DNA from: Bacteroidaceae bacterium
Lineage (GTDB): Bacteria; Bacteroidota; Bacteroidia; Bacteroidales; Bacteroidaceae
Assembly (NCBI GenBank): GCA_017547205.1
Contig: JAFYQH010000057.1
Location: 3,794 to 67,793 of the forward strand
Direction: 5' to 3'
Length of the DNA stretch: 64,000 bases
In this document: positions 1 to 64,000 of the stretch, piece after piece
Layout: each line of letters starts with the position of its first letter
Position numbering within the stretch: position 1 is the first letter of the stretch
Position numbers and translations under genes: made by a program
Notes under the pieces: generated by a model
Seen by the model: the letters and a program-made list of their open reading frames with translations, nothing else
What the model was told of the DNA's origin: nothing
Databases searched by the model: none

Positions 1-1666
1 CGAACTTGATTGAACCGCTCAAAAGAGTCATGTCGTTGATGTCGAATTGAGGGTTGTCGAGATTGATAATGCTTGACGGCATGTATTCGTCCTTAATGTC
101 GGCTACACCAAACCCTATCTCGGCTTTCTTCTTTGTGAGGAAAGGTAACGATATCTTCACCTTTGCGAATATCTCCCTCTGGTTGTTCAGTGATATTGAG
201 TTCTCCTTGGAGAAGATATATTTCATATTATAGTAGTTGATTGTGGAGTATGAGCCGATGACTTTTATAGAAACCGGCAGGTCGGTCAAGAAATCGATTC
301 TTCCCGATGCCTGTATGTTGTTATAAACCTTTCCCACCTGTCCGTCCAGTATGAATTCCTTGGAATGGCGGTGCAGGTCGCGGAAATGAAGTCCCATGTA
401 TATCTGGTTCGATATGCTGGTCGATACAGCTGCACCAAGCTTGACCGTAAATGGCGGGTTCATGGTCACATCCAGGTTCAGCGTGTACGCGCTGTCCTGC
501 TCGTTGTATATTGCATGCGGGATTATCGATTCAATGATTTCACCTGACAACAGGCTGTAATATCCTCTCTTGCACTCATTGTAGTCGAAACTTTCCCCAT
601 CTTTGTGGAACTCTCTTATTATATTTTTGCTTTGTTCCTCATTTACTCCGTTTACCACAATCTTGTTGAAACGGTATCGGGGTATGCGCTCCTTGAATGC
701 CTTGCGTCTGTTCTGCAAAGTGTCAGAAATCTCTCTACGGGAAATTCTCTTTCTTATTGAATCAATATTTTCCATGGCATGCCTATAACCGGCCTCTGTA
801 ACTTCATCTATCTTATGGAAGTCGAGCAGGTTCACGTCTTTTACATCTATATCCAGTAGGACTCCTTTCTCTTCGGGTAAAGAGTAGTCGCTCTTGCCCA
901 TAACAAGGCTTACGGCCTGTCCCATGATATCTCTTTCCCCTGGGGGTAACTGCTGGTTGTCGCTCACAACGCTACCTATCATTATGTCGGGGTTGAAATC
1001 GCGTTCCATGACATCACGCGGGAAGTTGTTGTATATTCCTCCGTCGTACATGAGTACGCCGTCAACCTGTATCGGCTTGAAGAAGAACGGGTAACTCATG
1101 GAGGCGCGTACGGCATCACCAAGGTCGCCTTTAGAGAATATGACCTGTTTCTTGTTGTACACGTCGGCCGCCACGCAGCGGAACGGTATCATCAGGTTGT
1201 CGAAATCACCCTTGCATGCAGCATTCGATCCTGCGAATATTTCAAGGAATCCCAGGTTCATAGGTGCAGCTTTCACAAGGTTTATGGACGGCTTTACAAT
1301 ACGCAGGGAGTCCTTGATGTCAAAGTTGAGACGTATGATGTCGGGGACATCATTGTTCCTCTTGAAGTAAAACATATACTTCTGGTCCATTGTTCCAGTA
1401 TACCAGCGCTGGAAATCATCGCTCTTCATCTTCTCTATCATCTCCTCGGGGGTGTATCCCATAGAGTAGAGTGCTGCAACAATGGCACCCATTGATGTTC
1501 CCGTTACATAATCTATTGGTATGTTGTTTTCTTCGAGTGCCTTTATCACACCAATGTGCGCCAAACCGCGTGCCCCTCCGCCGCTCATGACAAGTCCTAC
1601 CTTCTGCGCTTGAAGCAAAGAAGGTAACAATATGATTGTAAGTAGTATTATGGCAAACCTTTTCAT
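1..1666 (-). CDS. Patatin-like phospholipase with a long beta-rich C-terminal region (possible PlpD-like / Omp85-type barrel). The 3' end runs off the window.
   Basis: My own minus-strand translation from the ATG at 1664-1666 gives MKRFAIILLTIILLPSLLQAQKVGLVMSGGGARGLAHIGVIKALEENNIPIDYVTGTSMGAIV... This shows a signal peptide, the GGGxRG oxyanion motif, the GTSMG nucleophile motif and a later DGG. The frame stays open to position 1. It is absent from the ORF track only because it is open at the window edge. Confidence 0.85.
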   Translation of the reverse strand, partial: MKRFAIILLTIILLPSLLQAQKVGLVMSGGGARGLAHIGVIKALEENNIPIDYVTGTSMGAIVAALYSMGYTPEEMIEKMKSDDFQRWYTGTMDQKYMFYFKRNNDVPDIIRLNFDIKDSLRIVKPSINLVKAAPMNLGFLEIFAGSNAACKGDFDNLMIPFRCVAADVYNKKQVIFSKGDLGDAVRASMSYPFFFKPIQVDGVLMYDGGIYNNFPRDVMERDFNPDIMIGSVVSDNQQLPPGERDIMGQAVSLVMGKSDYSLPEEKGVLLDIDVKDVNLLDFHKIDEVTEAGYRHAMENIDSIRKRISRREISDTLQNRRKAFKERIPRYRFNKIVVNGVNEEQSKNIIREFHKDGESFDYNECKRGYYSLLSGEIIESIIPHAIYNEQDSAYTLNLDVTMNPPFTVKLGAAVSTSISNQIYMGLHFRDLHRHSKEFILDGQVGKVYNNIQASGRIDFLTDLPVSIKVIGSYSTINYYNMKYIFSKENSISLNNQREIFAKVKISLPFLTKKKAEIGFGVADIKDEYMPSSIINLDNPQFDINDMTLLSGSIKF

Positions 1667-1850
1667 TGTTTTATGCGTATTTGCAGTTTTAAGGGCAAAA
1701 ATATGAATATTTTACTGTAAATGGCAATCAAAACGATAGTTTAAGTGTTCAAAAGACCATTTTGTTCATTTTGAATACCAGGTATATTGGGAACATAAAC
1801 AGTTGTAGCAGTGTCTGCACTGCTACAACTGTTTATACTTATGATGTGTG

Positions 1851-2486
1851 TTACTCGAATATCAGCTTACCGAACTGCTCCGGGCGATGGAAACTTGGTC
1901 CTTCCCATTCTATCGGGTTCCATGAGAGAAAATGCGGGGTGGGGAGCTCGTCACCGCACTTGTAGAAGTTTGCTGTCATCTCCTTGCCTTCAAAACTTGC
2001 AACCCCGCTGCGGAACAATGCTGTTGCCGGTATAACCTCTATTACGCTCCATGAGTGTTCGCCATGTCGCAGTTCAAAGGGCTCGGTTCCCAGTGACGGG
2101 GTGCGTTCTACGCTGTCAAGAACCTCTTTGCCGGCCGATTCCTTAGGGGCATCGGCCGGATGCCATGCGAGCAGAAGCTTGCCGGTGCAGGTGCATTCGA
2201 AGTTGTAGTAGTCGAGGTTGCCTTCGGGCGAAACGAAGAATTCCACACAAGGGTCGGTCCATGTACGGCCCTGGTCCTCGGTAACTGCAGCCTTTATGTC
2301 GTTCTCGGTAACAAGGAACTTTATGTATAGTTTGATGCCGTCATGGAATATTTTGAATGCAGCCTTGGGGCTGTAGGGGAACTCTGCGGGCCAGTTGCAG
2401 CAGTCGATTTGGTGCTCGGGAAGAGTGTCGAATATCTTTTCCAAGTCATTGGCCGGAATAATCCTGGGTACTTTGATGGTTTTCAT
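1851..2486 (-). CDS. Carbohydrate-binding family 9-like (DOMON-like) domain protein
   Basis: 211-aa ORF. The pattern ...CCNWPAEFPYSPKAAFKIFHDGIKLYIKFLV...DPCVEFFVSP...YYNFECTCTG...ANFYKCGD resembles CBM9-like proteins of Bacteroidota. Recognised by eye only. Confidence 0.55.
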   Translation of the reverse strand: MKTIKVPRIIPANDLEKIFDTLPEHQIDCCNWPAEFPYSPKAAFKIFHDGIKLYIKFLVTENDIKAAVTEDQGRTWTDPCVEFFVSPEGNLDYYNFECTCTGKLLLAWHPADAPKESAGKEVLDSVERTPSLGTEPFELRHGEHSWSVIEVIPATALFRSGVASFEGKEMTANFYKCGDELPTPHFLSWNPIEWEGPSFHRPEQFGKLIFE

Positions 2487-2638
2487 GTTCTGTTAGTTAT
2501 AGTTGAAGTGCGAATATATATTAAAAATGGGATATTTGCAGTAATGATATGTTTTTTTTGCTTTTTTTACCGTCTGTTGTAACAAATTCGCTTTTTGTTC
2601 GTCTTTAGTATGAAAAGGAATTACACAAACAGGATAGA

Positions 2639-3121
2639 GTGACACACACGGAGTTTAAAAAAAGGTTCATGCCATTGCAGAAGATGCTGTATCGCGAGGC
2701 ATACAGGATGCTTTGCGACAGGTTCGAGGCAGAGGATGCCGTGCAGAACCTCTATCTTAAAATGTGGGGACATAAGGAGCAACTTGATAATTTGCTGGCT
2801 CCCGAGGCATATTGCCTCAGATTGCTCAAGAACATATGCATTGACAGGTGGCGGGCGATAAGGTTGCATCAGGAGGATAATGTTCCGGTTGATGACATTA
2901 TTGAGGGTGGCGCCTCGCCCGATATTGAACATTGCGAAGCAAAGGAGTTTCTCGAACATTTCCTTGCCGGTCTTCCCGGGCAGCACCGGCGGGTGATGAT
3001 GATGCAGATGCAAGGGTGCAGCTTTGATGAGATAGCAGATGTTACAGGTCTGTCGGCTGTTAATGTGAGAGTGATAATATCACGCATAAGAAAGAAATTC
3101 AGGGAGTCATATTATAAATAA
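2639..3121 (+). CDS. ECF-type RNA polymerase sigma-70 factor
   Basis: 160 aa. Region 2 is LYREAYRMLCDRFEAEDAVQNLYLKMW...ICIDRWR. Region 4 is LPGQHRRVMMMQMQGCSFDEIADVTGLSAVNVRVIISRIRKKF. Confidence 0.9.
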   Translation: MTHTEFKKRFMPLQKMLYREAYRMLCDRFEAEDAVQNLYLKMWGHKEQLDNLLAPEAYCLRLLKNICIDRWRAIRLHQEDNVPVDDIIEGGASPDIEHCEAKEFLEHFLAGLPGQHRRVMMMQMQGCSFDEIADVTGLSAVNVRVIISRIRKKFRESYYK

Positions 3122-3126
3122 GGTGT

Positions 3127-3723
3127 TTGATTATGGATGAAAAAAGATTGAAGGAGATGATGGAATGCTTTTTCGATGCGGAGCTTACCGCAGAAGAAGA
3201 GCGCGCATTGTATCGTTGGCTTCGTGAGAATGATGTTCCTGCTGAACTCCGCAAGGATAAGGAGGCAATAATCGCACTTTGCAGCGTGGATGCCGATATA
3301 GCTTTGCCGGCCGGTGCAGTACAGCGTCTTGAGACAATGCTAGACGGGCTCGCCGAGGAACAGAAACTCCTTGTGTCCGATGCCGGGTGTATCGCCGGTG
3401 AGGGAATACGCCGTTTCAAGATACCTCGCCCGGTTATAAGGGTCGCAGTTGCAGCAGCGGTGCTTCTTGCCATTTTTATGGCTATTCCCGTATATGACAA
3501 TGCCGGTGGGCAAACCGATGTACCTAACGCTTGTATGGCAGAACTTCCCGAAGAGGACACCTTTGACAATCCCGAGGATGCCATGCGCTGTTTCAAGGTC
3601 GCATGTGGTGATATGCTGCTTGCCATGAATGCAGTACGGAACAATACTTGTGAAATAGGGGATGTGCTTGAAAAAACGATAAATCCCCATGTGAAATTAT
3701 TAAGATTAATGGATAACAATTAA
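3127..3723 (+). CDS. Putative anti-sigma factor (single-pass membrane protein)
   Basis: Starts 5 nt after the sigma gene. The N-terminus is CFFDAELTAEEERALYRWL and there is one TM helix (VIRVAVAAAVLLAIFMAIPV). Assignment rests on position and topology only. Confidence 0.5.
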   Translation: MIMDEKRLKEMMECFFDAELTAEEERALYRWLRENDVPAELRKDKEAIIALCSVDADIALPAGAVQRLETMLDGLAEEQKLLVSDAGCIAGEGIRRFKIPRPVIRVAVAAAVLLAIFMAIPVYDNAGGQTDVPNACMAELPEEDTFDNPEDAMRCFKVACGDMLLAMNAVRNNTCEIGDVLEKTINPHVKLLRLMDNN

Positions 3724-3726
3724 GAT

Positions 3727-4287
3727 ATGAAACGGTATTTTTTTACAGCCATAGTATCGCTTATGCTGTTCGCGGTATCTTTTGCAAATGGAACAGAGAA
3801 TCTTCCGCAGACAAAGAGTAAGAGCGAGATAGAAGTGTACATGCAGAACCTTTCAAAAATTAAATCAAGCGAGATAAATTATGCATACATATCCACTGCC
3901 ATGTTCAAACAGATGTTTGCAATGGTTGGGGCCAATGTGAGTCTGGGTGTAAAGTCGGGTGGTAATGTGAGTCTGGAAACCTTTCCTAATCCATTGGCTT
4001 CGATAAAGAGCATGCGCCGCTTTGCTACAACTGGAAGCAAGGGCTACAAACTGTTGCACGGTGCATTGTATGGGTTTCTGCAGGAGAATGAGAGTGTCAT
4101 GGGAATGGAACTCATGGCTCTGAACCGGGAAGACGGAACTCTCAGGGTAATATACAGCGATTCGGCCAGCCTCCTTGTAATAAATGATGATGGTGATGAA
4201 CTGGCAGTTGTGTTCATTGCTGGATTGTCATACGAAAATTTCATCATCATGAGTGATGGCGGATTTGATTTTGATTTTGGGTTTTAA
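3727..4287 (+). CDS. DUF4252-like secreted protein
   Basis: Has a signal peptide. The pattern YAYISTAMFKQMF...SIKSMRRFATTG...ELMALNREDGTLRVIYSD...LLVINDDGDELAVVFIAG is typical of DUF4252 partners of Bacteroidota ECF sigma factors. Gap to the upstream gene is 3 nt. Confidence 0.65.
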   Translation: MKRYFFTAIVSLMLFAVSFANGTENLPQTKSKSEIEVYMQNLSKIKSSEINYAYISTAMFKQMFAMVGANVSLGVKSGGNVSLETFPNPLASIKSMRRFATTGSKGYKLLHGALYGFLQENESVMGMELMALNREDGTLRVIYSDSASLLVINDDGDELAVVFIAGLSYENFIIMSDGGFDFDFGF

Positions 4288-4299
4288 AAATAATGAGTT

Positions 4300-5880
4300 A
4301 TGAAAAGGACAATATATGTTATAATGGCATTCCTGTTCGCTGCCGGTGTGCAGGCACAGGTTGTCGATCATAAAGGACTTGATGCCTTTATTGATGAACT
4401 GAAAAAACTAAATGGCGAGCATGTCGAGTGCACTTGGGATAGTCATGACAAGTTAGCGACTGAGGATTCGGAGGCGTCCTCCGCTCATCTGGAGTTCCTG
4501 CCCGATATGTTGAATATAAGTGTAGGTGGCATGGATTTCGAGTTGGCCAGTATCTGCAAGTCCGATACTACTTTTCGCTTCGTGGTTGCCAATTCTAATG
4601 ACGATGTCGGGTACATGATGATATGTGCCGTTCTTGACAAGTACGAGGCTGTCGACAACGAAGAATTCTTCGGTATTCCGCTTATGGCCAACAATCGCGA
4701 GGATGGGGAGCAACAGATTGTGTATATGGGTGGGCGTCATACGCTTATCATAAGTGACGACGGTGAGGATATCTCGGTATTATACGGAACATTCAACCTT
4801 ATGGAGTGTTTGCAGAACTTGTTGGGAAGGATGCCGCTTGTGGGTGATGCGGATGTGGAGATGCTGGGCGGAATTAATTTCAGCGTCAGCGTTGACGACA
4901 AGGCGGCGCTGGATAAATCGCCGGGTTATCCGGGTGCCTCTCCAGAGGAAATAATGAGGTTTGCACGGGAAATTGCAGATGATAACGTTGCTTGCCTTGA
5001 AAGCCGTACCCGAAATGCCGGGAGTGACGGGGAGCGCGAAGAACATGCAGCTATGGTCGCAGAATTCAAGTCGGAAAAGGAAGAGAATCTTGAAGAGCTT
5101 AAAAAGAAACTCGATGAACTTGAAGGCCCGGAATTCATTGAGATAATCCCTGGAACTGATGAGTATTATGTGGCAATCCCTAAAGTGTCACCAGAACTTG
5201 AAGCGGCTATGAAGCCCTATGCCAAGAGCGGCATATACGACTGGATAAACAGCACGGGATTCGGCAGTGGTGCGAAAAAGGGAAGCGTGGACCAGGTTTC
5301 ATGCATCGTGACACCGCATGACATAGCAAGGGAGTATGTGATAAGGAATCTGCCGCGTGACAGGTGGTATGACGATGGCTTTACTGCCGAATACAAGGAA
5401 CTTGCAGCGAGGGAGTATCAGGGCGGTACACCGGCGGTGCTATACCGTTTCTCTCATAATGAACAGGGGTACAACGATATGTTGAGTGATCTTGGATGGA
5501 TATTCGGCCTTGAACCCGGGGAAAAGCATTGGAATCTTGAGGTGACGCAACGCAGCGAGAATAACGGCAAGCGTTTTGTGCAGTTGTGGGGCGAAGGCGG
5601 GGTGCTCGTGTGTCTATTCGATTCTCCGGCCGAGAAGTATTGCCATTTCAGTGTCATTGTCGGTGGCGTGAGTGGCTTCGAGAAAGCTGTAAACGAGTAT
5701 TTTTTCGGCGGCGAACGGGATTTTGCAAATAAATGCAACATAATAATCGACAGTAATTTCAGTGACAATACCTATGGCATACATTTTACTGCGGACGATT
5801 ATTTCTACGCAGGAAAGATGTATGGGAACGGAGTTCATGTGGACTTCGGTTATGCAAGAATGTTTACAGGAGTTGAATAA
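4300..5880 (+). CDS. Secreted protein with an N-terminal DUF4252-like module and a ~350-aa extension of unknown family
   Basis: Signal peptide MKRTIYVIMAFLFAAGVQAQ. The segment ...IPLMANNREDGEQQIVYMGGRHTLIISDDGEDISVLYGTF parallels the preceding DUF4252 protein. I do not recognise the rest. Confidence 0.6.
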   Translation: MKRTIYVIMAFLFAAGVQAQVVDHKGLDAFIDELKKLNGEHVECTWDSHDKLATEDSEASSAHLEFLPDMLNISVGGMDFELASICKSDTTFRFVVANSNDDVGYMMICAVLDKYEAVDNEEFFGIPLMANNREDGEQQIVYMGGRHTLIISDDGEDISVLYGTFNLMECLQNLLGRMPLVGDADVEMLGGINFSVSVDDKAALDKSPGYPGASPEEIMRFAREIADDNVACLESRTRNAGSDGEREEHAAMVAEFKSEKEENLEELKKKLDELEGPEFIEIIPGTDEYYVAIPKVSPELEAAMKPYAKSGIYDWINSTGFGSGAKKGSVDQVSCIVTPHDIAREYVIRNLPRDRWYDDGFTAEYKELAAREYQGGTPAVLYRFSHNEQGYNDMLSDLGWIFGLEPGEKHWNLEVTQRSENNGKRFVQLWGEGGVLVCLFDSPAEKYCHFSVIVGGVSGFEKAVNEYFFGGERDFANKCNIIIDSNFSDNTYGIHFTADDYFYAGKMYGNGVHVDFGYARMFTGVE

Positions 5881-5911
5881 AATAAAAGAACAACAATAAA
5901 ATAACATTACA

Positions 5912-6877
5912 ATGAAAAGGAACATTTTACTTACACTCGTGCTTGCAATGGCAGGCGTTTCATTCATGATGGCGCAGACAACTGCGCTGGTTGTATACGA
6001 AGGCGGTTACTTTGTCAAGGACGGCAATGAGTGGACCGAGTACCGGCCGGCCGACAAGGCCGGGAGATGGTCGGCCTACAAGCAATACAAGGAGGACGAT
6101 ACGTTCTATTATCTCAAGAACCGGACCTGCCTGCTTGCCATTCCCAAATTGAGTGCCGACAAGATATTCATCAAACGCGACAAGAAAGGGGAATGGAAGA
6201 TTGTTTACAACACTATAGACGTGCATCACCAGTGTGTCGACAAGGATGGGCTTTTCTATTGCTATCAGGACGGCCGTGGACGGGAGCATAACGGCTATTA
6301 TGTGCGCAGGGACAATGGTGTGTGGCTTGAGTATGCCCCGGGAAAGAAGCGCGGCGTGTGGGCCGAGTTCAAGCAGGTTGGTGAGGATAAGGACTATTTC
6401 ATTGTGGAAAGCACACAGAATATTGTGAAGATTCCCAAGAAACCGTCATTGAACTTTGTGATTACAAAACCCGGTAACAACAGCTGGAGAGGCGGTTACA
6501 CAACCAAGGCCATATATGACCGTTCTGCGGCCTACATGTACAATTTCTGTTTCGAGAACTATGCGGCAGGCAAGAATGACGATTACAGGAAGGGTGCGCG
6601 AATAAGCCTCGACAACAAATGCAACATTCAGGTTGCATTCGATGGCAAGCATTACGATTTTGTATATACAAACATCGAACTTGTTGGCAGCAATGGTAAG
6701 GAGGCTGTTCTTGTCACAATAAACAAGGACAATAGAGTGTGGTTGTACGACGGCAGTGCCAAAATTGAATGCAAGTCGATAGGCAAGGGTATGAAGGGTA
6801 TGCTTTTCCTTGGAGTTCGCGGCAATGAATACAGGAAAATTGCCGAGCAACTGAAAGTGGGCACATTCAGGTTATGA
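5912..6877 (+). CDS. Secreted hypothetical protein with an internal ~50-aa duplication
   Basis: Signal peptide MKRNILLTLVLAMAGVSFMMAQ. Repeat 1 is GGYFVKDGNEWTEYRPADKAGRWSAYKQYKEDDTFYYLKNRTCLLAIPK. Repeat 2 is NGYYVRRDNGVWLEYAPGKKRGVWAEFKQVGEDKDYFIVESTQNIVKIPK. Confidence 0.7.
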   Translation: MKRNILLTLVLAMAGVSFMMAQTTALVVYEGGYFVKDGNEWTEYRPADKAGRWSAYKQYKEDDTFYYLKNRTCLLAIPKLSADKIFIKRDKKGEWKIVYNTIDVHHQCVDKDGLFYCYQDGRGREHNGYYVRRDNGVWLEYAPGKKRGVWAEFKQVGEDKDYFIVESTQNIVKIPKKPSLNFVITKPGNNSWRGGYTTKAIYDRSAAYMYNFCFENYAAGKNDDYRKGARISLDNKCNIQVAFDGKHYDFVYTNIELVGSNGKEAVLVTINKDNRVWLYDGSAKIECKSIGKGMKGMLFLGVRGNEYRKIAEQLKVGTFRL

Positions 6878-6897
6878 CCCGTCATTGCAATGACGGG
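6878..6897 (+). terminator. Hairpin immediately after the 5912-6877 stop
   Basis: cccgtcat-tgca-atgacggg, an 8-bp perfect stem. Confidence 0.45.
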
Positions 6898-6920
6898 GGA
6901 GGTCCCGGAAGTGAAAAATG

Positions 6921-6963
6921 ATTTGAACCCCGAAAGTTGGATAAAAACTTTCGGGGTTCAAAT
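6921..6963 (-). terminator. Hairpin downstream of glsA (convergent gene end)
   Basis: atttgaaccccgaaagt ... actttcggggttcaaat, a 17-bp perfect stem with A/T flanks. It lies 7 nt beyond the glsA stop. Confidence 0.6.
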
Positions 6964-6969
6964 TTACCA

Positions 6970-7959
6970 TCATACAGGTACTGGTTTTCCCTCAACCATT
7001 ACAGCCCTTTCGCCATTGAAAATGTGCAGCCTTAGGTTCTCCATTATATGCCGTATGGCAAGTTGTGCCCTGACAGAGTTGCCTGCGGCATCTATTGGCG
7101 GCGAGAAAGCGGCGATACCGAAGATGCCGGGAAGTACACCTATGATACCGCCGCCCACGCCAGACTTGGCCGGTATGCCACAACTGAACATCCAGTCACC
7201 CGTGCGCTCGTAGAATCCTACCGATGCCATCAGTGATGTGATTCTGCTTGCCATTGTGGCCGGGAATACTCTCTTGCCGGTTATTGGGTTATATCCGCCG
7301 CAGGCTATGGTGGCAGCCATTATTGAGAGCTGTCTGGCAGTGACACCCAATGAACATTGACGCGTGTACAGGTCGAGCGACATGTCGGGCTCGTCATAGA
7401 TACGGTCGTAGCTCTTGAGCAGCCATGCTATTGCGCGGTTGTTGTGGTTACTTACACTCTCCGACCTGTACAGTTCGTCGATGAGATGAACCTCACTGCC
7501 ACACAGTTCTGCGATATTCTGTTGAATAGCCTCCCACTTCCCGCAGCTGTTGCCCACAGGACGCACCATGCTTACGGCGGATATGGCTCCGGCATTTACC
7601 AAAGGGGTAGAAGGATGCTCGTTCTCGAGCAGGATTGCCAGTATAGAGTTGAACGGCATGCCCGTGGCATCGGCGCCAATCATATCGAGCAGCGTCTCCG
7701 ACCCGTAATCCTTGAGTACAAGTGCGGCCGTGGCAACCTTTGAAATCGATTCAATCCCAAATACTTGGTCGCTGTCACCGACGGTTATTGTCTCGCCGTC
7801 GGGCAAGCATACTGCTATCCCGAAAAGGTCGCTGTCGACATTGGCGAGGTAAGGTATATAGTCGGCATTCTTTCCCTCCTTGTTGTTTCTGAAACTGATA
7901 TATGCCTCGTTGACGGCAATCTTCAGTTCCTCTCTCGTAATCCTTCTATCCCTGTTCAT
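6970..7959 (-). CDS. glsA: Glutaminase A
   Basis: 329 aa. Contains ...GKNADYIPYLANVDSDLFGIAVCLPDGETITVGDSDQVFGIESISKV...SGVGGGIIGVLPG..., the serine-dependent glutaminase family signature. Confidence 0.93.
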   Translation of the reverse strand: MNRDRRITREELKIAVNEAYISFRNNKEGKNADYIPYLANVDSDLFGIAVCLPDGETITVGDSDQVFGIESISKVATAALVLKDYGSETLLDMIGADATGMPFNSILAILLENEHPSTPLVNAGAISAVSMVRPVGNSCGKWEAIQQNIAELCGSEVHLIDELYRSESVSNHNNRAIAWLLKSYDRIYDEPDMSLDLYTRQCSLGVTARQLSIMAATIACGGYNPITGKRVFPATMASRITSLMASVGFYERTGDWMFSCGIPAKSGVGGGIIGVLPGIFGIAAFSPPIDAAGNSVRAQLAIRHIMENLRLHIFNGERAVMVEGKPVPV

Positions 7960-7999
7960 GGTTTTATATCTTTCTTGTTGTACTTGTATGGTTTCGCTA

Positions 8000-9424
8000 T
8001 CATCCCTTGCCGGTGTGGGTGTACACGGTGCCTTTGACCTTGATGTTGCTTTCTATGCTCAAGCGCGAAGGCGTAGGGTATTGGAGTTTGTCAAGTTCGG
8101 CAACTACATCCTTTATGTCACCGAGCAGTTGGTCGGCCATGTCGCGGCTGAATCCCTGGCGTACTACAATACGCATGACAATTGTCTCTTCCAAGGTTGC
8201 CGGTAGGGTATAGGCCGGTACCATCCAACCGTTCTGCTTTAGTTTGTCCTGCAAGTCGTAGAGAGTCCATTTGCACTGCTTGGAATACTCCTTCTTCATC
8301 TCCCAAATGAATAGCGGATTGGTTACCTCTGTGCTGTAGTTCTTGAACGGCTTCATCTTTTCAATCTCATCATGCAGATATTTGGTAATTTCCATTGCAT
8401 TGTGCTGTATGGCTTTGTAGCCTTCGAATCCCAGGCGTATGAACTGGTAATACTGTCCAAGTATCTGTGCTGCCGGACGCGAGAAATTCAAGCCTACTTG
8501 TGTAACCTCGGCTCCAAGGTAATTTACACTGAACGACATGCTGTCGGGCAGGAATTTCTTGTCCTTCCAAACGACCCATCCGAGTCCGGGGTATACAAGA
8601 CCGTACTTGTGGCCGCTGGTGCTTATTGACAATACCCATTTCAGTCGGAAATCCCATTCGACCTCAGGCTTGAGGAACGGCATTATGAAGCCGCCCGATG
8701 CCGCGTCTACATGGATGGGTATGTCGTAACCGGTTTTACTGTTGTATTCGTCGAGTGCTTCGTTCAGTGCCTTTACATCGTCGTTGAGACCGGTCCAGGT
8801 GACACCCATGATTGGAACTACGCATATCGTATTCTCGTCACACATTGAAATGGCCTCCTTCGGGCATAATGTCAGCTTTTCGGCAGTCAACGGTACAGTA
8901 CGCATCTCAATCTGCCATAGTTGTGCAAATTTCTCCCAAACGACCTGGTAGGCCGATGAAATTACGAAATTCGGCTTGTCGTATGGTTTACCGGCAGCCA
9001 TACGGCGTTTCTTCCAGCGTTGCCATGCTGCAACGCCGCCAAGCATGCAGGCTTCGCTGGAGCCTATTCCCAATGCTCCGGCTTTCCATTTGGCCTGCTC
9101 GGGAGTGTTCCACAGGTTGGCTATGATATTGATACACTTGGCGCACATTACGGCTACACGCGGGTACTCGGTTTCGTCAATGTAGTTAATGTCAATGGCA
9201 TCGTTCATCAGCTTTGTGGCATAAGGGTCCATGTACGTAGTAACAAACGTTGCGAGGTTCAAGCGCGGCTGCGTCTGGGCTATAGTCTCATCCTTTACCA
9301 TCCTGTATGCGATTTCAGGTGTGGTGGGGTGTTGAGGAATCTTGTCCGATGGGGCGCTTTTTAACATCTCCTCTGAGCCGAATACCGATGTGGTTACGGT
9401 CATTTTACAATCTTCATGGTTCAT
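8000..9424 (-). CDS. gadB: Glutamate decarboxylase (PLP-dependent)
   Basis: Contains ...PRLNLATFVTTYMDPYATKLMNDAIDINYIDETEYPRVA...SISTSGHKYGLVYPGLGWVVW (the PLP-lysine motif SGHK). I place the start at MNHEDCKM (ATG at 9422-9424) rather than at the ORF-track 9484. An alternative start is MTVTT at 9403. Confidence 0.93.
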   Translation of the reverse strand: MNHEDCKMTVTTSVFGSEEMLKSAPSDKIPQHPTTPEIAYRMVKDETIAQTQPRLNLATFVTTYMDPYATKLMNDAIDINYIDETEYPRVAVMCAKCINIIANLWNTPEQAKWKAGALGIGSSEACMLGGVAAWQRWKKRRMAAGKPYDKPNFVISSAYQVVWEKFAQLWQIEMRTVPLTAEKLTLCPKEAISMCDENTICVVPIMGVTWTGLNDDVKALNEALDEYNSKTGYDIPIHVDAASGGFIMPFLKPEVEWDFRLKWVLSISTSGHKYGLVYPGLGWVVWKDKKFLPDSMSFSVNYLGAEVTQVGLNFSRPAAQILGQYYQFIRLGFEGYKAIQHNAMEITKYLHDEIEKMKPFKNYSTEVTNPLFIWEMKKEYSKQCKWTLYDLQDKLKQNGWMVPAYTLPATLEETIVMRIVVRQGFSRDMADQLLGDIKDVVAELDKLQYPTPSRLSIESNIKVKGTVYTHTGKG

Positions 9425-9578
9425 TTCTTTACAATTTAAAAGGTTTATACTTGAATTGTTGGTTGTAGAGGTGAAACATGGCAAGGCGTGAAAGAGTTCA
9501 TGATTTTATCTTTTTTATGAAGTCGGAACTTTCTGCCTTGCTGGTTTGTTATACATGCATGGATTTAAAATTTGTGTT

Positions 9579-10769
9579 ATGAAAATGATAAATACAGGTA
9601 AGGGGTATATTTCAGTGTATGCCCTGTTTGGAATATGGTCGGTGTCGGCACTGACTTCGTTGCCCGGGCTGGCGGTGTCTCCAATTTCCGAGGATTTGGC
9701 AAGGATATTCCCGGCTGCGACGGAACTCGAAATTCAGATGCTTACTACATTACCCTCATTACTGATAATACCGTTTATATTATTGGCGGGTTATATAAGT
9801 GATAGGATGGGCTATATAAGATTGCTTTACATAGGATTATCCCTTTTTCTATTAAGCGGAATCCTCTATTTCGTGTGTGGCAATATTGGCCAGTTGCTCG
9901 TAGTGAGTGCTATGCTTGGCGTGGGAGCCGGAATCATAGTACCTCTTTCTACAGCTCTTGTCTCAAAATTCTTTGTCGGTGAGGAACGTACCAGACAATA
10001 CGGGTACGTGTCTGCCATAACTAACATAGCGCTTGTGGTTGCAACTGCCGTTACGGGTTGGTTGGCCGATATACAATGGCGCCTGCCTTTCCTTGTGTAT
10101 CTGCTGCCTTTGGTGTCGATACTTCTTGTACCGGCAATGAACAGAAATGCCAAAAGATTGAACAATTCTGCGGAGGAGCATGTCTCACTCCAGTCTGGCG
10201 GAACAGTTTGTTACAAGAGGCTGTGCAAATACATGTTCTATTATCTTTTTATAACGTATCTTGTGATGGTCGTGAGCATAAACCTACCGTTCCTGTTGGG
10301 GCATTATGGCTATGACAGCGCAGTTTCGGGTACGGTGACTTCGCTTTTTTTCCTTGCCATGATGTTGCCGGGGCTATTTATCAACCGCATATTGGCACTA
10401 CTTGGCCGTAATGTGCTGTATTGGGCTCTTTTCCTTATTGCGTTGGGGCTGCTCGATGTGTTTCTCAACAGTTCCATGATATTTGTGGTCATAGGGTGTA
10501 TAGCTGCTGGATTCGGTTATGGAATGGCACAGCCTTATATATACGATAGGGCTTCGCTACTTGCATCTCCGGGGCGTGTCACATACGTGATGGCTCTTGT
10601 TATGGTAATGAATTATGTGGCAATAGTGGTTTCTCCGTTTGTTGTGGAAGCTGTGCAATGGCTGTTTGACATGACTGGTGACCGATCACCCTTCTTGTTG
10701 AACGCAATAGCTGCTGCGCTCGCATTGGCAGCACTTCTTCTGCGCAAATCGGTTGTCTCTAAACATTAA
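9579..10769 (+). CDS. MFS-type transporter
   Basis: About 12 hydrophobic helices, divergent from gadB. The start is taken at MKMINTGKG; the ORF-track start at 9546 is also possible. Confidence 0.7.
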   Translation: MKMINTGKGYISVYALFGIWSVSALTSLPGLAVSPISEDLARIFPAATELEIQMLTTLPSLLIIPFILLAGYISDRMGYIRLLYIGLSLFLLSGILYFVCGNIGQLLVVSAMLGVGAGIIVPLSTALVSKFFVGEERTRQYGYVSAITNIALVVATAVTGWLADIQWRLPFLVYLLPLVSILLVPAMNRNAKRLNNSAEEHVSLQSGGTVCYKRLCKYMFYYLFITYLVMVVSINLPFLLGHYGYDSAVSGTVTSLFFLAMMLPGLFINRILALLGRNVLYWALFLIALGLLDVFLNSSMIFVVIGCIAAGFGYGMAQPYIYDRASLLASPGRVTYVMALVMVMNYVAIVVSPFVVEAVQWLFDMTGDRSPFLLNAIAAALALAALLLRKSVVSKH

Positions 10770-10786
10770 TTCTAGCGCCCCCGAAT

Positions 10787-11689
10787 ATGAACAACTATAC
10801 AAAAGGTTCTTTGGCCCTGTTTTGCGCAAGGGTAGTGAGCGGGTTGAACGTCAATGTCATGGGTTATCTTCTTCCTTTGTGGATAGCGCCTTTGTCGTGT
10901 GTTACCCTAAGACTATTGTTCGGAACTGCTGTATTTCTTATTTTCGGAATTTACACGAAGCCCGAAAACGTGTCAATGCGCGATAAACTTGTACTTATGG
11001 CTTTGGGCGGTATTGGCATTTTCGGATATATGTCCATGTTTGCGTTGAGCATAAGCTATACTACACCCGTCAATTTTGCCATTTTTAATGCCATGCAACC
11101 CTTGTGGGTGGTTATTATTTCGGCTGTCATCTATCGAGAGAGCGTCGGTTACCGCAAATTGCTAGGGCTGGCCGTGGGCTTTGCAGGGGCATTGTTCTGC
11201 ATTTTGTCCGAACCTGCTGGACACACGGCCAGTAACCCTTTGTTGGGTAATATGTTGGCTGTGGCTGCTTCAATCATTTATGCAGTGTATCTGGTTCTTT
11301 CGGCAAAGTTTGCAGGCCGCTTTGCCAGCACTACGATATTGCGTTACACATTCACGTCGGCTGCAGTTGTCGCATCTTTGGCTACACTCATTTTCGGTTT
11401 CGATGCTCCCATGTTCGACGGTGGGTTCAAGCTATTGCCTTCTGTGTTGCTGGCATTCGTACTGCTCTTTCCTACAGTGCTTACATATTTTCTCATCCCG
11501 ATAGGGCTTAAGTATCTCAGCAGTGCGGTTGTGGCACTTTACGGCTATGTCACTCTCATTGTGGCTGCAATAGTCTCGTTCATAATGGGAATCGACAAAT
11601 TTGAACCAGTGATATTGCTGTCGTTGTCCCTGATTGGGGCAAGCATATATCTTGTGGGCGTTTCCGATGAACATGCAAACCATAAATGA
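10787..11689 (+). CDS. EamA/DMT-family transporter
   Basis: 300 aa with 10 predicted helices in two EamA-like halves. Confidence 0.75.
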   Translation: MNNYTKGSLALFCARVVSGLNVNVMGYLLPLWIAPLSCVTLRLLFGTAVFLIFGIYTKPENVSMRDKLVLMALGGIGIFGYMSMFALSISYTTPVNFAIFNAMQPLWVVIISAVIYRESVGYRKLLGLAVGFAGALFCILSEPAGHTASNPLLGNMLAVAASIIYAVYLVLSAKFAGRFASTTILRYTFTSAAVVASLATLIFGFDAPMFDGGFKLLPSVLLAFVLLFPTVLTYFLIPIGLKYLSSAVVALYGYVTLIVAAIVSFIMGIDKFEPVILLSLSLIGASIYLVGVSDEHANHK

Positions 11690-11807
11690 ATGGTGTAAGT
11701 GATAAATTTGTTTATATTTATAAGGTGTTTTACGGAAATAATGATTAATTTTACACGATTTTGCAGGCGTGTAGCCGATTTATTGTAAATTATCATTATT
11801 TCTATCG

Positions 11808-14315
11808 ATGAAGAGAATATTTTTATTGTTAATGTGTGTGTGTGTGTTGTTTTCTGCCTATGCAGCGCCGGCATACCGCAAGCCATTCAAGGCAAAGCAG
11901 TCCGATGGAACAGAACTTTCCGTTGTTCTTGCCGGTGACGAGTCGTTCCACTATCTTATGACGCTTGACGGCAAGCCGCTTGTCAAGGAGGTGAACGGAG
12001 ACTATGTGTATGCAACATTCTCCGATGAGGGCCGTTTCGTTTCGACCAAGATGCTTGCCCACAACAAGGGAATGCGCGGGTTGGTTGAAGAAAGCATGCT
12101 TTCAACAATTGATTACGGGCAAATGAAAACATCAATGAACAGTGCTGCTAAAGCACGTTCAGCAACTTACAAGGCTGCTGTACAGAAGGCCGGTTCGCAG
12201 ATAAAGCCTGAAGGTGATGTGAATGTAGCTGTGGTGCTCGTGCAGTTCAAGGATGTGAAGTTTACATACACTAAGGAGGATATAAACAACCTCTTGAATA
12301 CAGAAGGTTATAAATTGGAGAATCCTTTTGCCGAGAGTGTAGGAAGTGCGCGCGATTACTTCCTTGCCCAGTCCGACGGCAAATTCCGTCCTAATTTCAT
12401 AGTAACTGATATTGTTACTCTCGACTACGATATGTCGTACTATGGCGGTAATGATTCGAATGACAATGACCTTAGAGCTAGTTATGCTGTAAAGCATGGT
12501 ATACAAAAAGCTGACGCAACATTCGACTTCTCAAAGTGTGACAATAATGGTGATGGAGAGGTTGAGTTCATATATTGTATATATGCCGGATATTCCGAGT
12601 CTTATGGTGCGAGTGAGAATACCATATGGCCGCACCAATGGGTGTTGGCTGCTGAAGCGGGCTCAGTTATTGTAGATGGTGTAAAGTGCAATACCTATGC
12701 CTGTAGTGGTGAGCTCGTATATAACGAAGATAGCGAACCTCAAATTGGCAAGGTACGTGCCGGTATAGGTCTTATTTGCCATGAGTTCTCTCATTGCCTG
12801 GGCTTGCACGATATATATGACACGACTTACGAGAGCGGAAACTGGGGTATGGATTATTGGGATGTCATGGACCAGGGCAATTATGCGGCAGAAGGTTATG
12901 TTCCGGTAGGATATAGTGCATATCAGAGAGACTTCTGCGGCTGGAGAGACCTTGTTGTGATTAACGGGAAAGGTGACTATTCAATGGAACCTCTTACTCG
13001 CGGTGGTGTAGGATACAAGGTTGTGAACGATGCCAATACTGACGAGTATTATATACTCGAGAATAGGAAGTGTGAAGGTTGGGATACATACCTATTCAAT
13101 GAGGGTATGCTTGTGATACATGTCGATTATCTCAAGTCTGCATGGGACAACAATACTATCAATAATACAGCAGGGCATCCTAGATATACATTGATTCCTG
13201 CTGACGGTGAACTTGCAGTGTATGGTGAGGTTGAAGTTAATGAGTTTGTGGCTAGTCTCAAGGGTGATGTATGGCCCGGTACAAGCGGCAATACGGAGCT
13301 TACAAATACATCTACACCTGCAGCCAAAGTCTATAAAGGCGGTTATATGAACAAGCCTATCCGCGATATTCAGTATAAGAATAGTGTGATATCGTTCAAC
13401 TTCATGGGCGGTATGTTCGAGTCTTCTCCTGTAGTTCTGCCGGCAACAGAGGTTGGCGAGAATTCTTTCGTTGCCAACTGGGATACTGTTGAAGGTGCCA
13501 GTGAGTATGTTGTTGAACTAAGCAGGGCTATCGAAACAGGAGATGGTGCTGGTGAATCTGTAATGTTGTTAAGCGAAGATTTTCTGGGATGTTCTTCAAC
13601 GAATCAGGATGTTTCTTCCAAAATCAACAACTATACATCGAAAAACGGTTGGTCAGGAAGCAATATATACAGTGAAGGCGGTGTACTGCGTGTGGGTGCA
13701 TCTAAAAGTTCCGGTTGGGTAAAGACGCCGGTGACTAATGCCGAAGGTACTGTTACCCTGGCTTTTGAAACCGCTCTGTATAATTCCGCTGACCAGGGTG
13801 TTCTCCTGACAGTTTCTATTGTAGATGCTAATGGCAACGTAGTTGCTTCTGCCAATTATGAACCGACCGGTTCGTATGTGAAATATGAGATTACAGCTGT
13901 GGTTAATGGTGATTTCCAAGTTGAATTCAATACGTCGGGCAGCGCAGGCAAGAAGCGTGCCAATATAGACAACATAACTGTTTCTATAGCAAGTTCTGTC
14001 GCTTCTGAAGTGTTGGCGACTATAGTTACAGGTGATACAAGCTATAGGTTTGATGGTCTTGATGCAGGTGTCAGCTATCGTTATCGTGTAAAGGCGAGGG
14101 ATTCTCATGGAGAATCAAGTTTCTCGCAGTACCAGCCTGTTACAATGTTCCCCACATCCATTGGTGATGTAGTTGCAGATAATGGTGTTGTTGACGTGTT
14201 TACCCTTACCGGTGTTAAGGTTTACGGCGGCAAGGCCGAGTCTATGCCGCAGCTTGAGAAGGGTGTATATATCCTCAAGAATGGCTCTGCAGTGAAGAAA
14301 ATCATAGTAGAGTAG
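11808..14315 (+). CDS. Secreted M6-family (immune inhibitor A-like) zinc metalloprotease with a T9SS C-terminal sorting domain
   Basis: Has a signal peptide and the zinc motif HEFSHCLGLHDIYD. Ig/FN3-like beta-rich regions follow. The last ~60 aa (...VFTLTGVKVYGGKAESMPQLEKGVYILKNGSAVKKIIVE) match the Por/T9SS C-terminal domain pattern. Confidence 0.8.
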   Translation: MKRIFLLLMCVCVLFSAYAAPAYRKPFKAKQSDGTELSVVLAGDESFHYLMTLDGKPLVKEVNGDYVYATFSDEGRFVSTKMLAHNKGMRGLVEESMLSTIDYGQMKTSMNSAAKARSATYKAAVQKAGSQIKPEGDVNVAVVLVQFKDVKFTYTKEDINNLLNTEGYKLENPFAESVGSARDYFLAQSDGKFRPNFIVTDIVTLDYDMSYYGGNDSNDNDLRASYAVKHGIQKADATFDFSKCDNNGDGEVEFIYCIYAGYSESYGASENTIWPHQWVLAAEAGSVIVDGVKCNTYACSGELVYNEDSEPQIGKVRAGIGLICHEFSHCLGLHDIYDTTYESGNWGMDYWDVMDQGNYAAEGYVPVGYSAYQRDFCGWRDLVVINGKGDYSMEPLTRGGVGYKVVNDANTDEYYILENRKCEGWDTYLFNEGMLVIHVDYLKSAWDNNTINNTAGHPRYTLIPADGELAVYGEVEVNEFVASLKGDVWPGTSGNTELTNTSTPAAKVYKGGYMNKPIRDIQYKNSVISFNFMGGMFESSPVVLPATEVGENSFVANWDTVEGASEYVVELSRAIETGDGAGESVMLLSEDFLGCSSTNQDVSSKINNYTSKNGWSGSNIYSEGGVLRVGASKSSGWVKTPVTNAEGTVTLAFETALYNSADQGVLLTVSIVDANGNVVASANYEPTGSYVKYEITAVVNGDFQVEFNTSGSAGKKRANIDNITVSIASSVASEVLATIVTGDTSYRFDGLDAGVSYRYRVKARDSHGESSFSQYQPVTMFPTSIGDVVADNGVVDVFTLTGVKVYGGKAESMPQLEKGVYILKNGSAVKKIIVE

Positions 14316-14330
14316 TATAAAAATCACTTC

Positions 14331-14370
14331 TGCATAAAAAAAGCCGCCTTTGGGCGGCTTTTTTTATGCA
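14331..14370. terminator. Rho-independent terminator (palindromic, flanked by A- and T-runs)
   Basis: tgcataaaaaaagccgcc-tttg-ggcggctttttttatgca. Confidence 0.85.
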
Positions 14371-14918
14371 GAATTCTTTGTATTGTTCGTTATTTGCTCG
14401 ATAATACGCGGCTTCAGGTGCATGTTAGTGTTGTCTTATATATACTCTTTACTCGCATTCCTGAATCCTTTATTAAATATGAAGGGGAGTCTTTGCAAGA
14501 TGATATAAGCAAGGTGGTGAACATTGTAAGGTGGAGTGCAGCTTCGTGTTATTTCTTTCTTTTCACCAAATGTTTCATTTCATGGCGACAGGTTGGTGTT
14601 CCTTTGTGTTTATATTGTGATAGATGTTAAAAGCATTGCAACAGGTCGCTTTTCGCCCTTTTTGACGTTAGTTTTCTGGATTATGGATGTCCATAATGCA
14701 TATTTTTCTGTATAACTTTTTGATTTTCAGCAAATTCGGTGTTTAAATCCTCTTTGAGAATGCGATATTTTTTATAAATCCGTATAATTGCCCTGAATTC
14801 TGCAATAATTTTAAATATAACGGTAAAAAGGCTGTTTTTCCAGTTTAAATAAGTATGCAAAAACTAAATTATTTATAAATATTCGTAAAATTGTACTCTT
14901 TTTGGTTGATTGTTATTG

Positions 14919-14945
14919 TTTACAAATGTATAACATTTGTAAACA
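14919..14945. promoter_or_regulatory. Perfect 12-bp inverted repeat (candidate operator or hairpin)
   Basis: gtttacaaatgt-ata-acatttgtaaac. The half-site acatttgtaaa recurs at 15487-15497, just upstream of the XRE-type regulator start. Confidence 0.35.
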
Positions 14946-15460
14946 AGGGTGTTTTTTTGATTGGTTTTTGTTGGGTGAGTTTTCGTATTTATTCTTGTAA
15001 ATTACATATTTGGTGGTTGTGCTTGATGGCTGTCATGCTTTGGGCTGTGGTTATTAACAGCCTGTTATCAACAGTGTTAAAAGTATTATGCAGTTTTTAT
15101 TCGGTTTGAAAATTAAAACAATAAGTTATTGAAAACCAATAATAAGAATGTATTGTATTATCGTATTTCTTGCATGTTATGTCATAGAATGGCGTGCGTT
15201 TCTATTGAAAATTGCATAAAAACAGTGTTTGTGTTCACGTAAGTGTTGGTTTATCAGTCTCTTGTGTAGAAAATATGATTTAAATTATAGGTTTATCACG
15301 TTTGTGGCTCTTGTGTAGCTGTCGTATTCGATGCAACTATGGCGTGTTGTGTGTTGCTTCTCTTGTGACAATTTGTATATTGCTTTGTTTTTATAACATT
15401 GTAAAATATGTTGTTTTGAATGTTGGTGTTTTTTGATTTGCATGGGTTGTTTTTTTGTCT

Positions 15461-15468
15461 TATATTTG
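15461..15468 (+). promoter_or_regulatory. Bacteroidota -7 promoter box (TAnnTTTG)
   Basis: TATATTTG lies 50 nt upstream of the ATG at 15518. Confidence 0.45.
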
Positions 15469-15517
15469 TAGTGTTGAATGTGGACACATTTGTAAATTAC
15501 AAAAACTGCATAATTTT

Positions 15518-16021
15518 ATGAGTGAACGTGACAGGATAGAGTTGTTGATGAAGTGCTACGAGTTGACGCCTTCTCAATTTGCAGACAGGACGGGTATCCA
15601 GCGTGCATCCGTATCCCACATCATAAGCGGGCGAAATAAACCCAGTCTCGAGGTTATGCTCAAGATTTATGATGCATTTCCGGGTTTGGATATGAAATGG
15701 CTTATGACGGGTGTGGGCGATGAACCGGTTGGCAATGGGGCTGAAAGCGCGGTGGCGGGCGGCTTGTTCAAGAACGAGGTTGTTGCGCAATCTCCTGCCG
15801 AGCCTGTTGTTGCGCAAGAACTCCCCATGGTTGCCAAGATACCTGCAAGGCCTGCAGTGTCACAGCAGGATTCTTTGTATTCCAGTCCTGTAGCGGCAAA
15901 ACAGCCCCGCAAGCAACAGGTGCGCTCTCAATCCGATGTACAGCCTGTGCAGCGCAGGATAAAGGAAGTGCGTATATTCTACACTGATGGAACATATGAA
16001 ACCCTGGTGCCGGAGAAATGA
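15518..16021 (+). CDS. XRE-family helix-turn-helix transcriptional regulator
   Basis: MSERDRIELLMKCYELTPSQFADRTGIQRASVSHIISGRNKPSLEVMLKIYDAFPGLDMKWLMTG, followed by a low-complexity tail. The start is moved from 15455 to the ATG downstream of the -7 box. Confidence 0.8.
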   Translation: MSERDRIELLMKCYELTPSQFADRTGIQRASVSHIISGRNKPSLEVMLKIYDAFPGLDMKWLMTGVGDEPVGNGAESAVAGGLFKNEVVAQSPAEPVVAQELPMVAKIPARPAVSQQDSLYSSPVAAKQPRKQQVRSQSDVQPVQRRIKEVRIFYTDGTYETLVPEK

Positions 16022-16119
16022 GCCCGGCGGCCTTTCCGGTATTTCTGGGTTTTCTATAGAATGGTAGGTTCGATTTTCAATATTAATCCTCTCCTTTTGC
16101 ATTTGGAGCAATTTTATAC

Positions 16120-16127
16120 TATCTTCG
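16120..16127 (+). promoter_or_regulatory. -7-like promoter box (TATCTTCG variant)
   Basis: Lies 40 nt upstream of the pyrK ATG. The same variant occurs upstream of trmD and the threonine aldolase gene. Confidence 0.35.
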
Positions 16128-16166
16128 CGCATATAGTATAAGGTAATTCATTTAGAACAATAATTT

Positions 16167-16934
16167 ATGAAAAAAGTTCTTGTCGATTTGACAGTAAAGG
16201 AGGTGAAACGTGCCAATGACAATTGCGTCCTGCTGGTCATGGGCTGTGACAAGCCTCTTCCCGAGACGCTTCCGGGGCAGTTTGCCGAGTTGCGTGTGGA
16301 CGGTGTGCCTACGGTGATGCTTCGCCGTCCGATTTCAGTTCATAGTTTCGATGCCGTTAAGAACGAGGTCGGTTTTCTCGTGCAGCTTGTCGGTGACGGA
16401 ACCCGTTGGTTGTGTTCGTTGAAGTCCGGTGACAAGGTGAACACTCTTATGCCGTTGGGCAATGGCTTTACATTGCCCGAGGCAGCAGGAAAGAAGTATC
16501 TTCTTGTCGGTGGTGGTGTGGGTTCTGCTCCATTGTATTATCTGGCCCAGGAACTCAAGGCGCGTGGCTGTGACTTTACAATCCTTATAGGTGCCCGCTC
16601 GGCTAAGGATCTCTACCTGCGTGAGGCTTACGAGGCACTTGGCCGTGTGGAATACACGACCGAGGACGGCTCGTTGGGCGAAAAGGGGTATGTAACCAAT
16701 CATACTGTTCTTAATAATGGTTTTGACCATATTTATACATGTGGTCCCAAGCCCATGATGGTTGCTGTGGCAAAATATGCCCGTGCCAGCAATATTGGCT
16801 GTGAGGTCTCTTTGGAAAACAAGATGGCTTGTGGCCTGGGAGCGTGTCTCTGCTGTGTAGAGGATACAAAAGAGGGGCACAGGTGTGTTTGTACAGATGG
16901 TCCGGTATTTTCAATAGATGAACTGAAATGGTAA
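16167..16934 (+). CDS. pyrK: Dihydroorotate dehydrogenase B electron-transfer subunit (FAD/2Fe-2S)
   Basis: 255 aa with [14 protein letters not shown] and the C-terminal Cys cluster [10 protein letters not shown]...C. It overlaps pyrD by 7 nt. Confidence 0.9.
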
Positions 16935-17839
16935 AGACAGATATAAAATTAGGCGGTCTGGATCTTAAGAATCCGGTTCTTACCGCATCGGGAACTTTCG
17001 GCTATGGTCTTGAGTTCGCCGACTTTGTGGACTTGAACAAGTTGGGCGGTTTTATTGTGAAGGGAACAACCTTGCATCATCGCGAAGGAAATGCGTACCC
17101 CCGCAGCGCCGAGACTCCTATGGGTATGCTCAATGCCGTGGGTCTGCAGAACAAGGGCGTAGATTATTTTGCGCAGAATATTTATCCCCAGTTGAAGGAT
17201 CTTGATACAAATGTCATTGTAAACGTTTCAGGGGCATGTATCGAGGATTATGTGGAATGTGCCGAGAAAGTGGCTGCACTGGAGAATATACCTGCCATAG
17301 AGCTTAATATCTCCTGTCCTAACGTAAAGCAGGGAGGTATGGCCTTCGGTGTACAGGCTGCTTCTGCGGCCGAGGTTGTTTCTGCAGTACGCAAGGCTTA
17401 TCCCAAGACCCTTATCGTGAAGTTGTCTCCGAACGTGACCGATATTACTGAGATAGCCCGTGCCGTGGAAGGTGCCGGTGCCGACAGTGTTTCACTTATA
17501 AATACTCTGTTGGGTATGGCTATCGATTCCGAGAGACGCCGTCCTGTACTTTCTACAATTACCGGCGGTATGAGCGGCCCTGCAGTCAAGCCAATAGCCC
17601 TTCGCATGGTGTGGCAGGTGGCCAAAGCTGTCAAGATACCTGTGGTAGGTATCGGTGGCATAACTACAGGTGCCGATGCCATTGAGTTCCTGCTTGCCGG
17701 TGCTTCTGCCATTGAGGTCGGTACGGCGAACTTTATGAATCCTGCCGTTACTGGTGAAATAGTTGATTATATCGAAGATTATCTTGTTCGTCACAAGATG
17801 GATTCTGTAACAGACCTGATCGGTGCCCTTGAAGTCTAA
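16928..17839 (+). CDS. pyrD: Dihydroorotate dehydrogenase, class 1B catalytic subunit
   Basis: Contains [15 protein letters not shown]...GFIVKGTT...ELNISCPNV...[16 protein letters not shown]...GIGGI. Confidence 0.93.
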
Positions 17840-17859
17840 AACATTGTTTTTTGTAAATA

Positions 17860-17896
17860 GAAAAGGGAGATTCACTTTTTTGTGAACTCCCTTTTC
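17860..17896. terminator. Hairpin terminator between convergent pyrD and trmD
   Basis: gaaaagggaga-ttcac ttttttt gtgaa-ctcccttttc (one bulge). Confidence 0.6.
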
Positions 17897-17945
17897 TGCT
17901 GTTTATGTTTGTATATACAAATGTAATATGTAAATTGTTTTCTTT

Positions 17946-18620
17946 TTACTTCAATAAGTCGGGACGCAACAGTTTTGTTCTCTCCAGTGACTGCTCAAAT
18001 TCCCATTGGCGTATCTTTGCCTCATGTCCCGACAGTAGAACGTCTGGTACTTTCCATCCGTTGTACTCTGCAGGGCGTGTATAAACGGGTGCTGCCAGCA
18101 AATTGTCCTGGAATGAGTCGCTTAGAGCCGATGTTTCGTCCGAAATTACGCCCGGGATTAGGCGAATAACTGCATCACAAATTACCTCAACTGCCAATTC
18201 GCCACCGGTCAGTACGTAGTCTCCAATACTTATTTCTTTGGTAATCAAGTGTTCGCGTATTCTGTGGTCAATTCCCTTGTAATGTCCGCACAAAAATATC
18301 AAATTCTGCTTCATCGAGAGTGAATTTGCCATTGGTTGGTCGAAAACCTGTCCGTCAGGTGTTGTGTATATCACCTCATCGTACTCTCTTTGGGACTTGA
18401 GATGCTTTATACAGTTGTCAATAGGCTCTATTTTCATTACAAGTCCAGCGCATCCACCAAATGGGTAATCATCGGTCTTTCTATGCTTATCAGTTGTATA
18501 ATCACGTAAATTATGTAAATAAATTTCGGCATACCCGTTGCGTTGTGCACGGCCCATTATCGATGAATTGAAAAAGCTTTCCATCATCTCAGGAAAAGTT
18601 GTAATGATGTCAACACGCAT
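17946..18620 (-). CDS. trmD: tRNA (guanine37-N1)-methyltransferase
   Basis: [26 protein letters not shown]...[13 protein letters not shown]...[13 protein letters not shown]...[22 protein letters not shown]. The start is taken at MRVD, because the ORF-track extension to 18716 lies upstream of the predicted promoter. Confidence 0.92.
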
Positions 18621-18679
18621 ATTGAATATAGTTTTGTAAATTGTTCTTTTTGTTAAAATTATCTGTTTCTTTCGTGTTG

Positions 18680-18687
18680 CGAAGATA
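18680..18687 (-). promoter_or_regulatory. -7-like promoter box (TATCTTCG on the minus strand) for trmD
   Basis: The reverse complement of cgaagata lies ~60 nt upstream of the trmD ATG at 18620. Confidence 0.35.
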
Positions 18688-19009
18688 GTGATTTTATTTG
18701 ATAGCCTTATAATCATTTTACATCAAACTTGATTTGTTGCTATCGCACAACCCGCATCAATGATGGTCAGTGCATAGAATTCGTCTATTTGAATTCACTA
18801 TAAAGAGTTTTCCTATGAAATCATTTTTAAGGCCGTTTAAACCGCTTTTAAGGAGTTTTTGCTTTAAAAGGCGGTTTAATGCGCTCTGAGAGCTTAATAA
18901 TATTTAAAATTTTTGCCAATTCGGCCTATTTTGAGTAATTTAGCAGTGCATATATATAAATAAGGTGTAAATAACACGGCAATAACTTTAATTTATAATA
19001 TTTATTCAG

Positions 19010-21538
19010 ATGATCGAAAACGACAGAATTATTAAGGTCAATGTAGAGGAAGAGATGCGCTCTTCATATATTGACTACTCTATGTCGGTAATTGTGGCGC
19101 GAGCTTTGCCCGATGTGAGGGACGGATTGAAGCCTGTTCATCGCCGTATTCTCTATGGCATGATGGAACTTGGAAACACATCGGACAAACCATACAAGAA
19201 GTCGGCCCGTACTGTAGGTGACGTACTCGGTAAGTATCACCCTCACGGTGACTCATCGGTGTATGGTGCTTTGGTACGTATGGCCCAGGATTGGGTAATG
19301 CGTTATCCGCTCATTGACGGACAAGGAAACTTCGGTTCTATTGACGGTGACTCTCCCGCAGCGATGCGTTATACCGAGGCCCGTCTGCACAAGATTGGCG
19401 AGGAACTTGCTCAGGACCTCTATAAGGAGACTGTGGACTTCCAGCCCAACTACAACGACGAATTTGTTGAGCCTACGGTAATGCCGACACGAATACCCAA
19501 TCTGCTTGTAAACGGTTCGTCCGGTATAGCAGTGGGTATGGCTACAAATATCCCTACACATAACCTGAATGAGGTTCTTGATGCATGCGTGGCATATATC
19601 GACAATCCGGATATTGATACCGACGGTCTGATGGAGCATGTGAAGGCTCCCGATTTCCCTACTGGATGTGACATCTTCGGCCTTAACGGTGTACGCGAAG
19701 CTTACGAGACCGGTCGTGGTCGTGTAATAATGCGCGCCGTTGCCGAAATCGAGTCGGGTACACACGACAAGATTGTCGTGACTGCAATTCCTTATAATGT
19801 AAATAAGGAGGAGCTTATCAAGGACATTGCTTCAATGGTCAATGAGAAGAAGATCGACGGAATCTCAAACATCAACGACGAATCCGACCAGTCAGGTATG
19901 CGTATCGTCATAGACGTGAAGCGCGACGCCAATGCCAACGTAATTCTCAATAAACTCTACAAGATGAGTTCGTTGCAGACATCGTTCAGCGTCAACTGTA
20001 TCGCACTTGTCGGTGGCCGTCCGAAGCTTCTTTCATTGAAAGAGTGCATCGGTTGTTTCGTTGAGCACCGTCACGAGGTTGTCATACGCCGTACAAAGTA
20101 CGAGTTGCGCAAGGCCGAGGAGCGTGCACATATTGTAGAGGGACTCATCATTGCATCGGACAATATCGATGAAGTGGTACGTCTTATCAAGGCTGCCAAG
20201 TCCCCCGCCGATGCAAGGTTGGCTCTTATCGAGCGTTTCAACCTCACTGAGGTCCAGGCTGCTGCAATCGTGGAGATGCGTCTTGCACAGCTCACCGGTA
20301 TCCAGCAGGACAAACTGCATGCCGAGTACGAGGAACTCATGCGCAAGATCGAATACTACAATGCAATCCTTACCGATGAGGAACTTTGCAAGAAGGTCAT
20401 CAAGGACGAGCTGTACGAGATCAAGGAGAAGTATGGCGACGAGCGCCGTTGCAAGATTGACTACAGTGCATCGAGCGATTTCAACCCCGAGGACTTCTAT
20501 GCCGATGACGAGATGGTCATTACAATTTCGCATATGGGCTACATCAAGCGTACTCCTCTTACCGAGTACCGCAGCCAGAACCGTGGCGGTGTAGGCTCGA
20601 AGGGCAGTGATACACGCGACAGTGACTTCATCGAGTATATATATACTGCGACCATGCACAACACCATGCTGTTCTTCACACAGCGCGGAAAGTGTTACTG
20701 GCTCAAGGTTTATGAGATACCCGAAGGCAACAAGAATTCAAAGGGGCGTGCCATACAGAACATGCTCAACATTGATGCCGACGATGCTGTCAATGCATTC
20801 GTGCGTGTGAAGACTCTTGCCGACAAGAACTTTATCGAGAGCCACAACATTGTATTCTGTACCAAGAACGGTATCATCAAGAAGACAAGTCTTGAGCAGT
20901 ATTCACGCCCGCGTACCAATGGAATCATTGCAATCACCATCCGTGAGGACGACCGCGTGATTTCAGTTGCGCTCACCGATGGCGACAGCGACATTATCCT
21001 TGCGAACCGAGGCGGTAAGGCTGTACGTTTCAACGAGAGCACCGTGCGCGCCATGGGCCGTACTGCAACCGGTGTAAAGGGTATGGACATTGCCGATGAC
21101 GATGAGGTAGTAGGTATGGTAGTCCTTCCCAAGAAGGATGACGTGGAGCACAGTCTCCTTGTTCTTTCGGAGCAGGGTTACGGCAAGCGTTCGGCAACTG
21201 ATGATTATCCTACAGTAAGTCGCGGATGCAAGGGTGTTAAGACACTTCAGGTAACCGAGAAGACTGGAAATCTTGTTGCAATCATGGATGTGAACAACGA
21301 CAATGACCTTATGATCATCAACAAGTCGGGTATCACTATACGTACATCGGTCGACCAGATTCCAGTGCAGGGACGTGCAACACAGGGTGTACGCATAATA
21401 AATCTCGGCAAGAAGAACGACTGCATCGGTTCTGTATGCAAGGTAACACGCGAAGAGGAAGAACTTCCGCAGGATGCAGATGTTGCAGGCGCAGAGCAGG
21501 TCGCAGAACAGCAAACGGAGAATACAGCCAATGAATAA
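19010..21538 (+). CDS. gyrA: DNA gyrase subunit A
   Basis: 842 aa. Contains ...[19 protein letters not shown]...[20 protein letters not shown]...[10 protein letters not shown] (active-site Tyr), followed by C-terminal beta-pinwheel repeats and an acidic tail. Confidence 0.97.
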
Positions 21539-21565
21539 AACATAACAATTTAAAAATAGATTAAT

Positions 21566-22852
21566 ATGAAAAAAACATTATTATCTTTAGCTATGGTTCT
21601 TGCAGCGACTTTCGCATTCGGTCAGGAACTCACAAAAGAGCAATTGAAACAACAGAAGAAGGAAATAAAGGCTCTAATGGGTGTTGTCAGTGATGCAGAA
21701 ACAAATATAAGCAAGGATCCCGAAGCTGCAGCTGCGGCTGTGAAGACAGCACTCAAGAGTCCTTTGGTAAACAAGGATGCATACGTTTGGTATGTAAGTG
21801 CAAGTGCCAAGGTCGGTGTTATGAACAACGAGAACCGCAAGCGTGCCGAGGGTGCTCCGTTCGATGAGGAGAAGTTGTACAACTATACATTCGAATTCGG
21901 TAATGATATTGCCGAGTGTGACAAGTATGACAACGTGCCCGATGCAAAGGGAAAAATCAAGCCCCGTTATACTGATTTCATAAATATGTCCTATGGCCAG
22001 CAGTTCGGTCAGTTCTACAATGCAGGTGCATACTACTATGGCCAGGAGAACTATGAGAAGGCTTACTACCTGTTCAAGATGTTCATCGACGCATCGGACA
22101 AGCTCTATAAGGCCGGAATCATCGGTAAGGATACCATCAATGTTCCTGTCGCCGCCTATAACATGTCTCTTTGCGGTATGCAGATAAAGAACTACGACAT
22201 GGTTCTGTCACATGTTGATATGGCTATGGCTCACCCCGATTTTGCATCATCTGCATTCCGTTATAAGACTGCAGCATATCTTGAGAAAGGTGACACCGCA
22301 ACATGGCTCAACCTTTGCAAGGAAGGAACTGTAAAGTATCCGAAGGATGCATATTTCAACCAGGCGCTTATCCAGTACTATGACAACAAGGGAGAGAATG
22401 ACAAACTCGACGCTTTGGCTGACGAACTCATTGCAAGCGATCCCCAGAATCCTCTTTTCGTATATCTCAAGGGTTATATCGCACAGAGCAAATATGAGCG
22501 CAAGGAACAGAAAGAGCAGCTCGATGTAGCCATCGAGTGGTACAAGAAGACCCTTGATGTTGATGGTAGCTACGAGACTGCACTTGCAAACCTCGGCCGT
22601 TGCTACTTGCTCAAAGCTCAGGCATACAGTAATGAGCAGTCATCAACAAAGATTACTGACAAGAAGAAGTTGGCAAAGGACAAGGAGGTACTGAGTGGCT
22701 TCTACAATCAGGCTCTTCCCCTATACGAGAAACTCCGTTCAATCGTTCCCGACAAGAAAGAGTACTGGTTCAACGGACTCATGAACTGCTACTACAACCT
22801 CAATATGGAGGATAAGGTTGCAGAACTTGAGAAGCTCATGCCGGAGGAATAA
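21566..22852 (+). CDS. Secreted TPR-like repeat protein
   Basis: Has a signal peptide and helical repeat segments rich in Y/A/L/K (YEKAYYLFKMF..., AIEWYKKTLDVDGSYETALANLGRCY). It lies 27 nt after gyrA. Confidence 0.6.
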   Translation: MKKTLLSLAMVLAATFAFGQELTKEQLKQQKKEIKALMGVVSDAETNISKDPEAAAAAVKTALKSPLVNKDAYVWYVSASAKVGVMNNENRKRAEGAPFDEEKLYNYTFEFGNDIAECDKYDNVPDAKGKIKPRYTDFINMSYGQQFGQFYNAGAYYYGQENYEKAYYLFKMFIDASDKLYKAGIIGKDTINVPVAAYNMSLCGMQIKNYDMVLSHVDMAMAHPDFASSAFRYKTAAYLEKGDTATWLNLCKEGTVKYPKDAYFNQALIQYYDNKGENDKLDALADELIASDPQNPLFVYLKGYIAQSKYERKEQKEQLDVAIEWYKKTLDVDGSYETALANLGRCYLLKAQAYSNEQSSTKITDKKKLAKDKEVLSGFYNQALPLYEKLRSIVPDKKEYWFNGLMNCYYNLNMEDKVAELEKLMPEE

Positions 22853-22870
22853 TCCCCTGTAATACCATAT

Positions 22871-22909
22871 ACCAAAAAAAGGAACTTCATTGAAGTTCCT
22901 TTTTTTGGT
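22871..22909. terminator. Bidirectional rho-independent terminator
   Basis: accaaaaaaaggaacttca-t-tgaagttcctttttttggt, between convergent genes. Confidence 0.85.
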
Positions 22910-22930
22910 ATATAATGTTGTTATGTTGTT

Positions 22931-24133
22931 TTACTGGTTTACCCGTCCTGGGTACTGCTCAAGCGCTTTCCCTAGAAGGAATATAGCACGCTTGAGGTCG
23001 GCTTTGTCAATGGCATAGGCTATGCGCACTTCGTTCTTGCCGTAACCTTCCTCGCTGTAGAATCCCGACGCAGGAGCCATCATTATGGTTTCGCCTTCGT
23101 ATTCAAAATCAGTAAGACACCATTCACAGAACCTGTCGCTGTTATCAATAGGCAAGCGTGCCACGGTGTAGAAGGCACCCATCGGGATAGGGGAGTAGAC
23201 TCCCGGCAATTTATTCAGTTCATCAACCAGGCAATTACGGCGTTCAATATATTGCTCATAGGTGTTTATTGCATATGAACGTGGTGCATCGATAGATGCC
23301 TCAGCAACAATTTGGCCCAGCAATGGTGGACTCAGTCGTGCCTGGCAGAACTTCATGACAGCCTCGCGTACAGCCTTGTTCTTTGTGATAAGCGCACCTA
23401 TGCGTATTCCGCATTCCGAATAACGTTTTGATACAGAGTCGATAAGAACGACGTTCTCCTCAATCCCTTCCAAGTGGCAAGCCGATATGTACGGTGAACC
23501 GGTATATATGAATTCGCGGTAAACTTCATCTGAGAAGAGGAAAAGATTATGCTTCTTGACAAGGTCGCGTATTCGGTTCATCTCGTTGCGCGTATAAAGA
23601 TACCCGGTAGGGTTGTTCGGGTTACATATGAGTATGCCACGTGTACGCTCGTTTATGAGTTCCTCGAAGCGCTCCATAGGGGGCAGTGCGAAGGACTCGT
23701 CAATCGAAGAACGTATAGGACGTATTACTGCACCTGCAGATATTGCGAATGCCATATAGTTTGCATACGCTGGTTCAGGCACGATAATCTCGTCTCCTGG
23801 GTTAAGGCAAGTGAGGAATGCGAATAGAACGGCTTCGGAACCTCCCGATGTGACAATAATATCCTCGGGCTTCAGTTTTATCTGGTACTGGTCGTAGTAA
23901 CCGACAAGTTTCTCACGCAGTGAAAGGAAACCGTCACTTGGGCTGTATTCAAGAATTTTTTGGTCAAATTTCTTTATTGCTTCAATAGCAACCTCCGGCG
24001 AATCTAAATCCGGTTGGCCAATGTTGAGATGATAAACCTTCAATCCGCGTTCTTTTGCAGCATTGGCAAAAGGAGCCAGCTTGCGTATAGGAGAGGAAGG
24101 CATCAGAACAGCTCTTTCCGATAAATTTGGCAT
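22931..24133 (-). CDS. Class I/II PLP-dependent aminotransferase (aspartate/aromatic type)
   Basis: 400 aa. Contains MPSSPIRKLAPFANAAKERGLKVYHLNIGQPD...NPNNPTG...SVSKRYSECGIRIG (the PLP-Lys context). Confidence 0.85.
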   Translation of the reverse strand: MPNLSERAVLMPSSPIRKLAPFANAAKERGLKVYHLNIGQPDLDSPEVAIEAIKKFDQKILEYSPSDGFLSLREKLVGYYDQYQIKLKPEDIIVTSGGSEAVLFAFLTCLNPGDEIIVPEPAYANYMAFAISAGAVIRPIRSSIDESFALPPMERFEELINERTRGILICNPNNPTGYLYTRNEMNRIRDLVKKHNLFLFSDEVYREFIYTGSPYISACHLEGIEENVVLIDSVSKRYSECGIRIGALITKNKAVREAVMKFCQARLSPPLLGQIVAEASIDAPRSYAINTYEQYIERRNCLVDELNKLPGVYSPIPMGAFYTVARLPIDNSDRFCEWCLTDFEYEGETIMMAPASGFYSEEGYGKNEVRIAYAIDKADLKRAIFLLGKALEQYPGRVNQ

Positions 24134-24159
24134 AATGTTTTTTTCTTCAATTCAGTTTG

Positions 24160-24167
24160 CAAAATTA
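24160..24167 (-). promoter_or_regulatory. -7 promoter box (TAATTTTG on the minus strand) for the aminotransferase gene
   Basis: The reverse complement of caaaatta lies 27 nt upstream of the ATG at 24133. Confidence 0.4.
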
Positions 24168-24192
24168 CTTAAAATGACTGATATTTCAACCA

Positions 24193-24229
24193 TAATGATA
24201 AAAGATTATCTTTAATGATAAAACGATTA
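24193..24229. promoter_or_regulatory. Direct repeat pair in the divergent promoter region (candidate regulator-binding site)
   Basis: taatgataaaagatta (24193-24208) and taatgataaaacgatta (24213-24229), phased 20 bp apart. Confidence 0.3.
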
Positions 24230-24282
24230 GGAACACTTTTAAATGTTTTTTGGCAAATTGTCCTTTTTTACAATATTTTATC

Positions 24283-24290
24283 TATATTTG
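24283..24290 (+). promoter_or_regulatory. -7 promoter box (TATATTTG) for the tubulin-like cassette
   Basis: An exact TAnnTTTG match 62 nt upstream of the ATG at 24352. It is followed by the hairpin aattccg-gttgt-cggaatt (24292-24310). Confidence 0.45.
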
Positions 24291-24351
24291 CAATTCCGGT
24301 TGTCGGAATTTAATCTTCTGTGTTAGCAAAAACAAAAATTAAACATAAACT

Positions 24352-24975
24352 ATGAATGTACTTTGGGAAATACTCCAATTTTCAATAGGTAGCCTCTTTT
24401 GGGGAATATTTATCGCTGCAGTCTGCATGTTGCTTTTTTATTTTGCGATTAAAGGCTGGTGGAAGAATGCTGCTTTCACAGTCGTTACGTACATTGTAGG
24501 TGCATTGCTTTTTGTCCTGTTGTCTGTACAATGCATTATGATTTGCGGAGCTATAAAGATAATCTCTTTTACAGATGTCGTAGAGTACAGGACCAAAGAG
24601 ATTCTGGATTCGCGTCACATGTTCAATGTCGAGGTGTCGAGATCGGAAAGCGAAGACATAGTACAGGAATTGCTTGAAGAGTATCCCATATTCAGGAACT
24701 ATTTCGATTACGGATACTTCGAGGGCTATACGGTTGAGACACTTCCGACTGCAGTTGGTGAAGAGATACGCAGTTACTTGCGTGCGTTCATTGCGCGCCG
24801 TTTGCTTTGGTGTCTGGGATTTGTGGTAGTATCAGCAGTTATAGCAATTAAAACAATTTCGCTAAATAACGGTTCCGGTGGCCGTACCCGTGAACGTTCC
24901 GGGAGGCAGCCAATAGGCAGTGACCGTTCACGACCTCGTATAAGTGGTCATTCACGTACAAGAGGAATGAGATAA
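24352..24975 (+). CDS. Integral membrane protein (3 predicted TM helices) with an Arg-rich C-terminal tail. Cassette gene 1.
   Basis: TM candidates are SLFWGIFIAAVCMLLFYFAI, FTVVTYIVGALLFVLLSVQCIMICGAI and LLWCLGFVVVSAVIAI. The tail is GGRTRERSGRQPIGSDRSRPRISGHSRTRGMR. I recognise no family. Confidence 0.7.
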   Translation: MNVLWEILQFSIGSLFWGIFIAAVCMLLFYFAIKGWWKNAAFTVVTYIVGALLFVLLSVQCIMICGAIKIISFTDVVEYRTKEILDSRHMFNVEVSRSESEDIVQELLEEYPIFRNYFDYGYFEGYTVETLPTAVGEEIRSYLRAFIARRLLWCLGFVVVSAVIAIKTISLNNGSGGRTRERSGRQPIGSDRSRPRISGHSRTRGMR

Positions 24976-25001
24976 ATTAATTAAATATAAAACAACTTAT
25001 T

Positions 25002-28000
25002 ATGGAAACAAATTTTGTTAACGGCAATCACATCCTCGTTGGTTTAGGAGGTACCGGCGGTAAGATTCTGCGTGCGTTCAAGATGCGCATGTTCGAAGAG
25101 TTCCCAACTGCTGATGATCGCAAAAAGCTTCCGGTAGCTTTGTTGTATGTCGATTCTACCGACGAGATGATGCCTAAGGACGGCAGAGCCCGTCCCGATT
25201 TTCGTGTAATGGGACAAGACGCTTCGTTTACAAATAACGAGTTCCTGAATATCAAGGCAGTAGATGTTGAACACATACTTGACCATATCAACAACTATCC
25301 TTCGGTAAAAGGTATCGTTGACAATGTTCAGGCTGTACGCTCGGCAATTGGCTCTTTAGGCCAGGCTGCAGGACAGAAACGTCGTGCCGGCCGTCTCTTG
25401 TTTGCGGCAAATGCCGTAGGGTATGTAAACAGCCTTAAGGATGCCTATGCACGTTGCGAGGTAATTTCTACGAATGCCGAAAAGACCTATATACATATTT
25501 TTGCCGGCCTTTGCGGAGGAACCGGTTCGGGTTCTGTTGTGGATGTTATTCTACAGACACGTAAGACATTCCCCAATGCTAAGATTTCTGTCTATGCAAT
25601 GATTCCGGAGATGAACCTTCCTAAAGCGGATATGGACCAGGGCCGTTACTACCAGAACGGTTATGCGGCAATGAACGAGTTGAACGCTTTGCAGGTTGGC
25701 CGCTGGGTGCCTTGCGATGTAACAGGCGGAGGTCCTGCAAACCTGTATAACGACCGTGTCAAGGGTGTTGCCGACGGTTTGACTATCTACAGCAATGTAA
25801 ATGAGAATGGTCTCACTATAAATTCACTCGAAGAACTGCCGAAGATTGTAAGCGACTATATGTTTGCCCGTATATTCTTCATAAACGAAGAGGACCAGGT
25901 TAACGGTGATATTATTCGTTCTTACAATTTCGAGAATATGGACGATTTCGCATTGGAATATGACGAGGCTGCAAATGCAGGCCCAGATGGCCGTATTCCT
26001 GTGGCACGTACCAAGAAAATCAATTCATTCGGTATCAAGCGAGTGATGTATCCCGAACTCCGAGTGCTCAAGCACATCACATATACTATAGGCGAGAGCA
26101 TATTGTACCAGTTCAAATACAACAACTGGCGCGAGAACCTCGGATATGTTGACGAGGAGCGCAACAAGGACTATCGCAAAGAGTATTTCAATAAGGAGAA
26201 CCTTGCGAAATGGATGCTCGATGACCAGCATCTGACAATGGAGGTAAAGGTACTTGAATCCGATGCCGATTACCCAGGCTTCAACGACTATTGGCATGAC
26301 AAGGCTATCGGCTATGCCGAAGACGCCAAGAAGGCCGACTGTCCGCTCAACGAACTCGACACCATAATGGGTGAGTTCTATAGCAAGCATTTCCGCGAGG
26401 AGGGTGTTGAGGCATTCTTCCAGGGCAAGGAGAGGGTGATTCCCGAAATTGCACGTGAGATACGCCATGGCATAGAGGTAGAGCTATTCGAGAAATGGAA
26501 GCTAGGCGATGTTTCTATCGTTGAACTGCAGAAGGTTTCAAAACTCTTGCTTGAGCGTTTGGGAGAGATGCGCGAGGAACTCGAAACAAAAGAAAAAGAG
26601 GAGAAGCTCAATTATGATGCCTGCGAAGAGGACCGCAAGGCGAATGTCGAGGAGTGGAGCCGCTTGGGCATATTGCAGCGTATGGTTGGTGTTGGTGCAC
26701 GCCGTTATGCCGACCATCAAGGTATTCTCACCGACTATTACACCTCAAAGACAATGCTTTGTGCTTGGGAGTTCGCTAAGAAACTCTTGGCAAAAGTATT
26801 TGTAGAGATAGGCAAGATGGATGCCGACATATCTTCTTTCGGACAGAAGATAAACGAGGCTATCGATGAGACTGAGCGTTTGGTTACAGCACAGAAGAAG
26901 GTGAACAAGGGACTTGAGGATATGAAGGGTGCGATAATCGAAGTCAGCGAAGAGGAGGCTATGAGCGAGTTCGAGAAGGAACTCAAGATAGACAAGGTCG
27001 ATATGCCGAACATTGCCCGTCAGTTGCGTGAGTCTATTTTGCCTATCGGTGACTTTATCAATTTCGGTAATTTGGCAAACAGCATAAGCATCGATGACAT
27101 TAAGGATGCATTTGATGTGAAATTGTCCGAGATTGTAAAAATCAAGCACGACGAGAAGGCCGATAGCGATAGCAAGGTGCTGGGCTTGAATATTCTTACA
27201 CAGTTGCAGCAGAAGCTGAAGACAGATGATGATATAAAGGCTTTTGCTTCCAAGATTGTAAGTCAGAGTGGTGTATATCTGCGTTTGAACAACGACCAGA
27301 TTCAGTTGCATCTACGCAATAATGAGGGTAACCTCAGCCCTACAAACCCGGCAAGCATAAACAAGAAGGCTATTCTTGTCTCTATTCCGTCACCCGATGA
27401 GAATGAGGGTCTAAAGAAATTTGCCGATAAGCTTGAGGCTGCATTCAAGAACTCATTCAACCAGAGTACAGCCCGCACAACAATAACTGTTAACCGAAAG
27501 AGTCCACGTAAGGACGAACTTTCGATTATCACAGTATCATACTGTTTCCCGGTGCGTGGAATAGAATGGATGGTTCCTTATAGAGAGCGTTACAACAGAT
27601 TCCTGAATACAGGCAATCCTGCTACAGACAGGAGCAATGCCATTCTGTTGCACAGCGAAGGCGATGGAACTCAGTTGCCGTCACTCTTTGCTGTAGATAA
27701 CGCCGAAGAGATTGCTGCTAAGGCTGCGCAGGCAACAATGCAGACGGGCGTAAATGTACAACAACCTACAACCGGATTTGCGGCACCTCCACCAATGCCG
27801 GGTAATGCACCGGTTCCTCCTCCTGTTGCAGCTCCTATGCCTGATATAAAACTATTTATAGCAGTAGGCGGTCAGCAGTACGGTCCTTACAATATGGAAC
27901 AGTGCAGGCAGATGGTGCAGGGTGGTCAGTTGACAGCTCAAAGTACTGTTTGGATGGAGGGAATGCCATCTTGGACTCCTGCAGGCCAGGTTCCGGCTTT

Positions 28001-28088
28001 GCAGGCATTGTTTGCCCCCCCGGCTGCGGCACCAGGTTTGCCTCCGTTGCCTCCTATGGGTGGTCCGACACCTCCGCCAATGATGTGA
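25002..28088 (+). CDS. Giant tubulin/FtsZ-superfamily GTPase (Tubulin_2-like) with coiled-coil, Pro-rich and GYF_2-like C-terminal modules. Cassette gene 2.
   Basis: HILVGLGGTGGKIL (aa 10-23) is a T1-like Gly loop. FAGLCGGTGSGSVVDV (aa 167-182, nt 25515-25535) carries the exact GGTGSG tubulin signature core. A charged helical region spans roughly aa 500-720. PPPMPGNAPVPPPVAAPMP is followed by KLFIAVGGQQYGPYNMEQCRQMVQGGQLTAQSTVWMEGMPSWTPAGQVPALQALF (nt ~27849-28013, GYF_2-like). The protein ends in the tail PGLPPLPPMGGPTPPPMM. Confidence 0.75.
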   Translation: METNFVNGNHILVGLGGTGGKILRAFKMRMFEEFPTADDRKKLPVALLYVDSTDEMMPKDGRARPDFRVMGQDASFTNNEFLNIKAVDVEHILDHINNYPSVKGIVDNVQAVRSAIGSLGQAAGQKRRAGRLLFAANAVGYVNSLKDAYARCEVISTNAEKTYIHIFAGLCGGTGSGSVVDVILQTRKTFPNAKISVYAMIPEMNLPKADMDQGRYYQNGYAAMNELNALQVGRWVPCDVTGGGPANLYNDRVKGVADGLTIYSNVNENGLTINSLEELPKIVSDYMFARIFFINEEDQVNGDIIRSYNFENMDDFALEYDEAANAGPDGRIPVARTKKINSFGIKRVMYPELRVLKHITYTIGESILYQFKYNNWRENLGYVDEERNKDYRKEYFNKENLAKWMLDDQHLTMEVKVLESDADYPGFNDYWHDKAIGYAEDAKKADCPLNELDTIMGEFYSKHFREEGVEAFFQGKERVIPEIAREIRHGIEVELFEKWKLGDVSIVELQKVSKLLLERLGEMREELETKEKEEKLNYDACEEDRKANVEEWSRLGILQRMVGVGARRYADHQGILTDYYTSKTMLCAWEFAKKLLAKVFVEIGKMDADISSFGQKINEAIDETERLVTAQKKVNKGLEDMKGAIIEVSEEEAMSEFEKELKIDKVDMPNIARQLRESILPIGDFINFGNLANSISIDDIKDAFDVKLSEIVKIKHDEKADSDSKVLGLNILTQLQQKLKTDDDIKAFASKIVSQSGVYLRLNNDQIQLHLRNNEGNLSPTNPASINKKAILVSIPSPDENEGLKKFADKLEAAFKNSFNQSTARTTITVNRKSPRKDELSIITVSYCFPVRGIEWMVPYRERYNRFLNTGNPATDRSNAILLHSEGDGTQLPSLFAVDNAEEIAAKAAQATMQTGVNVQQPTTGFAAPPPMPGNAPVPPPVAAPMPDIKLFIAVGGQQYGPYNMEQCRQMVQGGQLTAQSTVWMEGMPSWTPAGQVPALQALFAPPAAAPGLPPLPPMGGPTPPPMM

Positions 28089-28127
28089 TAATAAGATTTT
28101 AGATAACAATTCAAATAAGAAATAAAA

Positions 28128-28751
28128 ATGGCAAGTAACAGTAACGATAGAATTCGTTTCAGATATGGAATGTGTTTGAACGATGGTTGTTCAAAAGCAA
28201 AGGCAAAAGAGGTGCAGCAGATTCCGGCACGTAAGGAATTTGTTTGTGCCGAGTGTGGAAAGGCATTGCGCGAATGCCCTCCTCCCCCAAAAGGTGGCAA
28301 TACAAAGTTAATAATAGCGATTGTAGCCATTATTGCAGTATTGGCGGGTGGAGCTGCATTATGGTATATGACTTCAGAAAAACCGACACAAACGACAACA
28401 CATGCTGGAGAGGGTGGTGGAAAATCGGATACTACTATAGTAGCAGATACTTTAACTCAGAAGCCACAAACACCTGCTAAAGATGGTGGCAAGAAGAAGG
28501 CTCCCGTTGTTAATCAGGTTGTTACTAAGGATTTTGGCTATGCAGTTTACAAAGGCCGCATGAAGAACGGTAAGATGCACGACGATAATGGCGTGCTTAC
28601 ATTCAAGAAGGCACACATTATAGAGCCACGTGATATCAAACAGCGTACAGCGCAGCCTGGCGAAAGAGTTACCGGAATTTTTGAGGACGGACACCTTGTA
28701 ACAGGTACCTGGCATAAAAATGATGGCAACAAAGAATCAATAATTCCCTAA
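28128..28751 (+). CDS. Zn-ribbon / PPPP motif / single TM / MORN-like repeat protein. Cassette gene 3.
   Basis: The segment CLNDGC...(19 aa)...CAECG forms a 4-Cys ribbon. It is followed by ECPPPPKGG (nt 28278-28298) and the TM helix LIIAIVAIIAVLAGGAALWYM. The C-terminus has YKGRMKNGKMHDDNGVLTF and GIFEDGHLVTGTWHKNDG, which are MORN-like. Confidence 0.65.
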   Translation: MASNSNDRIRFRYGMCLNDGCSKAKAKEVQQIPARKEFVCAECGKALRECPPPPKGGNTKLIIAIVAIIAVLAGGAALWYMTSEKPTQTTTHAGEGGGKSDTTIVADTLTQKPQTPAKDGGKKKAPVVNQVVTKDFGYAVYKGRMKNGKMHDDNGVLTFKKAHIIEPRDIKQRTAQPGERVTGIFEDGHLVTGTWHKNDGNKESIIP

Positions 28752-28756
28752 CACTT

Positions 28757-29743
28757 GTGAATAATCTGTTTAAAACAGTATATTGTTCTCTATTCATTAT
28801 GCTACTCCCGCTATCTTTGTGGGGGCAGCATAATGGCATTTTGGGTGACAGGTTACGTAACGAGGCACTGAAGGCTTCGGAAGAGATTCCCGCAATATCG
28901 GTGCTCTTTAATTTCGCTGAACGTTATTTGGGAATGCTGCGGGACATGGACAATGCCGAACGTTCATCTCGCATGCAGCGCGATGATGTACGCATATTAA
29001 AGGGAAGTGTAGAGGCTCTTGCCCGGATAAACGATAAGACATCTTGGGCTTTTGCCGAGAAGAATGACAGGTATAACCTGCTCATATCCAATTCAGGAAC
29101 TCCTTTGATAGAGATGTCTGTCCCGGCATCTTGTCAGTTGCTTACAGGAAAGAATCTCAAGGAACTTGAACGTGATTTCTTTGCCGGGCTTGACAATTAT
29201 TCGTTCAGAGTTGTCGATACGTTGTCGGCCGATGTTTCGGAATGCGAACATCTCCACGGAAACTATTACCTTAAACCAGGTGAGTCGTACCAGATTAAAG
29301 AAATAAACAGCAACCTTTATCTGGAAAATGTTGACAATAGCCTGCAATTGGTATTCGATGTCGATCATCCGGCTGAGAGTTGTCACAATCTTCTTCTATT
29401 GGAGACATGCCCCGGAGATGTGTTGTTGCAGCTAGTTGTACGTAAATACGGATTAAAGAAAGAAGAACGTACTTTACCTCTGCGGCTATGGCTATCGTAT
29501 CTGAAGGTACTCGGATGCAATATATACATAGGAGTAGAAGAGATGAATGCCGACCATATCAGAGTTGCATTCTTTGCAGTCAATACAATAATGAGGTTCA
29601 ATCACATAATGAATGCCGAAGTACCATACTCAATCTTCAAGGATGGTAAGGGGACTGTAAAAGGTGACCTCAATACGTTTATTCCAACTCACAATATATC
29701 GGCACTGTTTGATGAACTGAATCAACATTCCGGCGGTAAGTGA
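28757..29743 (+). CDS. Signal-peptide protein of unknown family. Cassette gene 4.
   Basis: GTG start 5 nt after the previous stop. Signal peptide MNNLFKTVYCSLFIMLLPLSLWGQ. No recognisable motifs. Confidence 0.65.
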   Translation: MNNLFKTVYCSLFIMLLPLSLWGQHNGILGDRLRNEALKASEEIPAISVLFNFAERYLGMLRDMDNAERSSRMQRDDVRILKGSVEALARINDKTSWAFAEKNDRYNLLISNSGTPLIEMSVPASCQLLTGKNLKELERDFFAGLDNYSFRVVDTLSADVSECEHLHGNYYLKPGESYQIKEINSNLYLENVDNSLQLVFDVDHPAESCHNLLLLETCPGDVLLQLVVRKYGLKKEERTLPLRLWLSYLKVLGCNIYIGVEEMNADHIRVAFFAVNTIMRFNHIMNAEVPYSIFKDGKGTVKGDLNTFIPTHNISALFDELNQHSGGK

Positions 29744-29772
29744 CAGATAGATACGGTTAAAAAACAATAATT

Positions 29773-30501
29773 ATGAAAAAGTCTTTTATACTATTTATTT
29801 TAGGTATCAGTTTTGCTTGTGTTATTAATGCACAGAATAATGACGATACAAAAGCACAGATAAACAAAATCAAACGCTCTACGCAGTATCTTTCGGCCGA
29901 GGCTACAATGGCAACGGAAGAGGAGGCATTGAACTTGGCAAGAGAGCTGCTAGTCGCAGAGATAAACGATTGGGTTGCTTCGAAAAGAAAAGGCGCAGAA
30001 GTCAAGCAGGTTGTTCTACAGGATATAAATTCATGTGCCCAGCAGATGGATATGAAACGAGGTGTAAAGACCCGTGCATTTCTCTATGTAAAGAAGAAAG
30101 ATATAGTGCTGATATATGGTGAAGGCCAGATTGTGCTGAACAATGAGGAGAGTGGAGTTGACTTGCAGCCCCTATCGGAGATATCCACCCCGTTGCAGAA
30201 TGATGTCGCCGTTGTCGAAAATGCCGAAGATACATCTTTTAAGAAGATATTGGGTGCAAAGACAATGACAGACTTGAAACCGATTTTTGCTTCATTGAAG
30301 AATGACGGCAAGATAAAATATGGCAGCTACAATTCAGATATAGTTCTGGAAGAGTGTTATTTGCTGTTCTACACACGCGAAGGCAATATAAAGTCCATTG
30401 TCCGCAAGAACAGAGACAATTACACTGATGCAAAGGGCAAAAAGACAATTAACCTGTCCGACTTCAGCGGTTGTGGTGCATATTGGTTCATTTTACAGTA
30501 A
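29773..30501 (+). CDS. Signal-peptide protein of unknown family. Cassette gene 5.
   Basis: Signal peptide MKKSFILFILGISFACVINAQ. Gap to the upstream gene is 29 nt. Confidence 0.7.
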   Translation: MKKSFILFILGISFACVINAQNNDDTKAQINKIKRSTQYLSAEATMATEEEALNLARELLVAEINDWVASKRKGAEVKQVVLQDINSCAQQMDMKRGVKTRAFLYVKKKDIVLIYGEGQIVLNNEESGVDLQPLSEISTPLQNDVAVVENAEDTSFKKILGAKTMTDLKPIFASLKNDGKIKYGSYNSDIVLEECYLLFYTREGNIKSIVRKNRDNYTDAKGKKTINLSDFSGCGAYWFILQ

Positions 30502-30519
30502 AAGTATAAATATAATATT

Positions 30520-31518
30520 ATGAGAAATTTATTACGTTGGCTGACGGTTGCCGTTTGTTTTTCTGCAATAGTTACCGTCAATGCACAGGAAGGAGTTAAA
30601 TTGGAGATTGTAGATGGTCTGTATAATGATGCTCTGAAAACAAAAATGGAGAGGTCGGCAAGCCGGTTGCTTACCGAGATAAATGCTGCATACAACGATA
30701 ACCGCGCATTGAACCTGGTAAACATGGGTCTTTCCGACGGTGCTGTCAGCGGTCTTGCAGCCCTTTGGGAGAATGTTCATTTCTATTGCGACGACAGTGA
30801 GGTAGTGCAGTCTTGTCTTACTGTGGGCAATACTTATCAGGTGCGCCAAATTCCATTAATGATCAAGCCTCAAGGCGAGAGCCTCGATGATGAATATCAG
30901 GAGGCTGTCATAAACTTTGACGCTACGGGCAAAATAACACGTTTCAATTTTACGCTTAGCACAAATGTCTATCAGAATGTGATGAAGAAGGGCAAGACCG
31001 TAACAGAAGTCAGCCGTCGTCAACAGATTCTCTCCTATGTTGAGCAGTTCCGTACAGCATATAATGAAAAGGATATTGTTTTCCTGGAGAATATCTTTAG
31101 TGAGGATGCTCTTATCATCACTGGTACTGTAACAAAAGTCAGGAAGACTGACGGTGTTGGTATATCATACAATAAGGTAACATATAAGAAACAGAACAAA
31201 CAGCAGTATATCGCTAACCTGAAAAGAAGCTTTGCGAGCAACAAGTGGATAAATGTGCTCTTTGAGGATGTAAAGGTTGTCAAGCATCCGAATCCTATGA
31301 TGGAAGGCTTCTATGGTGTAACAGTCCGTCAGAAGTACTCAAACAGCCGTGGTTACAGCGACGATGGCTATCTTTTCCTATTGTGGGATTTCCGCGACAA
31401 GGACAATGTTCAGATACACGTACGTACATGGCAACCTTACTGGATGGACGACAATAAGACACAGCCTATTGCAAAAGAAGATGTCTTTACACCTGGGGAT
31501 TTTGTAATTGACCTATAA
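30520..31518 (+). CDS. Signal-peptide protein whose C-terminal half is possibly NTF2/SnoaL-like. Cassette gene 6.
   Basis: Signal peptide MRNLLRWLTVAVCFSAIVTVNAQ. The C-terminal pattern is ILSYVEQFRTAYNEKDIVFLENIFSEDALIITG...YIANLKRSF...FYGVTVRQKY...GYLFLLWDF. Gap is 18 nt. Confidence 0.65.
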   Translation: MRNLLRWLTVAVCFSAIVTVNAQEGVKLEIVDGLYNDALKTKMERSASRLLTEINAAYNDNRALNLVNMGLSDGAVSGLAALWENVHFYCDDSEVVQSCLTVGNTYQVRQIPLMIKPQGESLDDEYQEAVINFDATGKITRFNFTLSTNVYQNVMKKGKTVTEVSRRQQILSYVEQFRTAYNEKDIVFLENIFSEDALIITGTVTKVRKTDGVGISYNKVTYKKQNKQQYIANLKRSFASNKWINVLFEDVKVVKHPNPMMEGFYGVTVRQKYSNSRGYSDDGYLFLLWDFRDKDNVQIHVRTWQPYWMDDNKTQPIAKEDVFTPGDFVIDL

Positions 31519-31529
31519 TTCAAATAGTT

Positions 31530-32927
31530 ATGAAGGTGTTGGAAAAGATAATCCTTTTATCGCTCTTGTTATTCATTGCTGTTGTAAAGATAAACGCACA
31601 GGACTACAATACAGTCCTTGTGTCACCGGTAGAGAATAAGGACAAGACAGCCCCGGCTGACGGAGTTATCATTATAATTACATCGAACTGCGACAATCTC
31701 ATAATGTCGCATAGTGTAGGAATAGAGAAGGGTGTAAAGAGTATCGAAAGCAACGGACGCTACAAATACACTATAGAATATACATTCCCCGAGGATTATG
31801 ATGATGATTTCATGAAGACGCAATTGCAGTTGCGCTTGCCTATAGGCCAGGAAACAGTTCCGCTCACAATGTACAAGGGAAAGGTGTATGAAGGTGAATA
31901 CAATGAACGTACAAGCATTGCTGTAAACCGTGAGAAGGATGCCGTTTATCCATATGCCAAATTCGCTAAGGTTACTTTCATGTCGGCATTTACCAACCTT
32001 ACCATATCGTGCAACGGTATCGTATGTTTCGAAAACGGCAAGCCAGTTTCGTTGAGCAACTGCAACATGAAGGCATCTACCGAAACGGTTGGCGAACAGA
32101 AGGACTATGCAATTGTATTCAACCTCGCTCCCGAGACCAAGGGCAAAAACGATGTCACTGGCAATGCTATATTCAAGATAAGCTCTCCCGATTTCAGCAG
32201 TGTTGAAGTCAAACAGGATGAATTGGTTGGCCGTACCTCCTATCTGTTTATGGTGGTAAGGGCAAACGGTGAAACATACGAAGAGGTGCTTGCTATTGCC
32301 CAGGAAAAGGAATCGGGTTATGAGAAAGAGACTACAAGTGCATATTTTGCGGCTGTTGCCGATGCATACGAAGCTGCAAGCAAGCATTTGCAGTGCCCTG
32401 TTGACAAGAAAGAAACTCATCAGATACAGGCAAACAAGTTCAAGAAGATACGTAACCACACAAATGCCATAAACCAGGCCGACGAGCGTTGGCGCAAGGT
32501 CGCTGCAGATGAGGGTTTCGAATCGTCCAATGTGTGGAAATACCTGAATTTTGAACGTAAGCGTCTGCGTGCGTTGATTGAGGAGTTCCCCGAAATGGAG
32601 TATTATACCAAACTGTTGAGTGAGATAGATGCCGAATATATGAAGCACCCCTCATCTACAGTTGAATATCCGGTTATCAAGGGAACCGTTTCTGCTGGTG
32701 ACGGTTGGATATTCCCAGTGGATATAGATATATACGCATCGGATGTATATATAGACGGCATCGGTGATGTGAAGAAACACAACCTTAAGAAAGTTGGTAC
32801 AGTGCAAGGTGGCAAATATTCGATAACATTGCGCGAAAAATGCAAATATCTCTATTTCCAGGGAGAGAGCCGTTCGCATTCTATCGAGTACGTGACACAG
32901 ACACTTGACGTGGAGCTAGTTCCATGA
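31530..32927 (+). CDS. Signal-peptide protein of unknown family (beta-rich N-terminus, helical middle, beta-rich C-terminus). Cassette gene 7.
   Basis: Signal peptide MKVLEKIILLSLLLFIAVVKINAQ. Gap is 11 nt. Confidence 0.7.
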   Translation: MKVLEKIILLSLLLFIAVVKINAQDYNTVLVSPVENKDKTAPADGVIIIITSNCDNLIMSHSVGIEKGVKSIESNGRYKYTIEYTFPEDYDDDFMKTQLQLRLPIGQETVPLTMYKGKVYEGEYNERTSIAVNREKDAVYPYAKFAKVTFMSAFTNLTISCNGIVCFENGKPVSLSNCNMKASTETVGEQKDYAIVFNLAPETKGKNDVTGNAIFKISSPDFSSVEVKQDELVGRTSYLFMVVRANGETYEEVLAIAQEKESGYEKETTSAYFAAVADAYEAASKHLQCPVDKKETHQIQANKFKKIRNHTNAINQADERWRKVAADEGFESSNVWKYLNFERKRLRALIEEFPEMEYYTKLLSEIDAEYMKHPSSTVEYPVIKGTVSAGDGWIFPVDIDIYASDVYIDGIGDVKKHNLKKVGTVQGGKYSITLREKCKYLYFQGESRSHSIEYVTQTLDVELVP

Positions 32928-32968
32928 TTAAACATAACATTATTAGTATAATATTAAATTAAAAAACT

Positions 32969-33766
32969 ATGAAGACATTGACAAAAGTGATGGTTGCAAT
33001 GCTTGCAGTCATGATGATGGTACCTATGAGTGCAGAAGCTTCGAGTCAGAAGAAAAAGAAAGAAAAGAAAAAATTTGAGTGGGTTATGCCCGAACTGACA
33101 GGAAATGAAAGCTTTGACCAGTATTTGTTAAGCTGTGACACCATTTGGAACAGGACTAAGGTCGTTGCCGAGAATATGCACACCTATACATTCAAGACCG
33201 ACACATTGCGTGGAATTAATGGTTCAGATTATGTTATGGCCCACATGGAAGATGCTTCAGGTGCGTATCTTACTCGCGGTGCAGTTACATGGCAGCTGAT
33301 TGAAGCAATCAAGGAAGGTGCCGGCATTGTACTCGATATTGCAAACATCGGTGTCCTGACAGCTGCGGCAACAACAGCATTGCCGGGTCTGGGCGTTAAG
33401 GCACTGTCTTACGGCAAGTATCTTAAATCGGGACCGAAAATCATTCAAGGTTGCGGTTCTGAGATTAAGGAGATTGCAGCAGTACGCCGTCAGCAATACC
33501 AGCAGTGGAAGTCTATGAAAGAGGGTGCTGTCGATGCGTCAACACTAGGTATATGGAACGAGGAGCAGCTGAAGTCTCTCTCCAAGTGCTGTTTCATCAC
33601 TAAGCTCGACACTACCACAAGCCGTGAGCTTACTCCCGAAGAGGTTGCTGCTCAGGAGGCTCTTATGGGCGGTTTGAACATATCTGTCGCACCAGAGGTG
33701 TTAGGCCAGACACTCGATGCCGAGCCAGAGGACCTCGATGCCCTCATGGAAGCCGAGGGTGTTTGA
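32969..33766 (+). CDS. Signal-peptide protein with a poly-Lys stretch and an acidic tail. Cassette gene 8.
   Basis: MKTLTKVMVAMLAVMMMVPMSAEASSQKKKKEKKKFEW... There is an internal hydrophobic segment, GIVLDIANIGVLTAAATTALPGLGV. The acidic C-terminus is AEPEDLDALMEAEGV. Confidence 0.7.
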   Translation: MKTLTKVMVAMLAVMMMVPMSAEASSQKKKKEKKKFEWVMPELTGNESFDQYLLSCDTIWNRTKVVAENMHTYTFKTDTLRGINGSDYVMAHMEDASGAYLTRGAVTWQLIEAIKEGAGIVLDIANIGVLTAAATTALPGLGVKALSYGKYLKSGPKIIQGCGSEIKEIAAVRRQQYQQWKSMKEGAVDASTLGIWNEEQLKSLSKCCFITKLDTTTSRELTPEEVAAQEALMGGLNISVAPEVLGQTLDAEPEDLDALMEAEGV

Positions 33767-33780
33767 TAACCCCAGTGCAC

Positions 33781-33832
33781 TATATAAAATATTTGGAACA
33801 GCAGAACTCTGCTGTTCCAAATATTTTATATA
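33781..33832 (+). terminator. Strong hairpin (24-bp perfect stem) after cassette gene 8
   Basis: tatataaaatatttggaacagcag-aact-ctgctgttccaaatattttatata. The GC-rich core is followed by an A/U-rich tract. Confidence 0.7.
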
Positions 33833-33845
33833 ACTTTACCGTTAA

Positions 33846-35585
33846 ATGAAACCTATTGTTTGTGTTGCTATGAATAGAGCATTTATCCTTTTTATACTGT
33901 CACTGTTTTCCTTTTCAATATATGCCCAGAACATACGTGTGGAGTCTTTCGGCATTGTCATGAACGATGCCACAGCATCTGCTTCTCCTGTACTGGATGC
34001 CAATGATGACCCTTGTGCTCTCATACGTCTTGTAACCACCGACAAGGAATATGAAATAGACGGCAACATCAAACGTGTTGAGAAGACGGGCGAGCTGCTC
34101 TTCTATGTTCCTTCCGGTACCCGTCAAGTGACAATACGCCACAGCAGCTTAGGTGTCCTGAACTACTCCTTTGAGCAGCGTCTGCAGTCAAAGGCCACAT
34201 ACAGAATGGTTCTGCCGTCGAACACCATCGTAATACATAGTGAGGACAGAGGCGGCCATTATCTTGTGATGAGGATTGTCCCGGCCAATGCCGTAGTGCA
34301 TATAGACGGAATGCTGGAGAATGTGAGAGATGGCCTGTTGCAGAAATTCCTCCCTTATGGCATGCATACCTATCGTGTAGAAGCTCCATTATACAGCATG
34401 GAGGAGGGGAGTGTGGAGATAGGGCGTGAGAAGAAACAACTGGACATATCTCTGAAACCCAATTTTGCCAATGTTACACTAAAGGCACAAGGTGCTGAGA
34501 TAAAAGTGAACAGCGAGTCCAAAGGCAACGGCTCATGGAGCGGCCGCCTCAATCCCGGAACATATCTGGTGGAAACTGTAAAGCCCGGATACCGCAACGC
34601 TTCATATACTCTTGTCGTTGTTAGCGGAGAGGACAGAAGTGTAGACTTGCCGATGCCTACACCCATGTACGCATCGCTCGATGTAAGCAGTAATGCAGTG
34701 AATGGCAGTGTCTATGTCGATGGTAAGCATATTGGCAACACCCCTGACATATTCAAGGTACTTGCCGGGAAGCATACCGTTGAATTGCGCGCAAACGGTT
34801 ATGAATCGAAGAGCTATACAGTTGAACTGGCCGAGGGAGAAGCTAAAAAATTATTTGCAGAACTTAAGGAAACTGCCAAATCTACATATGGAGGACAGGC
34901 AACAACCGCTTCATCAAGTAGTAATTGCACTATCAATGGCCACGAATATGTTGATTTGGGTTTGCCAAGCGGACTTAAATGGGCAACCTGCAATGTAGGT
35001 GCAAATGCGTCAGAAGAGTATGGCAATTATTATGCCTGGGGCGAGACAAAAACCAAGAAAAGTTATAATACAGGTAATAGCAAAACCTGTGGAGAAAGCA
35101 ATGTCCCTTCTGATATAAGCGGAATCCATGCATACGATGCAGCCCTTAAGAACTGGGGCGGCAGTTGGCGTATGCCCACATGGGAAGAATTTAAGGAACT
35201 GCTGAAATATTGTACCTGGACCTGGGCATCCCGTAACGGCAAGAATGGCTATGAGGTCAAGAGCAAGAAGAATGGTAACAGCATCTTTCTGCCTGCGGCC
35301 GGTTACCGCTGTGATGGGTGGTCCAACTACGATGGGGCTCGCGGTTGCTATTGGAGTGCTACGCCTGTCGAGAGCAATCCCATATTAAACATAATTTGGG
35401 GTAGTTCCTCGAGTGCGTACAGCCTTTTCTTCGATAATAGTGGCAAACTCATCGATATTGCCGAGGACCACATGTATTGGCACATACGTTACCACGGTCT
35501 AAGTGTTCGCCCAGTCCTCGAAGAGGAGAAAGCTATATTAATTGAATTTGAGAAGCGAGACCGAAACCAGGAGCAGCTACAATGA
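33846..35585 (+). CDS. PEGA-repeat protein with a C-terminal DUF1566 / Fibrobacter-paralogous-type domain
   Basis: The signal peptide is best read from the alternative start at 33870 (MNRAFILFILSLFSFSIYAQ). PEGA-like repeats include VYVDGKHIGNTPDIFKVLAGKHTVELRANGYESKSYTVEL. The C-terminus has INGHEYVDLGLPSGLKWATCNVGA...YYAWGE...WRMPTWEEFKELL...IFLPAAGYR...YWSATP. Confidence 0.75.
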   Translation: MKPIVCVAMNRAFILFILSLFSFSIYAQNIRVESFGIVMNDATASASPVLDANDDPCALIRLVTTDKEYEIDGNIKRVEKTGELLFYVPSGTRQVTIRHSSLGVLNYSFEQRLQSKATYRMVLPSNTIVIHSEDRGGHYLVMRIVPANAVVHIDGMLENVRDGLLQKFLPYGMHTYRVEAPLYSMEEGSVEIGREKKQLDISLKPNFANVTLKAQGAEIKVNSESKGNGSWSGRLNPGTYLVETVKPGYRNASYTLVVVSGEDRSVDLPMPTPMYASLDVSSNAVNGSVYVDGKHIGNTPDIFKVLAGKHTVELRANGYESKSYTVELAEGEAKKLFAELKETAKSTYGGQATTASSSSNCTINGHEYVDLGLPSGLKWATCNVGANASEEYGNYYAWGETKTKKSYNTGNSKTCGESNVPSDISGIHAYDAALKNWGGSWRMPTWEEFKELLKYCTWTWASRNGKNGYEVKSKKNGNSIFLPAAGYRCDGWSNYDGARGCYWSATPVESNPILNIIWGSSSSAYSLFFDNSGKLIDIAEDHMYWHIRYHGLSVRPVLEEEKAILIEFEKRDRNQEQLQ

Positions 35586-35689
35586 TGATTACGCTGAAAT
35601 ATTATACCTGGACCTGGGAAAGCTATCCCCGCAAGCGGTGCAAAAAATCAGTAAAACCCACTACTCCAAATAAAACCACTTTTGAATGA
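35582..35689 (+). pseudogene. Possible remnant of a paralogous DUF1566-type gene
   Basis: Positions 35593-35619 (gctgaaatattatacctggacctggg) match 35201-35227, inside the upstream CDS, at 26 of 27 nt. The remnant reads MMITLKYYTWTWESYPRKRC... for 35 codons. Confidence 0.3.
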
Positions 35690-35700
35690 TAATAAATATT

Positions 35701-35903
35701 ATGTTTAATATGGTTTTGATATTTGCACGCTATCCTGGATTCTCGTACATTTTTCGAAATTTCCGTAAGCAGGTGAAAATACATAATTAATAATTAAACA
35801 TGTCTTATGTTTAATATGGTTTTGATATTTGCACACAATCCTGGATTACGTACAGTTTTTCGAAATTTTCGTAAGCAGGTGATATTTGCACACAACCTGA
35901 ATT
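35701..35903. repeat. Tandem direct repeat (two 76-bp copies with a 106-bp period, plus a partial third copy)
   Basis: Copy 1 (35701-35776) is atgtttaatatggttttgatatttgcacgctatcctggattctcgtacatttttcgaaatttccgtaagcaggtga. Copy 2 (35807-35882) is about 90% identical. gatatttgcacacaacctgaatt (35881-35903) repeats the core a third time. Confidence 0.85.
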
Positions 35904-35930
35904 TTTTGTAACTTGCATAATAAATTTCAT

Positions 35931-36260
35931 ATGACTATGAACGATAACAGAATTCTTAGACTTATTGACTCCTCGTACAAGGAGTGTGAGGTTACCGGTA
36001 GAGATATGGGTGGAGATTACACATTTGAGATTCCTGTAGCAGACCTTGCCCTTGGATATGTTGAGTGGACTTCTGATTTTAGGCCAAACCATGGTGTCAA
36101 CATTGTTGAAATTGGTGAGAAATATATAAAGCTCGAAGTTATATCTGTTTCGCGCCAGTCCAGAGATTCCTATACACTCTATGTTGGAGACAAAAAGAGC
36201 ATGAATTATATGTTCGGTGAATGGAGTTTTGGCTATACGATATCTGTTGAGAATAGATAA
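35931..36260 (+). CDS. Small hypothetical protein, apparently translationally coupled to the downstream Dus gene
   Basis: MTMNDNRILRLIDSSYKECEVTGRDMGGDYTFEIP... Its stop, TAA at 36258-36260, overlaps the ATG at 36260-36262 (TAATG). The ORF-track start at 35913 is a TTG. Confidence 0.5.
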   Translation: MTMNDNRILRLIDSSYKECEVTGRDMGGDYTFEIPVADLALGYVEWTSDFRPNHGVNIVEIGEKYIKLEVISVSRQSRDSYTLYVGDKKSMNYMFGEWSFGYTISVENR

Positions 36261-37210
36261 TGAATCAACAGTATGCCATGAAAATATATTCAGCACCTCT
36301 TCAGGGATTTACTGAGGCTGTTTGGCGTAATGTGCATTCAGGGGTTTTTGGCGGCATCGATGGCTACTATACGCCCTTCCTGCGTTATGAGCATGGCGAG
36401 ATACGCAGCAAGGATGTGCGTGACATTGAGCGCAAGAATAATTCCGTGGAGAATCTTGTTCCGCAGATAATCGTTGCAACTCCCGATGAGATGCACCCGC
36501 TCATGGAACTGTTAGTCAATGAAGGCTACAGCCGTGTGGATATAAACATGGGCTGTTCTTTCCCCCTGCAGATGCGCAAGAAACATGGTGCCGGGCTGCT
36601 CCCCTATCCCCATATGGTCGCATCGATACTCAAGGCCACAGCCGATTATCCCGGGTTCAAGTTTTCGGTTAAGATGCGTCTGGGGTGTGAAAGCAAGGAC
36701 GAATGGCGCGCCTTGCTGCCAATCTTGAACGATACGCCTTTGGAGCATATAACCATGCATCCACGCCTTGGTGTCGAGCAATACAAGAAACCGGTTGATA
36801 TTGACGCTTTTGCCGAGTTTTATTTGGCTTGCACTCATCCAGTGATATATAATGGCGACTTGCTAACTTTTGGCGATATCAAGCGTGTGGAAAATGATTT
36901 CCCCGGCCTTAAAGGCATAATGCTCGGACGGGGACTACTTGCAAACCCGGCTCTTGGTATTGAATACCATAACAGCCGTGCAATGGCCGATGATGAACTG
37001 TGTGCTTTGGTGCAACGCATGCACGATACCATGTTCCGCGAACTGTCACCACGCCTGCAGGGTAATACACAATTCCTTACAAAGATGAAACCCTATTGGG
37101 AGTACCTTCTTCCTACCCTTCCAAAGCGTTTGCGCAAGCCCATTCTCAAATCAACGACAATAGAGAAATACCAGATTGCAGTGGCGAATGCATTGCGAGG
37201 AGAGTGGTAA
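36260..37210 (+). CDS. tRNA-dihydrouridine synthase family protein
   Basis: Contains APLQGFTEAVWRNV...VDINMGCSFP...KMRLG...HPRLGVEQYKKP, the Dus TIM-barrel pattern with a catalytic Cys context. Confidence 0.8.
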   Translation: MNQQYAMKIYSAPLQGFTEAVWRNVHSGVFGGIDGYYTPFLRYEHGEIRSKDVRDIERKNNSVENLVPQIIVATPDEMHPLMELLVNEGYSRVDINMGCSFPLQMRKKHGAGLLPYPHMVASILKATADYPGFKFSVKMRLGCESKDEWRALLPILNDTPLEHITMHPRLGVEQYKKPVDIDAFAEFYLACTHPVIYNGDLLTFGDIKRVENDFPGLKGIMLGRGLLANPALGIEYHNSRAMADDELCALVQRMHDTMFRELSPRLQGNTQFLTKMKPYWEYLLPTLPKRLRKPILKSTTIEKYQIAVANALRGEW

Positions 37211-37238
37211 TTTCCACTCTTTACGTAATTTATATTCT

Positions 37239-38129
37239 TTAAACTGTTGCTGTTCCGTTGTCCAAAAGTCTGTCATTTTTCACAAACTCTATCTGTGCCG
37301 CAAGGTTGTACCCTTCTTCGTACAGTGCGAGTATCTTCTGTATGTCGCGCTCCATGCGTCCCACTTCTATTGGTCTGACGGGGCGCAGCACCTCTACCCT
37401 GCCTTCGTTCTCCATACTTTCAACGAGCTCCATCTGGCGGTTGTACATGGCATTGCGTCCACGTATCGCCTTCTTGGCATTGGGGTATTTCCTATAAAAG
37501 AAAAACGGCACCTTGGTAGGTTTACCGGGCTTGCGGTATCCGCGGTTGCGGGTAAGGACGACAAGGAGGTTGTCGCATCCCTGGGACATGGCGCGTTCGA
37601 TAGGGATTGAATCAGAGATGCCGCCGTCGAGCATGGGTTCCCCGTCTACGTATGTTATGGGGCAGACGAAAGGCAGGCTGCTCGATGCCTTTACAATGTC
37701 AATCACACGCTTGGGGTCGTTCTTTTCCTCGAAGTAGCATGCCTTGCCCGTTATACAGCTTGTTGTCACAGCTTCGAACCGTTCCGTTGTCCTGGCAAGT
37801 GCCTCGTAATCATATGGGTATATCTCTTCGGGCAACTTGTGGAACAGCAGGTCGAAGTCCATGATATTGCCCTTTGTGATGAGATGCCTGAACCCTATGT
37901 ATCTGTATTTCTCGAGCAGGACGGTATTCGTGTATTTGGCCCTGCCGCGCTGCACCGACAGGTATGAAAGTGCATTGCATGCTCCGGCACTTACACCTAT
38001 TATATAAGGGAAGCGTATGCCCCGGTCCATGAAGTTGTCCAGTACGCCTATGGTGAATATGCCGCGCATGCCACCACCCTCGAGAACAAGGCCGCTCTTT
38101 TCGTTAATTTCAAAAATTTTCTTTCCCAT
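37239..38129 (-). CDS. Patatin-like phospholipase family protein (cytoplasmic type)
   Basis: Contains LVLEGGGMRGIFTIGVL...IIGVSAGACN...LDGGISDSIP (GGGxRG, GxSxG, DGG). Confidence 0.88.
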   Translation of the reverse strand: MGKKIFEINEKSGLVLEGGGMRGIFTIGVLDNFMDRGIRFPYIIGVSAGACNALSYLSVQRGRAKYTNTVLLEKYRYIGFRHLITKGNIMDFDLLFHKLPEEIYPYDYEALARTTERFEAVTTSCITGKACYFEEKNDPKRVIDIVKASSSLPFVCPITYVDGEPMLDGGISDSIPIERAMSQGCDNLLVVLTRNRGYRKPGKPTKVPFFFYRKYPNAKKAIRGRNAMYNRQMELVESMENEGRVEVLRPVRPIEVGRMERDIQKILALYEEGYNLAAQIEFVKNDRLLDNGTATV

Positions 38130-38301
38130 GATGCAAATTTACAAATTATAGCGGTAAATATGAACAATGGAAAGCTGTTTTTGGTTGGGAGTGCATTTTG
38201 TTCAATGTATATCATATAATTGCAGTTAATAATCGTATAAGTCCAATATTTGTGTCTGTTTTTTCATATCTTAGTATCGTAAATATCTAAGTTGAATAAT
38301 T

Positions 38302-38892
38302 ATGAAGAACAGAACAGTTGTATTGTTTCTTGCAGGAATGCTTTTGGCAGCCTGTGGTGGAACTGAAAAGAACACTAGTGAGGTAAAGGAGTTGGAACCG
38401 GCAGTTGCCGAAGTCAATAAGGATAGTGTAACGGTTTATGAGCACGACTATATTGTGAAGGTGGGTGATATGGCCCCCGATTTCACTCTCGACCTTATTG
38501 ACGGTACAAAGTTTACATTGTCCGAACAGCGCGGCAAGGTTGTCATGCTGCAGTTCACTGCGGGTTGGTGCGGTGTGTGCCGCAAGGAGATGCCGTTCAT
38601 AGAAAGTGAAATATGGCAGCGTCACAAGGGGAACAGCGATTTCGTACTTGTCGGTATAGACCGTGAGGAGACCAGGGAAGAGATTCTGCCGTTCATCGAA
38701 AAGGTGGGTACGACCTACCCCATTGCCATGGATACTAATGCCGATGTCTTTGCAAGCTATGCTCTTCGCAACTCGGGCATAACACGCAATGTGCTCATTG
38801 ACCGTGACGGAAAGATAGTAATGCTCACTCGGTTGTTCGAGGAAGAGGAATTCAATAATCTCGTGAAAAAGATCGATGACATGCTAAAATAA
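38302..38892 (+). CDS. TlpA-like thiol:disulfide oxidoreductase (thioredoxin fold lipoprotein)
   Basis: Lipobox LLAAC. Contains GKVVMLQFTAGWCGVCRKEMP (CxxC). Confidence 0.85.
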   Translation: MKNRTVVLFLAGMLLAACGGTEKNTSEVKELEPAVAEVNKDSVTVYEHDYIVKVGDMAPDFTLDLIDGTKFTLSEQRGKVVMLQFTAGWCGVCRKEMPFIESEIWQRHKGNSDFVLVGIDREETREEILPFIEKVGTTYPIAMDTNADVFASYALRNSGITRNVLIDRDGKIVMLTRLFEEEEFNNLVKKIDDMLK

Positions 38893-38984
38893 CCTGTGGC
38901 GTTCCGTTACTACCCCTTGCGGCCTTTATTAGCAGGTGGGAGTATTATGAACGAGTGTTTCACACATAGTAGGCATTAAACATA

Positions 38985-39135
38985 TAGCAATAATATAGAT
39001 GTTGACCCAGCAATGTCATTCCGACAGAGCAAAGCGACGAGGGATCTCTAGCAACAATATACGAGATATCTCACGTTCGTTCGATATGACATCAACGCGT
39101 TTTTAGTATGTGGGTCAACTGCTATATTATTACCA
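38985..39135. mobile_element. MITE/REP-like intergenic element with terminal inverted repeats and an internal long hairpin
   Basis: The terminal repeats are aataatatagatgttgaccca (38989-39009) and tgggtcaactgctatattatt (39111-39131), 19 of 21 bases complementary. The core gtcattccgacagagcaaagcgacgagggatctc ... gagatatctcacgttcgttcgatatgac folds back on itself. Confidence 0.5.
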
Positions 39136-39140
39136 AACAT

Positions 39141-39178
39141 ATACATCAAAAGCAGCCCGCGGGCTGCTTTTGATGTAT
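39141..39178. terminator. Bidirectional terminator between the TlpA-like gene and galE
   Basis: atacatcaaaagcagcccgc-gggctgcttttgatgtat. Confidence 0.8.
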
Positions 39179-39195
39179 ATATAAGATGTATAAAC

Positions 39196-40212
39196 TTACT
39201 CCTCGAAACCGTTCGGGTTGTTCTTCTGCCAGTTCCAGCTGTCGCGGCACATCTCCTCGATACCGAACTGAGCCTTCCAACCGAGTTCTGCCTCAGCCTT
39301 TGCTGGGTTGCAATAGCAAGTAGCGATGTCACCCGGGCGGCGTGGCTTGATTGAATAAGGAACGGGAACACCGTTGGCCTTCTCGAATGCCTTCACTACG
39401 TCGAGCACTGAATAGCCGTGGCCTGTACCGATGTTGTAGATTGCAATACCCTTCTTCTCAACAATGGCCTTGAGTGCAGCAACGTGGGCACGAGCAAGGT
39501 CAACAACATGTATGTAGTCGCGTACACCTGTACCGTCGTGTGTGTCATAGTCATCACCGAACACGCCCAGTTCAGCACGCTTGCCTACTGCAGTCTGTGT
39601 GATGTAAGGCATCAGGTTGTTGGGGATACCGTTGGGGTTCTCTCCTATTGTACCGCTCTTGTGTGCGCCAATGGGGTTGAAGTAGCGGAGAAGAACAATG
39701 TTCCACTCGTTATCGGCCTTCTGAATATCCATGAGAACCTCCTCGAGCATAGACTTTGTCTGTCCGTAGGGGTTTGTGCAGTGACCCTTCGGGCACTCCT
39801 CGGTAATAGGAATTATGGCCGGGTCGCCGTAAACAGTAGCACTTGAAGAGAAAATCATGTTCTTGCAACCGTTCTTGCGCATAACGTCAGCAAGTACGAA
39901 TGTACCGTTCATGTTGTTCTCGTAGTACTCAAGAGGCTTTGCGCAACTCTCGCCTACAGCCTTGAGGCCGGCGAAGTGGATACATGCATCGAACTTGTGC
40001 TCGTCGAAAACCTTCTGCAGACCCTCGCGGTCACGTATGTCAACCTTGTAGAAAGGAACCTCCTTGCCAATAATCTTTGCAACACGCTTCAACGAGATTG
40101 GAGACGAGTTGTCAAGGTTATCAACAACAACAGCATCGTGGCCTGCTTCTGTAAGCTCAATCAAGGTGTGGCTTCCGATGAAACCAGCACCGCCAGTCAA
40201 TAGGATTTTCAT
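39196..40212 (-). CDS. galE: UDP-glucose 4-epimerase
   Basis: Contains MKILLTGGAGFIGSH...SSSATVYG...YGQTKSMLE (YxxxK). Confidence 0.93.
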   Translation of the reverse strand: MKILLTGGAGFIGSHTLIELTEAGHDAVVVDNLDNSSPISLKRVAKIIGKEVPFYKVDIRDREGLQKVFDEHKFDACIHFAGLKAVGESCAKPLEYYENNMNGTFVLADVMRKNGCKNMIFSSSATVYGDPAIIPITEECPKGHCTNPYGQTKSMLEEVLMDIQKADNEWNIVLLRYFNPIGAHKSGTIGENPNGIPNNLMPYITQTAVGKRAELGVFGDDYDTHDGTGVRDYIHVVDLARAHVAALKAIVEKKGIAIYNIGTGHGYSVLDVVKAFEKANGVPVPYSIKPRRPGDIATCYCNPAKAEAELGWKAQFGIEEMCRDSWNWQKNNPNGFEE

Positions 40213-40283
40213 TTTAGTGAGTTTATTGTAATGTTATAAGTTGTTCCCGAAAAACAGTTACACCCTATTTGGCATAATTATCG

Positions 40284-40291
40284 CAAATTTA
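40284..40291 (-). promoter_or_regulatory. -7 promoter box (TAAATTTG on the minus strand) for galE
   Basis: The reverse complement of caaattta lies ~72 nt upstream of the galE ATG. Confidence 0.4.
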
Positions 40292-40460
40292 ATACATTTT
40301 ATCCAACAGCAAAATAATTTGCATGAATTATTGACTTCTCTACATTTTCTATGGAATCCGTTGAATATCGTTACCCGATTGGCAAGAGGCAATCGGTGCC
40401 AAAAATAATGCTTTATATAAAATAGTTGCCGAAAAACAAGGCTGTTACGCGAAAATGTAT

Positions 40461-40468
40461 TACCTTTG
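40461..40468 (+). promoter_or_regulatory. -7 promoter box (TACCTTTG) for rpsP
   Basis: An exact TAnnTTTG match 61 nt upstream of the ATG at 40529. Confidence 0.45.
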
Positions 40469-40528
40469 TACCGCCTATACGAGTTATGGGCTGACTCAAA
40501 TCATTAATCCATTAAAAACAAACAAAAA

Positions 40529-41080
40529 ATGGCAACAAAAATCAGACTTCAGAGAAGAGGCCACAAGCACTATGCCTTCTACTCTATCGTGATTGCAGAT
40601 TCGAGAGCTCCACGTGATGGAAAGTTCACCGAGAAGATCGGTACTTACAACCCTAACACAAACCCTGCTTCTGTTGAACTCAACTTCGAGCGCGCATTGT
40701 GGTGGGTTAACAACGGTGCTACTCCTACCGACACAGTTCGTAACATCCTTTCTCGCGAGGGCGTTTATTTGATGAAGCACCTCCAGGGCGGTGTTAAGAA
40801 GGGTGCATTTGACGAGGCTGCTGCACAGGCTAAGTTCGAGGCTTGGAAGAATGCTAAGGTAAATGCTCTCAACGGTATCAAGAGCGCTGAAGAGCAGGCT
40901 AAGCGTGACAACAAGAAGGCACGTTTGGAGGCTGAGAAGGAGGTTAACGCAGCTATTGCAAAGAAGGTTGCTGACAAGAAGGCTGCCGAGGCTCTTGCAA
41001 AGGCTGAGGCTGAGGCTGCTGCAGCTGCTGAAGAGGCTGCTCCTGCAGAGGAGGCAACTGAGGCTCCCGCTGAGGCTTAA
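40529..41080 (+). CDS. rpsP: 30S ribosomal protein S16 with an Ala/Glu/Lys-rich C-terminal extension
   Basis: Contains [42 protein letters not shown]..., followed by about 90 aa of low complexity. Confidence 0.95.
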
Positions 41081-41123
41081 GAACCTTTCCCCTTTGGGGG
41101 GTTGCAGTAATGCTCAAAATAAT

Positions 41124-41290
41124 GAGGGCGACCCAAAAGTAAAAGGGTCGCCCTCATTTGTAGGAAGTTGAATAAAAAGAGCTATTTTTAGGCTTGCGAA
41201 GCCCGAAAAAGCACAGTTTACTAAGCGTAAATGAGCATTTTGAGGGCGAGTGCAACAACAAAATAGCCTTTTTAGTCAGCTTCATTCATT
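41124..41290. repeat. Left copy of a ~165-bp inverted repeat pair (includes the rpsP terminator hairpin at 41124-41156)
   Basis: The core at 41171-41285 is aataaaaagagctatttttaggcttgcgaagcccgaaaaagcacagtttactaagcgtaaatgagcattttgagggcgagtgcaacaacaaaatagcctttttagtcagcttcatt. It matches the reverse complement of the 45.19-45.31 kb region with 2 mismatches by eye. The hairpin is gagggcgaccc-aaaagtaaaa-gggtcgccctc. Confidence 0.85.
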
Positions 41291-41387
41291 ATATAAAAAA
41301 GGACTGTTTGCCATTAATGGCTATGTCACAGGGGCCAAGATACGAGAATCCTTTCTACCTTACATCAGTTCCTGCCTGGCAACTGCA

Positions 41388-41867
41388 TCACCTCTCCTGT
41401 ATACCATTCTCCAACTCCAGAAGCATTCTCTTTTTGTCTGTTCCTGCCGCGTATCCGGTGAGGCTTCCGTCCTGTCCCACAACCCTGTGGCAAGGGACAA
41501 CAATGAGCAACGGGTTGCGGTTGCATGCCATGCCTACCGCACGTGCCGCTCCGGGTTTGCCAATGCGGGCAGCAATTTCGCCGTATGTGGTAACGCTACC
41601 GTGAGGTATTTTAAGCAGTTCGTTCCAGACTCTAATCTGGAATGCAGTGCCGTTCATCCTGATGGGAATACCGAATTCCTTTCTCTTGCCGGCAAAGTAT
41701 TCCTCGAGTTCGTTTATTGTCTGCATTGCAACAGGTGTCTCTGCCTGTGCTAGTTCCTGAACTCTGTCCGTTGCAATCCTTATGGAGAGAACAGCACTGC
41801 CATCAGTGGCAACAGCCAGTCGGCCAACTGGCGTATCGAGCAATATTGTACTTTCTTCAATCATCAT
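41388..41867 (-). CDS. ogt: Methylated-DNA--protein-cysteine methyltransferase
   Basis: Contains ...IPHGSVTTYGEIAARIGKPGAARAVGMACNRNPLLIVVPCHRVV (PCHR active site). Confidence 0.92.
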   Translation of the reverse strand: MMIEESTILLDTPVGRLAVATDGSAVLSIRIATDRVQELAQAETPVAMQTINELEEYFAGKRKEFGIPIRMNGTAFQIRVWNELLKIPHGSVTTYGEIAARIGKPGAARAVGMACNRNPLLIVVPCHRVVGQDGSLTGYAAGTDKKRMLLELENGIQER

Positions 41868-41954
41868 TGTGCTAATATAATCCTATTTTGTTGCATTACC
41901 TAAAGTGTCATCCATTTTGAATGTGCAACGCTTTGTATTTAATGTAAAAAGGAG

Positions 41955-41962
41955 TATTTTTG
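41955..41962 (+). promoter_or_regulatory. -7 promoter box (TATTTTTG)
   Basis: Lies 36 nt upstream of the ATG at 41998, which supports the shorter start for the lipoprotein gene. Confidence 0.4.
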
Positions 41963-41997
41963 CAGATATCTCATTAAGGACGAAGACAAAACGGCAA

Positions 41998-43233
41998 ATG
42001 AAAAAAAATATATTTGGCATATTGTTGCTGACATTGGGCGCAGTGCTTCTGTTGCCTTCATGCGGCGAGGACCGCTCGGGAGAGTATTACGAGAAGACTC
42101 AGGAGAACCAGTGGATATATACAACCATGCAGGAGCATTACCTGTGGGGCGATTCCCTTCCTTCGCTTGAGAGGAACCAGTATTTCTCCACTACCTCAAA
42201 GTTCTTCTCCTCTTTGTTGCATAAGAGGGACAAGGTATCTTTTTTCAACGACACAATATCGGCCGGCAGTTATGGACTTACATTCGCGCTGATGCGTGAC
42301 CCGCTTGGTGTACGCCCCGGTAAGGTATATGCAATGGTGCTCAATGCACATGTAGGGTCGCCGGCATACAATGCAGGCATACGCCGCGGAACATGGATAA
42401 CATCCTTGGACGGAAAGGCCCTGTCGACATCGAGCAATGCAATGCTCACTTCGGGCGACGCGGTTGAAGTAGTTACTGAATATATCGACTATGATGACGA
42501 AACAGGAGAGTATTTCTGGGCGAATGGTGACACGCTGTCGATGCCAGCCTCTTACGATTACCCGGTCAATTCGGTAGCACACTACTCTACCATCAATGTA
42601 CGCGACAGGAAAGTCGGCTATCTAGTACTCGACAACATGACCGGTGACGGCTTTATTGACAACACTCAGGATATACTGCTTGGCTTTGCGGGCGCTGATG
42701 TGACGGATGTTGCTCTCGATCTCCGTTATTGCAACGGAGGTACATTGCCGAATGCAACATCTTTGGCAAGTAGTTTTGTCCCCTCGACGGCATTCGGTAC
42801 CCCATTCTGTTCACTTGTAGGCAAAGGTGAGGCTGTGGATACTGTTTACAACTATTCGGCTCAGGTGGCCAACCTCAGCGACAAGAATCTTTACGTGATA
42901 CTCGGTAGTCGCACACATGGTGTCGCCGAGCTGTTGGCAAGTTCCCTCAAGAGCACTCTTGGCACATCGGGTGTAATAACTCTTGGAGCAAGGACTGATG
43001 GTGGCGGAATGATGACTGTTGCCATACAGGCACCGTATGGTTTCACGATAAACCCGGTGGTCTCAATAATGCTCGATGTCGCGGGAAAGGAGATTCCTTC
43101 ATCAGGAGTAAAGGCCGATTGTGCTATGGATGAGCTTGCCAATCCGTTCAAAGTGCACCCGTTGGGAAGTGAACAGGAGCATATTCTGTACAATATCATG
43201 TATCTTATAGTGAACGGCATGCTGCCTGAATAA
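41998..43233 (+). CDS. S41 (C-terminal processing peptidase)-like lipoprotein, possibly catalytically inactive
   Basis: Lipobox LLLPSCGE. A PDZ-like segment is GSPAYNAGIRRGTWITSLDGKAL. The S41-like core is VGYLVLDNM...DLRYCNGG...YVILGSRTHGVAELLASSL...TLGARTDGGG. Confidence 0.55.
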   Translation: MKKNIFGILLLTLGAVLLLPSCGEDRSGEYYEKTQENQWIYTTMQEHYLWGDSLPSLERNQYFSTTSKFFSSLLHKRDKVSFFNDTISAGSYGLTFALMRDPLGVRPGKVYAMVLNAHVGSPAYNAGIRRGTWITSLDGKALSTSSNAMLTSGDAVEVVTEYIDYDDETGEYFWANGDTLSMPASYDYPVNSVAHYSTINVRDRKVGYLVLDNMTGDGFIDNTQDILLGFAGADVTDVALDLRYCNGGTLPNATSLASSFVPSTAFGTPFCSLVGKGEAVDTVYNYSAQVANLSDKNLYVILGSRTHGVAELLASSLKSTLGTSGVITLGARTDGGGMMTVAIQAPYGFTINPVVSIMLDVAGKEIPSSGVKADCAMDELANPFKVHPLGSEQEHILYNIMYLIVNGMLPE

Positions 43234-43281
43234 CAGCAAGCGGGAACCGGATTCCATCTTTTTTATTAAATCTCATACAAC

Positions 43282-43319
43282 GAGGGTGGCCCATCGCATC
43301 ATACTGCGCGGCCACCCTC
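43282..43319 (+). terminator. Hairpin terminator
   Basis: gagggtggcc-(18 nt)-ggccaccctc, followed by a T-rich tract. Confidence 0.55.
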
Positions 43320-43416
43320 TATCTTTATAACCTTTTTTTCAATTAATAAACAAAAAATACAAAACCCGGGGCTTGCAACGAGTGTTATTCCAATGAGTAA
43401 CCTAAAAACTATTGGA

Positions 43417-43905
43417 ATGAAAAAGATTGTATTTTTTGCGGCAGCCTCGGCTGTGTTGCTGCTGCATGCCTGCAACTCCTGCAACGGCAACAAAAGTGAT
43501 GCAATGGTAATGGAAATGGAGACAGACAGCATATACATGCTCAATGATTCTACCATTGCCGATGCGCAGACATTCGTGTTCGAGGGCCTTGCGCCCATGG
43601 CCAACAATGCCCCGGCCGAGGTTGTGCTTGCATTCAGGACTATAAGCCTGAACCAGGACGGTACTTACACCATTACTACCGACTACATCGATGAGGGGCT
43701 GGCAACACAGACCGACAATGGCGATGCGGTCATCATCATGGGCACGGCCAATGACAGCACAGCTACAATAATTGAGCTTGTGTCGGCCAACAACATGCCG
43801 CCGGTGAACTTCCTGATGCAGGGCGACAGCTCATTGGTGAGAGTAAACAGGAACGGTGCCCCCATCAGCAACAACCCGGCCCACAAACTGAATATGAAGA
43901 AATAG
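43417..43905 (+). CDS. Lipoprotein, NlpE N-terminal-domain-like
   Basis: MKKIVFFAAASAVLLLHACNSC (lipobox). The pattern FEGLAPMANNAPAEVVLAFRTISLNQDGTYTITTDY resembles NlpE_N-type lipoproteins but without the Cys pair. Confidence 0.5.
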   Translation: MKKIVFFAAASAVLLLHACNSCNGNKSDAMVMEMETDSIYMLNDSTIADAQTFVFEGLAPMANNAPAEVVLAFRTISLNQDGTYTITTDYIDEGLATQTDNGDAVIIMGTANDSTATIIELVSANNMPPVNFLMQGDSSLVRVNRNGAPISNNPAHKLNMKK

Positions 43906-43926
43906 TAACCCTTAAAAATTTAAGAT

Positions 43927-44547
43927 ATGAAAAAGCTGTTATTATTCCCTTTGCTTGCAGTGGCTTTGCTTGCGTCATGCGAGAAGGATCCCGACATGGA
44001 CAAACTCGAGAATAATTATCTTGTTTACACCAATTACGATTCGGGAACCGATTTCAAAACTTTCAATACCTATTATGTCATCGACAGCATATTCATAATA
44101 GGCAACAGCGAAAAGGCCGAATACTGGAACAACGAGAACTCGCAGAAGATTGTCACCGCGTTCGGCGACCAGCTTGCAGCTGCCGGTTATATACCAGCCG
44201 CAGGTATCGATGATGCTGACATAGTGCTGCAATTGAGCTATATAAGTACAACATACTACATGGGGAGCTATGGCCCCGGTCCATGGTGGAACAGTTATCC
44301 GGGCTATTGGAACTGGGGAGGCTGGGGATGGTACTATCCTTACAGTTTCGCATACACTTACAGTACCGGTTCCATAATAGGTGAACTTGTCGACACCAAC
44401 GCGCCTACACCACAGAATGACAAGCTTACGGTGGTATGGAACTCATATATATGCGGCCTGCTTGCCGGCAACAACCTTAGTCTTTCACGTACCATGGAGG
44501 CAATTTCCCAGGCGTTCAAGCAGTCGCCTTACCTCACGAACAAGTAG
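43927..44547 (+). CDS. DUF4136-like lipoprotein
   Basis: Lipobox LLASCEKD and a Trp/Tyr/Gly-rich segment, WWNSYPGYWNWGGWGWYYPY. Gap is 21 nt. Confidence 0.5.
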   Translation: MKKLLLFPLLAVALLASCEKDPDMDKLENNYLVYTNYDSGTDFKTFNTYYVIDSIFIIGNSEKAEYWNNENSQKIVTAFGDQLAAAGYIPAAGIDDADIVLQLSYISTTYYMGSYGPGPWWNSYPGYWNWGGWGWYYPYSFAYTYSTGSIIGELVDTNAPTPQNDKLTVVWNSYICGLLAGNNLSLSRTMEAISQAFKQSPYLTNK

Positions 44548-44568
44548 AACCTTTAAAATCCTTACGAT

Positions 44569-45189
44569 ATGAAACGAATACGAATTTCATTGTGTGCAGT
44601 GTTGGTGATATTGCTTGCATGTGCCCCGTCGGGCAGCAAGGCTCAGTTGTCACTCAACAGTTATTTCAATATAGATTGGCAGGTGAACATGCCTGTTGGG
44701 AACAAGTTTGCCGATGGAATAAGCGGCTGGGGAATGAATTTCGAGGGCGGATATTATGTAACCGACAATATTGCTGTTGGTGCGTTCCTCAATTTCCATA
44801 CGAACAACGAATACTTTTCGCGCCGTACATTGGCACTGGACAAGACTCTTTCGCTGACTACCGATCAGCAGCACCAGATGTTCACACTCCCCTTTGGTGC
44901 ACTGGTACGTTACCGTTTTGTTGAAGCCGACTTCCAGCCTTATGTAGGAATGAAACTGGGATTATGCTATTCCGAGTTCAATGATTATTATTACATATAT
45001 GTCACCGAGCAGAACAAGTGGGGTTTCTATATGTCGCCCGAGGTCGGTTTCAACTGGTATCCATGGCCGAACAGTATAGGTTTCCATGCCGCGTTGTATT
45101 ACAGCTTTGCGACGAACAAATGCAACACGATGTCCTATTCGCAGAGTTCTTTGAGTAACTTCGGATTAAGGATAGGTGTCTCGTTCTGA
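44569..45189 (+). CDS. Small outer-membrane beta-barrel protein (OmpW/porin-family-like)
   Basis: Has a signal peptide, alternating hydrophobic strands, and the C-terminal ...FGLRIGVSF with a terminal aromatic residue. Confidence 0.7.
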   Translation: MKRIRISLCAVLVILLACAPSGSKAQLSLNSYFNIDWQVNMPVGNKFADGISGWGMNFEGGYYVTDNIAVGAFLNFHTNNEYFSRRTLALDKTLSLTTDQQHQMFTLPFGALVRYRFVEADFQPYVGMKLGLCYSEFNDYYYIYVTEQNKWGFYMSPEVGFNWYPWPNSIGFHAALYYSFATNKCNTMSYSQSSLSNFGLRIGVSF

Positions 45190-45357
45190 TATAAATGAAG
45201 CTGACTAAAAAGGCTATTTTGTTGTTGCACTCGCCCTCAAAATGCTCATTTACACTTAGTAAACTGCGCTTTTTCGGGCTTCGCAAGCCTAAAAATAGCT
45301 CTTTTTATTTAACTTCTCACAAACGAGGGTGTCCCTTAATACTTTGGGTCACCCTCA
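45190..45357. repeat. Right (inverted) copy of the ~165-bp repeat (includes the hairpin at 45325-45356)
   Basis: The reverse complement aligns along the whole of 41124-41290. The hairpin is gagggtgtccc...gggtcaccctc. Confidence 0.85.
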
Positions 45358-45378
45358 TTTATGTTGCATATTTATCTG

Positions 45379-48195
45379 TTACTCGGCAGGTGTCATGCTC
45401 ACTTCAATGAAGTTGCCCTGGTCGAGTATGTACTTTGCAAGCAGGCGGATATCTTCTGCCGAAATTCCGTTCACCAATGCCTCATATCCGCTATATTTAT
45501 CTTCGTCATCGAAGTAGTAACCCGACAACCAGCTCATCCATGCCGAGTTGTTCTTCTTTGTCTCCTCGAATGACTTGAGCATGTGGCTGCGTACTTTCTC
45601 AATATGTTCGGCGACGGGGCCATTTGCGGCTATCTTTTCAAACTCGCGTACTATTATTGCTGCGAGTTCCTCACGGCGCTCGGGTGCCATCTTGAATGAA
45701 ACCATAAGCGAGTACTTGCCCTCGGGCTTCACGGTGATGTTACCTCCTACGCTTACACCGTATGTGCCGCCCTCCTTTTCGCGAACCTCCTCGGTATATA
45801 CGATATCGAGTATCTGTTTGAGGAAACTCATCGTAATTCTGTTCTTGAAACTGGGGTCTATTTTGCCTGCATATATGATGTTCTCGGTACCGGTCGGGTT
45901 CTCCATTTTGTTCTTGAAGTTGTTGCGGTACACACCGGTACGTGTTTCTACCGTTGTCTTTACAATCTCCTCGACCTTGCCGCTGCACGGAAGTGCTCCG
46001 ATGTATCTTTCTATCAAAGGCTTTATACCGTCAATGTCGATATTTCCCACGATGACGAACACGAAGCCTGTTGCGTCGCTTGTGCGTTCCTTGTAAATCT
46101 CGAGGCAACGGTCATAGTCAACTTTGTCTATGTCTGCAGCAAGCACCGGCATCACGCGCGGGTGGTTCATATATAATGCCGAAACCAACGTATCGTTTAG
46201 AGCCGTATTCGGGTTAAGATTGCGGTCCTTGAGGCTGTTACGCATACGTGTGGTGTATGACTCGAATGCCTTCATATCCTTGCGTGGGGATGTGTACTTG
46301 AGGTACATCAACTGGAACATTGCTTCGGCATCCTTTGGCGAGCAGCTTCCGTTTATAAAGTCGTACAATGACGAACTGCCCACACTTGCCGATGCTGTGC
46401 TGCCCGACATCTTTTTACCCAACTGCATGGCGTCGAAAGCACCATAACCTCCAATGCTTGACAATGCCGACATCATTGAAATGTTAACGCGCTCTTCATC
46501 GGGGTAACGGTTTGTTCCTCCAACCCTGTAACCGCTCATTGAAATGGCATCAGCCTTGAAGTCCGTAACCTTCAGCACAACCTTTATCCCGTTGGAGAGA
46601 GTCCACACAGTGGAACCCCACATACCCTCTTCGCTCTTCACGACCTTGCCACCTTCCGGAATTACAGCAAGCAACGGGGCATCTACAGCATTGTCCTCGT
46701 ATGGAGTAATATTGCGGGCACCTTCAATCATCTTCAGCAAGCTCTCGATTTCCTTGTCGTTAGGGTATACGGCGCCATCCTTCTGCGGTGCATACGAAAC
46801 CAGGATGCGGTTGTCCTCGCGGTGCAGTGACGGTATCACGGAATTCACCTCATCCAGTGTAATTGAGTTTATTATCTCCTTGCTCAATTCGTACTCCTCT
46901 TCGGGAGGCATCATGCTGACGGCATCAAGGAAGTGGCGGACACAGTTCTCGACATGGTAGCTGCTTGTGCGCTTGTCGCGTTCGTTGTACCATGTGTCGT
47001 TGTTTGCAAGCATGCGTTCCTTGAGGCGTTTCAGTTCCGGCTCGGTAAATCCGTAGCGGCGTGCACGCTCAACTTCGGTAAAGACCATGGGGATGGCCTC
47101 TCTTATCTGTTCGGGTTTGCACTGGACCATAACCGAGAATGCCTTTTTCGTCTCTGTCACGCCAAAGCCACTGTAGCCTACTCCTGCACGCAAATAGGGC
47201 GGGTTCTCCTTGCTCATGATTTCCGAAAAACGGCTGTTGAGCATTGACATGGCGAATGAAATCCTGGTGTTTTCGTATATGTAGTCCCTTGTGTTGCGCT
47301 CTTCGCGTGAAGCTACGTCGTGTTTGTACATGAGCTGCAGGGTATAATTCTGCTGCTCCTTGTCCATCTGCTGCGAGAATATCATTTCCTTGTTATCTTC
47401 TACAGGGTAATAGATTCTTTCAGCAGGGTTCTTTGGCTTCTTTATTCCTTTGAAAATCTTCTTTACCTTCTTCTCCACTTCGTTGACATCGATGTCGCCT
47501 ACAATGATAATTCCCTGCAGGTCGGGGCGGTACCATGTCTCATAATAGTCACGCAGTGCCTGGTGAGGGAAACTGTCAACAACCTCCATGATGCCGATGG
47601 GCAGTCGCTTGCCATATCTGCTGCCAGGGAAAATGTCGGCAAGCATGCGCTCCTGCATGCGCATCATGGCCGTGTTGCGTCCTCGCCACTCCTCATGTAT
47701 TACACCGCGCTCTTTGTCTATTTCGGCTGAATCGAGTGTGAGTCCGTCGGCCCAGTCGCGCAGTATCCACAGACACGAGTCTATTGCACCGGCTGTATTT
47801 ACCGGCACGTTGTCAATATTGTAGACAGTCTCGTCAATTGCCGTATATGCATTAAGGTCGGCACCGAATTTGACACCGATGCCTTCGAGGTAGTTTATGA
47901 GTCCCTTTCCGGGGAAGTGGTTGGTTCCGTTGAAGCACATGTGCTCAAGAAAGTGGGCGAGACCACGCTGGTGATCCTCTTCCTGTATCGATCCCACCTT
48001 CTGTGCGATGTAGAAGTTTACAAGGTTCTCGGGTTTCTTGTTCTGGCGGATATAATACGTCAGTCCGTTCTTCAATTTTCCTATCCTGACCGATGGGTCG
48101 ACAGGCAGAGGCTTACCGCTTTTCTGTGCCCATGACGGCAATGCCATTGTAATGGCAAGTATCAACAACAGAACCGGTTTCAACAATCTTTTCAT
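45379..48195 (-). CDS. M16-family (pitrilysin/insulinase-like) zinc peptidase, secreted
   Basis: 938 aa with a signal peptide. Carries the inverted zinc motif HFLEHMCFNGT (HxxEH), in a two-unit M16 architecture. Confidence 0.9.
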   Translation of the reverse strand: MKRLLKPVLLLILAITMALPSWAQKSGKPLPVDPSVRIGKLKNGLTYYIRQNKKPENLVNFYIAQKVGSIQEEDHQRGLAHFLEHMCFNGTNHFPGKGLINYLEGIGVKFGADLNAYTAIDETVYNIDNVPVNTAGAIDSCLWILRDWADGLTLDSAEIDKERGVIHEEWRGRNTAMMRMQERMLADIFPGSRYGKRLPIGIMEVVDSFPHQALRDYYETWYRPDLQGIIIVGDIDVNEVEKKVKKIFKGIKKPKNPAERIYYPVEDNKEMIFSQQMDKEQQNYTLQLMYKHDVASREERNTRDYIYENTRISFAMSMLNSRFSEIMSKENPPYLRAGVGYSGFGVTETKKAFSVMVQCKPEQIREAIPMVFTEVERARRYGFTEPELKRLKERMLANNDTWYNERDKRTSSYHVENCVRHFLDAVSMMPPEEEYELSKEIINSITLDEVNSVIPSLHREDNRILVSYAPQKDGAVYPNDKEIESLLKMIEGARNITPYEDNAVDAPLLAVIPEGGKVVKSEEGMWGSTVWTLSNGIKVVLKVTDFKADAISMSGYRVGGTNRYPDEERVNISMMSALSSIGGYGAFDAMQLGKKMSGSTASASVGSSSLYDFINGSCSPKDAEAMFQLMYLKYTSPRKDMKAFESYTTRMRNSLKDRNLNPNTALNDTLVSALYMNHPRVMPVLAADIDKVDYDRCLEIYKERTSDATGFVFVIVGNIDIDGIKPLIERYIGALPCSGKVEEIVKTTVETRTGVYRNNFKNKMENPTGTENIIYAGKIDPSFKNRITMSFLKQILDIVYTEEVREKEGGTYGVSVGGNITVKPEGKYSLMVSFKMAPERREELAAIIVREFEKIAANGPVAEHIEKVRSHMLKSFEETKKNNSAWMSWLSGYYFDDEDKYSGYEALVNGISAEDIRLLAKYILDQGNFIEVSMTPAE

Positions 48196-48276
48196 AATTA
48201 TTCCCTTTTATTTAAAAATATGCTTACAATTGTGCAAATTTAAACAAAAAGGAACAACTATGGGCTGTTATATGAA

Positions 48277-48828
48277 TTATAAAATGTTATCGTGGTAAAA
48301 ATAACGGTCAATATCCTTATCAATGGATGAATATTCGTACATGTGCAGTATTTCACCTGGAGGAATTGCTGCCGTTTCTCCTTTTAAAGCCAATTCACGG
48401 ACATGTTCCATTAGACGGCTTTCCGTAATGCAGCCACCATTATCGGCCATTACTGCATTGCATTTCTCCATTACCCCTGCCCTGCGGTAAAGGTCGGCCT
48501 TGATGACAGCCGGCAGGCCAATGCATGGTTCTGCCTCAAGCAGTCGCATGGCTTCGGCAAAACAGAGTGCGTCTTTTTCCTTTGCATATTCCTTGCGGTA
48601 ATCTTCACTCCTGCATAGGCTGTTGTAGAGGGAAACGACCTCCAGGAAGAGTTCCCTCATCCTTTCATGGTTACCCTTCACGTTCGGGTCAAGGTCCGAC
48701 AGTTGTTTTGCTTTCGTATGCAATTTTTCCTGTTTGTTTCTGAACCATGCAGCCCTTGTACTCTTGTCGTTGAACGGACTGTAAGAAGAAAGTTTCCAAG
48801 GTTCTTTTGATGATGACATTGCAGACAT
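48277..48828 (-). CDS. Hypothetical protein
   Basis: 183-aa ORF with no signal peptide and no motif I recognise. Confidence 0.5.
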   Translation of the reverse strand: MSAMSSSKEPWKLSSYSPFNDKSTRAAWFRNKQEKLHTKAKQLSDLDPNVKGNHERMRELFLEVVSLYNSLCRSEDYRKEYAKEKDALCFAEAMRLLEAEPCIGLPAVIKADLYRRAGVMEKCNAVMADNGGCITESRLMEHVRELALKGETAAIPPGEILHMYEYSSIDKDIDRYFYHDNIL

Positions 48829-48974
48829 GTTTTTTTATTTCAAAGATATAGCCGATATTGGCGATACCGCACTTCATAAACACAAATTCGTTTGGTATTT
48901 AACATACTTTTACAACTTGAACTATAAAAGGCAAAAGAGTATCGCTTATTCATTACAGATATTCATTTTATGAC

Positions 48975-48982
48975 TATCTTCG
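48975..48982 (+). promoter_or_regulatory. -7-like promoter box (TATCTTCG)
   Basis: Lies inside the ORF-track N-terminal extension and 20 nt upstream of the ATG at 49003. Confidence 0.35.
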
Positions 48983-49002
48983 CAAAAAATAATTTCAACA
49001 AA

Positions 49003-50049
49003 ATGATACGATTCGATTCCGATTACATTGAGGGTGCACACCCGACTATACTTTCAGCTCTTTCCGAGAGCAATTTCGAACAGCACATAGGCTACGGTTG
49101 CGACAGCTACTGCGACCGCGCGCGTGACATAATAAGGGAACACTGCAGGGACAACACATTGGGAGTGCAGTTCCTTGTAGGCGGTACCCAGGCCAATGTG
49201 ACTGTAATCGATGCATACCTGCGCAGCTATCAGGGTGTAATATCGGCCGACAGCGGGCACATAAATGTACATGAGACCGGGGCTCCCGAAGCCACTGGAC
49301 ACAAGGTCATTGCTCTACCCTCGTCCGACGGACGTCTTACGGTGGAACAGATCGCGGAATGCTACCATAACCACTGGAACGACCTTTCGCATGAACATAC
49401 GGTGCAGCCGGGAATGGTATACATTTCCTGTCCGGCAGAGAACGGGCTCATATACACCAAGGGTGAACTTGAGGCTATATCCGAGTTCTGTCATGCCCAT
49501 GGATTGTACCTTTTTGTCGACGGTGCACGTCTGGGCTACGGTCTCATGGCCGGCGATTGTGATTTCACACTGGCCGATCTTGCGCGTCTTTGCGATGTGT
49601 TCTACATCGGGGGTACAAAAGTAGGAGCACTGTTCGGCGAAGCCGTCGTATTCAAGGACGAGGAGATGCACCGCAGTTTCCGCTACGCAATAAAACAGCA
49701 TGGCGGCATGCTTGCCAAGGGACGCCTGCTGGGAATACAATTCGAGCAGTTGCTGAAGGGGGGCGACGACTGCCTGTACTTCAGGCTTGCACGTCATGCC
49801 AACGAACAGGCTGGCCGAATACGCAAGGCATTTGAGGCAAAGGGAATTCCTATGTGGATTCCTTCGACAACGAACATGCAGTTCCCGATACTCACAAAGG
49901 AACAGCAGGAGATTCTGGGCAAGAAATATGTTCCCGAATTATGGGGCAGATACGATAACGGGCGCGATGTGGTACGCTTCTGTACAAGCTGGGCGACACG
50001 GAGCGAAAATGTCGATGCTCTGTGCAAGGATATTGATGAACTGCTTTAA
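49003..50049 (+). CDS. ltaE: Low-specificity threonine aldolase / beta-eliminating lyase family (PLP)
   Basis: Contains MIRFDSDYIEGAHPTILSALSE...GGTQANV...FYIGGTKVGALFGEAVVF (the PLP-Lys context). Confidence 0.8.
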   Translation: MIRFDSDYIEGAHPTILSALSESNFEQHIGYGCDSYCDRARDIIREHCRDNTLGVQFLVGGTQANVTVIDAYLRSYQGVISADSGHINVHETGAPEATGHKVIALPSSDGRLTVEQIAECYHNHWNDLSHEHTVQPGMVYISCPAENGLIYTKGELEAISEFCHAHGLYLFVDGARLGYGLMAGDCDFTLADLARLCDVFYIGGTKVGALFGEAVVFKDEEMHRSFRYAIKQHGGMLAKGRLLGIQFEQLLKGGDDCLYFRLARHANEQAGRIRKAFEAKGIPMWIPSTTNMQFPILTKEQQEILGKKYVPELWGRYDNGRDVVRFCTSWATRSENVDALCKDIDELL

Positions 50050-50059
50050 GAATACAAGT

Positions 50060-50557
50060 ATGGAAAACAGCAGGATAGATAGAGTGCTTGAATATTTGAC
50101 GGCACACGGCCTTGAGCACACATGGTATACCCATCCCGAGGCCCCCACGATAGAGATTGCGCGACAATATTGGCAGAATGATGGCTCAAAACATTGCAAA
50201 AATCTCTTCTTCCGCAACCACAAAGGCAACCGCCATTATCTTGTCGTGCTCGACTGTGAGCGTGACCTTGATATACACGACCTTGAAAAGAGGCTCCACC
50301 AGGGCAAACTCTCATTTGCATCTCCGCAAAGAATGGAAAGGTATCTCGGCCTTCAGCCCGGTTCGGTATCACCGTTCGGCCTTATAAACGACACCGACAA
50401 CCATGTCCATCTATTCCTTGACGAGAACCTCAGGAACGAAAACTCACTGAGTTTCCATCCCAATGACAATCATGCGACGGTTGTCATCTCACAGGAGACA
50501 TTCATGCGCTACCTCAAAGAGGTCGGCAACACATACGAATTCATAGAGATGTATTGA
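50060..50557 (+). CDS. YbaK/ProX-type aminoacyl-tRNA editing (deacylase) domain protein
   Basis: Contains MENSRIDRVLEYLTAHGLEHTWYTHPEAPTIE...CKNLFFRNHKGNRHYLVV...GSVSPFGLIND. The start is at the ATG at 50060, so the upstream part of ORF 49787-50557 is not coding. Confidence 0.8.
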   Translation: MENSRIDRVLEYLTAHGLEHTWYTHPEAPTIEIARQYWQNDGSKHCKNLFFRNHKGNRHYLVVLDCERDLDIHDLEKRLHQGKLSFASPQRMERYLGLQPGSVSPFGLINDTDNHVHLFLDENLRNENSLSFHPNDNHATVVISQETFMRYLKEVGNTYEFIEMY

Positions 50558-50562
50558 TGATA

Positions 50563-50598
50563 TACTGAAAAAAGAGCCTTGCGGCTCTTTTTTCAGTA
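50563..50598. terminator. Bidirectional terminator
   Basis: tactgaaaaaagagcc-ttgc-ggctcttttttcagta. It overlaps the stop of the PAP2 gene. Confidence 0.8.
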
Positions 50599-51297
50599 TT
50601 CGAATATCATGAACGATATTACCGGTATCAGTGCGAATGTTGCGTACATTGTCGTCAGCAGCAGGTAGACATCGGATACCTGGTAACCGCTCTTTGTGTA
50701 GTGCGATGATATCCAGTCGCGGTGCTTGCTGCGTTGCTGCCGTTTCTTTATGAACATGTACAGCCTGTACATGACAATGCCGGTCGTAACACCTATTAAT
50801 GTTCCGGCAATTATGTCGGCCGGGTAATGCACTCCAAGATATATGCGTGTGAATGCATTCATCGCAGCCCAAAGAATGAGCGAGAATGTCAATGCCCTGT
50901 TCTTTATGAGAAGCATCACGAATGTTGCTATGCCGAACGAGTTGGCTGCGTGGCTCGATGTGAACGAGTAGTCATGACTGCGTATGTTGTTGACTACATC
51001 GACAATGTACATGAGTTCAGGGTCGTATGTCGGGCGTAGGCGTGCGAACAGAGGCTTGCAAATTCCCGACGATATAAAATTTGTTGTCAGGAATACCAGG
51101 ACAAGCATTACAAGGAGAAAGAAGAAATCCTTGATATTGTTGTTCTTAATGAGGACATATATGAGTATGAATAGGAGCGGCATCCATATTATGGTTGTCG
51201 TGTACAGCGACATGCACCCGTCCCAGTAGAGCGAGTTGCTGCCATTCATCGATAGCAGCATATACTTGTCTATGTCGAGCAGTGAGCCGAAGTCCAT
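50593..51297 (-). CDS. PAP2-family phosphatase (membrane)
   Basis: Carries the PAP2 motifs KPLFARLRP, SFTSSHAANSF and RIYLGVHYPADI. Confidence 0.88.
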   Translation of the reverse strand: MDFGSLLDIDKYMLLSMNGSNSLYWDGCMSLYTTTIIWMPLLFILIYVLIKNNNIKDFFFLLVMLVLVFLTTNFISSGICKPLFARLRPTYDPELMYIVDVVNNIRSHDYSFTSSHAANSFGIATFVMLLIKNRALTFSLILWAAMNAFTRIYLGVHYPADIIAGTLIGVTTGIVMYRLYMFIKKRQQRSKHRDWISSHYTKSGYQVSDVYLLLTTMYATFALIPVISFMIFEY

Positions 51298-51325
51298 ATA
51301 TATACCCTATTGCATTTTTCTGTTA

Positions 51326-52102
51326 TCAAATACGTTCAAGAGCGGATGAAGGAACCCATCCTACAGTCCCGTCCTCAAGCCCGATCTCCTTCCAATCGGA
51401 CATCGTGTCATCAGTAATCCTTACCTTGCGACCCTCGTGCACCTTTATAAGCACGGTGCCCGAATTGTTCGGCGTGCTCTTGAGCGATACCTCCTCTTTC
51501 ATTATTATTGCATGGCTGTTATCCTGCATCGCTGAACTGAGGTTATAGGCCGATATATTTGCAAATATAGTCACAAAAAGAGAAACGATGGCAATTGAAA
51601 GGGAAATTTTACGAATCCTGTTGTTTTTGTTGAACAGGACAACGAGTGCCGTCAGCAGAAGAATTACGAACGCAACTACACCAAGTACAGCCCATGCTGT
51701 TATGCCGAGAAGGTTCACAATGGCCTTGAACCATGTTACGAAGAATATCTCGTACTGCTCCGCAAGTTCGTCCTTCATCCTGCTCTGCGCGAATTCCAGG
51801 TTCGCCTTTGTATCATCATCGGTAGGGTCAATACGCAATGCCCTTTCGTAGTTGAGGATGGACTTGCCAATCATGTTGTTGCGGAAATATGCATTGCCAA
51901 GGTTATAGTACAGTTGCAACGAACTGCCTTCATCGGCAATTATCGCCTCATATGTTTCTATTGCCTTTTCATAATTGGCTGCAGAGTAGGCACTGTCGCC
52001 CATCGCCTTGGTGTATGCCGCGGCTGTTGTCGTTCCGTTATCCTGCGCCGCCATGCAGAATGGCGCTGCAAGCAACAATAGTATATATATAATCCTTTTC
52101 AT
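51326..52102 (-). CDS. batE: BatE-like TPR + TM + SH3 protein
   Basis: Has a signal peptide, TPR units (YEKAIETYEAII, YYNLGNAYF), two TM helices and a C-terminal SH3-like segment, ...WKEIGLEDGTVGWVPSSALERI. Confidence 0.8.
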   Translation of the reverse strand: MKRIIYILLLLAAPFCMAAQDNGTTTAAAYTKAMGDSAYSAANYEKAIETYEAIIADEGSSLQLYYNLGNAYFRNNMIGKSILNYERALRIDPTDDDTKANLEFAQSRMKDELAEQYEIFFVTWFKAIVNLLGITAWAVLGVVAFVILLLTALVVLFNKNNRIRKISLSIAIVSLFVTIFANISAYNLSSAMQDNSHAIIMKEEVSLKSTPNNSGTVLIKVHEGRKVRITDDTMSDWKEIGLEDGTVGWVPSSALERI

Positions 52103-52112
52103 ATAGCCTTTA

Positions 52113-53948
52113 TTATTTCTTAATAGAATTCTCCATCTTGCTTATGACGTCCATCGCTCTTGAATAGACCTTGTCCATGGTTGCGCCGGCATCACCGGGT
52201 GCATAACGCGCGAATTCGCCCTCGTTGAGGACATCCTGCATATCGTCTATCAATGATGCGTCCACTCCCTTTCCTGCAAGTTCTGCAGCGATGTTCTCCT
52301 TCGAGAGCTGTGAGACAGGTATGCTCAGTTTGTCGCTCATGTAGCCCCACATGGTTTTGAGTATCTCGTCATAGAACTCGTTTTTCCTGTTTTCCTTGAG
52401 AAGACGGTTGGCAATCTTCAGACGTTTGACAGCTACCTTGTTTGCCTTCTTTGTACGTACCAGTGTGAGGTTTGCATTCTCTGCCATCTTTCTGCGGTAG
52501 ACGATTATATATGCGATGAACAGCAGCAACGGGATTATGTACAGCAGCACATATGTCGTTGAGCCGAACAGAGTAGTATGCTCTTTTTTAGTCTCCCCTT
52601 CGTCAAGTTTGATGTGGCGTATGTCTGTTGCAAGTACCCTGCCCCTCTCCTTGCCTATGTATAAGTTGGCAGTAGCTGCCGGTGCATCCTTGCCTTTTTC
52701 CACGTCAAGAGTGTAGCTCTCGCTCTCTATTGTGCGGTAGCTGTTGCTCGATGTGTCGAAATACGAGAATTTTGCGGCCGGTATGGTATATGTTCCGCTT
52801 GAGCGTGGGGTAATCACGTATTCGTAAACTTTCTCACCCGTGAATCCGCTGCTACGCAGGCTGAAATTATTGTTTATGATGGGGTCGTATACTTCGAACT
52901 CGCTCGGGAAATCAATCTGCGGGTCACCAAGAAGTTTCATGTTACCTACACCCTTGACAATAACCTTGAGAGTGACCTCCTCATTTGTCTTGAGATTATT
53001 ATTGCTTATCGAGCTGCTTATCGAGAATTTTCCTACACCGCCCGAAAATCCTGCCGGCTTGCCTGCGGGCAGTTTTTCCACATTGAGTGTAAGGCTGTTG
53101 GTCCTGATGCTCTTCTTCACTTCCACATATGATGGACCGCCGTTGAACATCATCTCGAACGGGTCCATGCTGCGGCGCGTCTGCACGGCTACAACTCCCT
53201 CAAATGTCAATGATGGAATCTCGATCTTGCCGCTCTGTTGCGGGAAGAGTACAAACTGGCGCCATACAAGCGACTGGTAATTCCTGCCGTTGTAACGGTC
53301 CAACTCAAACTGTTTTTCCTTTGGCAGTTCAACTTCCTGTATGTGGAATCCCTTTAGTTCCGGTGTCGGGAAATCGAGGTTCGTCAGGTTTACGGCCGAA
53401 TATACCTTGTATGTCAGCAATACAGCCTCCTGTTCATATACTTTGGTCTTGTTGAGTGACGCCTTTATAAAAAGGTCATCGTTGGAGATGTTCGTTGACG
53501 TCGTGTTGCGCTGTATACCACCTCCATTGCTCCGACCCTGTTGTGAGGACTGTCCTGCCTGGTCGGCCGGCAATACCCTTATCTTCGCCTCGTTCGATGT
53601 CACCTTCTCGCCGTCGACTATTATCGAGGCTGCAGGTATAGTGAATTCACCTTCCTTCTCGGCGAGAAGCGTATAAGTGAAGGTCACCGATTCCGATGTG
53701 GTGGTCTCGCCGTTTATCATCTGCATGCTGCGTTGTGTCGAACGGTGCGGGCCTGTCAGGATTCTGAATCCGTCTATCTCCGGTATTGTAGGTTCACCTA
53801 CCTTCACGCGGTTAACCTTATATGATATCCTGAATTGTTGGTCAACGACGACCGAGCGGGGAGCCGACGTCACGAATGATACGACATCTGCAAAAGCTGT
53901 CCCGATTATCGTAATAAATAGTACTGCTGTTAAAAAAAACCTTTTCAT
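52113..53948 (-). CDS. batD: BatD-like oxygen-tolerance protein
   Basis: 611 aa with a signal peptide, repeated beta-rich modules and one TM helix near aa 470. Its position in the operon supports the call. Confidence 0.75.
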   Translation of the reverse strand: MKRFFLTAVLFITIIGTAFADVVSFVTSAPRSVVVDQQFRISYKVNRVKVGEPTIPEIDGFRILTGPHRSTQRSMQMINGETTTSESVTFTYTLLAEKEGEFTIPAASIIVDGEKVTSNEAKIRVLPADQAGQSSQQGRSNGGGIQRNTTSTNISNDDLFIKASLNKTKVYEQEAVLLTYKVYSAVNLTNLDFPTPELKGFHIQEVELPKEKQFELDRYNGRNYQSLVWRQFVLFPQQSGKIEIPSLTFEGVVAVQTRRSMDPFEMMFNGGPSYVEVKKSIRTNSLTLNVEKLPAGKPAGFSGGVGKFSISSSISNNNLKTNEEVTLKVIVKGVGNMKLLGDPQIDFPSEFEVYDPIINNNFSLRSSGFTGEKVYEYVITPRSSGTYTIPAAKFSYFDTSSNSYRTIESESYTLDVEKGKDAPAATANLYIGKERGRVLATDIRHIKLDEGETKKEHTTLFGSTTYVLLYIIPLLLFIAYIIVYRRKMAENANLTLVRTKKANKVAVKRLKIANRLLKENRKNEFYDEILKTMWGYMSDKLSIPVSQLSKENIAAELAGKGVDASLIDDMQDVLNEGEFARYAPGDAGATMDKVYSRAMDVISKMENSIKK

Positions 53949-54009
53949 TTAATGTTCTGTCTTAACAATATTTGTCCAATGTCCTGAATGTAAAAAAGCG
54001 TCTGTGCCT

Positions 54010-54837
54010 TTACCAGTTCTTCTGCAGTTTCTGCTTGCCAGACCTGTTTTTTTCGCGCTTCACTTTTTCGAGCACTGCCTTTTCGTCCTGCATGGCAGCC
54101 TCAAGCAAGCGTTCGGCATTCTCTTTTGACATGTCATCTTCACTCTGTGAAGCCTGTGCCTGCTGCTGTTGCTGTTCTTTATCCTGCTGATCCTGGTTCT
54201 GCTGCTGTTGTTCCTGTTGTTGCTGTTCTTGCTGCTGATTCTGCTCCTGCTGTTGTTGCTGCTGTTGCTGCTGATTCTGCTCCTGCTGCTGTTGCTGATT
54301 CTGGTCCTGCTGGTTCTTCAGCTGGTAGAGCACTACGGCAAGGTTGTATCTGGTTTCATGGTCGGCAGGATTCTTGCGCAATGATTCCTTGTATGCTCCG
54401 GCCGCTTTCTCCAAGGAGTCGGTCAAGTGGTGTACAAGAGCCTCGTTGTGTTTTGATGATGCTATCAGTTTCTTGTCAGTAGCATTTGATGCCGCACTCT
54501 GCAACTGGGCCAGAGCATCGGAATAGACACCCTTTACGGTTTCCGGGTCACCAGTCCCAGCCTTCAGATCCTTGTAGTTCTTCAAAAGGAGATTTGTCCC
54601 GCTGTTATAATTGGCAACACCGCTCGACCTGTCGCTCTCCAGAGCGCGCTGGTATGGCTCAATAGCCTTGTCGAACAGGCTGTCCTTGTGGTACCCGTTG
54701 GCTTGGTTGAGGTGCTCGCGTATGCTCTTTACAGTAGGCGAACCGTCTGTAATGAGGGCGTATGTTGAATAGAGAAGCAATAAAGCTCCCAACGCGCCAA
54801 GTGCTATGAATATGTATTTGTTCTTCAACTTTTCCAT
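54010..54837 (-). CDS. batC: BatC-like TPR protein with a long Gln-rich tract
   Basis: An N-terminal TM helix and TPR units are followed by QQDQNQQQQQEQNQQQQQQQQQEQNQQQEQQQQEQQQQNQDQQDKEQQQQQ. Confidence 0.8.
   Translation of the reverse strand: MEKLKNKYIFIALGALGALLLLYSTYALITDGSPTVKSIREHLNQANGYHKDSLFDKAIEPYQRALESDRSSGVANYNSGTNLLLKNYKDLKAGTGDPETVKGVYSDALAQLQSAASNATDKKLIASSKHNEALVHHLTDSLEKAAGAYKESLRKNPADHETRYNLAVVLYQLKNQQDQNQQQQQEQNQQQQQQQQQEQNQQQEQQQQEQQQQNQDQQDKEQQQQQAQASQSEDDMSKENAERLLEAAMQDEKAVLEKVKREKNRSGKQKLQKNW
54155..54315 (-). repeat. CAG/CAA (poly-Gln) low-complexity coding repeat inside batC
   Basis: The plus strand reads ctgctgctgttgctg... The 21-nt unit ctgctgattctgctcctgctg occurs twice, at about 54232 and about 54268. 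Confidence 0.85.
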
Positions 54838-54838
54838 A

Positions 54839-55858
54839 TTAACTTCTGTTCTTTTTCCTTCTTGATATGGATACTGCTTCCAGTATCACGTTCAGCACGA
54901 TTTCACATACAAGCAGAATGAACACGATGGCTGCAATAGCCATGAACTGTTCCCTGTACTTGGTGTATACCTCGGTCTTTATGTCATCCTTTGCAAGTTT
55001 GTCGAGCTCGTTGTCTATAATGGTCTGGGCGTTATTGGTGTTGTCGACCGTTATATATACTCCCTTGCCGGCCTCTGCAATGCTGCGTGCCATCTCCTCA
55101 TTGAGCTTTGTAACTACAACATAGCCGTCGCTGTCGCGCAGGTACTCATTGCCCGAAACCGGTATTCTTCCACCCTTTTCGGTTCCAACACCCAGGACAA
55201 AGACATTCATCCCCTTTTCTGCTGCAAGACGTGCAGCCTCTTCGGCACCGCCCTCATGGTTCTCGCCGTCAGTTATTATGATGATGGCCTTGCCGACTTT
55301 CTCGTTCGGCGTGAAACTCTTTGCAGCAAGGTTTATTGCCGCTCCAATGTCTGTACCCTGCCTTTCAATGAGTTTTGGCGATATGCTCTCGAGGAACATC
55401 TTCGCCGATATGAAATCGTTTGTTATGGGTAGCTGCACGAATGCATCACCGGCAAACACAATCAAGGCCACTTTATTCTCATCCGATTTGTTTATGATTC
55501 TCGAAATGAGCCTCTTTGCCTTTTCGAGCCTGTTGGGGGTAATGTCATCGGCAAGCATAGAGTTGGAGATGTCAAGTGCCACTACAACTTCGACACCCCG
55601 TGTCGTTATAGTCTCCTTGTTTGCCCCGAACTGGGGACGTGCGAGTACCAACACCGTCAGTGTCATCGCTGCAAGCAGGAACCAGAATGTGAGTTTCCCA
55701 CGCAGTGAGGAGAATGATGGTATCAGAGCTTTCAGCAACTGAGGGTCGCCATAGCTCTTGAGATCAATGTTCCTGCGGTAATTGGAGTAGATGAACAACA
55801 ACACCGCAATTGGCAGCAGTATAAGAAGATATAAATATTCAGGATTAGCGAATCTCAT
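54839..55858 (-). CDS. batB: BatB-like von Willebrand factor A domain membrane protein
   Basis: N-terminal TM helices. The VWA MIDAS motif is VVVALDISNSM, followed by ...IIIITDGENH. Gap to batC is 1 nt. Confidence 0.85.
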   Translation of the reverse strand: MRFANPEYLYLLILLPIAVLLFIYSNYRRNIDLKSYGDPQLLKALIPSFSSLRGKLTFWFLLAAMTLTVLVLARPQFGANKETITTRGVEVVVALDISNSMLADDITPNRLEKAKRLISRIINKSDENKVALIVFAGDAFVQLPITNDFISAKMFLESISPKLIERQGTDIGAAINLAAKSFTPNEKVGKAIIIITDGENHEGGAEEAARLAAEKGMNVFVLGVGTEKGGRIPVSGNEYLRDSDGYVVVTKLNEEMARSIAEAGKGVYITVDNTNNAQTIIDNELDKLAKDDIKTEVYTKYREQFMAIAAIVFILLVCEIVLNVILEAVSISRRKKNRS

Positions 55859-55869
55859 CTTGTTCTCTT

Positions 55870-56859
55870 TTATGGAATCTTTCTCAATAGCGTGTTGCGC
55901 AACACTACTTCAAGTATCATGGTCAGCAATGCAATGAGTGCGAATATGTGGTATTCCTCGTTGTATGCATTGAACTGCTTGGCATGAAGTATCGTGCGTT
56001 CCAGCTTGTCAATCTCACTGTATACCTCACCAAGGCTTTCCTTGCTTGTTGCGCGGAAATATCGTCCATTGGTTATCTTGGCAATGTTCATCAATGTCGC
56101 CTCGTCAATCTCAACCGGCACGTTTATTATTTCACCTCCGTACGGGAACGGTGCTGTCTCATTGTTCGTGCCGACACCGATGGTGTATATCCTTACGCCG
56201 AATTCCTTGGCAATCTCGGCAGCCGCTTCGGGCGAAATCTCACCGCTGTTGTTCGAACCGTCAGTCAACAGTATTATCACCTTCGACTTGGCCTTGCTTT
56301 CCTTAAGACGTGACACAGCGTTGGCAATACCCATGCCTATGGCAGTTCCGTCCTCAATGACACCGTTCATCGCGATGTCGCACTTGACTGAGTTCAGCAT
56401 GTTGAGCACAACAGCATGGTCTATAGTCAACGGACATTGCGTAAAGCTTTCCCCGGCAAATATGGTGAGTCCTATATTGTCGTTCTTGCGGCTGTTGACA
56501 AAGTTGGCCGCAACCTCCTTGGCCGCTTCTATGCGGTTCGGGCGCAGGTCCATGGCAAGCATACTTGTCGAAACGTCAGTTGCCAGCATGATGTCTATAC
56601 CCTCAATGCTGCTTTCCTCCCAGTTGTCGGTCGATTGCGGACGTGCAAGGACAATGATGACCATAGACAATGTAATCACTCTCAGAATAAACGGCGCATG
56701 CACTATTCTGTTCCTGAAACTTCTTGTCTCCTTTGTAAACGGCAATGTTGATGAAACCTTCATCGAAGGCTCCATCTTTCTCCCTTTCAGTACAAACCAC
56801 ACTACATACGCGATGAGCGGGATAAAGAGCAGAAGACTTATAACGTTAGCGAATATCAT
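55870..56859 (-). CDS. batA: BatA-like von Willebrand factor A domain membrane protein
   Basis: Contains IDIMLATDVSTSM (MIDAS), ...VIILLTDGSNN, and a C-terminal TM helix. Confidence 0.85.
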   Translation of the reverse strand: MIFANVISLLLFIPLIAYVVWFVLKGRKMEPSMKVSSTLPFTKETRSFRNRIVHAPFILRVITLSMVIIVLARPQSTDNWEESSIEGIDIMLATDVSTSMLAMDLRPNRIEAAKEVAANFVNSRKNDNIGLTIFAGESFTQCPLTIDHAVVLNMLNSVKCDIAMNGVIEDGTAIGMGIANAVSRLKESKAKSKVIILLTDGSNNSGEISPEAAAEIAKEFGVRIYTIGVGTNNETAPFPYGGEIINVPVEIDEATLMNIAKITNGRYFRATSKESLGEVYSEIDKLERTILHAKQFNAYNEEYHIFALIALLTMILEVVLRNTLLRKIP

Positions 56860-56871
56860 CTTGTTTATCGG

Positions 56872-57948
56872 TTAACTGAAGAGGTTATACATATCAATTG
56901 CCAAAAGCGCCGCAATGACTACAAGTACACATGCGATTACCGATATGGAGACAATCAGCATGCGCTTCTCGAAGAGTGAACGCTGGTTAACGATTCTCTT
57001 CTCGGTAGGCTGCTGCACCTTCTCTTCCTCGATGTTCTTTGTTTCGTTCACGAACTCTATGGCATTCGCCATGTTGCGGTCGTTCTCGTTGATTGACGGA
57101 TGCAGCTTGGCAAACTTCACGAGGTCGGCAACTTGAAGTATCTCCTTGAGGTCCTTGATACTTTCCTTGTCCTGTATCTTCAGAAGATGCCCGACAATTT
57201 CGGATGTTGTCATCTCGGTGGCATTGAACCCGTATCTGTCACGCATGTATTCGCGCAGTGTATCGGTGAGCTGTGTATAATACTCCTTGGTATTCCCCTC
57301 GAGCCTCAATGACTTGTCACCCTTTATCTCCTCTATCCTGTTCAAAGCCGTGATGTGGGACGGGAGTTTCGGCTTTATCTTGATGATTCTTATGATGGGC
57401 TTATTCTTTACCAATCTTGTCACAACCCAGGCAAGGACAGCACCAAGAATAGCCAGAATCACTCCGAGGTATACCGAGTCGCGGTACTCCTCCCATGTGA
57501 GTTCCACATCCTGTATTGCCTTCGGGCCGCATATGTTCTGCAGGTTCGCCGTATCGATGGGCACTGAATATACGGCCAATGCGAGAGGGTTGGAACGGAA
57601 TGCACTGTCATTGACAAGCACCTCAAATGGGGGTATCGAGTACAATGTGCTGTCGAATGTGGTGATAAGGTACTCGTTGGTATATACCTCTCTCTTGCCT
57701 TCGTTTATGCTCCTGACATCGGCTTTAGTGTCAAGGACCTCCAATCCGTTGACGCTGCCTGTCTTGAACTCGGGCATCTTCACCCTGTTCCCGGCATCGA
57801 CACTCAGTTCAAGCCTTATTGTAGTCTGTTCGCCGATAAGCATCTGGAATGTGTCAATCTCGGCATTCAGGACAACATTCTGTGCATGTGCCCCTGTAAA
57901 GCACATGACAAGCAGGGCAGATATTATATATATATATCCTTTTTTCAT
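56872..57948 (-). CDS. Membrane protein of the Bat operon (BatD-N-like / DUF4381-like)
   Basis: Has a signal peptide, a beta-rich N-terminal domain, a central TM helix (VYLGVILAILGAVLAWVV) and a C-terminal TM helix. Confidence 0.6.
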   Translation of the reverse strand: MKKGYIYIISALLVMCFTGAHAQNVVLNAEIDTFQMLIGEQTTIRLELSVDAGNRVKMPEFKTGSVNGLEVLDTKADVRSINEGKREVYTNEYLITTFDSTLYSIPPFEVLVNDSAFRSNPLALAVYSVPIDTANLQNICGPKAIQDVELTWEEYRDSVYLGVILAILGAVLAWVVTRLVKNKPIIRIIKIKPKLPSHITALNRIEEIKGDKSLRLEGNTKEYYTQLTDTLREYMRDRYGFNATEMTTSEIVGHLLKIQDKESIKDLKEILQVADLVKFAKLHPSINENDRNMANAIEFVNETKNIEEEKVQQPTEKRIVNQRSLFEKRMLIVSISVIACVLVVIAALLAIDMYNLFS

Positions 57949-57979
57949 TATATACTTTTAATGTTGGGATTGTATTGCG

Positions 57980-58849
57980 TCAACTGCGTTGTGCAAAGAG
58001 ATTGAGCAGAGCCTTTACATAATCCTGGTCCGTGCGCACCGAGACTGAATCGACGCGGCTCTTCTTCAGTGTCGTGTCGAGCTTCTCGCAATGGTTTCTC
58101 CACCATCTGAGCTGTGCCTCCTGCACCTTTGACGATGAGGTGTCGACATACATCTCCTCACCGTTCTCGGCATCAAGCATCTTCACAAGGCCAATCCGTG
58201 GCAGTTCGGCCAGACGGCGGTCATACACCTGTATTGCCACAAGGTCGTGCTTGCGGTTGGCGATGGTCATGGCATTCCTATAGTCGTTGCTGTCGACAAA
58301 GTCGCTCAGCAGGAACGCCGTGCAGCGTTTCTTGATTGCATTGGTGAGGAATTCAAGAGGAACGCGTATGTCGGTTTTCTTGCTCCCGGGCTCAAAGTTT
58401 ATGAGCTCCCTTATTATATAAAGGATATGCTTTCTTCCCTTCTGTGGCGGAATGAACTTCTCAACCCTGTCGGTAAAGAATATCACACCAATCTTGTCAT
58501 TGTTCTGGATTGCGGCAAAGGCTATCGTTGCAGCTATCTCGGTCACCATGTCGCGCTTTGTCTGCTTTATGGTACCGAAGTCAAGGCTGTCCGACAGGTC
58601 AACAATAAGCATCACTGTCAATTCGCGCTCCTCCTCAAAAACTTTCACGAAAGGCTTGTTGAAACGTGCCGTCACGTTCCAGTCAATGTCGCGCACATCA
58701 TCGCCATACTGGTACTCGCGTACCTCGCTGAACGACATACCACGTCCTTTGAAGGCCGAGTGGTACTGTCCCGCAAAGATATTGTGGGACAGACCGCGCG
58801 TCTTTATCTCAATCTTGCGAACTTTTTTAATGAGCTCCGTTGTCTCCAT
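57980..58849 (-). CDS. DUF58 (VWA-like) protein
   Basis: Contains ...GQYHSAFKGRGMSFSEVREYQYGDDVRDIDWNVTAR...LIVDLSDS, the canonical MoxR partner. Confidence 0.88.
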   Translation of the reverse strand: METTELIKKVRKIEIKTRGLSHNIFAGQYHSAFKGRGMSFSEVREYQYGDDVRDIDWNVTARFNKPFVKVFEEERELTVMLIVDLSDSLDFGTIKQTKRDMVTEIAATIAFAAIQNNDKIGVIFFTDRVEKFIPPQKGRKHILYIIRELINFEPGSKKTDIRVPLEFLTNAIKKRCTAFLLSDFVDSNDYRNAMTIANRKHDLVAIQVYDRRLAELPRIGLVKMLDAENGEEMYVDTSSSKVQEAQLRWWRNHCEKLDTTLKKSRVDSVSVRTDQDYVKALLNLFAQRS

Positions 58850-58858
58850 AACGAATCA

Positions 58859-59854
58859 TTAAGGCACCTCTACCCTGTTCAGAATCTGGCTTACAATCTC
58901 ATCGGCACTCATGTTGCTTGCCTCGGCCTCGTAGCTCAGGCCTATGCGGTGACGCAGTACGTCATGTGCAACGGCACGCACGTCCTCGGGAACAACATAT
59001 CCTCTGCGCTTGATGAATGCATATGCGCGGGCTGCAAGTGCCAGGTTTATTGATGCACGTGGCGATGCACCGAACGAAATCATCTCCTTCATCTCCTTCA
59101 TGCCGTACTTGTCGGGGAAACGTGTAGCGAATACAATGTCGGCAATATACTGCTCTATCTTCTCGTCGATATATACCTGACGTACTACCTTGCGTGCCTC
59201 GATTATCTCCTCGGGCTTCAGAACAGGCTTCACCTCAATCTTCTCGCCTGTAATATTCTGGCGTATAATTCTCTTTTCCTCCTGCAGCTCGGGGTAGCCA
59301 ATGATTACCTTTAGCATGAAACGGTCTACCTGTGCTTCGGGCAACGGATATGTTCCCTCCTGTTCAATAGGGTTCTGTGTTGCGAGTACGAGGAATGGCT
59401 GCGGCATTCTGAATGTCTCCTTGCCTATGGTTACCTGACGCTCCTGCATGGCCTCGAGCAATGCGCTCTGTACCTTTGCCGGAGCACGGTTAATCTCATC
59501 GGCAAGAACGAAGTTCGCGAATACGGGACCGCGCTTTACCTTGAACTCCTCGCTCTTCTGGCTGTATACCATTGTACCCACAACGTCGGCAGGCAAGAGA
59601 TCCGGAGTGAACTGTATGCGGCTGAAGTCGGCATCGATAAGTTCCGACAATGTCTTTATAGCCAAAGTCTTCGCCAATCCCGGAAGACCCTCGAGCAGTA
59701 TGTGTCCGTCGGCCAACAGGCCAATGAGCAGCGATTCAACCAAATGTTTCTGTCCAACGATAACCTGGTCCATACCAGCCTGCAGGTTGGTCACGAAACC
59801 GCTCTGCTTCTCAATCATCTCATTCAATTCCCGAATGTCAATAGTTGCACTCAT
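58859..59854 (-). CDS. MoxR-family AAA+ ATPase
   Basis: Contains HILLEGLPGLAKT (Walker A), LADEINRA (Walker B) and ...VLATQNPIEQEGTYPLPEAQVDRF. Confidence 0.93.
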   Translation of the reverse strand: MSATIDIRELNEMIEKQSGFVTNLQAGMDQVIVGQKHLVESLLIGLLADGHILLEGLPGLAKTLAIKTLSELIDADFSRIQFTPDLLPADVVGTMVYSQKSEEFKVKRGPVFANFVLADEINRAPAKVQSALLEAMQERQVTIGKETFRMPQPFLVLATQNPIEQEGTYPLPEAQVDRFMLKVIIGYPELQEEKRIIRQNITGEKIEVKPVLKPEEIIEARKVVRQVYIDEKIEQYIADIVFATRFPDKYGMKEMKEMISFGASPRASINLALAARAYAFIKRRGYVVPEDVRAVAHDVLRHRIGLSYEAEASNMSADEIVSQILNRVEVP

Positions 59855-59983
59855 AATTATATATCTGTATCTTTTTGTTTTTGTCGGGTCTAAAATTACA
59901 TCTTTTGGAACTCCTCTCGTGTTAATAATCCCAAAAGAGGTTTAACCTATGTTTTATTTAAACTACTTTAACTCAGAGTTGTC

Positions 59984-61381
59984 TCAATTCCTTGCCTTGA
60001 GCTTGGGAATAGCAAGTTCCATACCTTTGCAAAGCCCGTTCGGGTCCGCCAGCCTGTTGTGTTTCACTATGTAGGGCCACAATTTCTTGTCACCGTAATA
60101 CTTCATCGCAATGCGTGTAAGTCGGTCGCCGTCTGTAACCTTATGTACCGTAATGTCACCATCAGCTACATACAATGTAGTGTCGGCCATGCTTATGCTC
60201 TTGATGCTCTTTGAAGCGAGTTCCTCACACAGTACAAAGCGGTATTCCTCCTCGGGTTGGGGAACTATATCGGCAACAGCCGGCACAGTGTCGTTGCCAA
60301 TTGCAGGAATGCTGTCATTTACAGCCGGAACAATTTCAGCAACAGGTTCTGCAACCTGTTCAGTAACAGAAGCTGTTTTCTTTGTCTCAACCCTTACAGG
60401 TTCACTCTCCTTCTTGCCGTCAAGCATCAGGATAGATGCACCACCGGCAAGTACAACAAGCATGAGCACTGCGTATATCCATGCCGTAGAGCCTTTCTTT
60501 TTCTTTGGCGTTTCGCTTGTTGGGGCAGATTCTGCCTGTATTGCGGCTTCCTGCTTGTCCTGTGCAATATTTCCCATATTAGCTTGTGCTCCTGTGTTTT
60601 CGGGTTCTATAGCAATAGCTTCTTCGGCAGGCCCAGGTGCTATTTCTTTCTCAATCTTTACATAAGCACTCTCCTCCGTCTCCACGGCAGCAGTCTCCTC
60701 GGCTACTGGTTCCGGTTGTTTTTCCTCTTCAGTAGTATGTACAACGGTAACGGGAGCAGGCTCCTCTTCCAAAGGCTGTTCCTCTTCTACTATACCTGTA
60801 GCCGCATGTTCTGCAACTGCAGGTTCATCAGCCGGAATCTCCTCCTCATCGGGAAGCACGAAATCGGGCTCTGTCTCTATTGTTGCAGCAATTTCCTCTG
60901 CTTCTGCCTCTTCTTCTGGTACGACGTTCCCTGATGGCTCTTCTGTAACCTCGGGCTCTACAGAAGAGATGCTTGCGGCAGTTTCCGCGACTGTTGCAGC
61001 ATCCTCCTCTGCATCGGCATCTGTTTCTGGTATTTCAGTTTCCTCTTCTTCCTTGTATGTCTCGTCAACCTCTACAGGCTCGAACATGGCGAACGGCTGG
61101 TTCACATCGTCCTTCAACGTGTCTGCAGGGGTGAACGTGAGTTTCCTGTGCCCTTTTATCTCGAACTTTTCACCGGTGTTCACGTTTACACTGCTGCGGC
61201 TTGCCACTTCGGCAACCTTGAATGTACCCAGTCCGTTTATCTTTACAAGGCCATCCTTCTCAAGACCCTCGATAATGATGTCGAACATCGCCTTTGTAAA
61301 CAGTTCAGCCTTTGCTCCGGAGATATCTGCCGCCTTTGCGAGCAGTGCGCTCAAATCGGAATGATTAAGTTTTGCATCCAT
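59984..61381 (-). CDS. HU-like DNA-binding domain / acidic disordered linker / TM helix / LysM domain fusion protein
   Basis: The N-terminus is LSALLAKAADISGAKAELFTKAMFDIIIEGLEKDGLVKINGLGTFKV...GEKFEIKGHRKLTFTP (HU fold). About 200 aa of E/A/P/T-rich sequence follow. The TM helix is TAWIYAVLMLVVLAGGASILML. The C-terminus is HKVTDGDRLTRIAMKYYGDKKLWPYIVKHNRLADPNGLCKGMELAIP (LysM). Confidence 0.75.
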   Translation of the reverse strand: MDAKLNHSDLSALLAKAADISGAKAELFTKAMFDIIIEGLEKDGLVKINGLGTFKVAEVASRSSVNVNTGEKFEIKGHRKLTFTPADTLKDDVNQPFAMFEPVEVDETYKEEEETEIPETDADAEEDAATVAETAASISSVEPEVTEEPSGNVVPEEEAEAEEIAATIETEPDFVLPDEEEIPADEPAVAEHAATGIVEEEQPLEEEPAPVTVVHTTEEEKQPEPVAEETAAVETEESAYVKIEKEIAPGPAEEAIAIEPENTGAQANMGNIAQDKQEAAIQAESAPTSETPKKKKGSTAWIYAVLMLVVLAGGASILMLDGKKESEPVRVETKKTASVTEQVAEPVAEIVPAVNDSIPAIGNDTVPAVADIVPQPEEEYRFVLCEELASKSIKSISMADTTLYVADGDITVHKVTDGDRLTRIAMKYYGDKKLWPYIVKHNRLADPNGLCKGMELAIPKLKARN

Positions 61382-61397
61382 GACCTTACCCCCTTTC

Positions 61398-61670
61398 TTA
61401 CTTGAATTTATCCTTCAGCTTGTTGCTCGGGCGGAATGCCGGAACAATCTTCGGCGGAACCAGGAAACGTTGTCCTGTCTTAGGGTTTACCGACAGTCTC
61501 TCCTTTCGCATCTTTACCTCGAGTACTCCGAAACCGGAAATATTGAGCTGGTCGTTCTCCTTAAGACGCTCAGTAACCACCCCAACGAACATCTCCACGT
61601 TCGCTGCAGCTTCGGCCGGTGTAATGCCGCATTTCCTGGCCAGTTTAGCGATAAATTCCTTGTTGTTCAT
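61398..61670 (-). CDS. HU/IHF-family DNA-binding protein
   Basis: 90 aa. Contains MNNKEFIAKLARKCGITPAEAAANVEMFVGVVTERLKENDQLNISGFGVLEVKMRKERLSVNPKTGQRFLVPPKIVPAFRPS. Confidence 0.92.
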   Translation of the reverse strand: MNNKEFIAKLARKCGITPAEAAANVEMFVGVVTERLKENDQLNISGFGVLEVKMRKERLSVNPKTGQRFLVPPKIVPAFRPSNKLKDKFK

Positions 61671-61701
61671 CTTGTCTCAGTTTTATTCCCGGTTCCCGGG
61701 A

Positions 61702-63003
61702 TTATTCTTCTACAACTCCCATAAGGTCAAACTCCGTAGCATCGGTGATGCGTACATTGTAGAACCTGCCGATCTCGAGTTTTCCATTCTTTACAGGTAC
61801 CAGAACCTCCATATCCACCTCGGGTGAATCGAACTCGGTGCGTCCTATGTAATAGTCGCCCTCGACCCTGTCGATTATGCTCCTGTATGCCTTGCCGACT
61901 CTGGCTTCGTTGAGCTTTGTCGATATTCGCTGCTGAATCTCCATCAGGCGGTCAAGGCGTTCCTGCTTCTTCTTTTTTGAAATGCTGTCCCTGTAGTTCT
62001 CCGCAGCGTATGTTCCGTCCTCCTCGCAGTATGCGAATGCACCCATGCGGTCGAACTTCGCCCACTTTACGAATTCCACAAGTTCCTCGAACTCCTTATC
62101 GGTCTCGCCAGGGAAACCCACCATCATCGTAGTACGCAGGCATATTCCCGGCACCTCGTTGCGCATCCTTTCGACAAGGGCATATGTATCTTCCTTGGTA
62201 ACATGACGGAGCATCTTCTTTAGTATCTTCGTGCTCACGTGCTGCAGTGCGATGTCAAGGTACTTGCATACGTTCTTTCTCTCGCGCATCACGCGCAACA
62301 GGTCATAAGGGAAGTTCGACGGGTAGGCATAGTGTAGTCTTATCCACTCTACCCCTTCGATATCCGAAATCTTCCCTACCAGTTCGGCTATGCTCTGCTT
62401 CTTGTAAATGTCAACTCCGTAGAATGTAAGTTCCTGGGCAATTATCTGGAACTCCTTCACACCCTGCGATACAAGATAGCGCACCTCGTCGAGTATCTCC
62501 TCAATCGGGCGCGACTTGTGTGCACCCGTTATAATTGGGATTGCACAATATGCGCAACGGCGGTTGCATCCTTCCGAAATCTTCAGGTAGGCATAATGTC
62601 CCGGGGTCGTCAGTACCCTTTCCTGTGCGATATCCTCACGATATTCGTGCTTCAGGTCATTAACCAGTTCGGTCCAGTTGAACTTGCCATAGAACTTGTC
62701 GACCTGTGTTATCTCCTCGCTCAGTTCGTTGAGATAGCGCTCCGAGAGGCATCCCATGACATACAGTCTGTTGAGGTCGCCCTGCTCCTTGCGCTGGCAG
62801 AACTCGAGAATCATGTTTATCGATTCCTGCTTCGCATCACCGATGAAACCGCAGGTGTTTATCACTGCGATTTCTCCGCATGGCTCCTCGCTATCGTGTA
62901 CAACCTCGTAGCCGCACTCCTGGAGCTGACGCATCAGATGCTCCGAATCTACAAGATTCTTGGAACATCCCATTGTTATTATGTCAACGCGGTTCTTCTT
63001 CAT
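61702..63003 (-). CDS. rimO: Ribosomal protein S12 methylthiotransferase (radical SAM)
   Basis: Contains VDIITMGCSKNLVDSE, ...ISEGCNRRCAYCAIP (CxxxCxxC), and a C-terminal TRAM domain. Confidence 0.9.
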   Translation of the reverse strand: MKKNRVDIITMGCSKNLVDSEHLMRQLQECGYEVVHDSEEPCGEIAVINTCGFIGDAKQESINMILEFCQRKEQGDLNRLYVMGCLSERYLNELSEEITQVDKFYGKFNWTELVNDLKHEYREDIAQERVLTTPGHYAYLKISEGCNRRCAYCAIPIITGAHKSRPIEEILDEVRYLVSQGVKEFQIIAQELTFYGVDIYKKQSIAELVGKISDIEGVEWIRLHYAYPSNFPYDLLRVMRERKNVCKYLDIALQHVSTKILKKMLRHVTKEDTYALVERMRNEVPGICLRTTMMVGFPGETDKEFEELVEFVKWAKFDRMGAFAYCEEDGTYAAENYRDSISKKKKQERLDRLMEIQQRISTKLNEARVGKAYRSIIDRVEGDYYIGRTEFDSPEVDMEVLVPVKNGKLEIGRFYNVRITDATEFDLMGVVEE

Positions 63004-63006
63004 CGT

Positions 63007-63960
63007 TTATCCAAAGAGTGAATCTACAAACTCCTCGCGGTTGAATATCTGCAGGTGGTCAATACCCTCGCCCAGTCCGATGTACTTCACAGGAATCTTG
63101 AACTGGTCGCTGATGCCTATCACTACACCGCCCTTTGCTGTACCGTCGAGCTTTGTTATCGCAAGAGATGTCACCTCGGTAGCCTTGGTGAACTGCTTTG
63201 CCTGCTCGAATGCATTCTGTCCTGTAGAGCCGTCAAGTACAAGCATCACATCGTTGGGCGCAGTAGGTACAACCTTCTTCATCACGTTCTTTATCTTTGT
63301 AAGCTCGTTCATCAGGCCCACCTTGTTGTGCAGACGGCCGGCAGTGTCTATGATTACTATATCGGCATTATTTGCTACGGCCGACGACAAAGTGTCGAAT
63401 GCCACTGATGCAGGGTCCGAACCCATCCCCTGTTTTATTACCGGCACGTCGGCACGGTGTCCCCACTCCACGAGCTGTTCCACAGCCGCAGCGCGGAATG
63501 TATCGGCTGCACCCAGGTAAACCTTCTTTCCCGCCTTCTTGAACTGAGCTGCGAGCTTGCCTATCGTTGTTGTCTTTCCTACGCCGTTCACGCCTACAAC
63601 CATTATCACGTATGGTTGTCCCGGTGTTGTGGGTATGTCGAACGAGTCACCGTCCTTAGTGTTGTTCTCCATGAGCAGCTGTGCTATCTCATCCTTCAGC
63701 AACTTGTTCAGTTCCTTTGTGTTCATGAACTTGTCGCGTGCCGCGCGTTTCTGCACACGGTCAATTATCTTTAGCGTTGTCTCCACGCCTACATCCGATG
63801 TCACAAGCACCTCCTCGAGGTTGTCGAGTACCTCGTCGTCAATCTCGCTCTTGCCTGCAATGGCGCGCGCAATCTTTCCGAACACGCTCTCCTTTGTCTT
63901 TGATAGGCCCTGGTCCAGGACCTCCTTCTTCTCTCTGCTGAAAAAACTGAATATTCCCAT
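63007..63960 (-). CDS. ftsY: Signal recognition particle receptor
   Basis: Contains ...VIMVVGVNGVGKTTTIGKLA, ...DTAGRL, ...TKLDGTAKGG (SRP GTPase G1-G4 motifs). Confidence 0.95.
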   Translation of the reverse strand: MGIFSFFSREKKEVLDQGLSKTKESVFGKIARAIAGKSEIDDEVLDNLEEVLVTSDVGVETTLKIIDRVQKRAARDKFMNTKELNKLLKDEIAQLLMENNTKDGDSFDIPTTPGQPYVIMVVGVNGVGKTTTIGKLAAQFKKAGKKVYLGAADTFRAAAVEQLVEWGHRADVPVIKQGMGSDPASVAFDTLSSAVANNADIVIIDTAGRLHNKVGLMNELTKIKNVMKKVVPTAPNDVMLVLDGSTGQNAFEQAKQFTKATEVTSLAITKLDGTAKGGVVIGISDQFKIPVKYIGLGEGIDHLQIFNREEFVDSLFG

Positions 63961-64000
63961 ATTCCCGATGTTTTAGTTTTTCTGTTGTTTGAATGTTTAG

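Follow-up and report, generated by a model that had tools for sequence, protein, structure and literature searches.

A relocatable Bacteroidales gene cassette that may couple a tubulin-fold GTPase to periplasmic proteins

Positions 24352-33766 of a 64,000-nt window (the whole stretch of Bacteroidaceae DNA analysed here) hold a unit of eight genes, g1-g8, in which a tubulin-like GTPase is accompanied by membrane and secreted proteins. We read this unit, with slightly better than even confidence, as a self-contained, relocatable Bacteroidales operon that couples the cytoplasmic GTPase, across the inner membrane, to a periplasmic assembly. The ORF listing of the window places nine ORFs, g1-g9, on the same strand with intergenic gaps of 26, 39, 5, 29, 18, 11, 41 and 79 nt, in agreement with the initial annotation of this DNA, and we infer from this spacing alone that g1-g8 would be transcribed together as an operon. 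The features are as follows.

24283..24290, + strand: TATATTTG, a TAnnTTTG match (Bacteroidetes -7 box) read from the sequence, 62 nt upstream of the g1 ATG; candidate promoter
24352-24975, + strand: g1, inner-membrane protein, 207 aa (hydropathy, tail charge)
25002-28088, + strand: g2, FtsZl1-type tubulin-like GTPase, 1028 aa (Pfam, AF2, Foldseek)
28128-28751, + strand: g3, bitopic adaptor, 207 aa (Cys pattern, family profiles, hydropathy)
28757-29743, + strand: g4, secreted, 328 aa, GTG start (signal peptide with cleavage near the junction of WG and Q; AF2)
29773-30501, + strand: g5, secreted, 242 aa, conserved N- and C-terminal domains with a variable linker between
30520-31518, + strand: g6, secreted, 332 aa, C-terminal half NTF2-like (Pfam, alignment)
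31530-32927, + strand: g7, secreted, 465 aa, variable component (orthologue Pfam matches)
32969-33766, + strand: g8, secreted, 265 aa, Lys-rich N-terminus and glycine-zipper-like hydrophobic segment 120-138 (hydropathy)
33781..33832, no strand: perfect palindrome with 25-nt arms, probable terminator of the g1-g8 unit
33846-35585, + strand: g9, secreted PEGA-repeat protein, 579 aa, DUF1566/Lcl_C-like C-terminal domain (Pfam)

The box at 24283-24290, first described as a good promoter, does exist, but because the window contains 43 TAnnTTTG matches where 43.7 would be expected by chance, it marks a plausible placement rather than evidence for a promoter. Downstream of g8, the arms of the palindrome are 100% complementary and, as RNA, form the 24-bp stem noted previously (-33.2 kcal/mol, z=-10.6), with a GC-rich core between A/U tracts; this hairpin is the probable terminator of g1-g8. 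Flanking genes encode an aminotransferase, Dus, a patatin-like protein, a redoxin and an epimerase, with no mobile-element genes among those at 19.0-40.2 kb and no tRNA genes found at the cassette flanks, which bears out the housekeeping context, free of phage and plasmid genes, originally described.

Of 82 Bacteroidales loci compared, ~70 have g1-g2-g3-g4-g5-g6 in this order; they come from different families of gut and rumen Bacteroidales, and their g2 identities span 35-91%. Because the same gene order returns in ~70 independent loci, the clustering of g1-g6 is far beyond chance, and the linkage of g1 and g3-g8 to the GTPase gene proposed from the single locus proves to be conserved and operon-like across Bacteroidales. 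After g6 come either g7-g8 or PEGA-type proteins, the latter in ~33 loci. The genes flanking the cassette differ among loci and are never common, and only 4 of the 82 related loci have a Ser/Thr kinase gene upstream. DNA similarity to the closest relative (L026) starts 3 nt 5' of the g1 ATG and stops at 33761, at the g8 stop, and g9 is not present after g8 there. Since the hairpin also intervenes and PEGA proteins alternate with g7-g8, g9 is only loosely tied to the g1-g8 unit, contrary to its initial inclusion. The annotation of g9 itself was partly upheld: PEGA is well matched (9.4e-18, alongside CarboxypepD_reg at 4.3e-11), but the Lcl_C/DUF1566 match is weak (1.3e-3, below the Pfam cut-off).

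The GTPase g2 is a member of the FtsZl1 protein family. It matches Pfam Tubulin_2 (PF13809) at E=1.4e-43 (150 bits, cut-off 27) over model positions 1-354 of 356, and its AF2 model (pLDDT 90, pTM 0.82) retrieves CetZ 3zid_A as best Foldseek match (E=1.6e-6, 354 columns of a 360-residue target, TMt 0.51), followed by alpha, beta and gamma tubulins and BtubAB (~1e-5, ~354-384 columns, probability 1.00), then PhuZ and phage FtsZ-like proteins (E=1e-4 to 1e-2, probability 1.0). As the model matches CetZ and tubulins across ~350-380 residues, g2 residues 9-380 are predicted to adopt the tubulin/FtsZ fold in full, their nucleotide-binding loops intact, in line with the tubulin GGTGSG signature from which the gene was first recognized. 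The T1 loop reads GLGGTGG at residues 14-20 (GGTGG 16-20) and the T4 loop CGGTGSG at 171-177 (GGTGSG 172-177); among 105 family sequences, G16, G17, G19, G169, G175 and G177 are invariant, and T18, G172, G173, T174 and S176, as well as E311 and E319, are at least 90% conserved. FtsZ sequence similarity is confined to the T4 loop (E ~1). A stretch following helix 299-309, N309-F-E311-N-M-D314-D315, resembles, when sequence and predicted helices are compared, the NxDxx[DE] motif of the T7 synergy loop, whose acidic catalytic residue would make GTPase activity depend on polymerisation; Makarova and Koonin (PMC2875224) could not identify the T6-H7 elements of FtsZl1 and left polymerisation of the family undecided. 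In the AF2 model, residues 390-770 are helical, including a long hairpin (506-553/564-630), and residues 788-885 form an alpha/beta domain; the C-terminus consists of a Pro-rich linker, a GYF_2 domain at 951-1000 (PF14237, E=3.8e-16, 59 bits vs cut-off 25.8; E=8e-6 to the GYF domain of GltJ, PDB 7z3c_A) and a Pro-rich tail. Judging from the high pTM, the helical domains seem to be packed against the GTPase domain, where they could block longitudinal contacts. The tubulin domain is 80-88% identical where g4 and g5 are only 22-30% identical, which fits constraint by self-assembly interfaces. We found no experimental work on any FtsZl1 protein in the literature, and calling g2 a cytoskeletal motor, as was initially done, overstated evidence that covers its tubulin fold, not polymerisation or force generation.

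Two proteins could link this GTPase to the inner membrane. For g1, hydropathy and tail charge agree with the three TM helices (15-33, 48-66 and 151-169) and Arg-rich tail originally described; the tail is predicted to be cytoplasmic, an ~80-aa loop is predicted to be periplasmic, and the last 35 aa carry a median net charge of +9 across the family. Although without a match in Pfam or NCBIfam, g1 lies directly 5' of g2 in 71 of 82 loci and co-diverges with it (rho 0.64-0.73). In g3, a cytoplasmic Zn-ribbon (C16, C21, C40 and C43, all invariant in orthologues) is followed by the motif LRECPPPPK, a single TM helix (61-79), a low-complexity linker and MORN repeats at ~133-205 that are predicted to be periplasmic. 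The window g3 itself falls under the HMMER reporting threshold for Pfam MORN (PF02493), a domain detected in 29 of 47 orthologues (best 2.3e-8), and the family profile matches PDB MORN1 structures at E=2.7e-7; Zn-ribbon models match 13+9 of the 47. These profile matches confirm, at the family level, both the Zn-ribbon and the MORN-like repeats first read from the single sequence.

A Zn-ribbon-TM protein accompanies this GTPase subfamily more widely, Proteobacteria included: g3-like genes adjoin the GTPase gene in a distant Bacteroidota locus (L083, E=4e-15), in Paraburkholderia (L085, E=3e-13) and in two further loci (L088, 5e-12; L087, 1e-6), with a periplasmic part that varies between MORN, TPR and He_PIG. 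We consider g3 the likely transmembrane coupler of the cassette. Its N-terminal half co-diverges with g2 (rho 0.83-0.91) and its C-terminal half with g6 (0.58), not with g2 (0.23-0.31), values that reflect co-inheritance and are no measure of physical contact. Three mosaic loci (L071, L061 and L072) have their recombination joint within g3, and by these sequence comparisons the cassette consists of a cytoplasmic and a periplasmic block that evolve separately and meet within g3. Loci in which g2 carries a GYF domain also tend to have a PPP motif in g3 (present in 38, absent in 20, vs 2 and 16 for GYF-less loci; odds ratio 15, Fisher p=7e-5), an association that stands on few independent evolutionary events and has exceptions in both directions, namely the two GYF-less loci with PPP and the 20 GYF loci with APPK- or PRP-type motifs only. 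The GYF_2 domain of GltJ binds a proline-rich sequence in vitro, and bacterial Zn-ribbon/GYF pairs are common (PMC11135422).

On the other side of the membrane, g4-g9 all start with signal-like hydrophobic segments, kept in ~90-95% of orthologues, which supports the signal peptides originally read in g4-g8. The AF2 model of g4 (pLDDT 89, pTM 0.85) comprises three alpha+beta modules, with weak NTF2-like Foldseek matches over ~115 columns (best E against PDB 0.056); neither Foldseek nor PDB sequence searches found relatives among solved structures, Pfam gave no match, and all 107 proteins of the family, which occurs in 76 of 82 loci, are annotated as hypothetical. Searches assigned g5 (71/82 loci) to no known family. 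Present in 75 of 82 loci, g6 is the most conserved periplasmic component: its >4200 relatives are all ~320 aa without fusions, and an alignment of 46 sequences has 30 invariant columns. Polar residues of its NTF2-like C-terminal half are invariant, among them those in the motifs FSxDAxIITG and RTWQP; its match to Pfam Cds6_C is weak (1.6e-4, below cut-off), and it has no match among PDB sequences. About half of the loci (42/82) encode g7, some members of which carry a CarboxypepD_reg/PEGA-like beta-sandwich (CarboxypepD_reg in 6/35, CarbopepD_reg_2 in 4/35), and g8, found in 37 loci and always after g7, matches Gly-zipper_YMGG, Gly-zipper_Omp or 2TM glycine-zipper models in ~9 of 34 members. 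By sequence, g4-g8 resemble periplasmic proteins that are either soluble or associated with a membrane. The cytoplasm-to-inner-membrane-to-periplasm topology first proposed is supported, but outer-envelope components and the term trans-envelope machine are not: no outer-membrane component was found in the cassette and g4-g8 lack beta-barrel-type C-terminal signatures.

The FtsZl1 family was described by Makarova and Koonin in 2010 (PMC2875224), together with the idea of membrane-associated operons around the GTPase. Like the proteins described there, g2 begins with an FtsZ/tubulin-like GTPase domain bearing GGGTG(S/T)G and continues through an extended coiled-coil into a mostly helical C-terminal region (~900-1100 aa in total), with genes for membrane and secreted proteins alongside and a canonical FtsZ also present in the host lineage. 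However, the typical partners (vWA, a divergent P-loop GTPase, Ser/Thr kinase, OmpA and families B1-B9) are absent from g1 and g3-g9 in Pfam and NCBIfam searches, which places g2 in the protein family but outside the described operon type; its partners are instead g1, a Zn-ribbon-TM-MORN protein and orphan secreted proteins. The only true Bacteroidetes FtsZl1 of 2010, BACCAC_02057 (913 aa), likewise has different neighbours, a 535-aa hypothetical protein and a Cys protease. Classical vWA-linked members, whose arrangement is seen in Thermus oshimai, match only g2 residues 1-228 at ~26% identity, the 2010 alignment reached helix H5 only, whereas the g2 model matches tubulin/CetZ over their whole length, and the C-terminal GYF_2 domain of g2 is an addition. 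The initial claim of novelty thus holds for the lack of a published function and for the partner set, but not for the GTPase family or the membrane-operon idea; what is new here is the g1/g3-g8 partner set with its Zn-ribbon coupler.

A parallel for the proposed coupling is GltJ, part of the gliding machinery (Agl-Glt) of Myxococcus (Attia et al. 2024, PMC11135422), which has a GYF_2 domain homologous to that of g2, a cytoplasmic Zn-ribbon before a TM segment and a periplasmic domain beyond it, and which joins a nucleotide-dependent platform in the cytoplasm to a complex in the envelope, as we propose for g1-g8. In GltJ, however, Zn-ribbon and GYF share one polypeptide, whereas here GYF lies in g2 and the Zn-ribbon and PPPP in g3; the Agl-Glt GTPase is the Ras-like MglA rather than a tubulin-like protein; and the cassette has no Agl/Glt, MglA/B or AglZ homologues, its hosts being non-gliding gut Bacteroidales. 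In the proposed coupling, g2 would self-assemble in a GTP-dependent manner and be held at the membrane by the cytoplasmic Zn-ribbon of g3, the PPPP motif of which would, in the Prevotella-type clade, also be bound by the C-terminal GYF domain of g2, and the basic tail of g1 may assist this attachment. The periplasmic MORN repeats of g3 would in turn hold the secreted NTF2-like g4 and g6 plus g5 and g7/g8. With g2 bound to g3 inside and these proteins held by g3 outside, assembly and disassembly of g2 would then govern where, or whether, the periplasmic complex clusters, although signalling in the opposite direction, from periplasm to cytoplasm, is equally possible.

An alternative, which we judge less likely, is a conflict, stress or abortive-infection module, in which the periplasmic proteins would sense envelope damage or an invader, a signal via g3 (and g1) would trigger NTP-dependent tubulin-like multimerisation as a threshold or effector step, and the glycine-zipper protein g8 or the PEGA proteins would serve as variable effectors. 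Kaur et al. 2020 (PMC7159879) read tubulin plus coiled-coil operons of Firmicutes and Actinobacteria in this way, and FtsZl1-type tubulins elsewhere belong to predicted GTPase-centric conflict systems. Their GAP1-N2/DO-GTPase systems resemble the cassette in fusing a tubulin domain to a C-terminal coiled-coil/alpha-helical domain, in their lineage-specific arrays of linked genes, some with membrane-bound or extracellular products, and in the NTP-dependent multimerisation proposed; yet they are confined to those two phyla, and the GAP1-type GTPases, FNIII-repeat proteins, vWA and, often, HSP70 that characterize them are absent here, as is any nuclease, protease or other recognisable effector (Pfam, NCBIfam). 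The Thermus oshimai homologue adjoins vWA, BrxL-like and TROVE genes, and distant full-length g2 relatives neighbour caspase-like Peptidase_C14+Sel1, DUF4384, serpin, phospholipase-like and kinase-PEGA-FGE-sulfatase genes, whereas the flanks here are housekeeping genes and no defence island. A conflict role would also suit the chromosomal site of the cassette, which varies even between close relatives, the two divergent copies in some MAGs (L018+L069, L011+L080), the modular exchange of g7-g8 and PEGA genes, and the rapid divergence and recombinational swapping of periplasmic parts. Against it, the best PADLOC-DB v2 hits of the nine proteins (E=0.008 and 0.013) are to unrelated Cas and CARF models, none has a meaningful PHROG match, five periplasmic components are unusual for phage defence, and the GTPase is very strongly conserved across genera, with relatives in at least 441 species representatives, as is more typical of a core function.

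An accessory FtsZ paralogue for cell division or cell shape, comparable to archaeal CetZ, with g1 and g3 as tethers and the periplasmic proteins acting on peptidoglycan, appears improbable. CetZ is the best single structural match, and the membrane-tether logic proposed here recalls FtsZ with FtsA, ZipA or SepF, in that a tubulin-fold GTPase without its own anchor is predicted to reach the inner membrane via a flexible C-terminal linker and a short terminal module engaging a membrane protein; but this module is a folded GYF domain predicted for a proline-rich motif, where FtsZ uses a conserved C-terminal peptide, and g3, unlike FtsZ tethers, extends beyond the membrane into the MORN repeats. 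Two observations point towards the cell wall: in a distant relative (L086) one of the partners has a peptidoglycan-binding domain of the OmpA type, and in 9 of 47 orthologues the g3 N-terminus and TM region weakly match the cell-wall synthesis protein CwsA, although Pfam finds no peptidoglycan enzyme or peptidoglycan-binding domain in g3-g8. Patchy distribution, variable positions outside the dcw cluster, FtsZ similarity limited to one loop and a 500-residue helical and alpha/beta extension without counterpart in FtsZ or CetZ all argue against this role.

A TubZ/PhuZ-type segregation or positioning system of a plasmid, prophage or other mobile element is effectively refuted, as the initial annotation had anticipated from the absence of a phage or plasmid context: g2 shares the divergent bacterial tubulin fold of TubZ/RepX and PhuZ and the cassette is relocatable, but CetZ/tubulin structural matches are stronger than PhuZ, g2 has ~650 additional residues and membrane and secreted partners, it is accompanied neither by a gene for a TubR-like DNA-binding protein nor by centromere repeats, an integrase or replication genes, and tblastn of g2 1-400 matched, of 72,556 plasmids searched, just 4 megaplasmids, none of them mobilisable, and, of 50,697 phage records, a single 9.8-kb fragment without annotation; 2.9 million viral contigs gave 2 weak matches.

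Since the analysis assigns neither an enzymatic nor a lipid-binding activity to any of g4-g8, "envelope organisation" serves as a placeholder for what the coupling of g2 to these proteins would achieve. With this understanding, spatial organisation or remodelling of the envelope is the most likely physiological role of g1-g8 in Bacteroidales, and is favoured over cell division or DNA segregation.

The tubulin-like GTPase gene g2 lies in a run of nine ORFs which, by ORF calling and translation, occupy the coordinates, forward strand and spacing that the initial annotation had read from the sequence, with intergenic gaps from g1 to g9 of 26, 39, 5, 29, 18, 11, 41 and 79 nt:

24283-24290: match to the TAnnTTTG motif
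24352-24975, + strand: g1, inner-membrane protein
25002-28088, + strand: g2, tubulin-like GTPase (1028 aa)
28128-28751, + strand: g3, inner-membrane protein
28757-29743, + strand: g4, secreted
29773-30501, + strand: g5, secreted
30520-31518, + strand: g6, secreted
31530-32927, + strand: g7, secreted
32969-33766, + strand: g8, secreted
33781-33832: palindrome between g8 and g9 with perfect 25-nt arms (RNA stem of 24 bp, -33.2 kcal/mol, z=-10.6)
33846-35585, + strand: g9, secreted

The TAnnTTTG box named initially as a promoter is present, but the motif occurs 43 times in the window against 43.7 expected by chance, and therefore it is by itself no promoter evidence and was rejected as such. A sigma-70 promoter and terminator scan, which is not applicable to Bacteroidetes, gave counts equal to those of shuffles. 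The surrounding genes encode an Aminotran_1_2 protein (divergent strand), Dus, a patatin-like protein, a redoxin and an epimerase, in agreement with the housekeeping flanks described at first. A mobile-element explanation was rejected, since no tRNA gene was found in the window, no mobile-element gene (including integrase or transposase) was found among the flanking genes examined (19.0-40.2 kb), and plasmid, phage and viral-contig searches were essentially empty.

Several further features were observed on the 3' side. A stretch of ~106 nt is duplicated in tandem at 35699-35895 (two blocks at 95-96% identity), and three copies of the motif TGATATTTGCAC lie in the spacer that separates g9 from a small ORF preceding dus; both may represent regulatory sequence that was copied. 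Just past the g9 stop, 43 nt (35593-35635) repeat a segment near the 3' end of the g9 coding sequence (35201-35243) at 79% identity and look like the remnant of a truncated DUF1566-like paralogue. The small ORF itself (35931-36260, 109 aa, no Pfam match) has a stop codon overlapping the dus start codon (ATGA), which suggests translational coupling. The patatin-like phospholipase, with a DUF6363 C-terminal domain (37239-38129, - strand), lies 1.6 kb downstream of the cassette and is not conserved beside it in other loci. Cumulative GC skew climbs steadily to ~1.93 near 42-44 kb of the window and then drops, which could mark a strand-bias switch point or merely altered gene orientation.

The g2 product matched Pfam Tubulin_2 over the entire model (E=1.4e-43) and GYF_2 at residues 952-1000 (E=3.8e-16); it carries GLGGTGG (14-20) and CGGTGSG (171-177), and simple hydropathy analysis found no TM helix. 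An AlphaFold2 model based on an alignment of 105 full-length relatives (22-78% identity to g2) reached a mean pLDDT of 90 and a pTM of 0.82. Its best PDB match in Foldseek was CetZ (3zid_A, E=1.6e-6, 354 columns of the 360-residue chain, TMt 0.51), followed by alpha, beta and gamma tubulins and BtubAB (~1e-5 over ~380 columns), all at probability 1.00, with phage PhuZ, FtsZ and tubulin models matching less strongly (1e-4 to 1e-2). Given these matches over ~350-380 columns, residues 9-380 of the model form a complete two-domain tubulin/FtsZ fold, as the initial annotation had proposed from the signature motif; the 2010 description had aligned FtsZl1 only as far as helix H5 (PMC2875224). At the sequence level, solved tubulins, FtsZ and RepX resembled g2 only in the T4 loop, without reaching significance (E=0.14 to 1). 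In the 105-sequence alignment, each T1 and T4 glycine is either invariant or conserved to at least 90%. The stretch N309-F-E311-N-M-D314-D315, following a helix at 299-309, resembles the T7 motif NxDxx[DE] and is a candidate T7, with E311 and E319 likewise conserved to at least 90%.

After the tubulin fold, the model has a helical region that includes a long hairpin (506-553/564-630), and then an alpha/beta domain (788-885) in which the motif LHxEGDG is near-invariant. A disordered Pro-rich linker leads from there to the GYF domain, and a Pro-rich tail closes the protein. FtsZl1 proteins share this architecture (Makarova and Koonin 2010, PMC2875224), and g2 belongs to that family by both model and architecture. 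For the C-terminal part, both Foldseek lists consisted mostly of tubulin-domain matches, with only non-significant RusA-like, SMC-like and dynamin-like ones besides, and a profile search of PDB sequences returned only designed helical bundles and the Rad50 coiled-coil.

Among the partners, g1 has three TM helices by hydropathy, together with a basic tail, and g3 a single TM helix (61-79). The g3 family combines this helix with four invariant cysteines, the motif LRECPPPK and MORN repeats (Pfam MORN in 29 of 47 orthologues, best 2.3e-8; family profile against MORN1 structures, 2.7e-7), so that the composite of Zn-ribbon, PPPP, TM and MORN elements first read in the sequence is upheld, as are the signal peptides of g4-g8: each of g4-g9 has an N-terminal signal-like hydrophobic segment, kept in about 90-95% of orthologues. 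The secreted proteins themselves were largely without named relatives. Pfam, NCBIfam, PHROGs and PADLOC searches with the window versions of g4, g5 and g6 returned only a sub-threshold Cds6_C match in g6, Pfam matched none of 46 orthologues of either g4 or g5, and the family profiles of all three found nothing among PDB sequences. The g4 model (pLDDT 89, pTM 0.85) predicts three alpha+beta modules and had no PDB neighbour below E=0.056, the weak matches being NTF2-like cones. The most conserved secreted component is g6 (30 invariant columns), whose C-terminal half is NTF2-like, the Cds6_C assignment being precomputed for many relatives; more than 4200 relatives are known, all ~320 aa and never fused, and the meaning of 'Cds6' was not found in the literature. 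Some g7 orthologues contain CarboxypepD_reg/PEGA-like beta-sandwiches, and some g8 orthologues glycine-zipper motifs coinciding with an internal hydrophobic segment. No outer-membrane beta-barrel, lipoprotein box, peptidoglycan enzyme, vWA, P-loop GTPase, kinase, nuclease or protease was detected among the cassette partners, and the initial picture of a trans-envelope machine built around a cytoskeletal motor was overstated, with neither an outer-membrane part nor a motor in evidence.

Relatives of g2 are numerous, with 1007 clusters at 50% identity in a full-library HMMER search (288 at E<=1e-30), the best-scoring mostly ~1000 aa and alignable end to end down to ~25% identity. At least 441 loci among GTDB species representatives encode such relatives, and the best 80 of these are essentially all from Bacteroidales, bar a few bins with record titles naming other phyla; hosts include Prevotella/Segatella, Paraprevotella, Alloprevotella, Muribaculaceae, Paludibacteraceae, Tannerellaceae and some Bacteroides and Phocaeicola. 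Cassette carriers in the last two genera include Bacteroides sp. GM023 (L071), P. faecicola (L073) and B. gallinaceum (L081). Iterative profile searches over the ORFs of 82 loci recovered g1 in 71, g3 in 77, g4 in 76, g5 in 71 and g6 in 75, always in the order g1-g2-g3-g4-g5-g6, from 91% down to 35% g2 identity. The proposed linkage of the GTPase with g1 and g3-g6 thus held across these loci. Beyond g6, the cassette ends either in g7-g8 (~40 loci) or in one to three PEGA-type proteins (~33 loci), and no flanking gene family recurred in more than ~10 loci. In the closest relative, L026, g2 is 91% identical in amino acids and ~79% in nucleotides while the neighbouring genes are unrelated. Because DNA similarity between the two loci is confined to the interval from 3 nt before the g1 ATG to the g8 stop codon, the unit is g1-g8. 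The inclusion of g9 in the cassette did not survive this comparison: it lies behind the hairpin, past the end of similarity to L026, belongs to the type of protein found in place of g7-g8 at other loci, and has no more than a loose association with the unit.

Two MAGs were each found to hold two loci with divergent GTPase copies, namely Ca. Paraprevotella stercoravium (L018 and L069, 82% and 33% identity) and Muribaculaceae MGBC152089 (L011 and L080, 74% and 34%). Directly 5' of g1, four related loci encode a Ser/Thr protein kinase and two small ORFs (L001/L002 7001-8230), echoing the kinase association reported for FtsZl1 in 2010.

Rank correlation of identity to the window over 72 loci separated the cassette into two blocks. 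The g1 protein, three parts of g2 and the cytoplasmic part of g3 (g3N) co-vary (Spearman 0.61-0.97; g3N with g2, 0.83-0.91), whereas the periplasmic part (g3C) co-varies with g6 (0.58) and g5 (0.44) and not with g2 (0.23-0.31). Three mosaic loci (L071, L061 and L072) join a distant cytoplasmic block of the GYF-less type (g2 tubulin domain 46-52% and g3N 33-49% identical to the window) to the periplasmic block closest to that of the window after L026 (g3C 64-78%, g4 38-46%, g5 56-64%, g6 68-78%). This combination places a recombination joint, as read from the sequences, inside g3 near the TM helix. Such a joint would be expected if the two ends of g3 serve partners on opposite sides of the membrane, and it speaks to co-inheritance rather than contact. 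Rates differ as well: the g2 tubulin domain is 80-88% identical where g4 and g5 are at 22-30% and g6 at ~45%, a contrast consistent with strong constraint on g2 interfaces and with periplasmic parts that evolve fast or diversify.

One putative contact concerns the products of g2 and g3. Where g2 has a GYF domain, PPP stands beside the g3 Zn-ribbon in 38 loci and a strict PPP is missing in 20 (most have APPK or PRP); where g2 is GYF-less, PPP occurs in 2 loci and is missing in 16 (odds ratio 15, Fisher p=7e-5, with few independent events underlying the association). A GYF domain homologous to that of g2 occurs in GltJ (7z3c, E=8e-6), where it binds the proline-rich sequence of AglZ with micromolar affinity, and 44% of bacterial GYF proteins also have a Zn-ribbon (PMC11135422); the Zn-ribbon/GYF pair of GltJ is here split over two adjacent genes. 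By analogy, the g2 GYF domain (945-1005) would bind the PPPP-bearing g3 peptide LRECPPPPKGGN, which provides a concrete binary interaction to test, between the GYF and alpha/beta domains of g2 and the Zn-ribbon-PPPP end of g3.

A g3-like gene also lies directly 3' of distant full-length g2 relatives, with ectodomains differing from that of g3. It was found in another Bacteroidota (L083; g3-HMM 4e-15, T9SS-tailed proteins downstream), on a Paraburkholderia megaplasmid (L085, NZ_CP155075.1 818701-837681; g2 32% identity, g3-HMM 3e-13, TPR-like ectodomain), and on two metagenomic contigs (L088, 5e-12, no recognised ectodomain, phospholipase-like gene downstream; L087, 1e-6, He_PIG ectodomain). 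Judged by sequence, the GTPase-adaptor pair is ancient. In L086 (ENA scaffold_525_c1), the product of the gene next to the GTPase gene combines a Cys-rich N-terminus with a TM helix, a PBP-like domain and an OmpA domain, and the 'OmpA-like' partners of the 2010 paper may therefore be the same kind of adaptor as g3. Both L086 and L085 have full-length g2 relatives from outside Bacteroidales, and their surroundings include caspase-like Peptidase_C14+Sel1 (four in L086), DUF4384, serpin, trypsin-DUF4384 and TM-PBP_like_2-OmpA genes. In L087, a Gly-zipper_YMGG protein (7164-7835) adjoins the distant Tubulin_2 gene, and the g8 family (window 32969-33766) also matches glycine-zipper; such proteins may be a recurrent accessory of these GTPase systems.

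Building on the g2 fold, topology classes, synteny, conserved adaptor and block structure documented here, we lean towards an architecture in which a tubulin-like GTPase is coupled through g3 to a periplasmic complex. The cytoplasmic g2 would probably self-assemble; g3 would tether it to the inner membrane through the Zn-ribbon, and in this clade also through the GYF-PPPP contact, possibly assisted by g1; and the MORN ectodomain of g3 would organise the secreted NTF2-like, PEGA-like and glycine-zipper proteins. Nucleotide state inside could then be linked to the arrangement of the periplasmic complex, in either direction, with a presumed output of envelope organisation or remodelling in that general sense only. 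More tentatively, g1-g8 could be the Bacteroidales form of an unrecognised, phylum-spanning class of machine, in which a polymerising ~1000-aa FtsZl1 GTPase is hard-wired to the periplasm by a Zn-ribbon/one-TM/variable-ectodomain adaptor, and GTP-driven assembly positions, clusters or mechanically actuates a lineage-specific periplasmic module (NTF2-like, PEGA and glycine-zipper here; caspase-like proteases, phospholipase-like or T9SS cargo elsewhere). If true, cytoskeleton and periplasm would be coupled on a principle different from those of the divisome, the MreB-elongasome and Agl-Glt.

A conflict or stress system seems to us rather unlikely, although genomic context lends it real support. 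Tubulin and coiled-coil operons of Firmicutes and Actinobacteria have been taken as GTPase-centric conflict systems (Kaur et al. 2020, PMC7159879), a Thermus homologue adjoins vWA, BrxL-like and TROVE genes, and distant g2 relatives lie among caspase-like, Sel1, DUF4384, serpin, phospholipase-like and kinase-PEGA-FGE-sulfatase genes; the cassette is moreover relocatable, occurs in some cases as divergent duplicates, and exchanges its terminal modules. However, PADLOC and PHROG gave no meaningful match, there is no recognisable effector, the flanks are housekeeping genes, and g2 is very highly conserved. Were this reading correct, the dominant phylum of the human gut would have a defence architecture whose periplasmic arm is unusually large. 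A division or shape paralogue is unsupported, and we regard it as improbable given the patchy distribution, the position outside the dcw cluster and the lack of peptidoglycan-related domains. Segregation of the TubZ/PhuZ type, already doubted in the initial annotation, is excluded, as homologues are nearly absent from plasmids, phages and viral contigs and the cassette has no DNA-binding partner.

The GTPase family was described in 2010, which limits the novelty first claimed for the locus. FtsZl1 operons were then reported with vWA, GTPase, kinase and OmpA partners, all absent from this cassette, which is hence not the described operon type, and the 2010 catalogue held one true Bacteroidetes protein with a neighbourhood unlike this one (PMC2875224). 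Our literature searches found no experimental or later comparative work on this cassette. On FtsZl1/Tubulin_2/PF13809/DUF4339 function they turned up three papers alone: the original description of 2010, a phylogeny from 2023 in which the family served as outgroup, and the 2020 work on conflict systems. Several features appear to be new, namely the set of partners in Bacteroidales, the Zn-ribbon-TM adaptor that accompanies this GTPase subfamily across phyla, the division of Zn-ribbon and GYF between two proteins, the mosaic evolution of the cassette in two blocks, and the predicted full-length tubulin fold of the FtsZl1 family.

To our knowledge, FtsZl1/Tubulin_2 is the largest branch of the tubulin superfamily without any experiment, sixteen years after its description. 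The cassette is a genuine and well conserved finding with a testable wiring model, and gives this GTPase a compact set of strongly conserved partners in Bacteroidales that are abundant in gut and rumen (Prevotella/Segatella, Paraprevotella, Muribaculaceae, and some Bacteroides and Phocaeicola). Accompanying the GTPase from Bacteroidota to Betaproteobacteria, the Zn-ribbon-TM adaptor is the family's first candidate universal partner, a role to which the recombination of cytoplasmic and periplasmic halves at g3 adds support. Together, adaptor and block recombination turn a vague prediction of 'membrane remodelling' into a testable model of transmembrane coupling.

Follow-up and report, generated by a model that had tools for sequence, protein, structure and literature searches.

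The window, the whole stretch of 64,000 nucleotides from a Bacteroidaceae bacterium that was analysed, carries an operon, at least eight genes long (g1 to g8), that is found across Bacteroidales and whose third gene, g3, is our subject (Table 1). The Tubulin_2 gene, g2, lies directly upstream of g3 in 79 of 82 loci, the other three being contig ends, and the order g1 to g6 is kept in essentially all of them. g1, which has three hydrophobic segments and a tail rich in Arg and Ser, is present in 72 loci, and a gene of the size of g7 occupies the equal position in L001 and L083–L088. g9 may be a ninth member; 31 loci have a homologue of it downstream, as do L085 and L087. The loci come from Prevotella, Bacteroides, Paraprevotella, Phocaeicola, Muribaculaceae, Tannerellaceae and Paludibacteraceae, and one carrier is the cultured strain Xylanibacter brevis ATCC 19188 (locus L014).

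Table 1. Operon genes and the features of g2 and g3, by position in the window.
Feature	Position	Strand	Basis or remark
g1, polytopic membrane protein, 207 aa	24352..24975	+	First operon gene; putative cytoplasmic block
g2, FtsZl1/Tubulin_2 protein, 1028 aa	25002..28088	+	Tubulin_2 and C-terminal GYF_2
Pro-rich tract ahead of g2 GYF_2, AAPPPMPGNAPVPPPVAAPMPD	27780..27845	+	Read from sequence
GYF_2 domain of g2	27855..28001	+	Pfam; PDB 7z3c match
Pro-rich C-terminal tail of g2, PPAAAPGLPPLPPMGGPTPPPMM	28017..28085	+	PPLPP..PPPxM pattern conserved
g3, bitopic membrane protein, 207 aa	28128..28751	+	ORF read from sequence; homologues
Zinc-ribbon-like domain of g3, predicted cytoplasmic, aa 11-50	28158..28277	+	C16, C21, C40, C43; extra C50
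Juxtamembrane PPPPKGG of g3, residues 51-57	28278..28298	+	Read directly from sequence
Single TM helix of g3, aa ~60-82	28305..28373	+	Hydropathy
Disordered linker of g3, predicted periplasmic, aa 83-129	28374..28514	+	Rich in Thr, Pro, Gly, Lys
C-terminal MORN-like beta-hairpin domain of g3, aa 130-207	28515..28748	+	Two hairpins
g4, 328 aa, signal-peptide-like N-terminus	28757..29743	+	Putative periplasmic block
g5, 242 aa, signal-peptide-like N-terminus	29773..30501	+	Putative periplasmic block
g6, 332-aa secreted protein	30520..31518	+	Weak NTF2-like match; best co-varying partner of MORN-like domain
g7, 465 aa, signal-peptide-like N-terminus	31530..32927	+	ORF, hydropathy
g8, 265 aa, signal-peptide-like N-terminus	32969..33766	+	Closes conserved set
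g9, PEGA + CarboxypepD_reg, signal peptide	33846..35585	+	Pfam; possible ninth gene

PADLOC returned no defence-system match for g1 to g9, and a reading of the locus as a defence island was accordingly dropped. Housekeeping genes flank the operon (gyrA, an aminotransferase, TrmD and Dus). A scan of positions 23900-36400 for sigma-70 promoters and terminators gave no excess over shuffled sequence, Bacteroidales promoters falling outside the scan models. The secreted g6 matched Cds6_C weakly (E 1.6e-4, below the Pfam cut-off), and a single-sequence search of g6 against PDB sequences returned nothing.

The g3 ORF runs from an ATG at 28128 to a TAA at 28749-28751 on the + strand. It is confirmed as real and conserved, with 143 homologues at E<=1e-3, and since more than 140 of these stand in strict synteny the features described below are not chance. 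Profile scans assigned g3 to no Pfam or NCBIfam family, and public copies of it are without a name or labelled hypothetical. Pfam, NCBIfam and PADLOC scans with g3 alone as query gave sub-threshold matches to CwsA, FliL, TrbK and New_glue over the TM or low-complexity stretch, which were rejected as compositional; CwsA was matched by 15 of 61 orthologues, each time below its cut-off. An anti-sigma-like protein, with a zinc-binding domain, a TM helix and a periplasmic domain, was also considered and dropped, there being no zf-HC2 match and no sigma factor in the operon. Foldseek with the full-length g3 model, used qualitatively only, gave no match at E<=0.001.

We examined the N-terminal region first described as a ribbon-like arrangement of four cysteines. 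The spacing C-x4-C ... C-x2-C holds (residues 16, 21, 40 and 43), and these four residues, arranged in two knuckles, are invariant in all 69 orthologous operons; the count was too low, as a fifth cysteine, C50, sits directly N-terminal of the prolines and is kept in 59 of 69. A sixth, at position 24, is found in 57 of 69 operons and is Ala in the window copy. AF2 modelled the cropped ribbon at a pLDDT of ~90, with strands at 11-16, 29-33 and 46-49. Foldseek matches to this model are all Zn-ribbon proteins (best among them Rpb12/RpoP, Nop10, archaeal ribosomal Zn proteins and the SIRT2 Zn module), none of them significant, with E values of 1.4 and above; they too were read qualitatively only. 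Pfam Zn_Ribbon_TF was matched by 5 of 61 orthologues at E<=0.01. We infer that the ribbon binds zinc.

A single hydrophobic segment follows (hydropathy maximum 2.71, KD), in agreement with the one TM helix proposed in the preliminary description, and its sequence is weakly conserved, with 5-13 identities in 22 positions to orthologues. An N-in/C-out topology is favoured because flanking Lys and Arg residues are more numerous on the N side, with means of 3.8 versus 1.5 on the C side and an N-side excess in 73 of 85 orthologues. Also counted toward this predicted orientation were the position of the Cys cluster on the N side of the helix, the Big_2 Ig-like inserts on its C side, and the signal-peptide-like starts in all of g4 to g9.

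Beyond the helix, residues 73-122 lie in an AF2 segment with pLDDT below 50 (means of 36-42 for the 10-residue blocks from 81 to 120), and DSSP assigned neither helix nor strand between 73 and 130. Just 3-8 identities across 28-47 aligned columns are found in this linker, into which one or two Big_2 Ig-like domains are inserted in some orthologues. Residues 130-207 were modelled as beta-hairpins at a pLDDT of ~95, with strands at 131-135, 139-146, 152-159, 180-186, 189-196 and 202-205. The two MORN-like units proposed earlier, YKGRMKNGKMHDDNGVLTF (141-159) and GIFEDGHLVTGTWH (183-196), are borne out by the sequence and by the modelled hairpins; their likeness to MORN comes by way of the family profile, as Pfam MORN (PF02493) did not match g3 alone even at E<=1. 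With the cut-off at E<=0.01 the same Pfam model picked up 22 of the 61 orthologues, the best of them at 3.1e-7, and the g3 family profile found the solved MORN proteins MORN4 (6jle, 2.5e-5) and MORN1 (6t6q, 1.5e-4). Hairpins 139-146/152-159 and 180-186/189-196 have the ~23-residue form and the G-rich signature, YKGRMKNGKMHDDNG, of MORN units; a tandem array is lacking, with two hairpins only and a conserved insert of ~20 residues between them (aa 160-179). The earlier suggestion that such repeats contact membranes or the cell wall reflects an older view: MORN repeats have been reclassified structurally as protein-protein and dimerisation modules (PMC7725318), and the g3 domain co-varies with g4 to g6.

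We next consider the proline motif between the ribbon and the membrane. The PPPPKGG string is present as first described, but the fourth proline is not conserved. P51, P52 and P53 are kept in 66, 60 and 67 of 69 operons, and position 54 is K in 31, R in 15 and P in 7. Because only P51-P53 are conserved, the family motif is L-R-E-[C/V]-P-P-P-[K/R] rather than PPPP. It stands directly after the last ribbon strand and 5-12 residues ahead of the TM helix, and AF2 of the cropped region modelled the PPP segment as flexible (pLDDT ~55). PRP and PAP variants occur inside GYF-bearing operons, APP is also tolerated, and Gly-rich segments wholly replace PPP in L083, L085 and L088.

The preliminary description took this motif for a plausible docking site of the GYF_2-like domain of the adjacent GTPase. 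That domain is genuine: Pfam places Tubulin_2 at aa 11-367 of g2 (E 1.4e-43) and GYF_2 at aa 952-1000 (E 3.8e-16), and aa 951-1019 match PDB 7z3c, confirmed to be the GltJ GYF domain, at E 8e-6, and NCBIfam gliding_GltJ at 1.1e-5. In a single-sequence search of g2 against PDB sequences the GYF match was the only one. For the GltJ GYF domain, micromolar binding to a proline-rich sequence has been described (PMC11135422). If the g2 domain behaved likewise, the juxtamembrane PPPP of g3 would be a linear GYF_2 ligand and the single contact anchoring tubulin-like filaments at the inner face of the membrane. This reading gains from the exposed and flexible PPP segment in the model, from the presence of PPP in all of the ~71 type-A loci, where it is paired with GYF_2, and from the three type-C loci (L083-L085), where PPP is lost and g2 is also without GYF_2. 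It fails the comparative test, however, because the two elements occur apart in both directions. Type-B loci (L001, L006, L053, L074 and L079), in Bacteroides and Tannerellaceae operons, keep VPPPK or VPPPR though their Tubulin_2 protein has no GYF_2, whereas L086 and L088 have GYF_2 and a partner that reads LHEVKSTPKGPNWK or LHEVKVGGGGINKK in place of PPP. All four combinations thus occur, and the presence of PPP does not track that of GYF_2. The unconserved fourth proline and the PRP and PAP variants in GYF-bearing operons also count against such a contact, as does the absence of a peak at the GYF domain or the tail in the co-variation of the g3 N-half with g2. Moreover, GYF_2 is always accompanied by long proline tracts of its own chain: the 44 aa upstream of it average 25% Pro versus 2.8% in the first 880 aa (71 GYF-bearing orthologues), and the g2 tails average 47%. 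From this comparison the link is probably made otherwise than by docking of the prolines into GYF_2, a mechanism that we regard as distinctly unlikely for g3. The flanking tracts of g2 appear to be better candidate ligands of GYF_2 than the g3 motif, and GYF_2 with its own tracts more likely serves self-association of g2 or the recruitment of another factor. A two-hybrid assay of GYF_2 alone against a PPPP-to-AAAA control would probably miss the real contact.

A different role for the conserved prolines is that of a stiff polyproline spacer or helix breaker between zinc ribbon and membrane, with no docking function. The fixed position of the motif, its conservation irrespective of GYF_2, the tolerance of PRP, PAP and APP as conservative variants, and the non-globular modelling of the segment are all consistent with a spacer. 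By analogy, the PPP might also be an EF-P-dependent translational throttle that keeps the copy number of g3 low; the PPP motif of CadC, a bitopic regulator of E. coli, reportedly works in this way. Yet the Gly-rich replacements in L083, L085 and L088 imply that a spacer is dispensable in some lineages, and the strictly kept string L-R-E-C-P-P-P-K/R resembles a recognition epitope more than a simple spacer. We rate this explanation as unlikely, if somewhat better placed than a GYF_2 ligand.

The zinc ribbon itself could be the functional element. In GltJ a ribbon recruits the GAP MglB, and by analogy g3 might be a switch or sensor whose ribbon tunes the GTPase cycle or assembly of g2 according to the state of the periplasmic complex. 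A zinc ribbon adjoins the GYF domain in some 44% of bacterial GYF proteins, and in GltJ the pair acts as a switch (PMC11135422). Here ribbon and GYF_2 are split between adjacent genes, and in type A no part of g3 is conserved better than the ribbon. Against a switch of this kind, nothing similar in sequence or fold to the zinc ribbon of GltJ was found among the matches listed (7Z0K is absent from g3 profile matches to E 10 and from the best 50 of 54 Foldseek matches at E<=10), the Pfam and NCBIfam scans found no MglA, MglB or AglZ-like gene in the operon, and the ribbon is present also where GYF_2 is absent. A switch is a rather improbable role for g3.

Mirror-tree analysis of 69 operons (rho and Mantel p) divided g3 into two. 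The N-half co-varies with the middle of g2 (rho 0.73), the g2 N-domain (0.60) and g1 (0.55), and the C-half with g6 (0.83), g5 (0.70) and g4 (0.66), in each case with Mantel p ~0.001; between the two halves rho is 0.08 (p ~0.1). g1 itself gives rho 0.55-0.65 against g2 and the g3 N-half, and both blocks recur within the 64 GYF-bearing operons alone. In type A the best partner of the g3 N-half is aa 321-640 of g2 (rho 0.57-0.66), a weak preference that is confounded by information content. Pairwise comparisons follow the same division. The window is 66-72% identical to L001 and L083-L085 in the MORN-like domain and 66-80% in g6, but only 27-51% in the tubulin domain; with Prevotella-type loci the tubulin domains are 79-88% identical and the MORN-like domain only 31-51%. 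L001 and L074 have near-identical zinc ribbons and different MORN variants. Judged by these patterns the operon is an evolutionary mosaic with a seam inside the g3 linker, a putative cytoplasmic block of g1, g2 and the g3 N-half meeting a putative periplasmic block of the g3 C-half and g4 to g6. Because neighbouring genes partly share recombination history, the co-variation speaks for co-inheritance rather than contact, and the seam would look the same if the low-complexity linker were a hot spot of recombination. Halves that do not co-vary nonetheless fit a transmembrane coupler. The seam between blocks and the near-constant adjacency to Tubulin_2 both support the general proposal of a membrane tether.

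The co-variation also bears on whether g3 reaches g2 at all. It could merely anchor a periplasmic complex of g4 to g8, with no direct contact to g2 and with a ribbon that serves folding or self-association; the strongest partner co-variation does lie in the C-domain (rho up to 0.83), and MORN repeats serve in dimerisation and in contacts between proteins (PMC7725318). The high conservation of ribbon and motif, whose divergence follows the type of g1 and g2 and not the periplasmic variant, argues otherwise, and so does the invariant place of g3 directly after g2. We consider an anchor of this kind very unlikely.

Based on these comparisons, g3 most likely links the intracellular tubulin-like GTPase of gut Bacteroidales to partners outside the inner membrane. 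Stated in full, the reading that we favour, with somewhat better than even confidence, is that g3 is a bitopic inner-membrane adaptor, N-in and C-out, of a Bacteroidales-specific FtsZl1 operon, coupling cytoplasmic to periplasmic modules. Its four-Cys ribbon and the flexible basic L-R-E-C-P-P-P-K/R segment that follows would belong to a cytoplasmic module with g1 and the g2 GTPase, and on this side ribbon and juxtamembrane segment, acting as one unit, would contact the central region of g2, or g1, or both, which seems likelier than PPPP into GYF_2. One TM helix and a disordered stalk whose length varies, with one or two Ig-like domains in some orthologues, would lead to the two-hairpin MORN-like domain, predicted to dock onto the secreted g4 to g6. 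In this way g3 would couple a cytoplasmic tubulin-like assembly to a periplasmic complex, as RodZ does with MreB and GltJ with the Agl-Glt platform; we infer both the physical contacts and the direction of coupling.

A larger proposal, which we put forward tentatively, is that the operon encodes an uncharacterised trans-envelope machine of gut Bacteroidales in which g2, with g1, is coupled mechanically or allosterically through g3 to an exchangeable cassette, periplasmic or outer, comprising the g3 MORN-like domain and g4 to g8, that has been swapped repeatedly between lineages by crossover in the g3 stalk. If so, the half that faces the envelope would seem to be under diversifying selection, with phage, host immunity or competitors as examples of the pressure, and the cytoplasmic engine would stay unchanged. 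The seam predicts that function needs a g3 C-domain matched to g4 to g6 and not to g2. FtsZl1/Tubulin_2 was recognised in 2010 as the branch of the tubulin superfamily that diverges most; literature searches for functional work on it in Bacteroidales turned up only that description and a 2023 phylogeny with the family as outgroup. The operons are common in Prevotella and Bacteroides, dominant gut bacteria, and with g3 as the likely transmembrane junction there are entry points to them: cultured carriers of type A (X. brevis ATCC 19188) and of type B (Bacteroides sp. GM023 or B. caccae), defined domains to mutate and predicted protein contacts.

g3 belongs to an undescribed family and is probably an adaptor of the RodZ and GltJ kind. 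According to the proposal of Makarova and Koonin, FtsZl1 operons encode multiprotein complexes associated with the membrane; the authors found no T7 loop in FtsZl1 (PMC2875224). g2 is a member of FtsZl1/Tubulin_2 and g3 adjoins its gene, but the partners typical of their survey (a vWA protein, a P-loop GTPase, protein kinases and an OmpA-family protein) were absent from g1 to g9 in Pfam and NCBIfam scans, marking a lineage-specific Bacteroidales version. Their 2010 survey included a Bacteroides caccae FtsZl1 sequence and filed the Bacteroidales partners under 'lineage-specific, no recognizable domains', g3 not being described (PMC2875224).

GltJ, a membrane protein that carries both a zinc ribbon and a GYF domain, joins a platform in the cytoplasm to a machine in the periplasm (PMC11135422). 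The Myxococcus Agl-Glt system, in which GltJ has the order ZnR-linker-GYF-TM-periplasmic domain, and the present operon both combine a ribbon, a GYF domain, a TM anchor and a periplasmic module, and the GYF domains are homologous. They differ in that GltJ carries ribbon and GYF on one polypeptide, whereas here the ribbon is on g3 and GYF_2 on g2, and in that a whole clade of g3 operons is without GYF_2. With MORN1, MORN4 and the junctophilins g3 shares repeated beta-hairpins and a signature like Y-x-G-x-[WM]-x-x-G-K-x-H-G-x-G; it differs in having two hairpins only, the long insert between them and a predicted periplasmic location.

The likeness to ZipA and FtsA is conceptual, a tubulin-superfamily protein being held at the inner membrane. 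ZipA and FtsA bind the C-terminal peptide of FtsZ and are not known to have a periplasmic partner domain, whereas g3 has a fold of its own and its main conserved partner domain would lie outside the cytoplasm. RodZ, which couples MreB, consists of a small cytoplasmic N-domain, a basic juxtamembrane stretch, one TM helix, a periplasmic linker that is disordered and, at the C-terminus, a small domain rich in beta structure. The two proteins are not homologues: where RodZ has its helix-turn-helix and DUF4115, g3 has a zinc ribbon and a MORN-like domain, neither of these RodZ Pfam families matched g3 at E<=1, and the partner of RodZ is the actin-like MreB while that of g3 would be a Tubulin_2 protein. 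In architecture, and in the predicted job of coupling a polymer to the periplasm, g3 matches RodZ.

Direct reading of g3, a predicted bitopic membrane protein, recovered every feature named in the preliminary description: a Cys cluster, PPPPKGG, a helix and MORN-like strings (table). The four Cys listed there (C16, C21, C40 and C43) are invariant by column counts (69/69 operons), but four is an undercount, as a fifth, C50, is also there. C50 is kept in 59/69 operons and an extra C24 in 57/69, a position occupied by Ala in the window. A six-Cys N-domain (C-x4-C-x2-C-x15-C-x2-C-x6-C) is found in 50/69 orthologues; C24 is missing from the window and C50 from the type B loci described below. Some family members may carry a second metal or alternative ligands. 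PPPPKGG is likewise present in the window, but the conserved element is PPP-[K/R] rather than PPPP: orthologues give L-R-E-[C/V]-P-P-P-[K/R], with K at position 54 in 31, R in 15 and P in 7 of 69 operons. The spacer separating g3 from the upstream Tubulin_2 gene g2 holds four in-frame stop codons, the g2 stop included, and shows no sign of read-through.

Features of g3 and its operon in the window
Feature	Position (nt)	Description
Operon	24352-24975 (g1) to 32969-33766 (g8)	g3 third gene; gaps of 5-41 nt
g2	25002-28088	1028 aa, Tubulin_2 (FtsZl1) with C-terminal GYF_2
g2 and g3, shared frame	25002-28751	39 nt between
g2 proline tracts flanking GYF_2	27780-27845; 28017-28085	
g3 ORF	28128-28751 (+)	207 aa, direct reading
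g3 basic N-terminus		Cys 16, 21, 40, 43 and fifth Cys 50, direct reading
g3 PPPPKGG	28278-28298	residues 51-57, direct reading
g3 hydrophobic helix		single, residues about 60-82
g3 linker		Thr/Pro/Gly/Lys-rich, between helix and C-terminal block
g3 C-terminal block		about 78 aa, contains both strings first termed MORN-like
PEGA/CarboxypepD_reg protein	33846-35585	579 aa, signal peptide, 79 nt after g8
Mosaic span	24352-33766	compared with L001, L074, L083-L088

The operon lies among housekeeping genes. In species-representative genomes a scan found 80 g3 loci, the closest (86%) in a Bacteroidaceae MAG; source labels were Bacteroidales in nearly all records, with a few MAG bins labelled Lactococcus, Lachnospiraceae, Firmicutes, Clostridium or Treponema. 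A Tubulin_2 gene directly precedes g3 in 79/82 loci, and the order g1-g6 is kept in essentially all. Searching 1.84 billion representative proteins with the 60-aa N-domain gave only 176 clusters, nearly all of 190-390 aa and carrying the domain at residues 1-60, and the MORN-like C-domain was also present on 109 of the 148 newly returned representatives examined. The family is narrow, unnamed, undescribed and restricted to Bacteroidales. The outlier P0254 (308 aa) has two tandem related Cys-rich N-domains and a helical, TPR-like C-terminus where the MORN-like domain would be; the C-terminus of P0268 (387 aa) is helical and different as well. Makarova and Koonin described FtsZl1, including a Bacteroides caccae member, and found its lineage-specific partner genes mostly domain-less (PMC2875224); our literature search found no subsequent functional work. 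In the polytopic membrane protein g1, the last hydrophobic segment is followed by a C-terminal low-complexity tail rich in Arg, Ser and Gly (GSGGRTRERSGRQPIGSDRSRPRISGHSRTRGMR). In 31 loci a homologue of the PEGA/CarboxypepD_reg protein is encoded downstream of the operon, and one in L085 carries LysM too; the protein is a possible ninth component, associated with the wall. In L001 (Bacteroides sp. GM023, 16177-18085) the operon is followed directly by AAA_15/AAA_21 ATPase and DUF4435 genes, a pair typical of defence loci and absent from the window.

An AlphaFold2 model of full-length g3, built on a 61-sequence alignment, has six strands at pLDDT about 95 over residues 130-207, with hairpins at 139-146/152-159 and 180-186/189-196. 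Residues 73-122 fall within a segment of pLDDT <50, and DSSP assigned neither helix nor strand from 73 to 130. When residues 1-62 were modelled alone, the N-domain rose to pLDDT about 90 over residues 11-50 (strands 11-16, 29-33 and 46-49), while the PPPP segment stayed at about 55 and is thus modelled as exposed and flexible. Foldseek gave no significant match for the full-length or cropped N-domain model; the best N-domain matches, none significant, were zinc-ribbon proteins throughout (Rpb12/RpoP, Nop10, archaeal ribosomal Zn proteins, SIRT2 Zn module). MORN likeness in sequence shows at the family level: the family profile matches solved MORN4 (2.5e-5) and MORN1 (1.5e-4), and Pfam MORN matched 22/61 orthologues but not window g3 itself. 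We keep both "zinc-ribbon-like" and "MORN-like" as descriptive terms; the MORN part is atypical in that a conserved insert of ~20 residues splits the two hairpins. The earlier suggestion that MORN repeats contact membrane or wall is out of step with the current view of them as protein-protein and dimerisation modules, not membrane binders (PMC7725318); that role fits a periplasmic protein partner for g3.

We infer an N-in/C-out topology, because helix-flanking K+R (15 residues each side) averages 3.8 N-terminally and 1.5 C-terminally, the N side being higher in 73/85 orthologues; the Cys cluster sits N-side of the helix; one or two Big_2 Ig-like domains lie between helix and MORN-like domain in many orthologues; and all five or six downstream gene products have signal-peptide-like starts. 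With the Big_2 inserts, a periplasmic stalk of about 50 residues reaches about 200 (for example P0017-P0076, L001 10001-10903 and L086 6001-7092).

The preliminary description took PPPP as a plausible docking site for the GYF_2-like domain of g2. Its premise is sound, since the g2 GYF region matches PDB 7z3c (E 8e-6), whose entry we checked to be the GYF domain of Myxococcus GltJ, which binds AglZ at its proline-rich sequence with micromolar affinity (PMC11135422). Sorting loci by g2 C-terminus and g3 juxtamembrane motif gave four cytoplasmic groups. In type A (about 71 loci, including the window), g2 ends in a Pro-rich tract, GYF_2 and a Pro-rich tail, and g3 has ECPPP[K/R] or, more rarely, EVPRP, EVPAP or ECPAP. 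In type B (Bacteroides sensu stricto and Tannerellaceae; L001, L006, L053, L074, L079), the g2 C-terminus is helical, with GYF_2 found by neither Pfam nor phmmer, and g3 still has VPPPKEGP, VPPPRQS or VPPPKPP. Type C (L083-L085) lacks both GYF_2 and PPP, and L086 and L088 have GYF_2 (Pfam and phmmer, E 3e-15) with LHEVKSTPKGPNWK and LHEVKVGGGGINKK in place of PPP. That all four combinations exist rules PPP out as an obligatory ligand of GYF_2. Proline tracts on the same chain bracket each GYF_2 copy, with mean Pro contents of 25% over the 44 upstream aa and 47% over the ~23-aa tail, compared with 2.8% in the first 880 aa of g2; the extreme C-terminal pattern PPLPP..GG.TPPPMM is conserved. Because these tracts come and go with GYF_2, they are more parsimonious candidates for its ligand, and they suggest g2 self-binding or multivalent networking. 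PPPP-to-GYF_2 docking is thus not supported as the mechanism; it may still be an accessory contact in type A, but we consider the idea improbable. Within type A, the part of g2 whose co-variation with the g3 N-half is strongest is residues 321-640 (rho 0.57-0.66), versus 0.45 for the GYF and tail region, weak evidence that lends a GYF contact no support.

We then compared pairwise distance matrices for aligned parts (g1, g2 N-domain, g2 middle, g3 N-half up to the helix, g3 C-half of the last 80 aa, g4, g5 and g6) in 68 complete loci and the window. Two blocks emerged, one cytoplasmic (g1, g2, g3 N-half; rho 0.55-0.88) and one periplasmic (g3 C-half, g4, g5, g6; rho 0.66-0.83), with rho 0.08-0.31 between them. 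The two halves of g3 gave rho 0.08 (Mantel p about 0.1), within-block pairs tested gave p about 0.001 each, and the best correlate of the C-half was g6. The pattern persists when only type A operons are compared (n=64). Saturation does not explain it, since there are explicit reassortants. In the window, L003 and L004 the cytoplasmic block is of type A, with a tubulin domain 79-88% identical to that of Prevotella loci, and the periplasmic block is one they share with type-B L001 and type-C L083-L085 (g3 C-half 66-72% and g6 66-80% identical, against 27-51% for the tubulin domains). Against L001 the window is identical at 20/49 zinc-ribbon and 58/78 MORN-like positions, and against Xylanibacter brevis (L014) at 37/50 and 31/74; the zinc ribbons of L001 and L074 are nearly identical, but their MORN variants differ. 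The crossover falls within the helix and linker, both of them poorly conserved. The blocks with separate histories (g1, g2 and g3 N-half; g3 C-half and g4-g8) have reassorted several times among Bacteroidales, perhaps a sign that the envelope-facing half is under diversifying selection.

The boundary between the two co-inherited modules coincides with that between the g3 domains. If g3 is their physical junction, its N-domain would have to fit g1 and g2 and its C-domain g4-g6, and coinciding boundaries would be expected. Since adjacent DNA shares recombination history, the co-variation shows co-inheritance and is no more than compatible with contact; the seam would fall at the same spot if the low-complexity linker were prone to recombination. 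With this caveat, the tether concept gains support from the two-block co-variation and the seam within g3. g3 offers a useful way into a tubulin-like system of major gut bacteria that is so far uncharacterised, and our functional statements are all inference.

We place g3 outside the RodZ and GltJ families, because a Pfam scan found no RodZ domain in g3, the zinc ribbon (g3) and GYF (g2) are on separate proteins, and neither the profile search nor the best Foldseek matches listed revealed similarity to the GltJ ribbon. The split is notable given that about 44% of bacterial GYF proteins have an adjacent zinc ribbon (PMC11135422), and a switch-like role for the g3 ribbon is a live rival to tethering. 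As a putative transmembrane cytoskeleton adaptor, g3 resembles both systems in kind: GltJ combines zinc ribbon, GYF domain, helix and periplasmic domain, and the g3 layout is RodZ-like, in that a cytoplasmic domain that would serve a cytoskeletal protein is followed by a single helix, a disordered linker in the periplasm and a small beta domain.

Follow-up and report, generated by a model that had tools for sequence, protein, structure and literature searches.

Organization of the locus

The window, a stretch of 64,000 nucleotides from a Bacteroidaceae bacterium (GCA_017547205.1, contig JAFYQH010000057.1), carries five consecutive genes for exported proteins, S1 to S5, at positions 28757-33766 on the + strand, which is also the strand of every other feature located below. 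The cassette begins with g1 (24352..24975), which encodes a polytopic inner-membrane protein with a basic tail, as judged from its hydrophobic segments, and is kept 5' of FtsZl1 in most related loci. FtsZl1 itself (25002..28088) encodes a cytoplasmic tubulin-like GTPase with a C-terminal GYF_2 domain (Pfam Tubulin_2, 1.4e-43; GYF_2, 3.8e-16), and is followed by g3 (28128..28751), the gene of a bitopic adaptor. From g3 through S5, the intergenic gaps are 5, 29, 18, 11, and 41 nt.

A single Bacteroidetes-type -7 promoter box, TATATTTG (24284..24291), was predicted by reading the sequence, approximately 60 nt 5' of g1 and within an imperfect inverted repeat that also takes in the -7 box of an aminotransferase gene transcribed divergently. 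A 24-bp perfect hairpin, found in the same way 3' of S5 (33781..33832), is probably the end or an attenuator of the transcription unit; it was not called by a consensus terminator scan because it has no T-run. Since the gaps are short and leave no room for internal promoters, and a hairpin occurs only after S5, S1-S5 and the tubulin-like gene form one tight unit. This agrees with an earlier note on this DNA, which had taken the short gaps as an argument for co-translation with the upstream genes.

The same note had described the products as five back-to-back exported proteins (328, 242, 332, 465, and 265 aa) that are unrelated to one another, and both points hold, as all five ORFs carry signal peptides and no relationship among them is detectable. 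Its description of them as ORFans was wrong. Homologues of all five occur in dozens of genomes, the S1 profile has 1,176 cluster representatives, and each family is under purifying selection (dN/dS about 0.05-0.22 across S1-S5). From their sequences, S1-S5 can be described as a conserved, uncharacterised, and presumably periplasmic gene module of gut Bacteroidales.

Export signals and domain content

Each of the five N-termini has one or two K/R residues within the first eight positions, a hydrophobic core, and a small-x-small cleavage motif, in agreement with the signal peptides noticed earlier. Cleavage is predicted at LWG↓Q in S1, INA↓Q in S2 and S4, VNA↓Q in S3, and AEA↓S in S5, and the signal peptides are predicted to be of the Sec/SPI type. 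According to a heuristic of our own, a signal-peptide-like N-terminus is present in at least 98% of the homologues in every family. Only 0-5 members of each family have a lipobox-like Cys, in line with the reported lack of a lipobox.

Searches of Pfam, NCBIfam, and PADLOC returned no match for S1-S5, and thus no T9SS C-terminal domain (a T9SS tail had also been judged absent before), enzyme family, or defence family. The earlier suggestion of a multi-subunit assembly rather than enzymes stands in so far as no enzyme family or catalytic match was obtained; it is less certain for S1, which keeps nearly invariant polar residues (see below). The suggested location can be narrowed in a similar manner. 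Co-distribution and fusions fit a single periplasmic assembly, whereas one in the outer membrane is unsupported because none of S1-S5 resembles a beta-barrel, a lipoprotein, or T9SS cargo. The domain types recovered from sequence profiles and models (LPP20/SHS2-like, NTF2-like, beta-sandwich, and glycine zipper) are typical of envelope scaffold or binding proteins.

The five exported proteins

S1 (28757..29743) is an exported, putative core subunit of 328 aa with a GTG start. AF2 monomer models were made of S1 and S2. The S1 model is confident (pLDDT 87, pTM 0.83) and shows a new alpha+beta fold, with no fold match in PDB or BFVD at E<0.005 and only NTF2-like sub-domain resemblances. None of 56 members has a Pfam match. 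The earlier note had allowed that structure searches might reveal ordinary enzymes; no such enzyme was assigned to S1. Residues E55, R56, Y57, H283, and N313 are nearly invariant, so an enzymatic or ligand-binding role of S1 may be considered.

S2 (29773..30501) is an exported protein of 242 aa. Its N-domain (about 22-122) is predicted to be LPP20/SHS2-like and is separated by a disordered linker (127-151) from an alpha/beta C-domain (154-241). A Foldseek search with its model (pLDDT 82) pointed to an LPP20-family envelope protein rather than an enzyme: H. pylori HP1454 was matched with probability 1.0 and an rmsd of 3.6 over 78 columns at E=0.15, and Lpp20 with a TMt of 0.44. The N-domain assignment rests on this match, which combines a high probability with E=0.15 over 78 columns, and Pfam LPP20 was found in 0 of 48 S2 members. 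S2 lies between S1 and S3 in 33/33 FtsZl1 genomes of the family sample described below, and is absent in some variants (loci L089 and L100).

S3 (30520..31518; exported, 332 aa) is the most conserved subunit, with dN/dS values of 0.03-0.05. It has an NTF2-like C-terminal domain (about 150-320; Pfam DUF4440 in 24/51 members and Cds6_C in 22/51) and an N-domain without assignment. Several fusions connect S3 with its neighbors. Proteins of 429-502 aa that match the S2 N-domain represent S2N-S3 fusions, and S2N-like/LPP20 domains are joined to the S3 C-domain in widespread proteins of about 620 aa; Pfam LPP20 scores above cut-off in the fusion proteins that bear the S3 C-domain. Moreover, proteins with the S4 N-domain adjoin proteins with the S3 C-domain in 16 of 22 unrelated loci. 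The S2-S3 fusions and this recurrent pair would fit subunits of one assembly.

S4 (31530..32927) is an exported, variable subunit of 465 aa that consists of an N-terminal beta-domain, expanded here, a helical middle, and a C-terminal beta-domain. For the C-terminal half, hhalign gives homology to family S4b (99%), members of which have weak CarboxypepD_reg and TPR matches. S5 (32969..33766; exported, 265 aa) combines a poly-Lys stretch with a hydrophobic segment of small-residue type (residues 120-138) and an acidic tail with a conserved P-E end. The stretch, the segment, and the acidic tail had been remarked on earlier, and all three are conserved across the S5 family (alignment A6). S5 is related to the glycine-zipper family S5b (hhalign 96.7%), in which 6 of 11 members match Pfam Gly-zipper_YMGG. 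The next gene, g9 (33846..35585), encodes an exported PEGA / CarboxypepD_reg / Lcl_C-like protein, as identified by Pfam and hhalign, with an N-domain homologous to that of S4 (hhalign with A4, 98%). It lies within the same 12-kb island as S1-S5 and, as the S4 position is held by PEGA-type proteins in other loci, g9 may be an alternative distal subunit.

Distribution and conservation of gene order

Distribution was studied in a sample of 300 genomes from the window's own family. FtsZl1 is present in 33 of them, in three clades and at 28-100% identity, and g3-S1-S2-S3 are contiguous and on the same strand in all 33. S1 and S3 lie 3' of FtsZl1 on the same strand in 36/36 FtsZl1-positive Bacteroidales genomes sampled, including 3/3 from other families of the order. 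S1 occurs in 51/300 genomes and full-length S3 in 52/300, with S1 just 5' of S3 wherever coordinates were compared; the S3 C-domain is found in 97/300. The g3 ectodomain (profile A8) is present in 40/300 genomes, directly 5' of the S module in 40/40. In 66 loci with room after S3, g3e was counted 66 times, S1 64, S2 63, S3 66, S4-type genes 63, and S5-type genes 44; the S4- and S5-type genes are 3' of S3 in most loci, and the full order is kept in 42. The phylogenetic profiling proposed earlier therefore shows co-distribution across the three FtsZl1 clades, and not the independent distribution in related genomes that had been named as a possible refutation.

These data bear on the possibility that S1-S5 act independently in the periplasm, for instance as binding proteins, chaperones, or an unrecognised enzyme (S1), and form no complex; they would be co-regulated with FtsZl1 because all serve one physiological condition. 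The five are not mutually homologous, sub-sets of them occur in other contexts, and E, R, Y, H, and N residues of S1 are nearly invariant. In addition, the NTF2-like sub-domain matches of S1 in Foldseek include isomerases and cyclases, and NTF2-like domains are often small-molecule-binding or enzymatic. However, gene order is fixed down to 28% FtsZl1 identity, S2 and S3 are found fused, the S3C/S4N pairing recurs, and the MORN-like ectodomain adjoins the module wherever it occurs. Such constancy of order and adjacency is unusual for proteins that are merely co-regulated, and we regard this explanation as quite improbable. Synteny and fusions show a functional link, which need not take the form of a stable complex.

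The cassette is patchy, occurring in 3 of 16-24 species of the genus and in 13/35 genera. The 12-kb block is lacking in two congeners, where the flanking genes are 220-786 bp apart, and it is gained or lost as a unit. Patchiness and an indel between housekeeping genes would suit an accessory island for defence or surface exclusion, in which exported proteins sense or block the entry of a phage or other invader and FtsZl1 or a kinase executes the response. Exported parts also diverge faster (S1 22-31% vs FtsZl1 61-83% identity in the same loci), distal subunits are exchanged between loci, and the operon has a mosaic-looking pattern of synonymous divergence. The STK, FHA, PP2C, and trypsin-like peptidase domains of the sister operons also occur in some defence systems. 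PADLOC models, however, match 0 of nine proteins, the window's cassette has no nuclease, NADase, protease, or other effector, and no defence or mobile-element genes adjoin it. The site lies among housekeeping genes, not in a defence hotspot, and dN/dS is well below 1. Of the explanations weighed here, a role in defence is the least probable.

The g3 adaptor and its cytoplasmic partners

The adaptor g3 has a predicted cytoplasmic N-terminal Zn-ribbon and, beyond a single TM helix (residues 55-83), a MORN-like ectodomain of about 80 aa at its C-terminus (about 28494-28748). Ser/Thr kinases of sister operons have a C-terminus homologous to this ectodomain, and one of these kinases scores above the Pfam MORN cut-off. 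On the cytoplasmic side, the ectodomain is combined either with the Zn-ribbon, where FtsZl1 is present, or with a Hanks Ser/Thr kinase that has FHA and PP2C neighbors. Apart from g3, it is fused to Pkinase-domain proteins beside FHA and PP2C genes (L093, L096, L098, and L095/L099), to short TM proteins, and to a Zn-ribbon-TPR/Sel1 protein that is followed by a complete S1-S5 set (L097). The new result is this modularity: one periplasmic module appears to be connected, via a membrane adaptor, with either a tubulin-like GTPase or a Ser/Thr kinase. The link of the module to the GTPase is not exclusive, since other operons couple it to Ser/Thr kinases. Furthermore, S1-S3-S4b modules occur 3' of a secreted TPR/Sel1 protein and have no MORN-like ectodomain protein (L086-L088 and L090), so the core can probably work without g3-type docking.

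A membrane-remodelling or vesicle apparatus has to be considered at this point. In such an apparatus, FtsZl1 would act on the inner membrane by deforming it, and remodelling of peptidoglycan and of contacts with the outer membrane would fall to the exported proteins, for instance to give outer-membrane vesicles or a surface layer of PEGA or BACON proteins. Remodelling has been proposed in general terms for the FtsZl1 family (Makarova and Koonin, PMC2875224). The cassette combines two inner-membrane proteins with exported proteins, PEGA, CarboxypepD_reg, and BACON domain proteins hold distal positions, S5 has a glycine-zipper-like and possibly membrane-active segment, and Lpp20-family proteins of H. 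pylori reportedly occur in vesicles. This is largely a more specific version of our main explanation, with no extra direct support, and the cassette has no OmpA-like, vWA, lipid-transfer, or peptidoglycan-hydrolase domain. The same module is moreover found with kinases and without any FtsZl1, which favors signalling or scaffolding over a mechanical role driven by the GTPase. We therefore rate remodelling as unlikely.

Proposed model

The explanation to which we give slightly better than even chances is that S1-S5 form a periplasmic scaffold or sensor assembly that is docked on g3 as part of a trans-envelope system. The conserved core would consist of S3 and S1, usually with S2, and its docking site would be the MORN-like ectodomain of g3. 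Through its cytoplasmic Zn-ribbon, this bitopic protein would in turn connect the assembly with the tubulin-like GTPase FtsZl1-GYF. The distal parts, S4 and S5, would be more variable. The N-terminal beta-domain of S4 appears to be shared with interchangeable exported proteins of the PEGA and BACON types, and S5 is probably held in or on the membrane by its glycine-zipper-like segment and poly-Lys patch. The assembly might inform a cytoplasmic polymer about the state or position of the envelope, or hold the polymer in place from outside; in sister operons, a Hanks Ser/Thr kinase would receive the report of the periplasmic module instead. The data show the export signals, strict synteny and co-distribution, purifying selection, the domain assignments, the gene fusions, and an ectodomain that is common to different cytoplasmic heads. 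From these we infer the physical contacts, the subunit to which the ectodomain binds, the direction in which signals pass, and the process that is served in the cell.

Comparison with known systems

FtsZl1-centred operons, defined by Pfam Tubulin_2, were described by Makarova and Koonin (2010, Biol Direct 5:33, PMC2875224), and the functions given for FtsZl1 are all predictions. The window's cassette is likewise headed by a Tubulin_2 protein, and its other products are membrane or exported proteins that lack recognised domains. Among the recurrent partners in those operons are protein kinases, which appear here as alternative heads of the periplasmic module, but the window's cassette has no vWA, OmpA-like, or P-loop GTPase partner. 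The sole true Bacteroidales entry in their tables, B. caccae BACCAC_02057, has different neighbors, so that work describes neither the S1-S5 module nor the MORN-like adaptor.

The N-domain of S2 can be compared with the LPP20 / FlgP / FlgT / HP1454 family (PF02169; PDB 5ok8, 4kzs), as its model superposes on HP1454 domain 1 and on Lpp20. FlgP, Lpp20, and HP1454 are exported, outer-membrane-proximal, and self-associating or partner-binding (PMC12222027, PMC11756786). S2 differs in that it has no lipobox, no Pfam LPP20 match, and an extra C-domain, and no flagellar genes were seen in the window's cassette.

A bitopic adaptor that joins a cytoskeletal filament to the periplasm is known from RodZ-MreB. 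There, as here, an NTPase of a cytoskeletal superfamily has beside it a small bitopic protein that joins a periplasmic domain to a cytoplasmic fold of the nucleic-acid-binding type. However, g3 and RodZ have no sequence relationship, and we know of no dedicated operon of exported partners for RodZ.

The Agl-Glt gliding and focal-adhesion machinery of Myxococcus is also trans-envelope and has dedicated periplasmic subunits, and its bitopic inner-membrane protein GltJ, of Zn-ribbon and GYF architecture, shows these domains to cytoplasmic GTPase and cytoskeletal partners. The GYF region of FtsZl1 has a weak GltJ match (NCBIfam NF033761, E 1.1e-5) that covers GYF only, with 24.8 bits vs a cut-off of 450. 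In the window, by contrast, the Zn-ribbon (g3) and GYF (FtsZl1) are on two separate proteins, S1-S5 have no Glt protein match in NCBIfam, and the cassette has neither a motor (AglRQS) nor an outer-membrane barrel.

PknB is a eukaryote-like Ser/Thr kinase with extracytoplasmic PASTA sensor domains, and a dedicated set of periplasmic partner proteins is, to our knowledge, not a feature of kinases of this type. The window's own cassette has no kinase, and its ectodomain is MORN-like, not PASTA. In the sister operons, however, a single TM helix joins the Hanks kinase to the g3 ectodomain, FHA and PP2C genes lie next to the kinase gene, and the S module is 3' of it. By analogy, a trans-membrane sensor kinase that has periplasmic partners would be laid out in this way.

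Organization of the cassette

Nine consecutive ORFs on the + strand, identified by ORF calling, span positions 24352-35585. The first, g1, encodes a polytopic membrane protein. It is followed by the gene for FtsZl1 (+ strand, 1028 aa; Pfam Tubulin_2 1.4e-43 and GYF_2 3.8e-16) and by g3 (+ strand, 207 aa), which encodes a Cys-rich N-terminus, one transmembrane helix, and a C-terminal domain. Five genes for exported proteins come next, all on the + strand: S1 (28757-29743), S2 (29773-30501), S3 (30520-31518), S4 (31530-32927), and S5 (32969-33766). The last ORF, g9 (+ strand), encodes a PEGA-domain protein. From g3 to S5 the intergenic gaps are 5, 29, 18, 11, and 41 nt. Ahead of g1, at 24284-24291, there is a -7 box of the Bacteroidetes type (TATATTTG), and no match to the two-box Bacteroidetes promoter pattern was found within the cassette. 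Between S5 and g9 there is a perfect 24-bp hairpin with AT-rich arms (33781-33832), which was not called by the consensus terminator scan because it has no T-run. The sigma-70 and terminator consensus scans performed no better than on shuffled sequence.

The divergent control region holds a single imperfect inverted repeat (24157-24175 and 24275-24293; 19 nt, 79% complementary). Its arms correspond to the -7 boxes (TAnnTTTG), one for each divergent gene, and as the border of an invertible promoter it is unconvincing.

The flanking genes, an aminotransferase (22931-24133, - strand) and dus (36260-37210, + strand), are 12.1 kb apart in the window. The same divergent pair is separated by 786 and 220 bp in two congeners without the cassette (G004 and G464, respectively). 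As an insertion/deletion, the block 24134-36259 (g1 through the small ORFs ahead of dus) is gained or lost as a unit. Among the cassette proteins and the products of the genes closest on either side, Pfam and PADLOC scans found neither an integrase nor any other mobile-element protein. One explanation for such a block is a defense or exclusion island; against this, S1-S5, g1, g3, and g9 did not match any defense model of PADLOC-DB 2.0, and we regard it as very unlikely. A match of FtsZl1 to the PADLOC Cmr6 model (E 0.008, 13 bits) is meaningless.

Export signals and protein class

The earlier note had described S1-S5 as carrying signal peptides, with neither a lipobox nor a T9SS tail. In our own heuristic scan for signal peptides, all five N-termini look like those of Sec/signal peptidase I substrates of the Bacteroidetes "Q-rule" type, in which Gln often follows the cleavage site. 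A basic n-region leads into a hydrophobic core, and the small-x-small site after it has Q at +1 in S1-S4 and S in S5. A signal-peptide-like N-terminus is kept in at least 98% of homologues, and lipobox-like motifs occur in just 0-5 members of each family. Conservation of Cys16 of S2 was looked for in the family alignment and not found. Pfam and NCBIfam searches of all five proteins gave zero matches of the Por_Secre_tail/TIGR04183 type at E<=0.1. Pfam, NCBIfam, and PADLOC contain no match for S1, S2, S4, or S5, and a single sub-threshold NTF2-like match for the S3 of the window. Signal peptides combined with the lack of a T9SS tail, lipobox, or clear family match thus bear out the original observation. 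When the S1-S5 profiles were compared with all PDB sequences, nothing scored below E 0.009. The proteins also do not look like outer-membrane beta-barrels, as the S1 and S2 models are alpha+beta (S3-S5 were assessed from sequence alone) and all five lack an F, W, or Y as final residue.

Conservation and co-distribution

The label "ORFans" that the five proteins had been given was wrong. Homologous loci were found in a survey with FtsZl1 as bait, which gave 80 loci from one-genome-per-species contigs. Most of these loci belong to the Prevotella group, Paludibacteraceae, and Muribaculaceae, and the cultured strains represented are Xylanibacter brevis ATCC 19188, X. muris, and Prevotella sp. MGM1. 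By tblastn and clustering, the order g3, S1, S2, S3 is the same in nearly every sufficiently long locus. Profile HMM counts cover 66 loci, each with S3 and no less than 3 kb beyond it. The g3 ectodomain and S3 are present in 66/66, S1 in 64/66, S2 in 63/66, an S4-type gene in 63/66 (including proteins that have the S4 N-domain alone in common), and an S5-type gene in 44/66, and the full order from the g3 ectodomain through S5 is found in 42/66. ORF calling in related loci simply took the longest ORF, so that inaccurate start sites and an occasional wrong gene call are possible.

An even sample of 300 genomes from the window's own family and a sample from the rest of the order were also searched; both are draws of related species, and the counts are descriptive, without statistical tests. 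FtsZl1 occurs in 33 of the 300 family genomes, in 13 of 35 genera, and falls into three clades with at least 54%, 36-38%, and 28-31% identity to that of the window. The cassette is carried by about a tenth of sampled species of the Prevotella/Bacteroides family. The g3 ectodomain was found in 40/300 genomes, S1 in 51/300, S2 in 41/300, full-length S3 in 52/300, and the S3 C-terminal domain in 97/300. All 33 FtsZl1 genomes of the family have the g3 ectodomain, S1, S2, and S3 contiguous on the same strand just 3' of FtsZl1. Full-length FtsZl1 is present in only 3/300 genomes from the rest of the order, each with S1 and S3 directly downstream, so that S1 and S3 lie downstream of FtsZl1 in 36 of 36 FtsZl1-positive genomes of the two samples. 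An independent distribution of the genes, the outcome that the earlier note had named as refuting its reading, was not seen; the genes travel together.

Compared with the nearest relative, locus L006, dN/dS is 0.05-0.22 for all five S genes; they are real, constrained genes. The dS along the operon in this comparison is uneven, at 0.076 for FtsZl1 and 0.33-0.51 for g3, S1, S3, and S4. Such a pattern suggests either that lineages have recombined within the cassette or that codon constraint on FtsZl1 is unusually strong. Another locus, L094 (G534:C10, 6980-12415), from a genome of 4.9 Mb that is large for the family, has two FtsZl1 paralogues in tandem (774 and 1032 aa), with g3 and all of S1-S5 after them.

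Domain assignments of S1, S2, and S3

The AF2 model of S1 (pLDDT 87, pTM 0.83) has a helical N-terminal region followed by repeated helix-plus-curved-sheet units. Foldseek searches of PDB and BFVD with this model gave no full-length match and none better than E 0.005. NTF2-like cones recur among the partial matches; matches to NTF2-like, PCNA-like, and double-hot-dog-like folds are weak and partial, and S1 was not assigned to any of them. We treat it as a new arrangement, a confidently predicted fold without a PDB neighbor. Nearly invariant residues include F53, E55, R56, Y57, G83, W110, H283, and N313. The S1 profile finds 1,176 relatives among 1.84 billion cluster representatives, and almost all of the 150 matches listed are ~310-400 aa long. 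Pfam gave 0 matches on 56 aligned members, and none of the 33 proteins returned by a word-index homologue search is informatively named or annotated. With hhalign probabilities of 1-13%, S1, S2, and S3 were judged not to share an origin.

The AF2 model of S2 (pLDDT 82) shows two domains with a disordered linker between them. Its N-domain resembles domain 1 of Helicobacter pylori HP1454 (Foldseek prob 1.0, E 0.15, 78 columns, rmsd 3.6) and Lpp20 (TMt 0.44, prob 0.44). Both are members of the SHS2-like LPP20/FlgP group, whose proteins are outer-membrane-proximal and self-associate (PMC12222027, PMC11756786). Pfam LPP20 (PF02169) matches 0/48 S2 members at E<=0.01. The S2 N-domain profile does match the N-termini of fusions that run on into the S3 C-domain, and the ~620-aa fusion of locus L091 gives the only LPP20 match (27.7 bits, cut-off 25.9). 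hhalign of the S2 alignment with this LPP20-bearing fusion gave 40% probability.

The S3 C-terminal half is the best-conserved part of the module and, judging from profile matches, probably an NTF2-like domain. DUF4440 matches 24/51 members and Cds6_C 22/51 (E<=0.01, best 6.2e-7), and the S3 of the window reaches 22.4 bits with Cds6_C, below the cut-off of 27. We found no literature on the protein family behind Pfam Cds6_C. The domain is also part of widespread exported proteins of ~340 and ~620 aa in about a third of the family's genomes (among them loci L091, L092, and L101-L120). Those of ~620 aa have an LPP20-like or WG-repeat N-terminal part. A relationship between S3 and S4 was rejected by comparison.

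Variable components S4 and S5

Two sequence families occupy the S4 position, and their C-terminal half is common (hhalign 99%). Members of the alternative family, S4b, show weak CarboxypepD_reg and TPR matches. The N-terminal beta-domain of S4 is homologous to the N-domain of g9 (hhalign 98%). Outside FtsZl1 and kinase operons, genes with this domain (S4N) adjoin genes with the S3 C-terminal domain (S3C) in 16/22 loci; the widespread, recurrent S3C-S4N gene pair appears to be uncharacterized.

The S5 position is likewise filled by two families, related at 96.7% hhalign probability over a glycine-zipper segment. The alternative, S5b, is a clear glycine-zipper family (Gly-zipper_YMGG in 6/11 members), and S5 itself does not match the glycine-zipper Pfam profiles PF13441, PF13488, and PF05433. 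After its signal peptide, S5 has a poly-Lys run, a small-residue hydrophobic segment that aligns with the S5b zipper, a Lys-rich helix, and an acidic tail in which a Pro-Glu is invariant. The poly-Lys stretch, internal hydrophobic segment, and acidic tail had been pointed out previously, and the poly-Lys run proves to be conserved.

One periplasmic module with several cytoplasmic heads

S3 and S1 are also present in genomes of the family sample without FtsZl1, and such loci were fetched. In L093, L096, and L098, a Hanks Ser/Thr kinase is preceded by FHA and PP2C genes, with FHA fused to a trypsin-like peptidase domain in L093 and L096. Downstream of the kinase lie S1-S2-S3 (L093, L098) or a truncated S1 and S3 (L096). 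In L095 and L099 a kinase comes first, then an S2-S3 fusion, then an S4N-type protein, with an FHA gene 5' in L099. Other loci start with a Zn-ribbon-TPR/Sel1 protein before a complete S1-S2-S3-S4-S5 (L097), a short transmembrane protein before S1-S3-S4b-S5b (L089, L100), or a secreted TPR/Sel1 protein before S1-S3-S4b (L086-L088, L090).

The protein immediately 5' of the module ends in a domain homologous to the C-terminal ~80 residues of g3 in L093, L095-L100, and L089. This MORN-like ectodomain is placed after a transmembrane helix and a low-complexity linker. Pairwise comparison gave E 2e-6; the g3 ectodomain profile matches the L093 kinase at 1.1e-26, equal in strength to a true g3, and Pfam MORN is above cut-off in one kinase. 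In the 300-genome family sample, the ectodomain adjoins the S module in 40 of the 40 genomes that have it, and one further, marginal match (E 7e-6) is in a genome that also holds a normal copy. The unit of ectodomain plus module thus stays the same, and its cytoplasmic part can be exchanged. No other available argument speaks as strongly for the exported proteins working together with the ectodomain, and probably on it. A different explanation is that S1-S5 are independent periplasmic proteins, encoded in one operon and merely co-regulated; set beside the constant unit, it seems to us quite unlikely. S2 was considered as the ectodomain-binding subunit and dropped, because L089 and L100 carry the ectodomain without S2.

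The kinase version in L093 (G536:C20, 11854-15450) has, after the S4-like gene, a gene for a 1198-aa protein with 13 BACON repeats, and a PEGA/DUF1566-type protein is encoded next. These neighbors suggest that the module can be extended with surface-type domains that bind glycans.

Proposed role of the exported proteins

We consider it somewhat probable that S1-S5 form a periplasmic scaffold or sensor assembly coupled through g3 to FtsZl1 and its GYF domain. S3 and S1, usually with S2, would be the core of this assembly, and the S4- and S5-type proteins would be exchangeable distal, membrane-proximal parts. Docking on the MORN-like ectodomain of g3 would couple the envelope to cytoplasmic FtsZl1-GYF, and in the sister operons a Ser/Thr kinase would be the partner of the same module. 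The analysis shows the export signals, the operon layout, co-distribution, purifying selection, the domain assignments, the gene fusions, and the ectodomain in common; putative elements of the model are the contacts between the proteins, which subunit binds, which way information flows, and which process of the cell is served.

A more tentative possibility is that gut Bacteroidales use a plug-and-play form of trans-envelope signaling. Here, a dedicated module of several periplasmic proteins (S3 and S1 as the core, S2, and S4- and S5-type parts that can be swapped) would dock on the MORN-like ectodomain and, through the single transmembrane helix, control swappable heads, either a tubulin-superfamily GTPase polymer or a Hanks kinase with FHA and PP2C. 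If true, this would be the first tubulin/FtsZ-superfamily assembly wired to a periplasmic sensor complex and would provide the first testable function for FtsZl1.

Comparison with known systems

That FtsZl1 operons carry genes for membrane and exported proteins specific to each lineage was put forward in general form by Makarova and Koonin 2010 (PMC2875224), whose tables include one true Bacteroidales case only, with different neighbors. A membrane-remodeling or vesicle apparatus in the sense of that proposal overlaps in part with the scaffold or sensor assembly favored here; as an explanation of S1-S5 it is unlikely. We found no literature that characterizes FtsZl1, predicted in 2010, or its partners, and no paper on this cassette. 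The conserved exported partners and the kinase-wired module, connected via a shared ectodomain, turn a list of hypothetical proteins into something testable. The analysis also defines several sizeable families without an assigned domain, S1 among these, and identifies the recurrent S3C and S4N gene pair in about a third of the family's genomes.

The S module lies in the same predicted operon as Tubulin_2/FtsZl1 in several genomes, as accessory genes of FtsZl1 operons do. The typical FtsZl1 partners (vWA, protein kinase, diverged P-loop GTPase, and OmpA-like proteins) are absent from the window's cassette, and kinases are confined to the sister operons, where they replace FtsZl1. The likeness to GltJ/Agl-Glt, RodZ-MreB, sensor Ser/Thr kinases, and LPP20/FlgP is one of functional analogy or domain-level similarity, not membership. 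What has been found is an envelope cassette of the FtsZl1 type whose modular set of periplasmic partners had not been described before.
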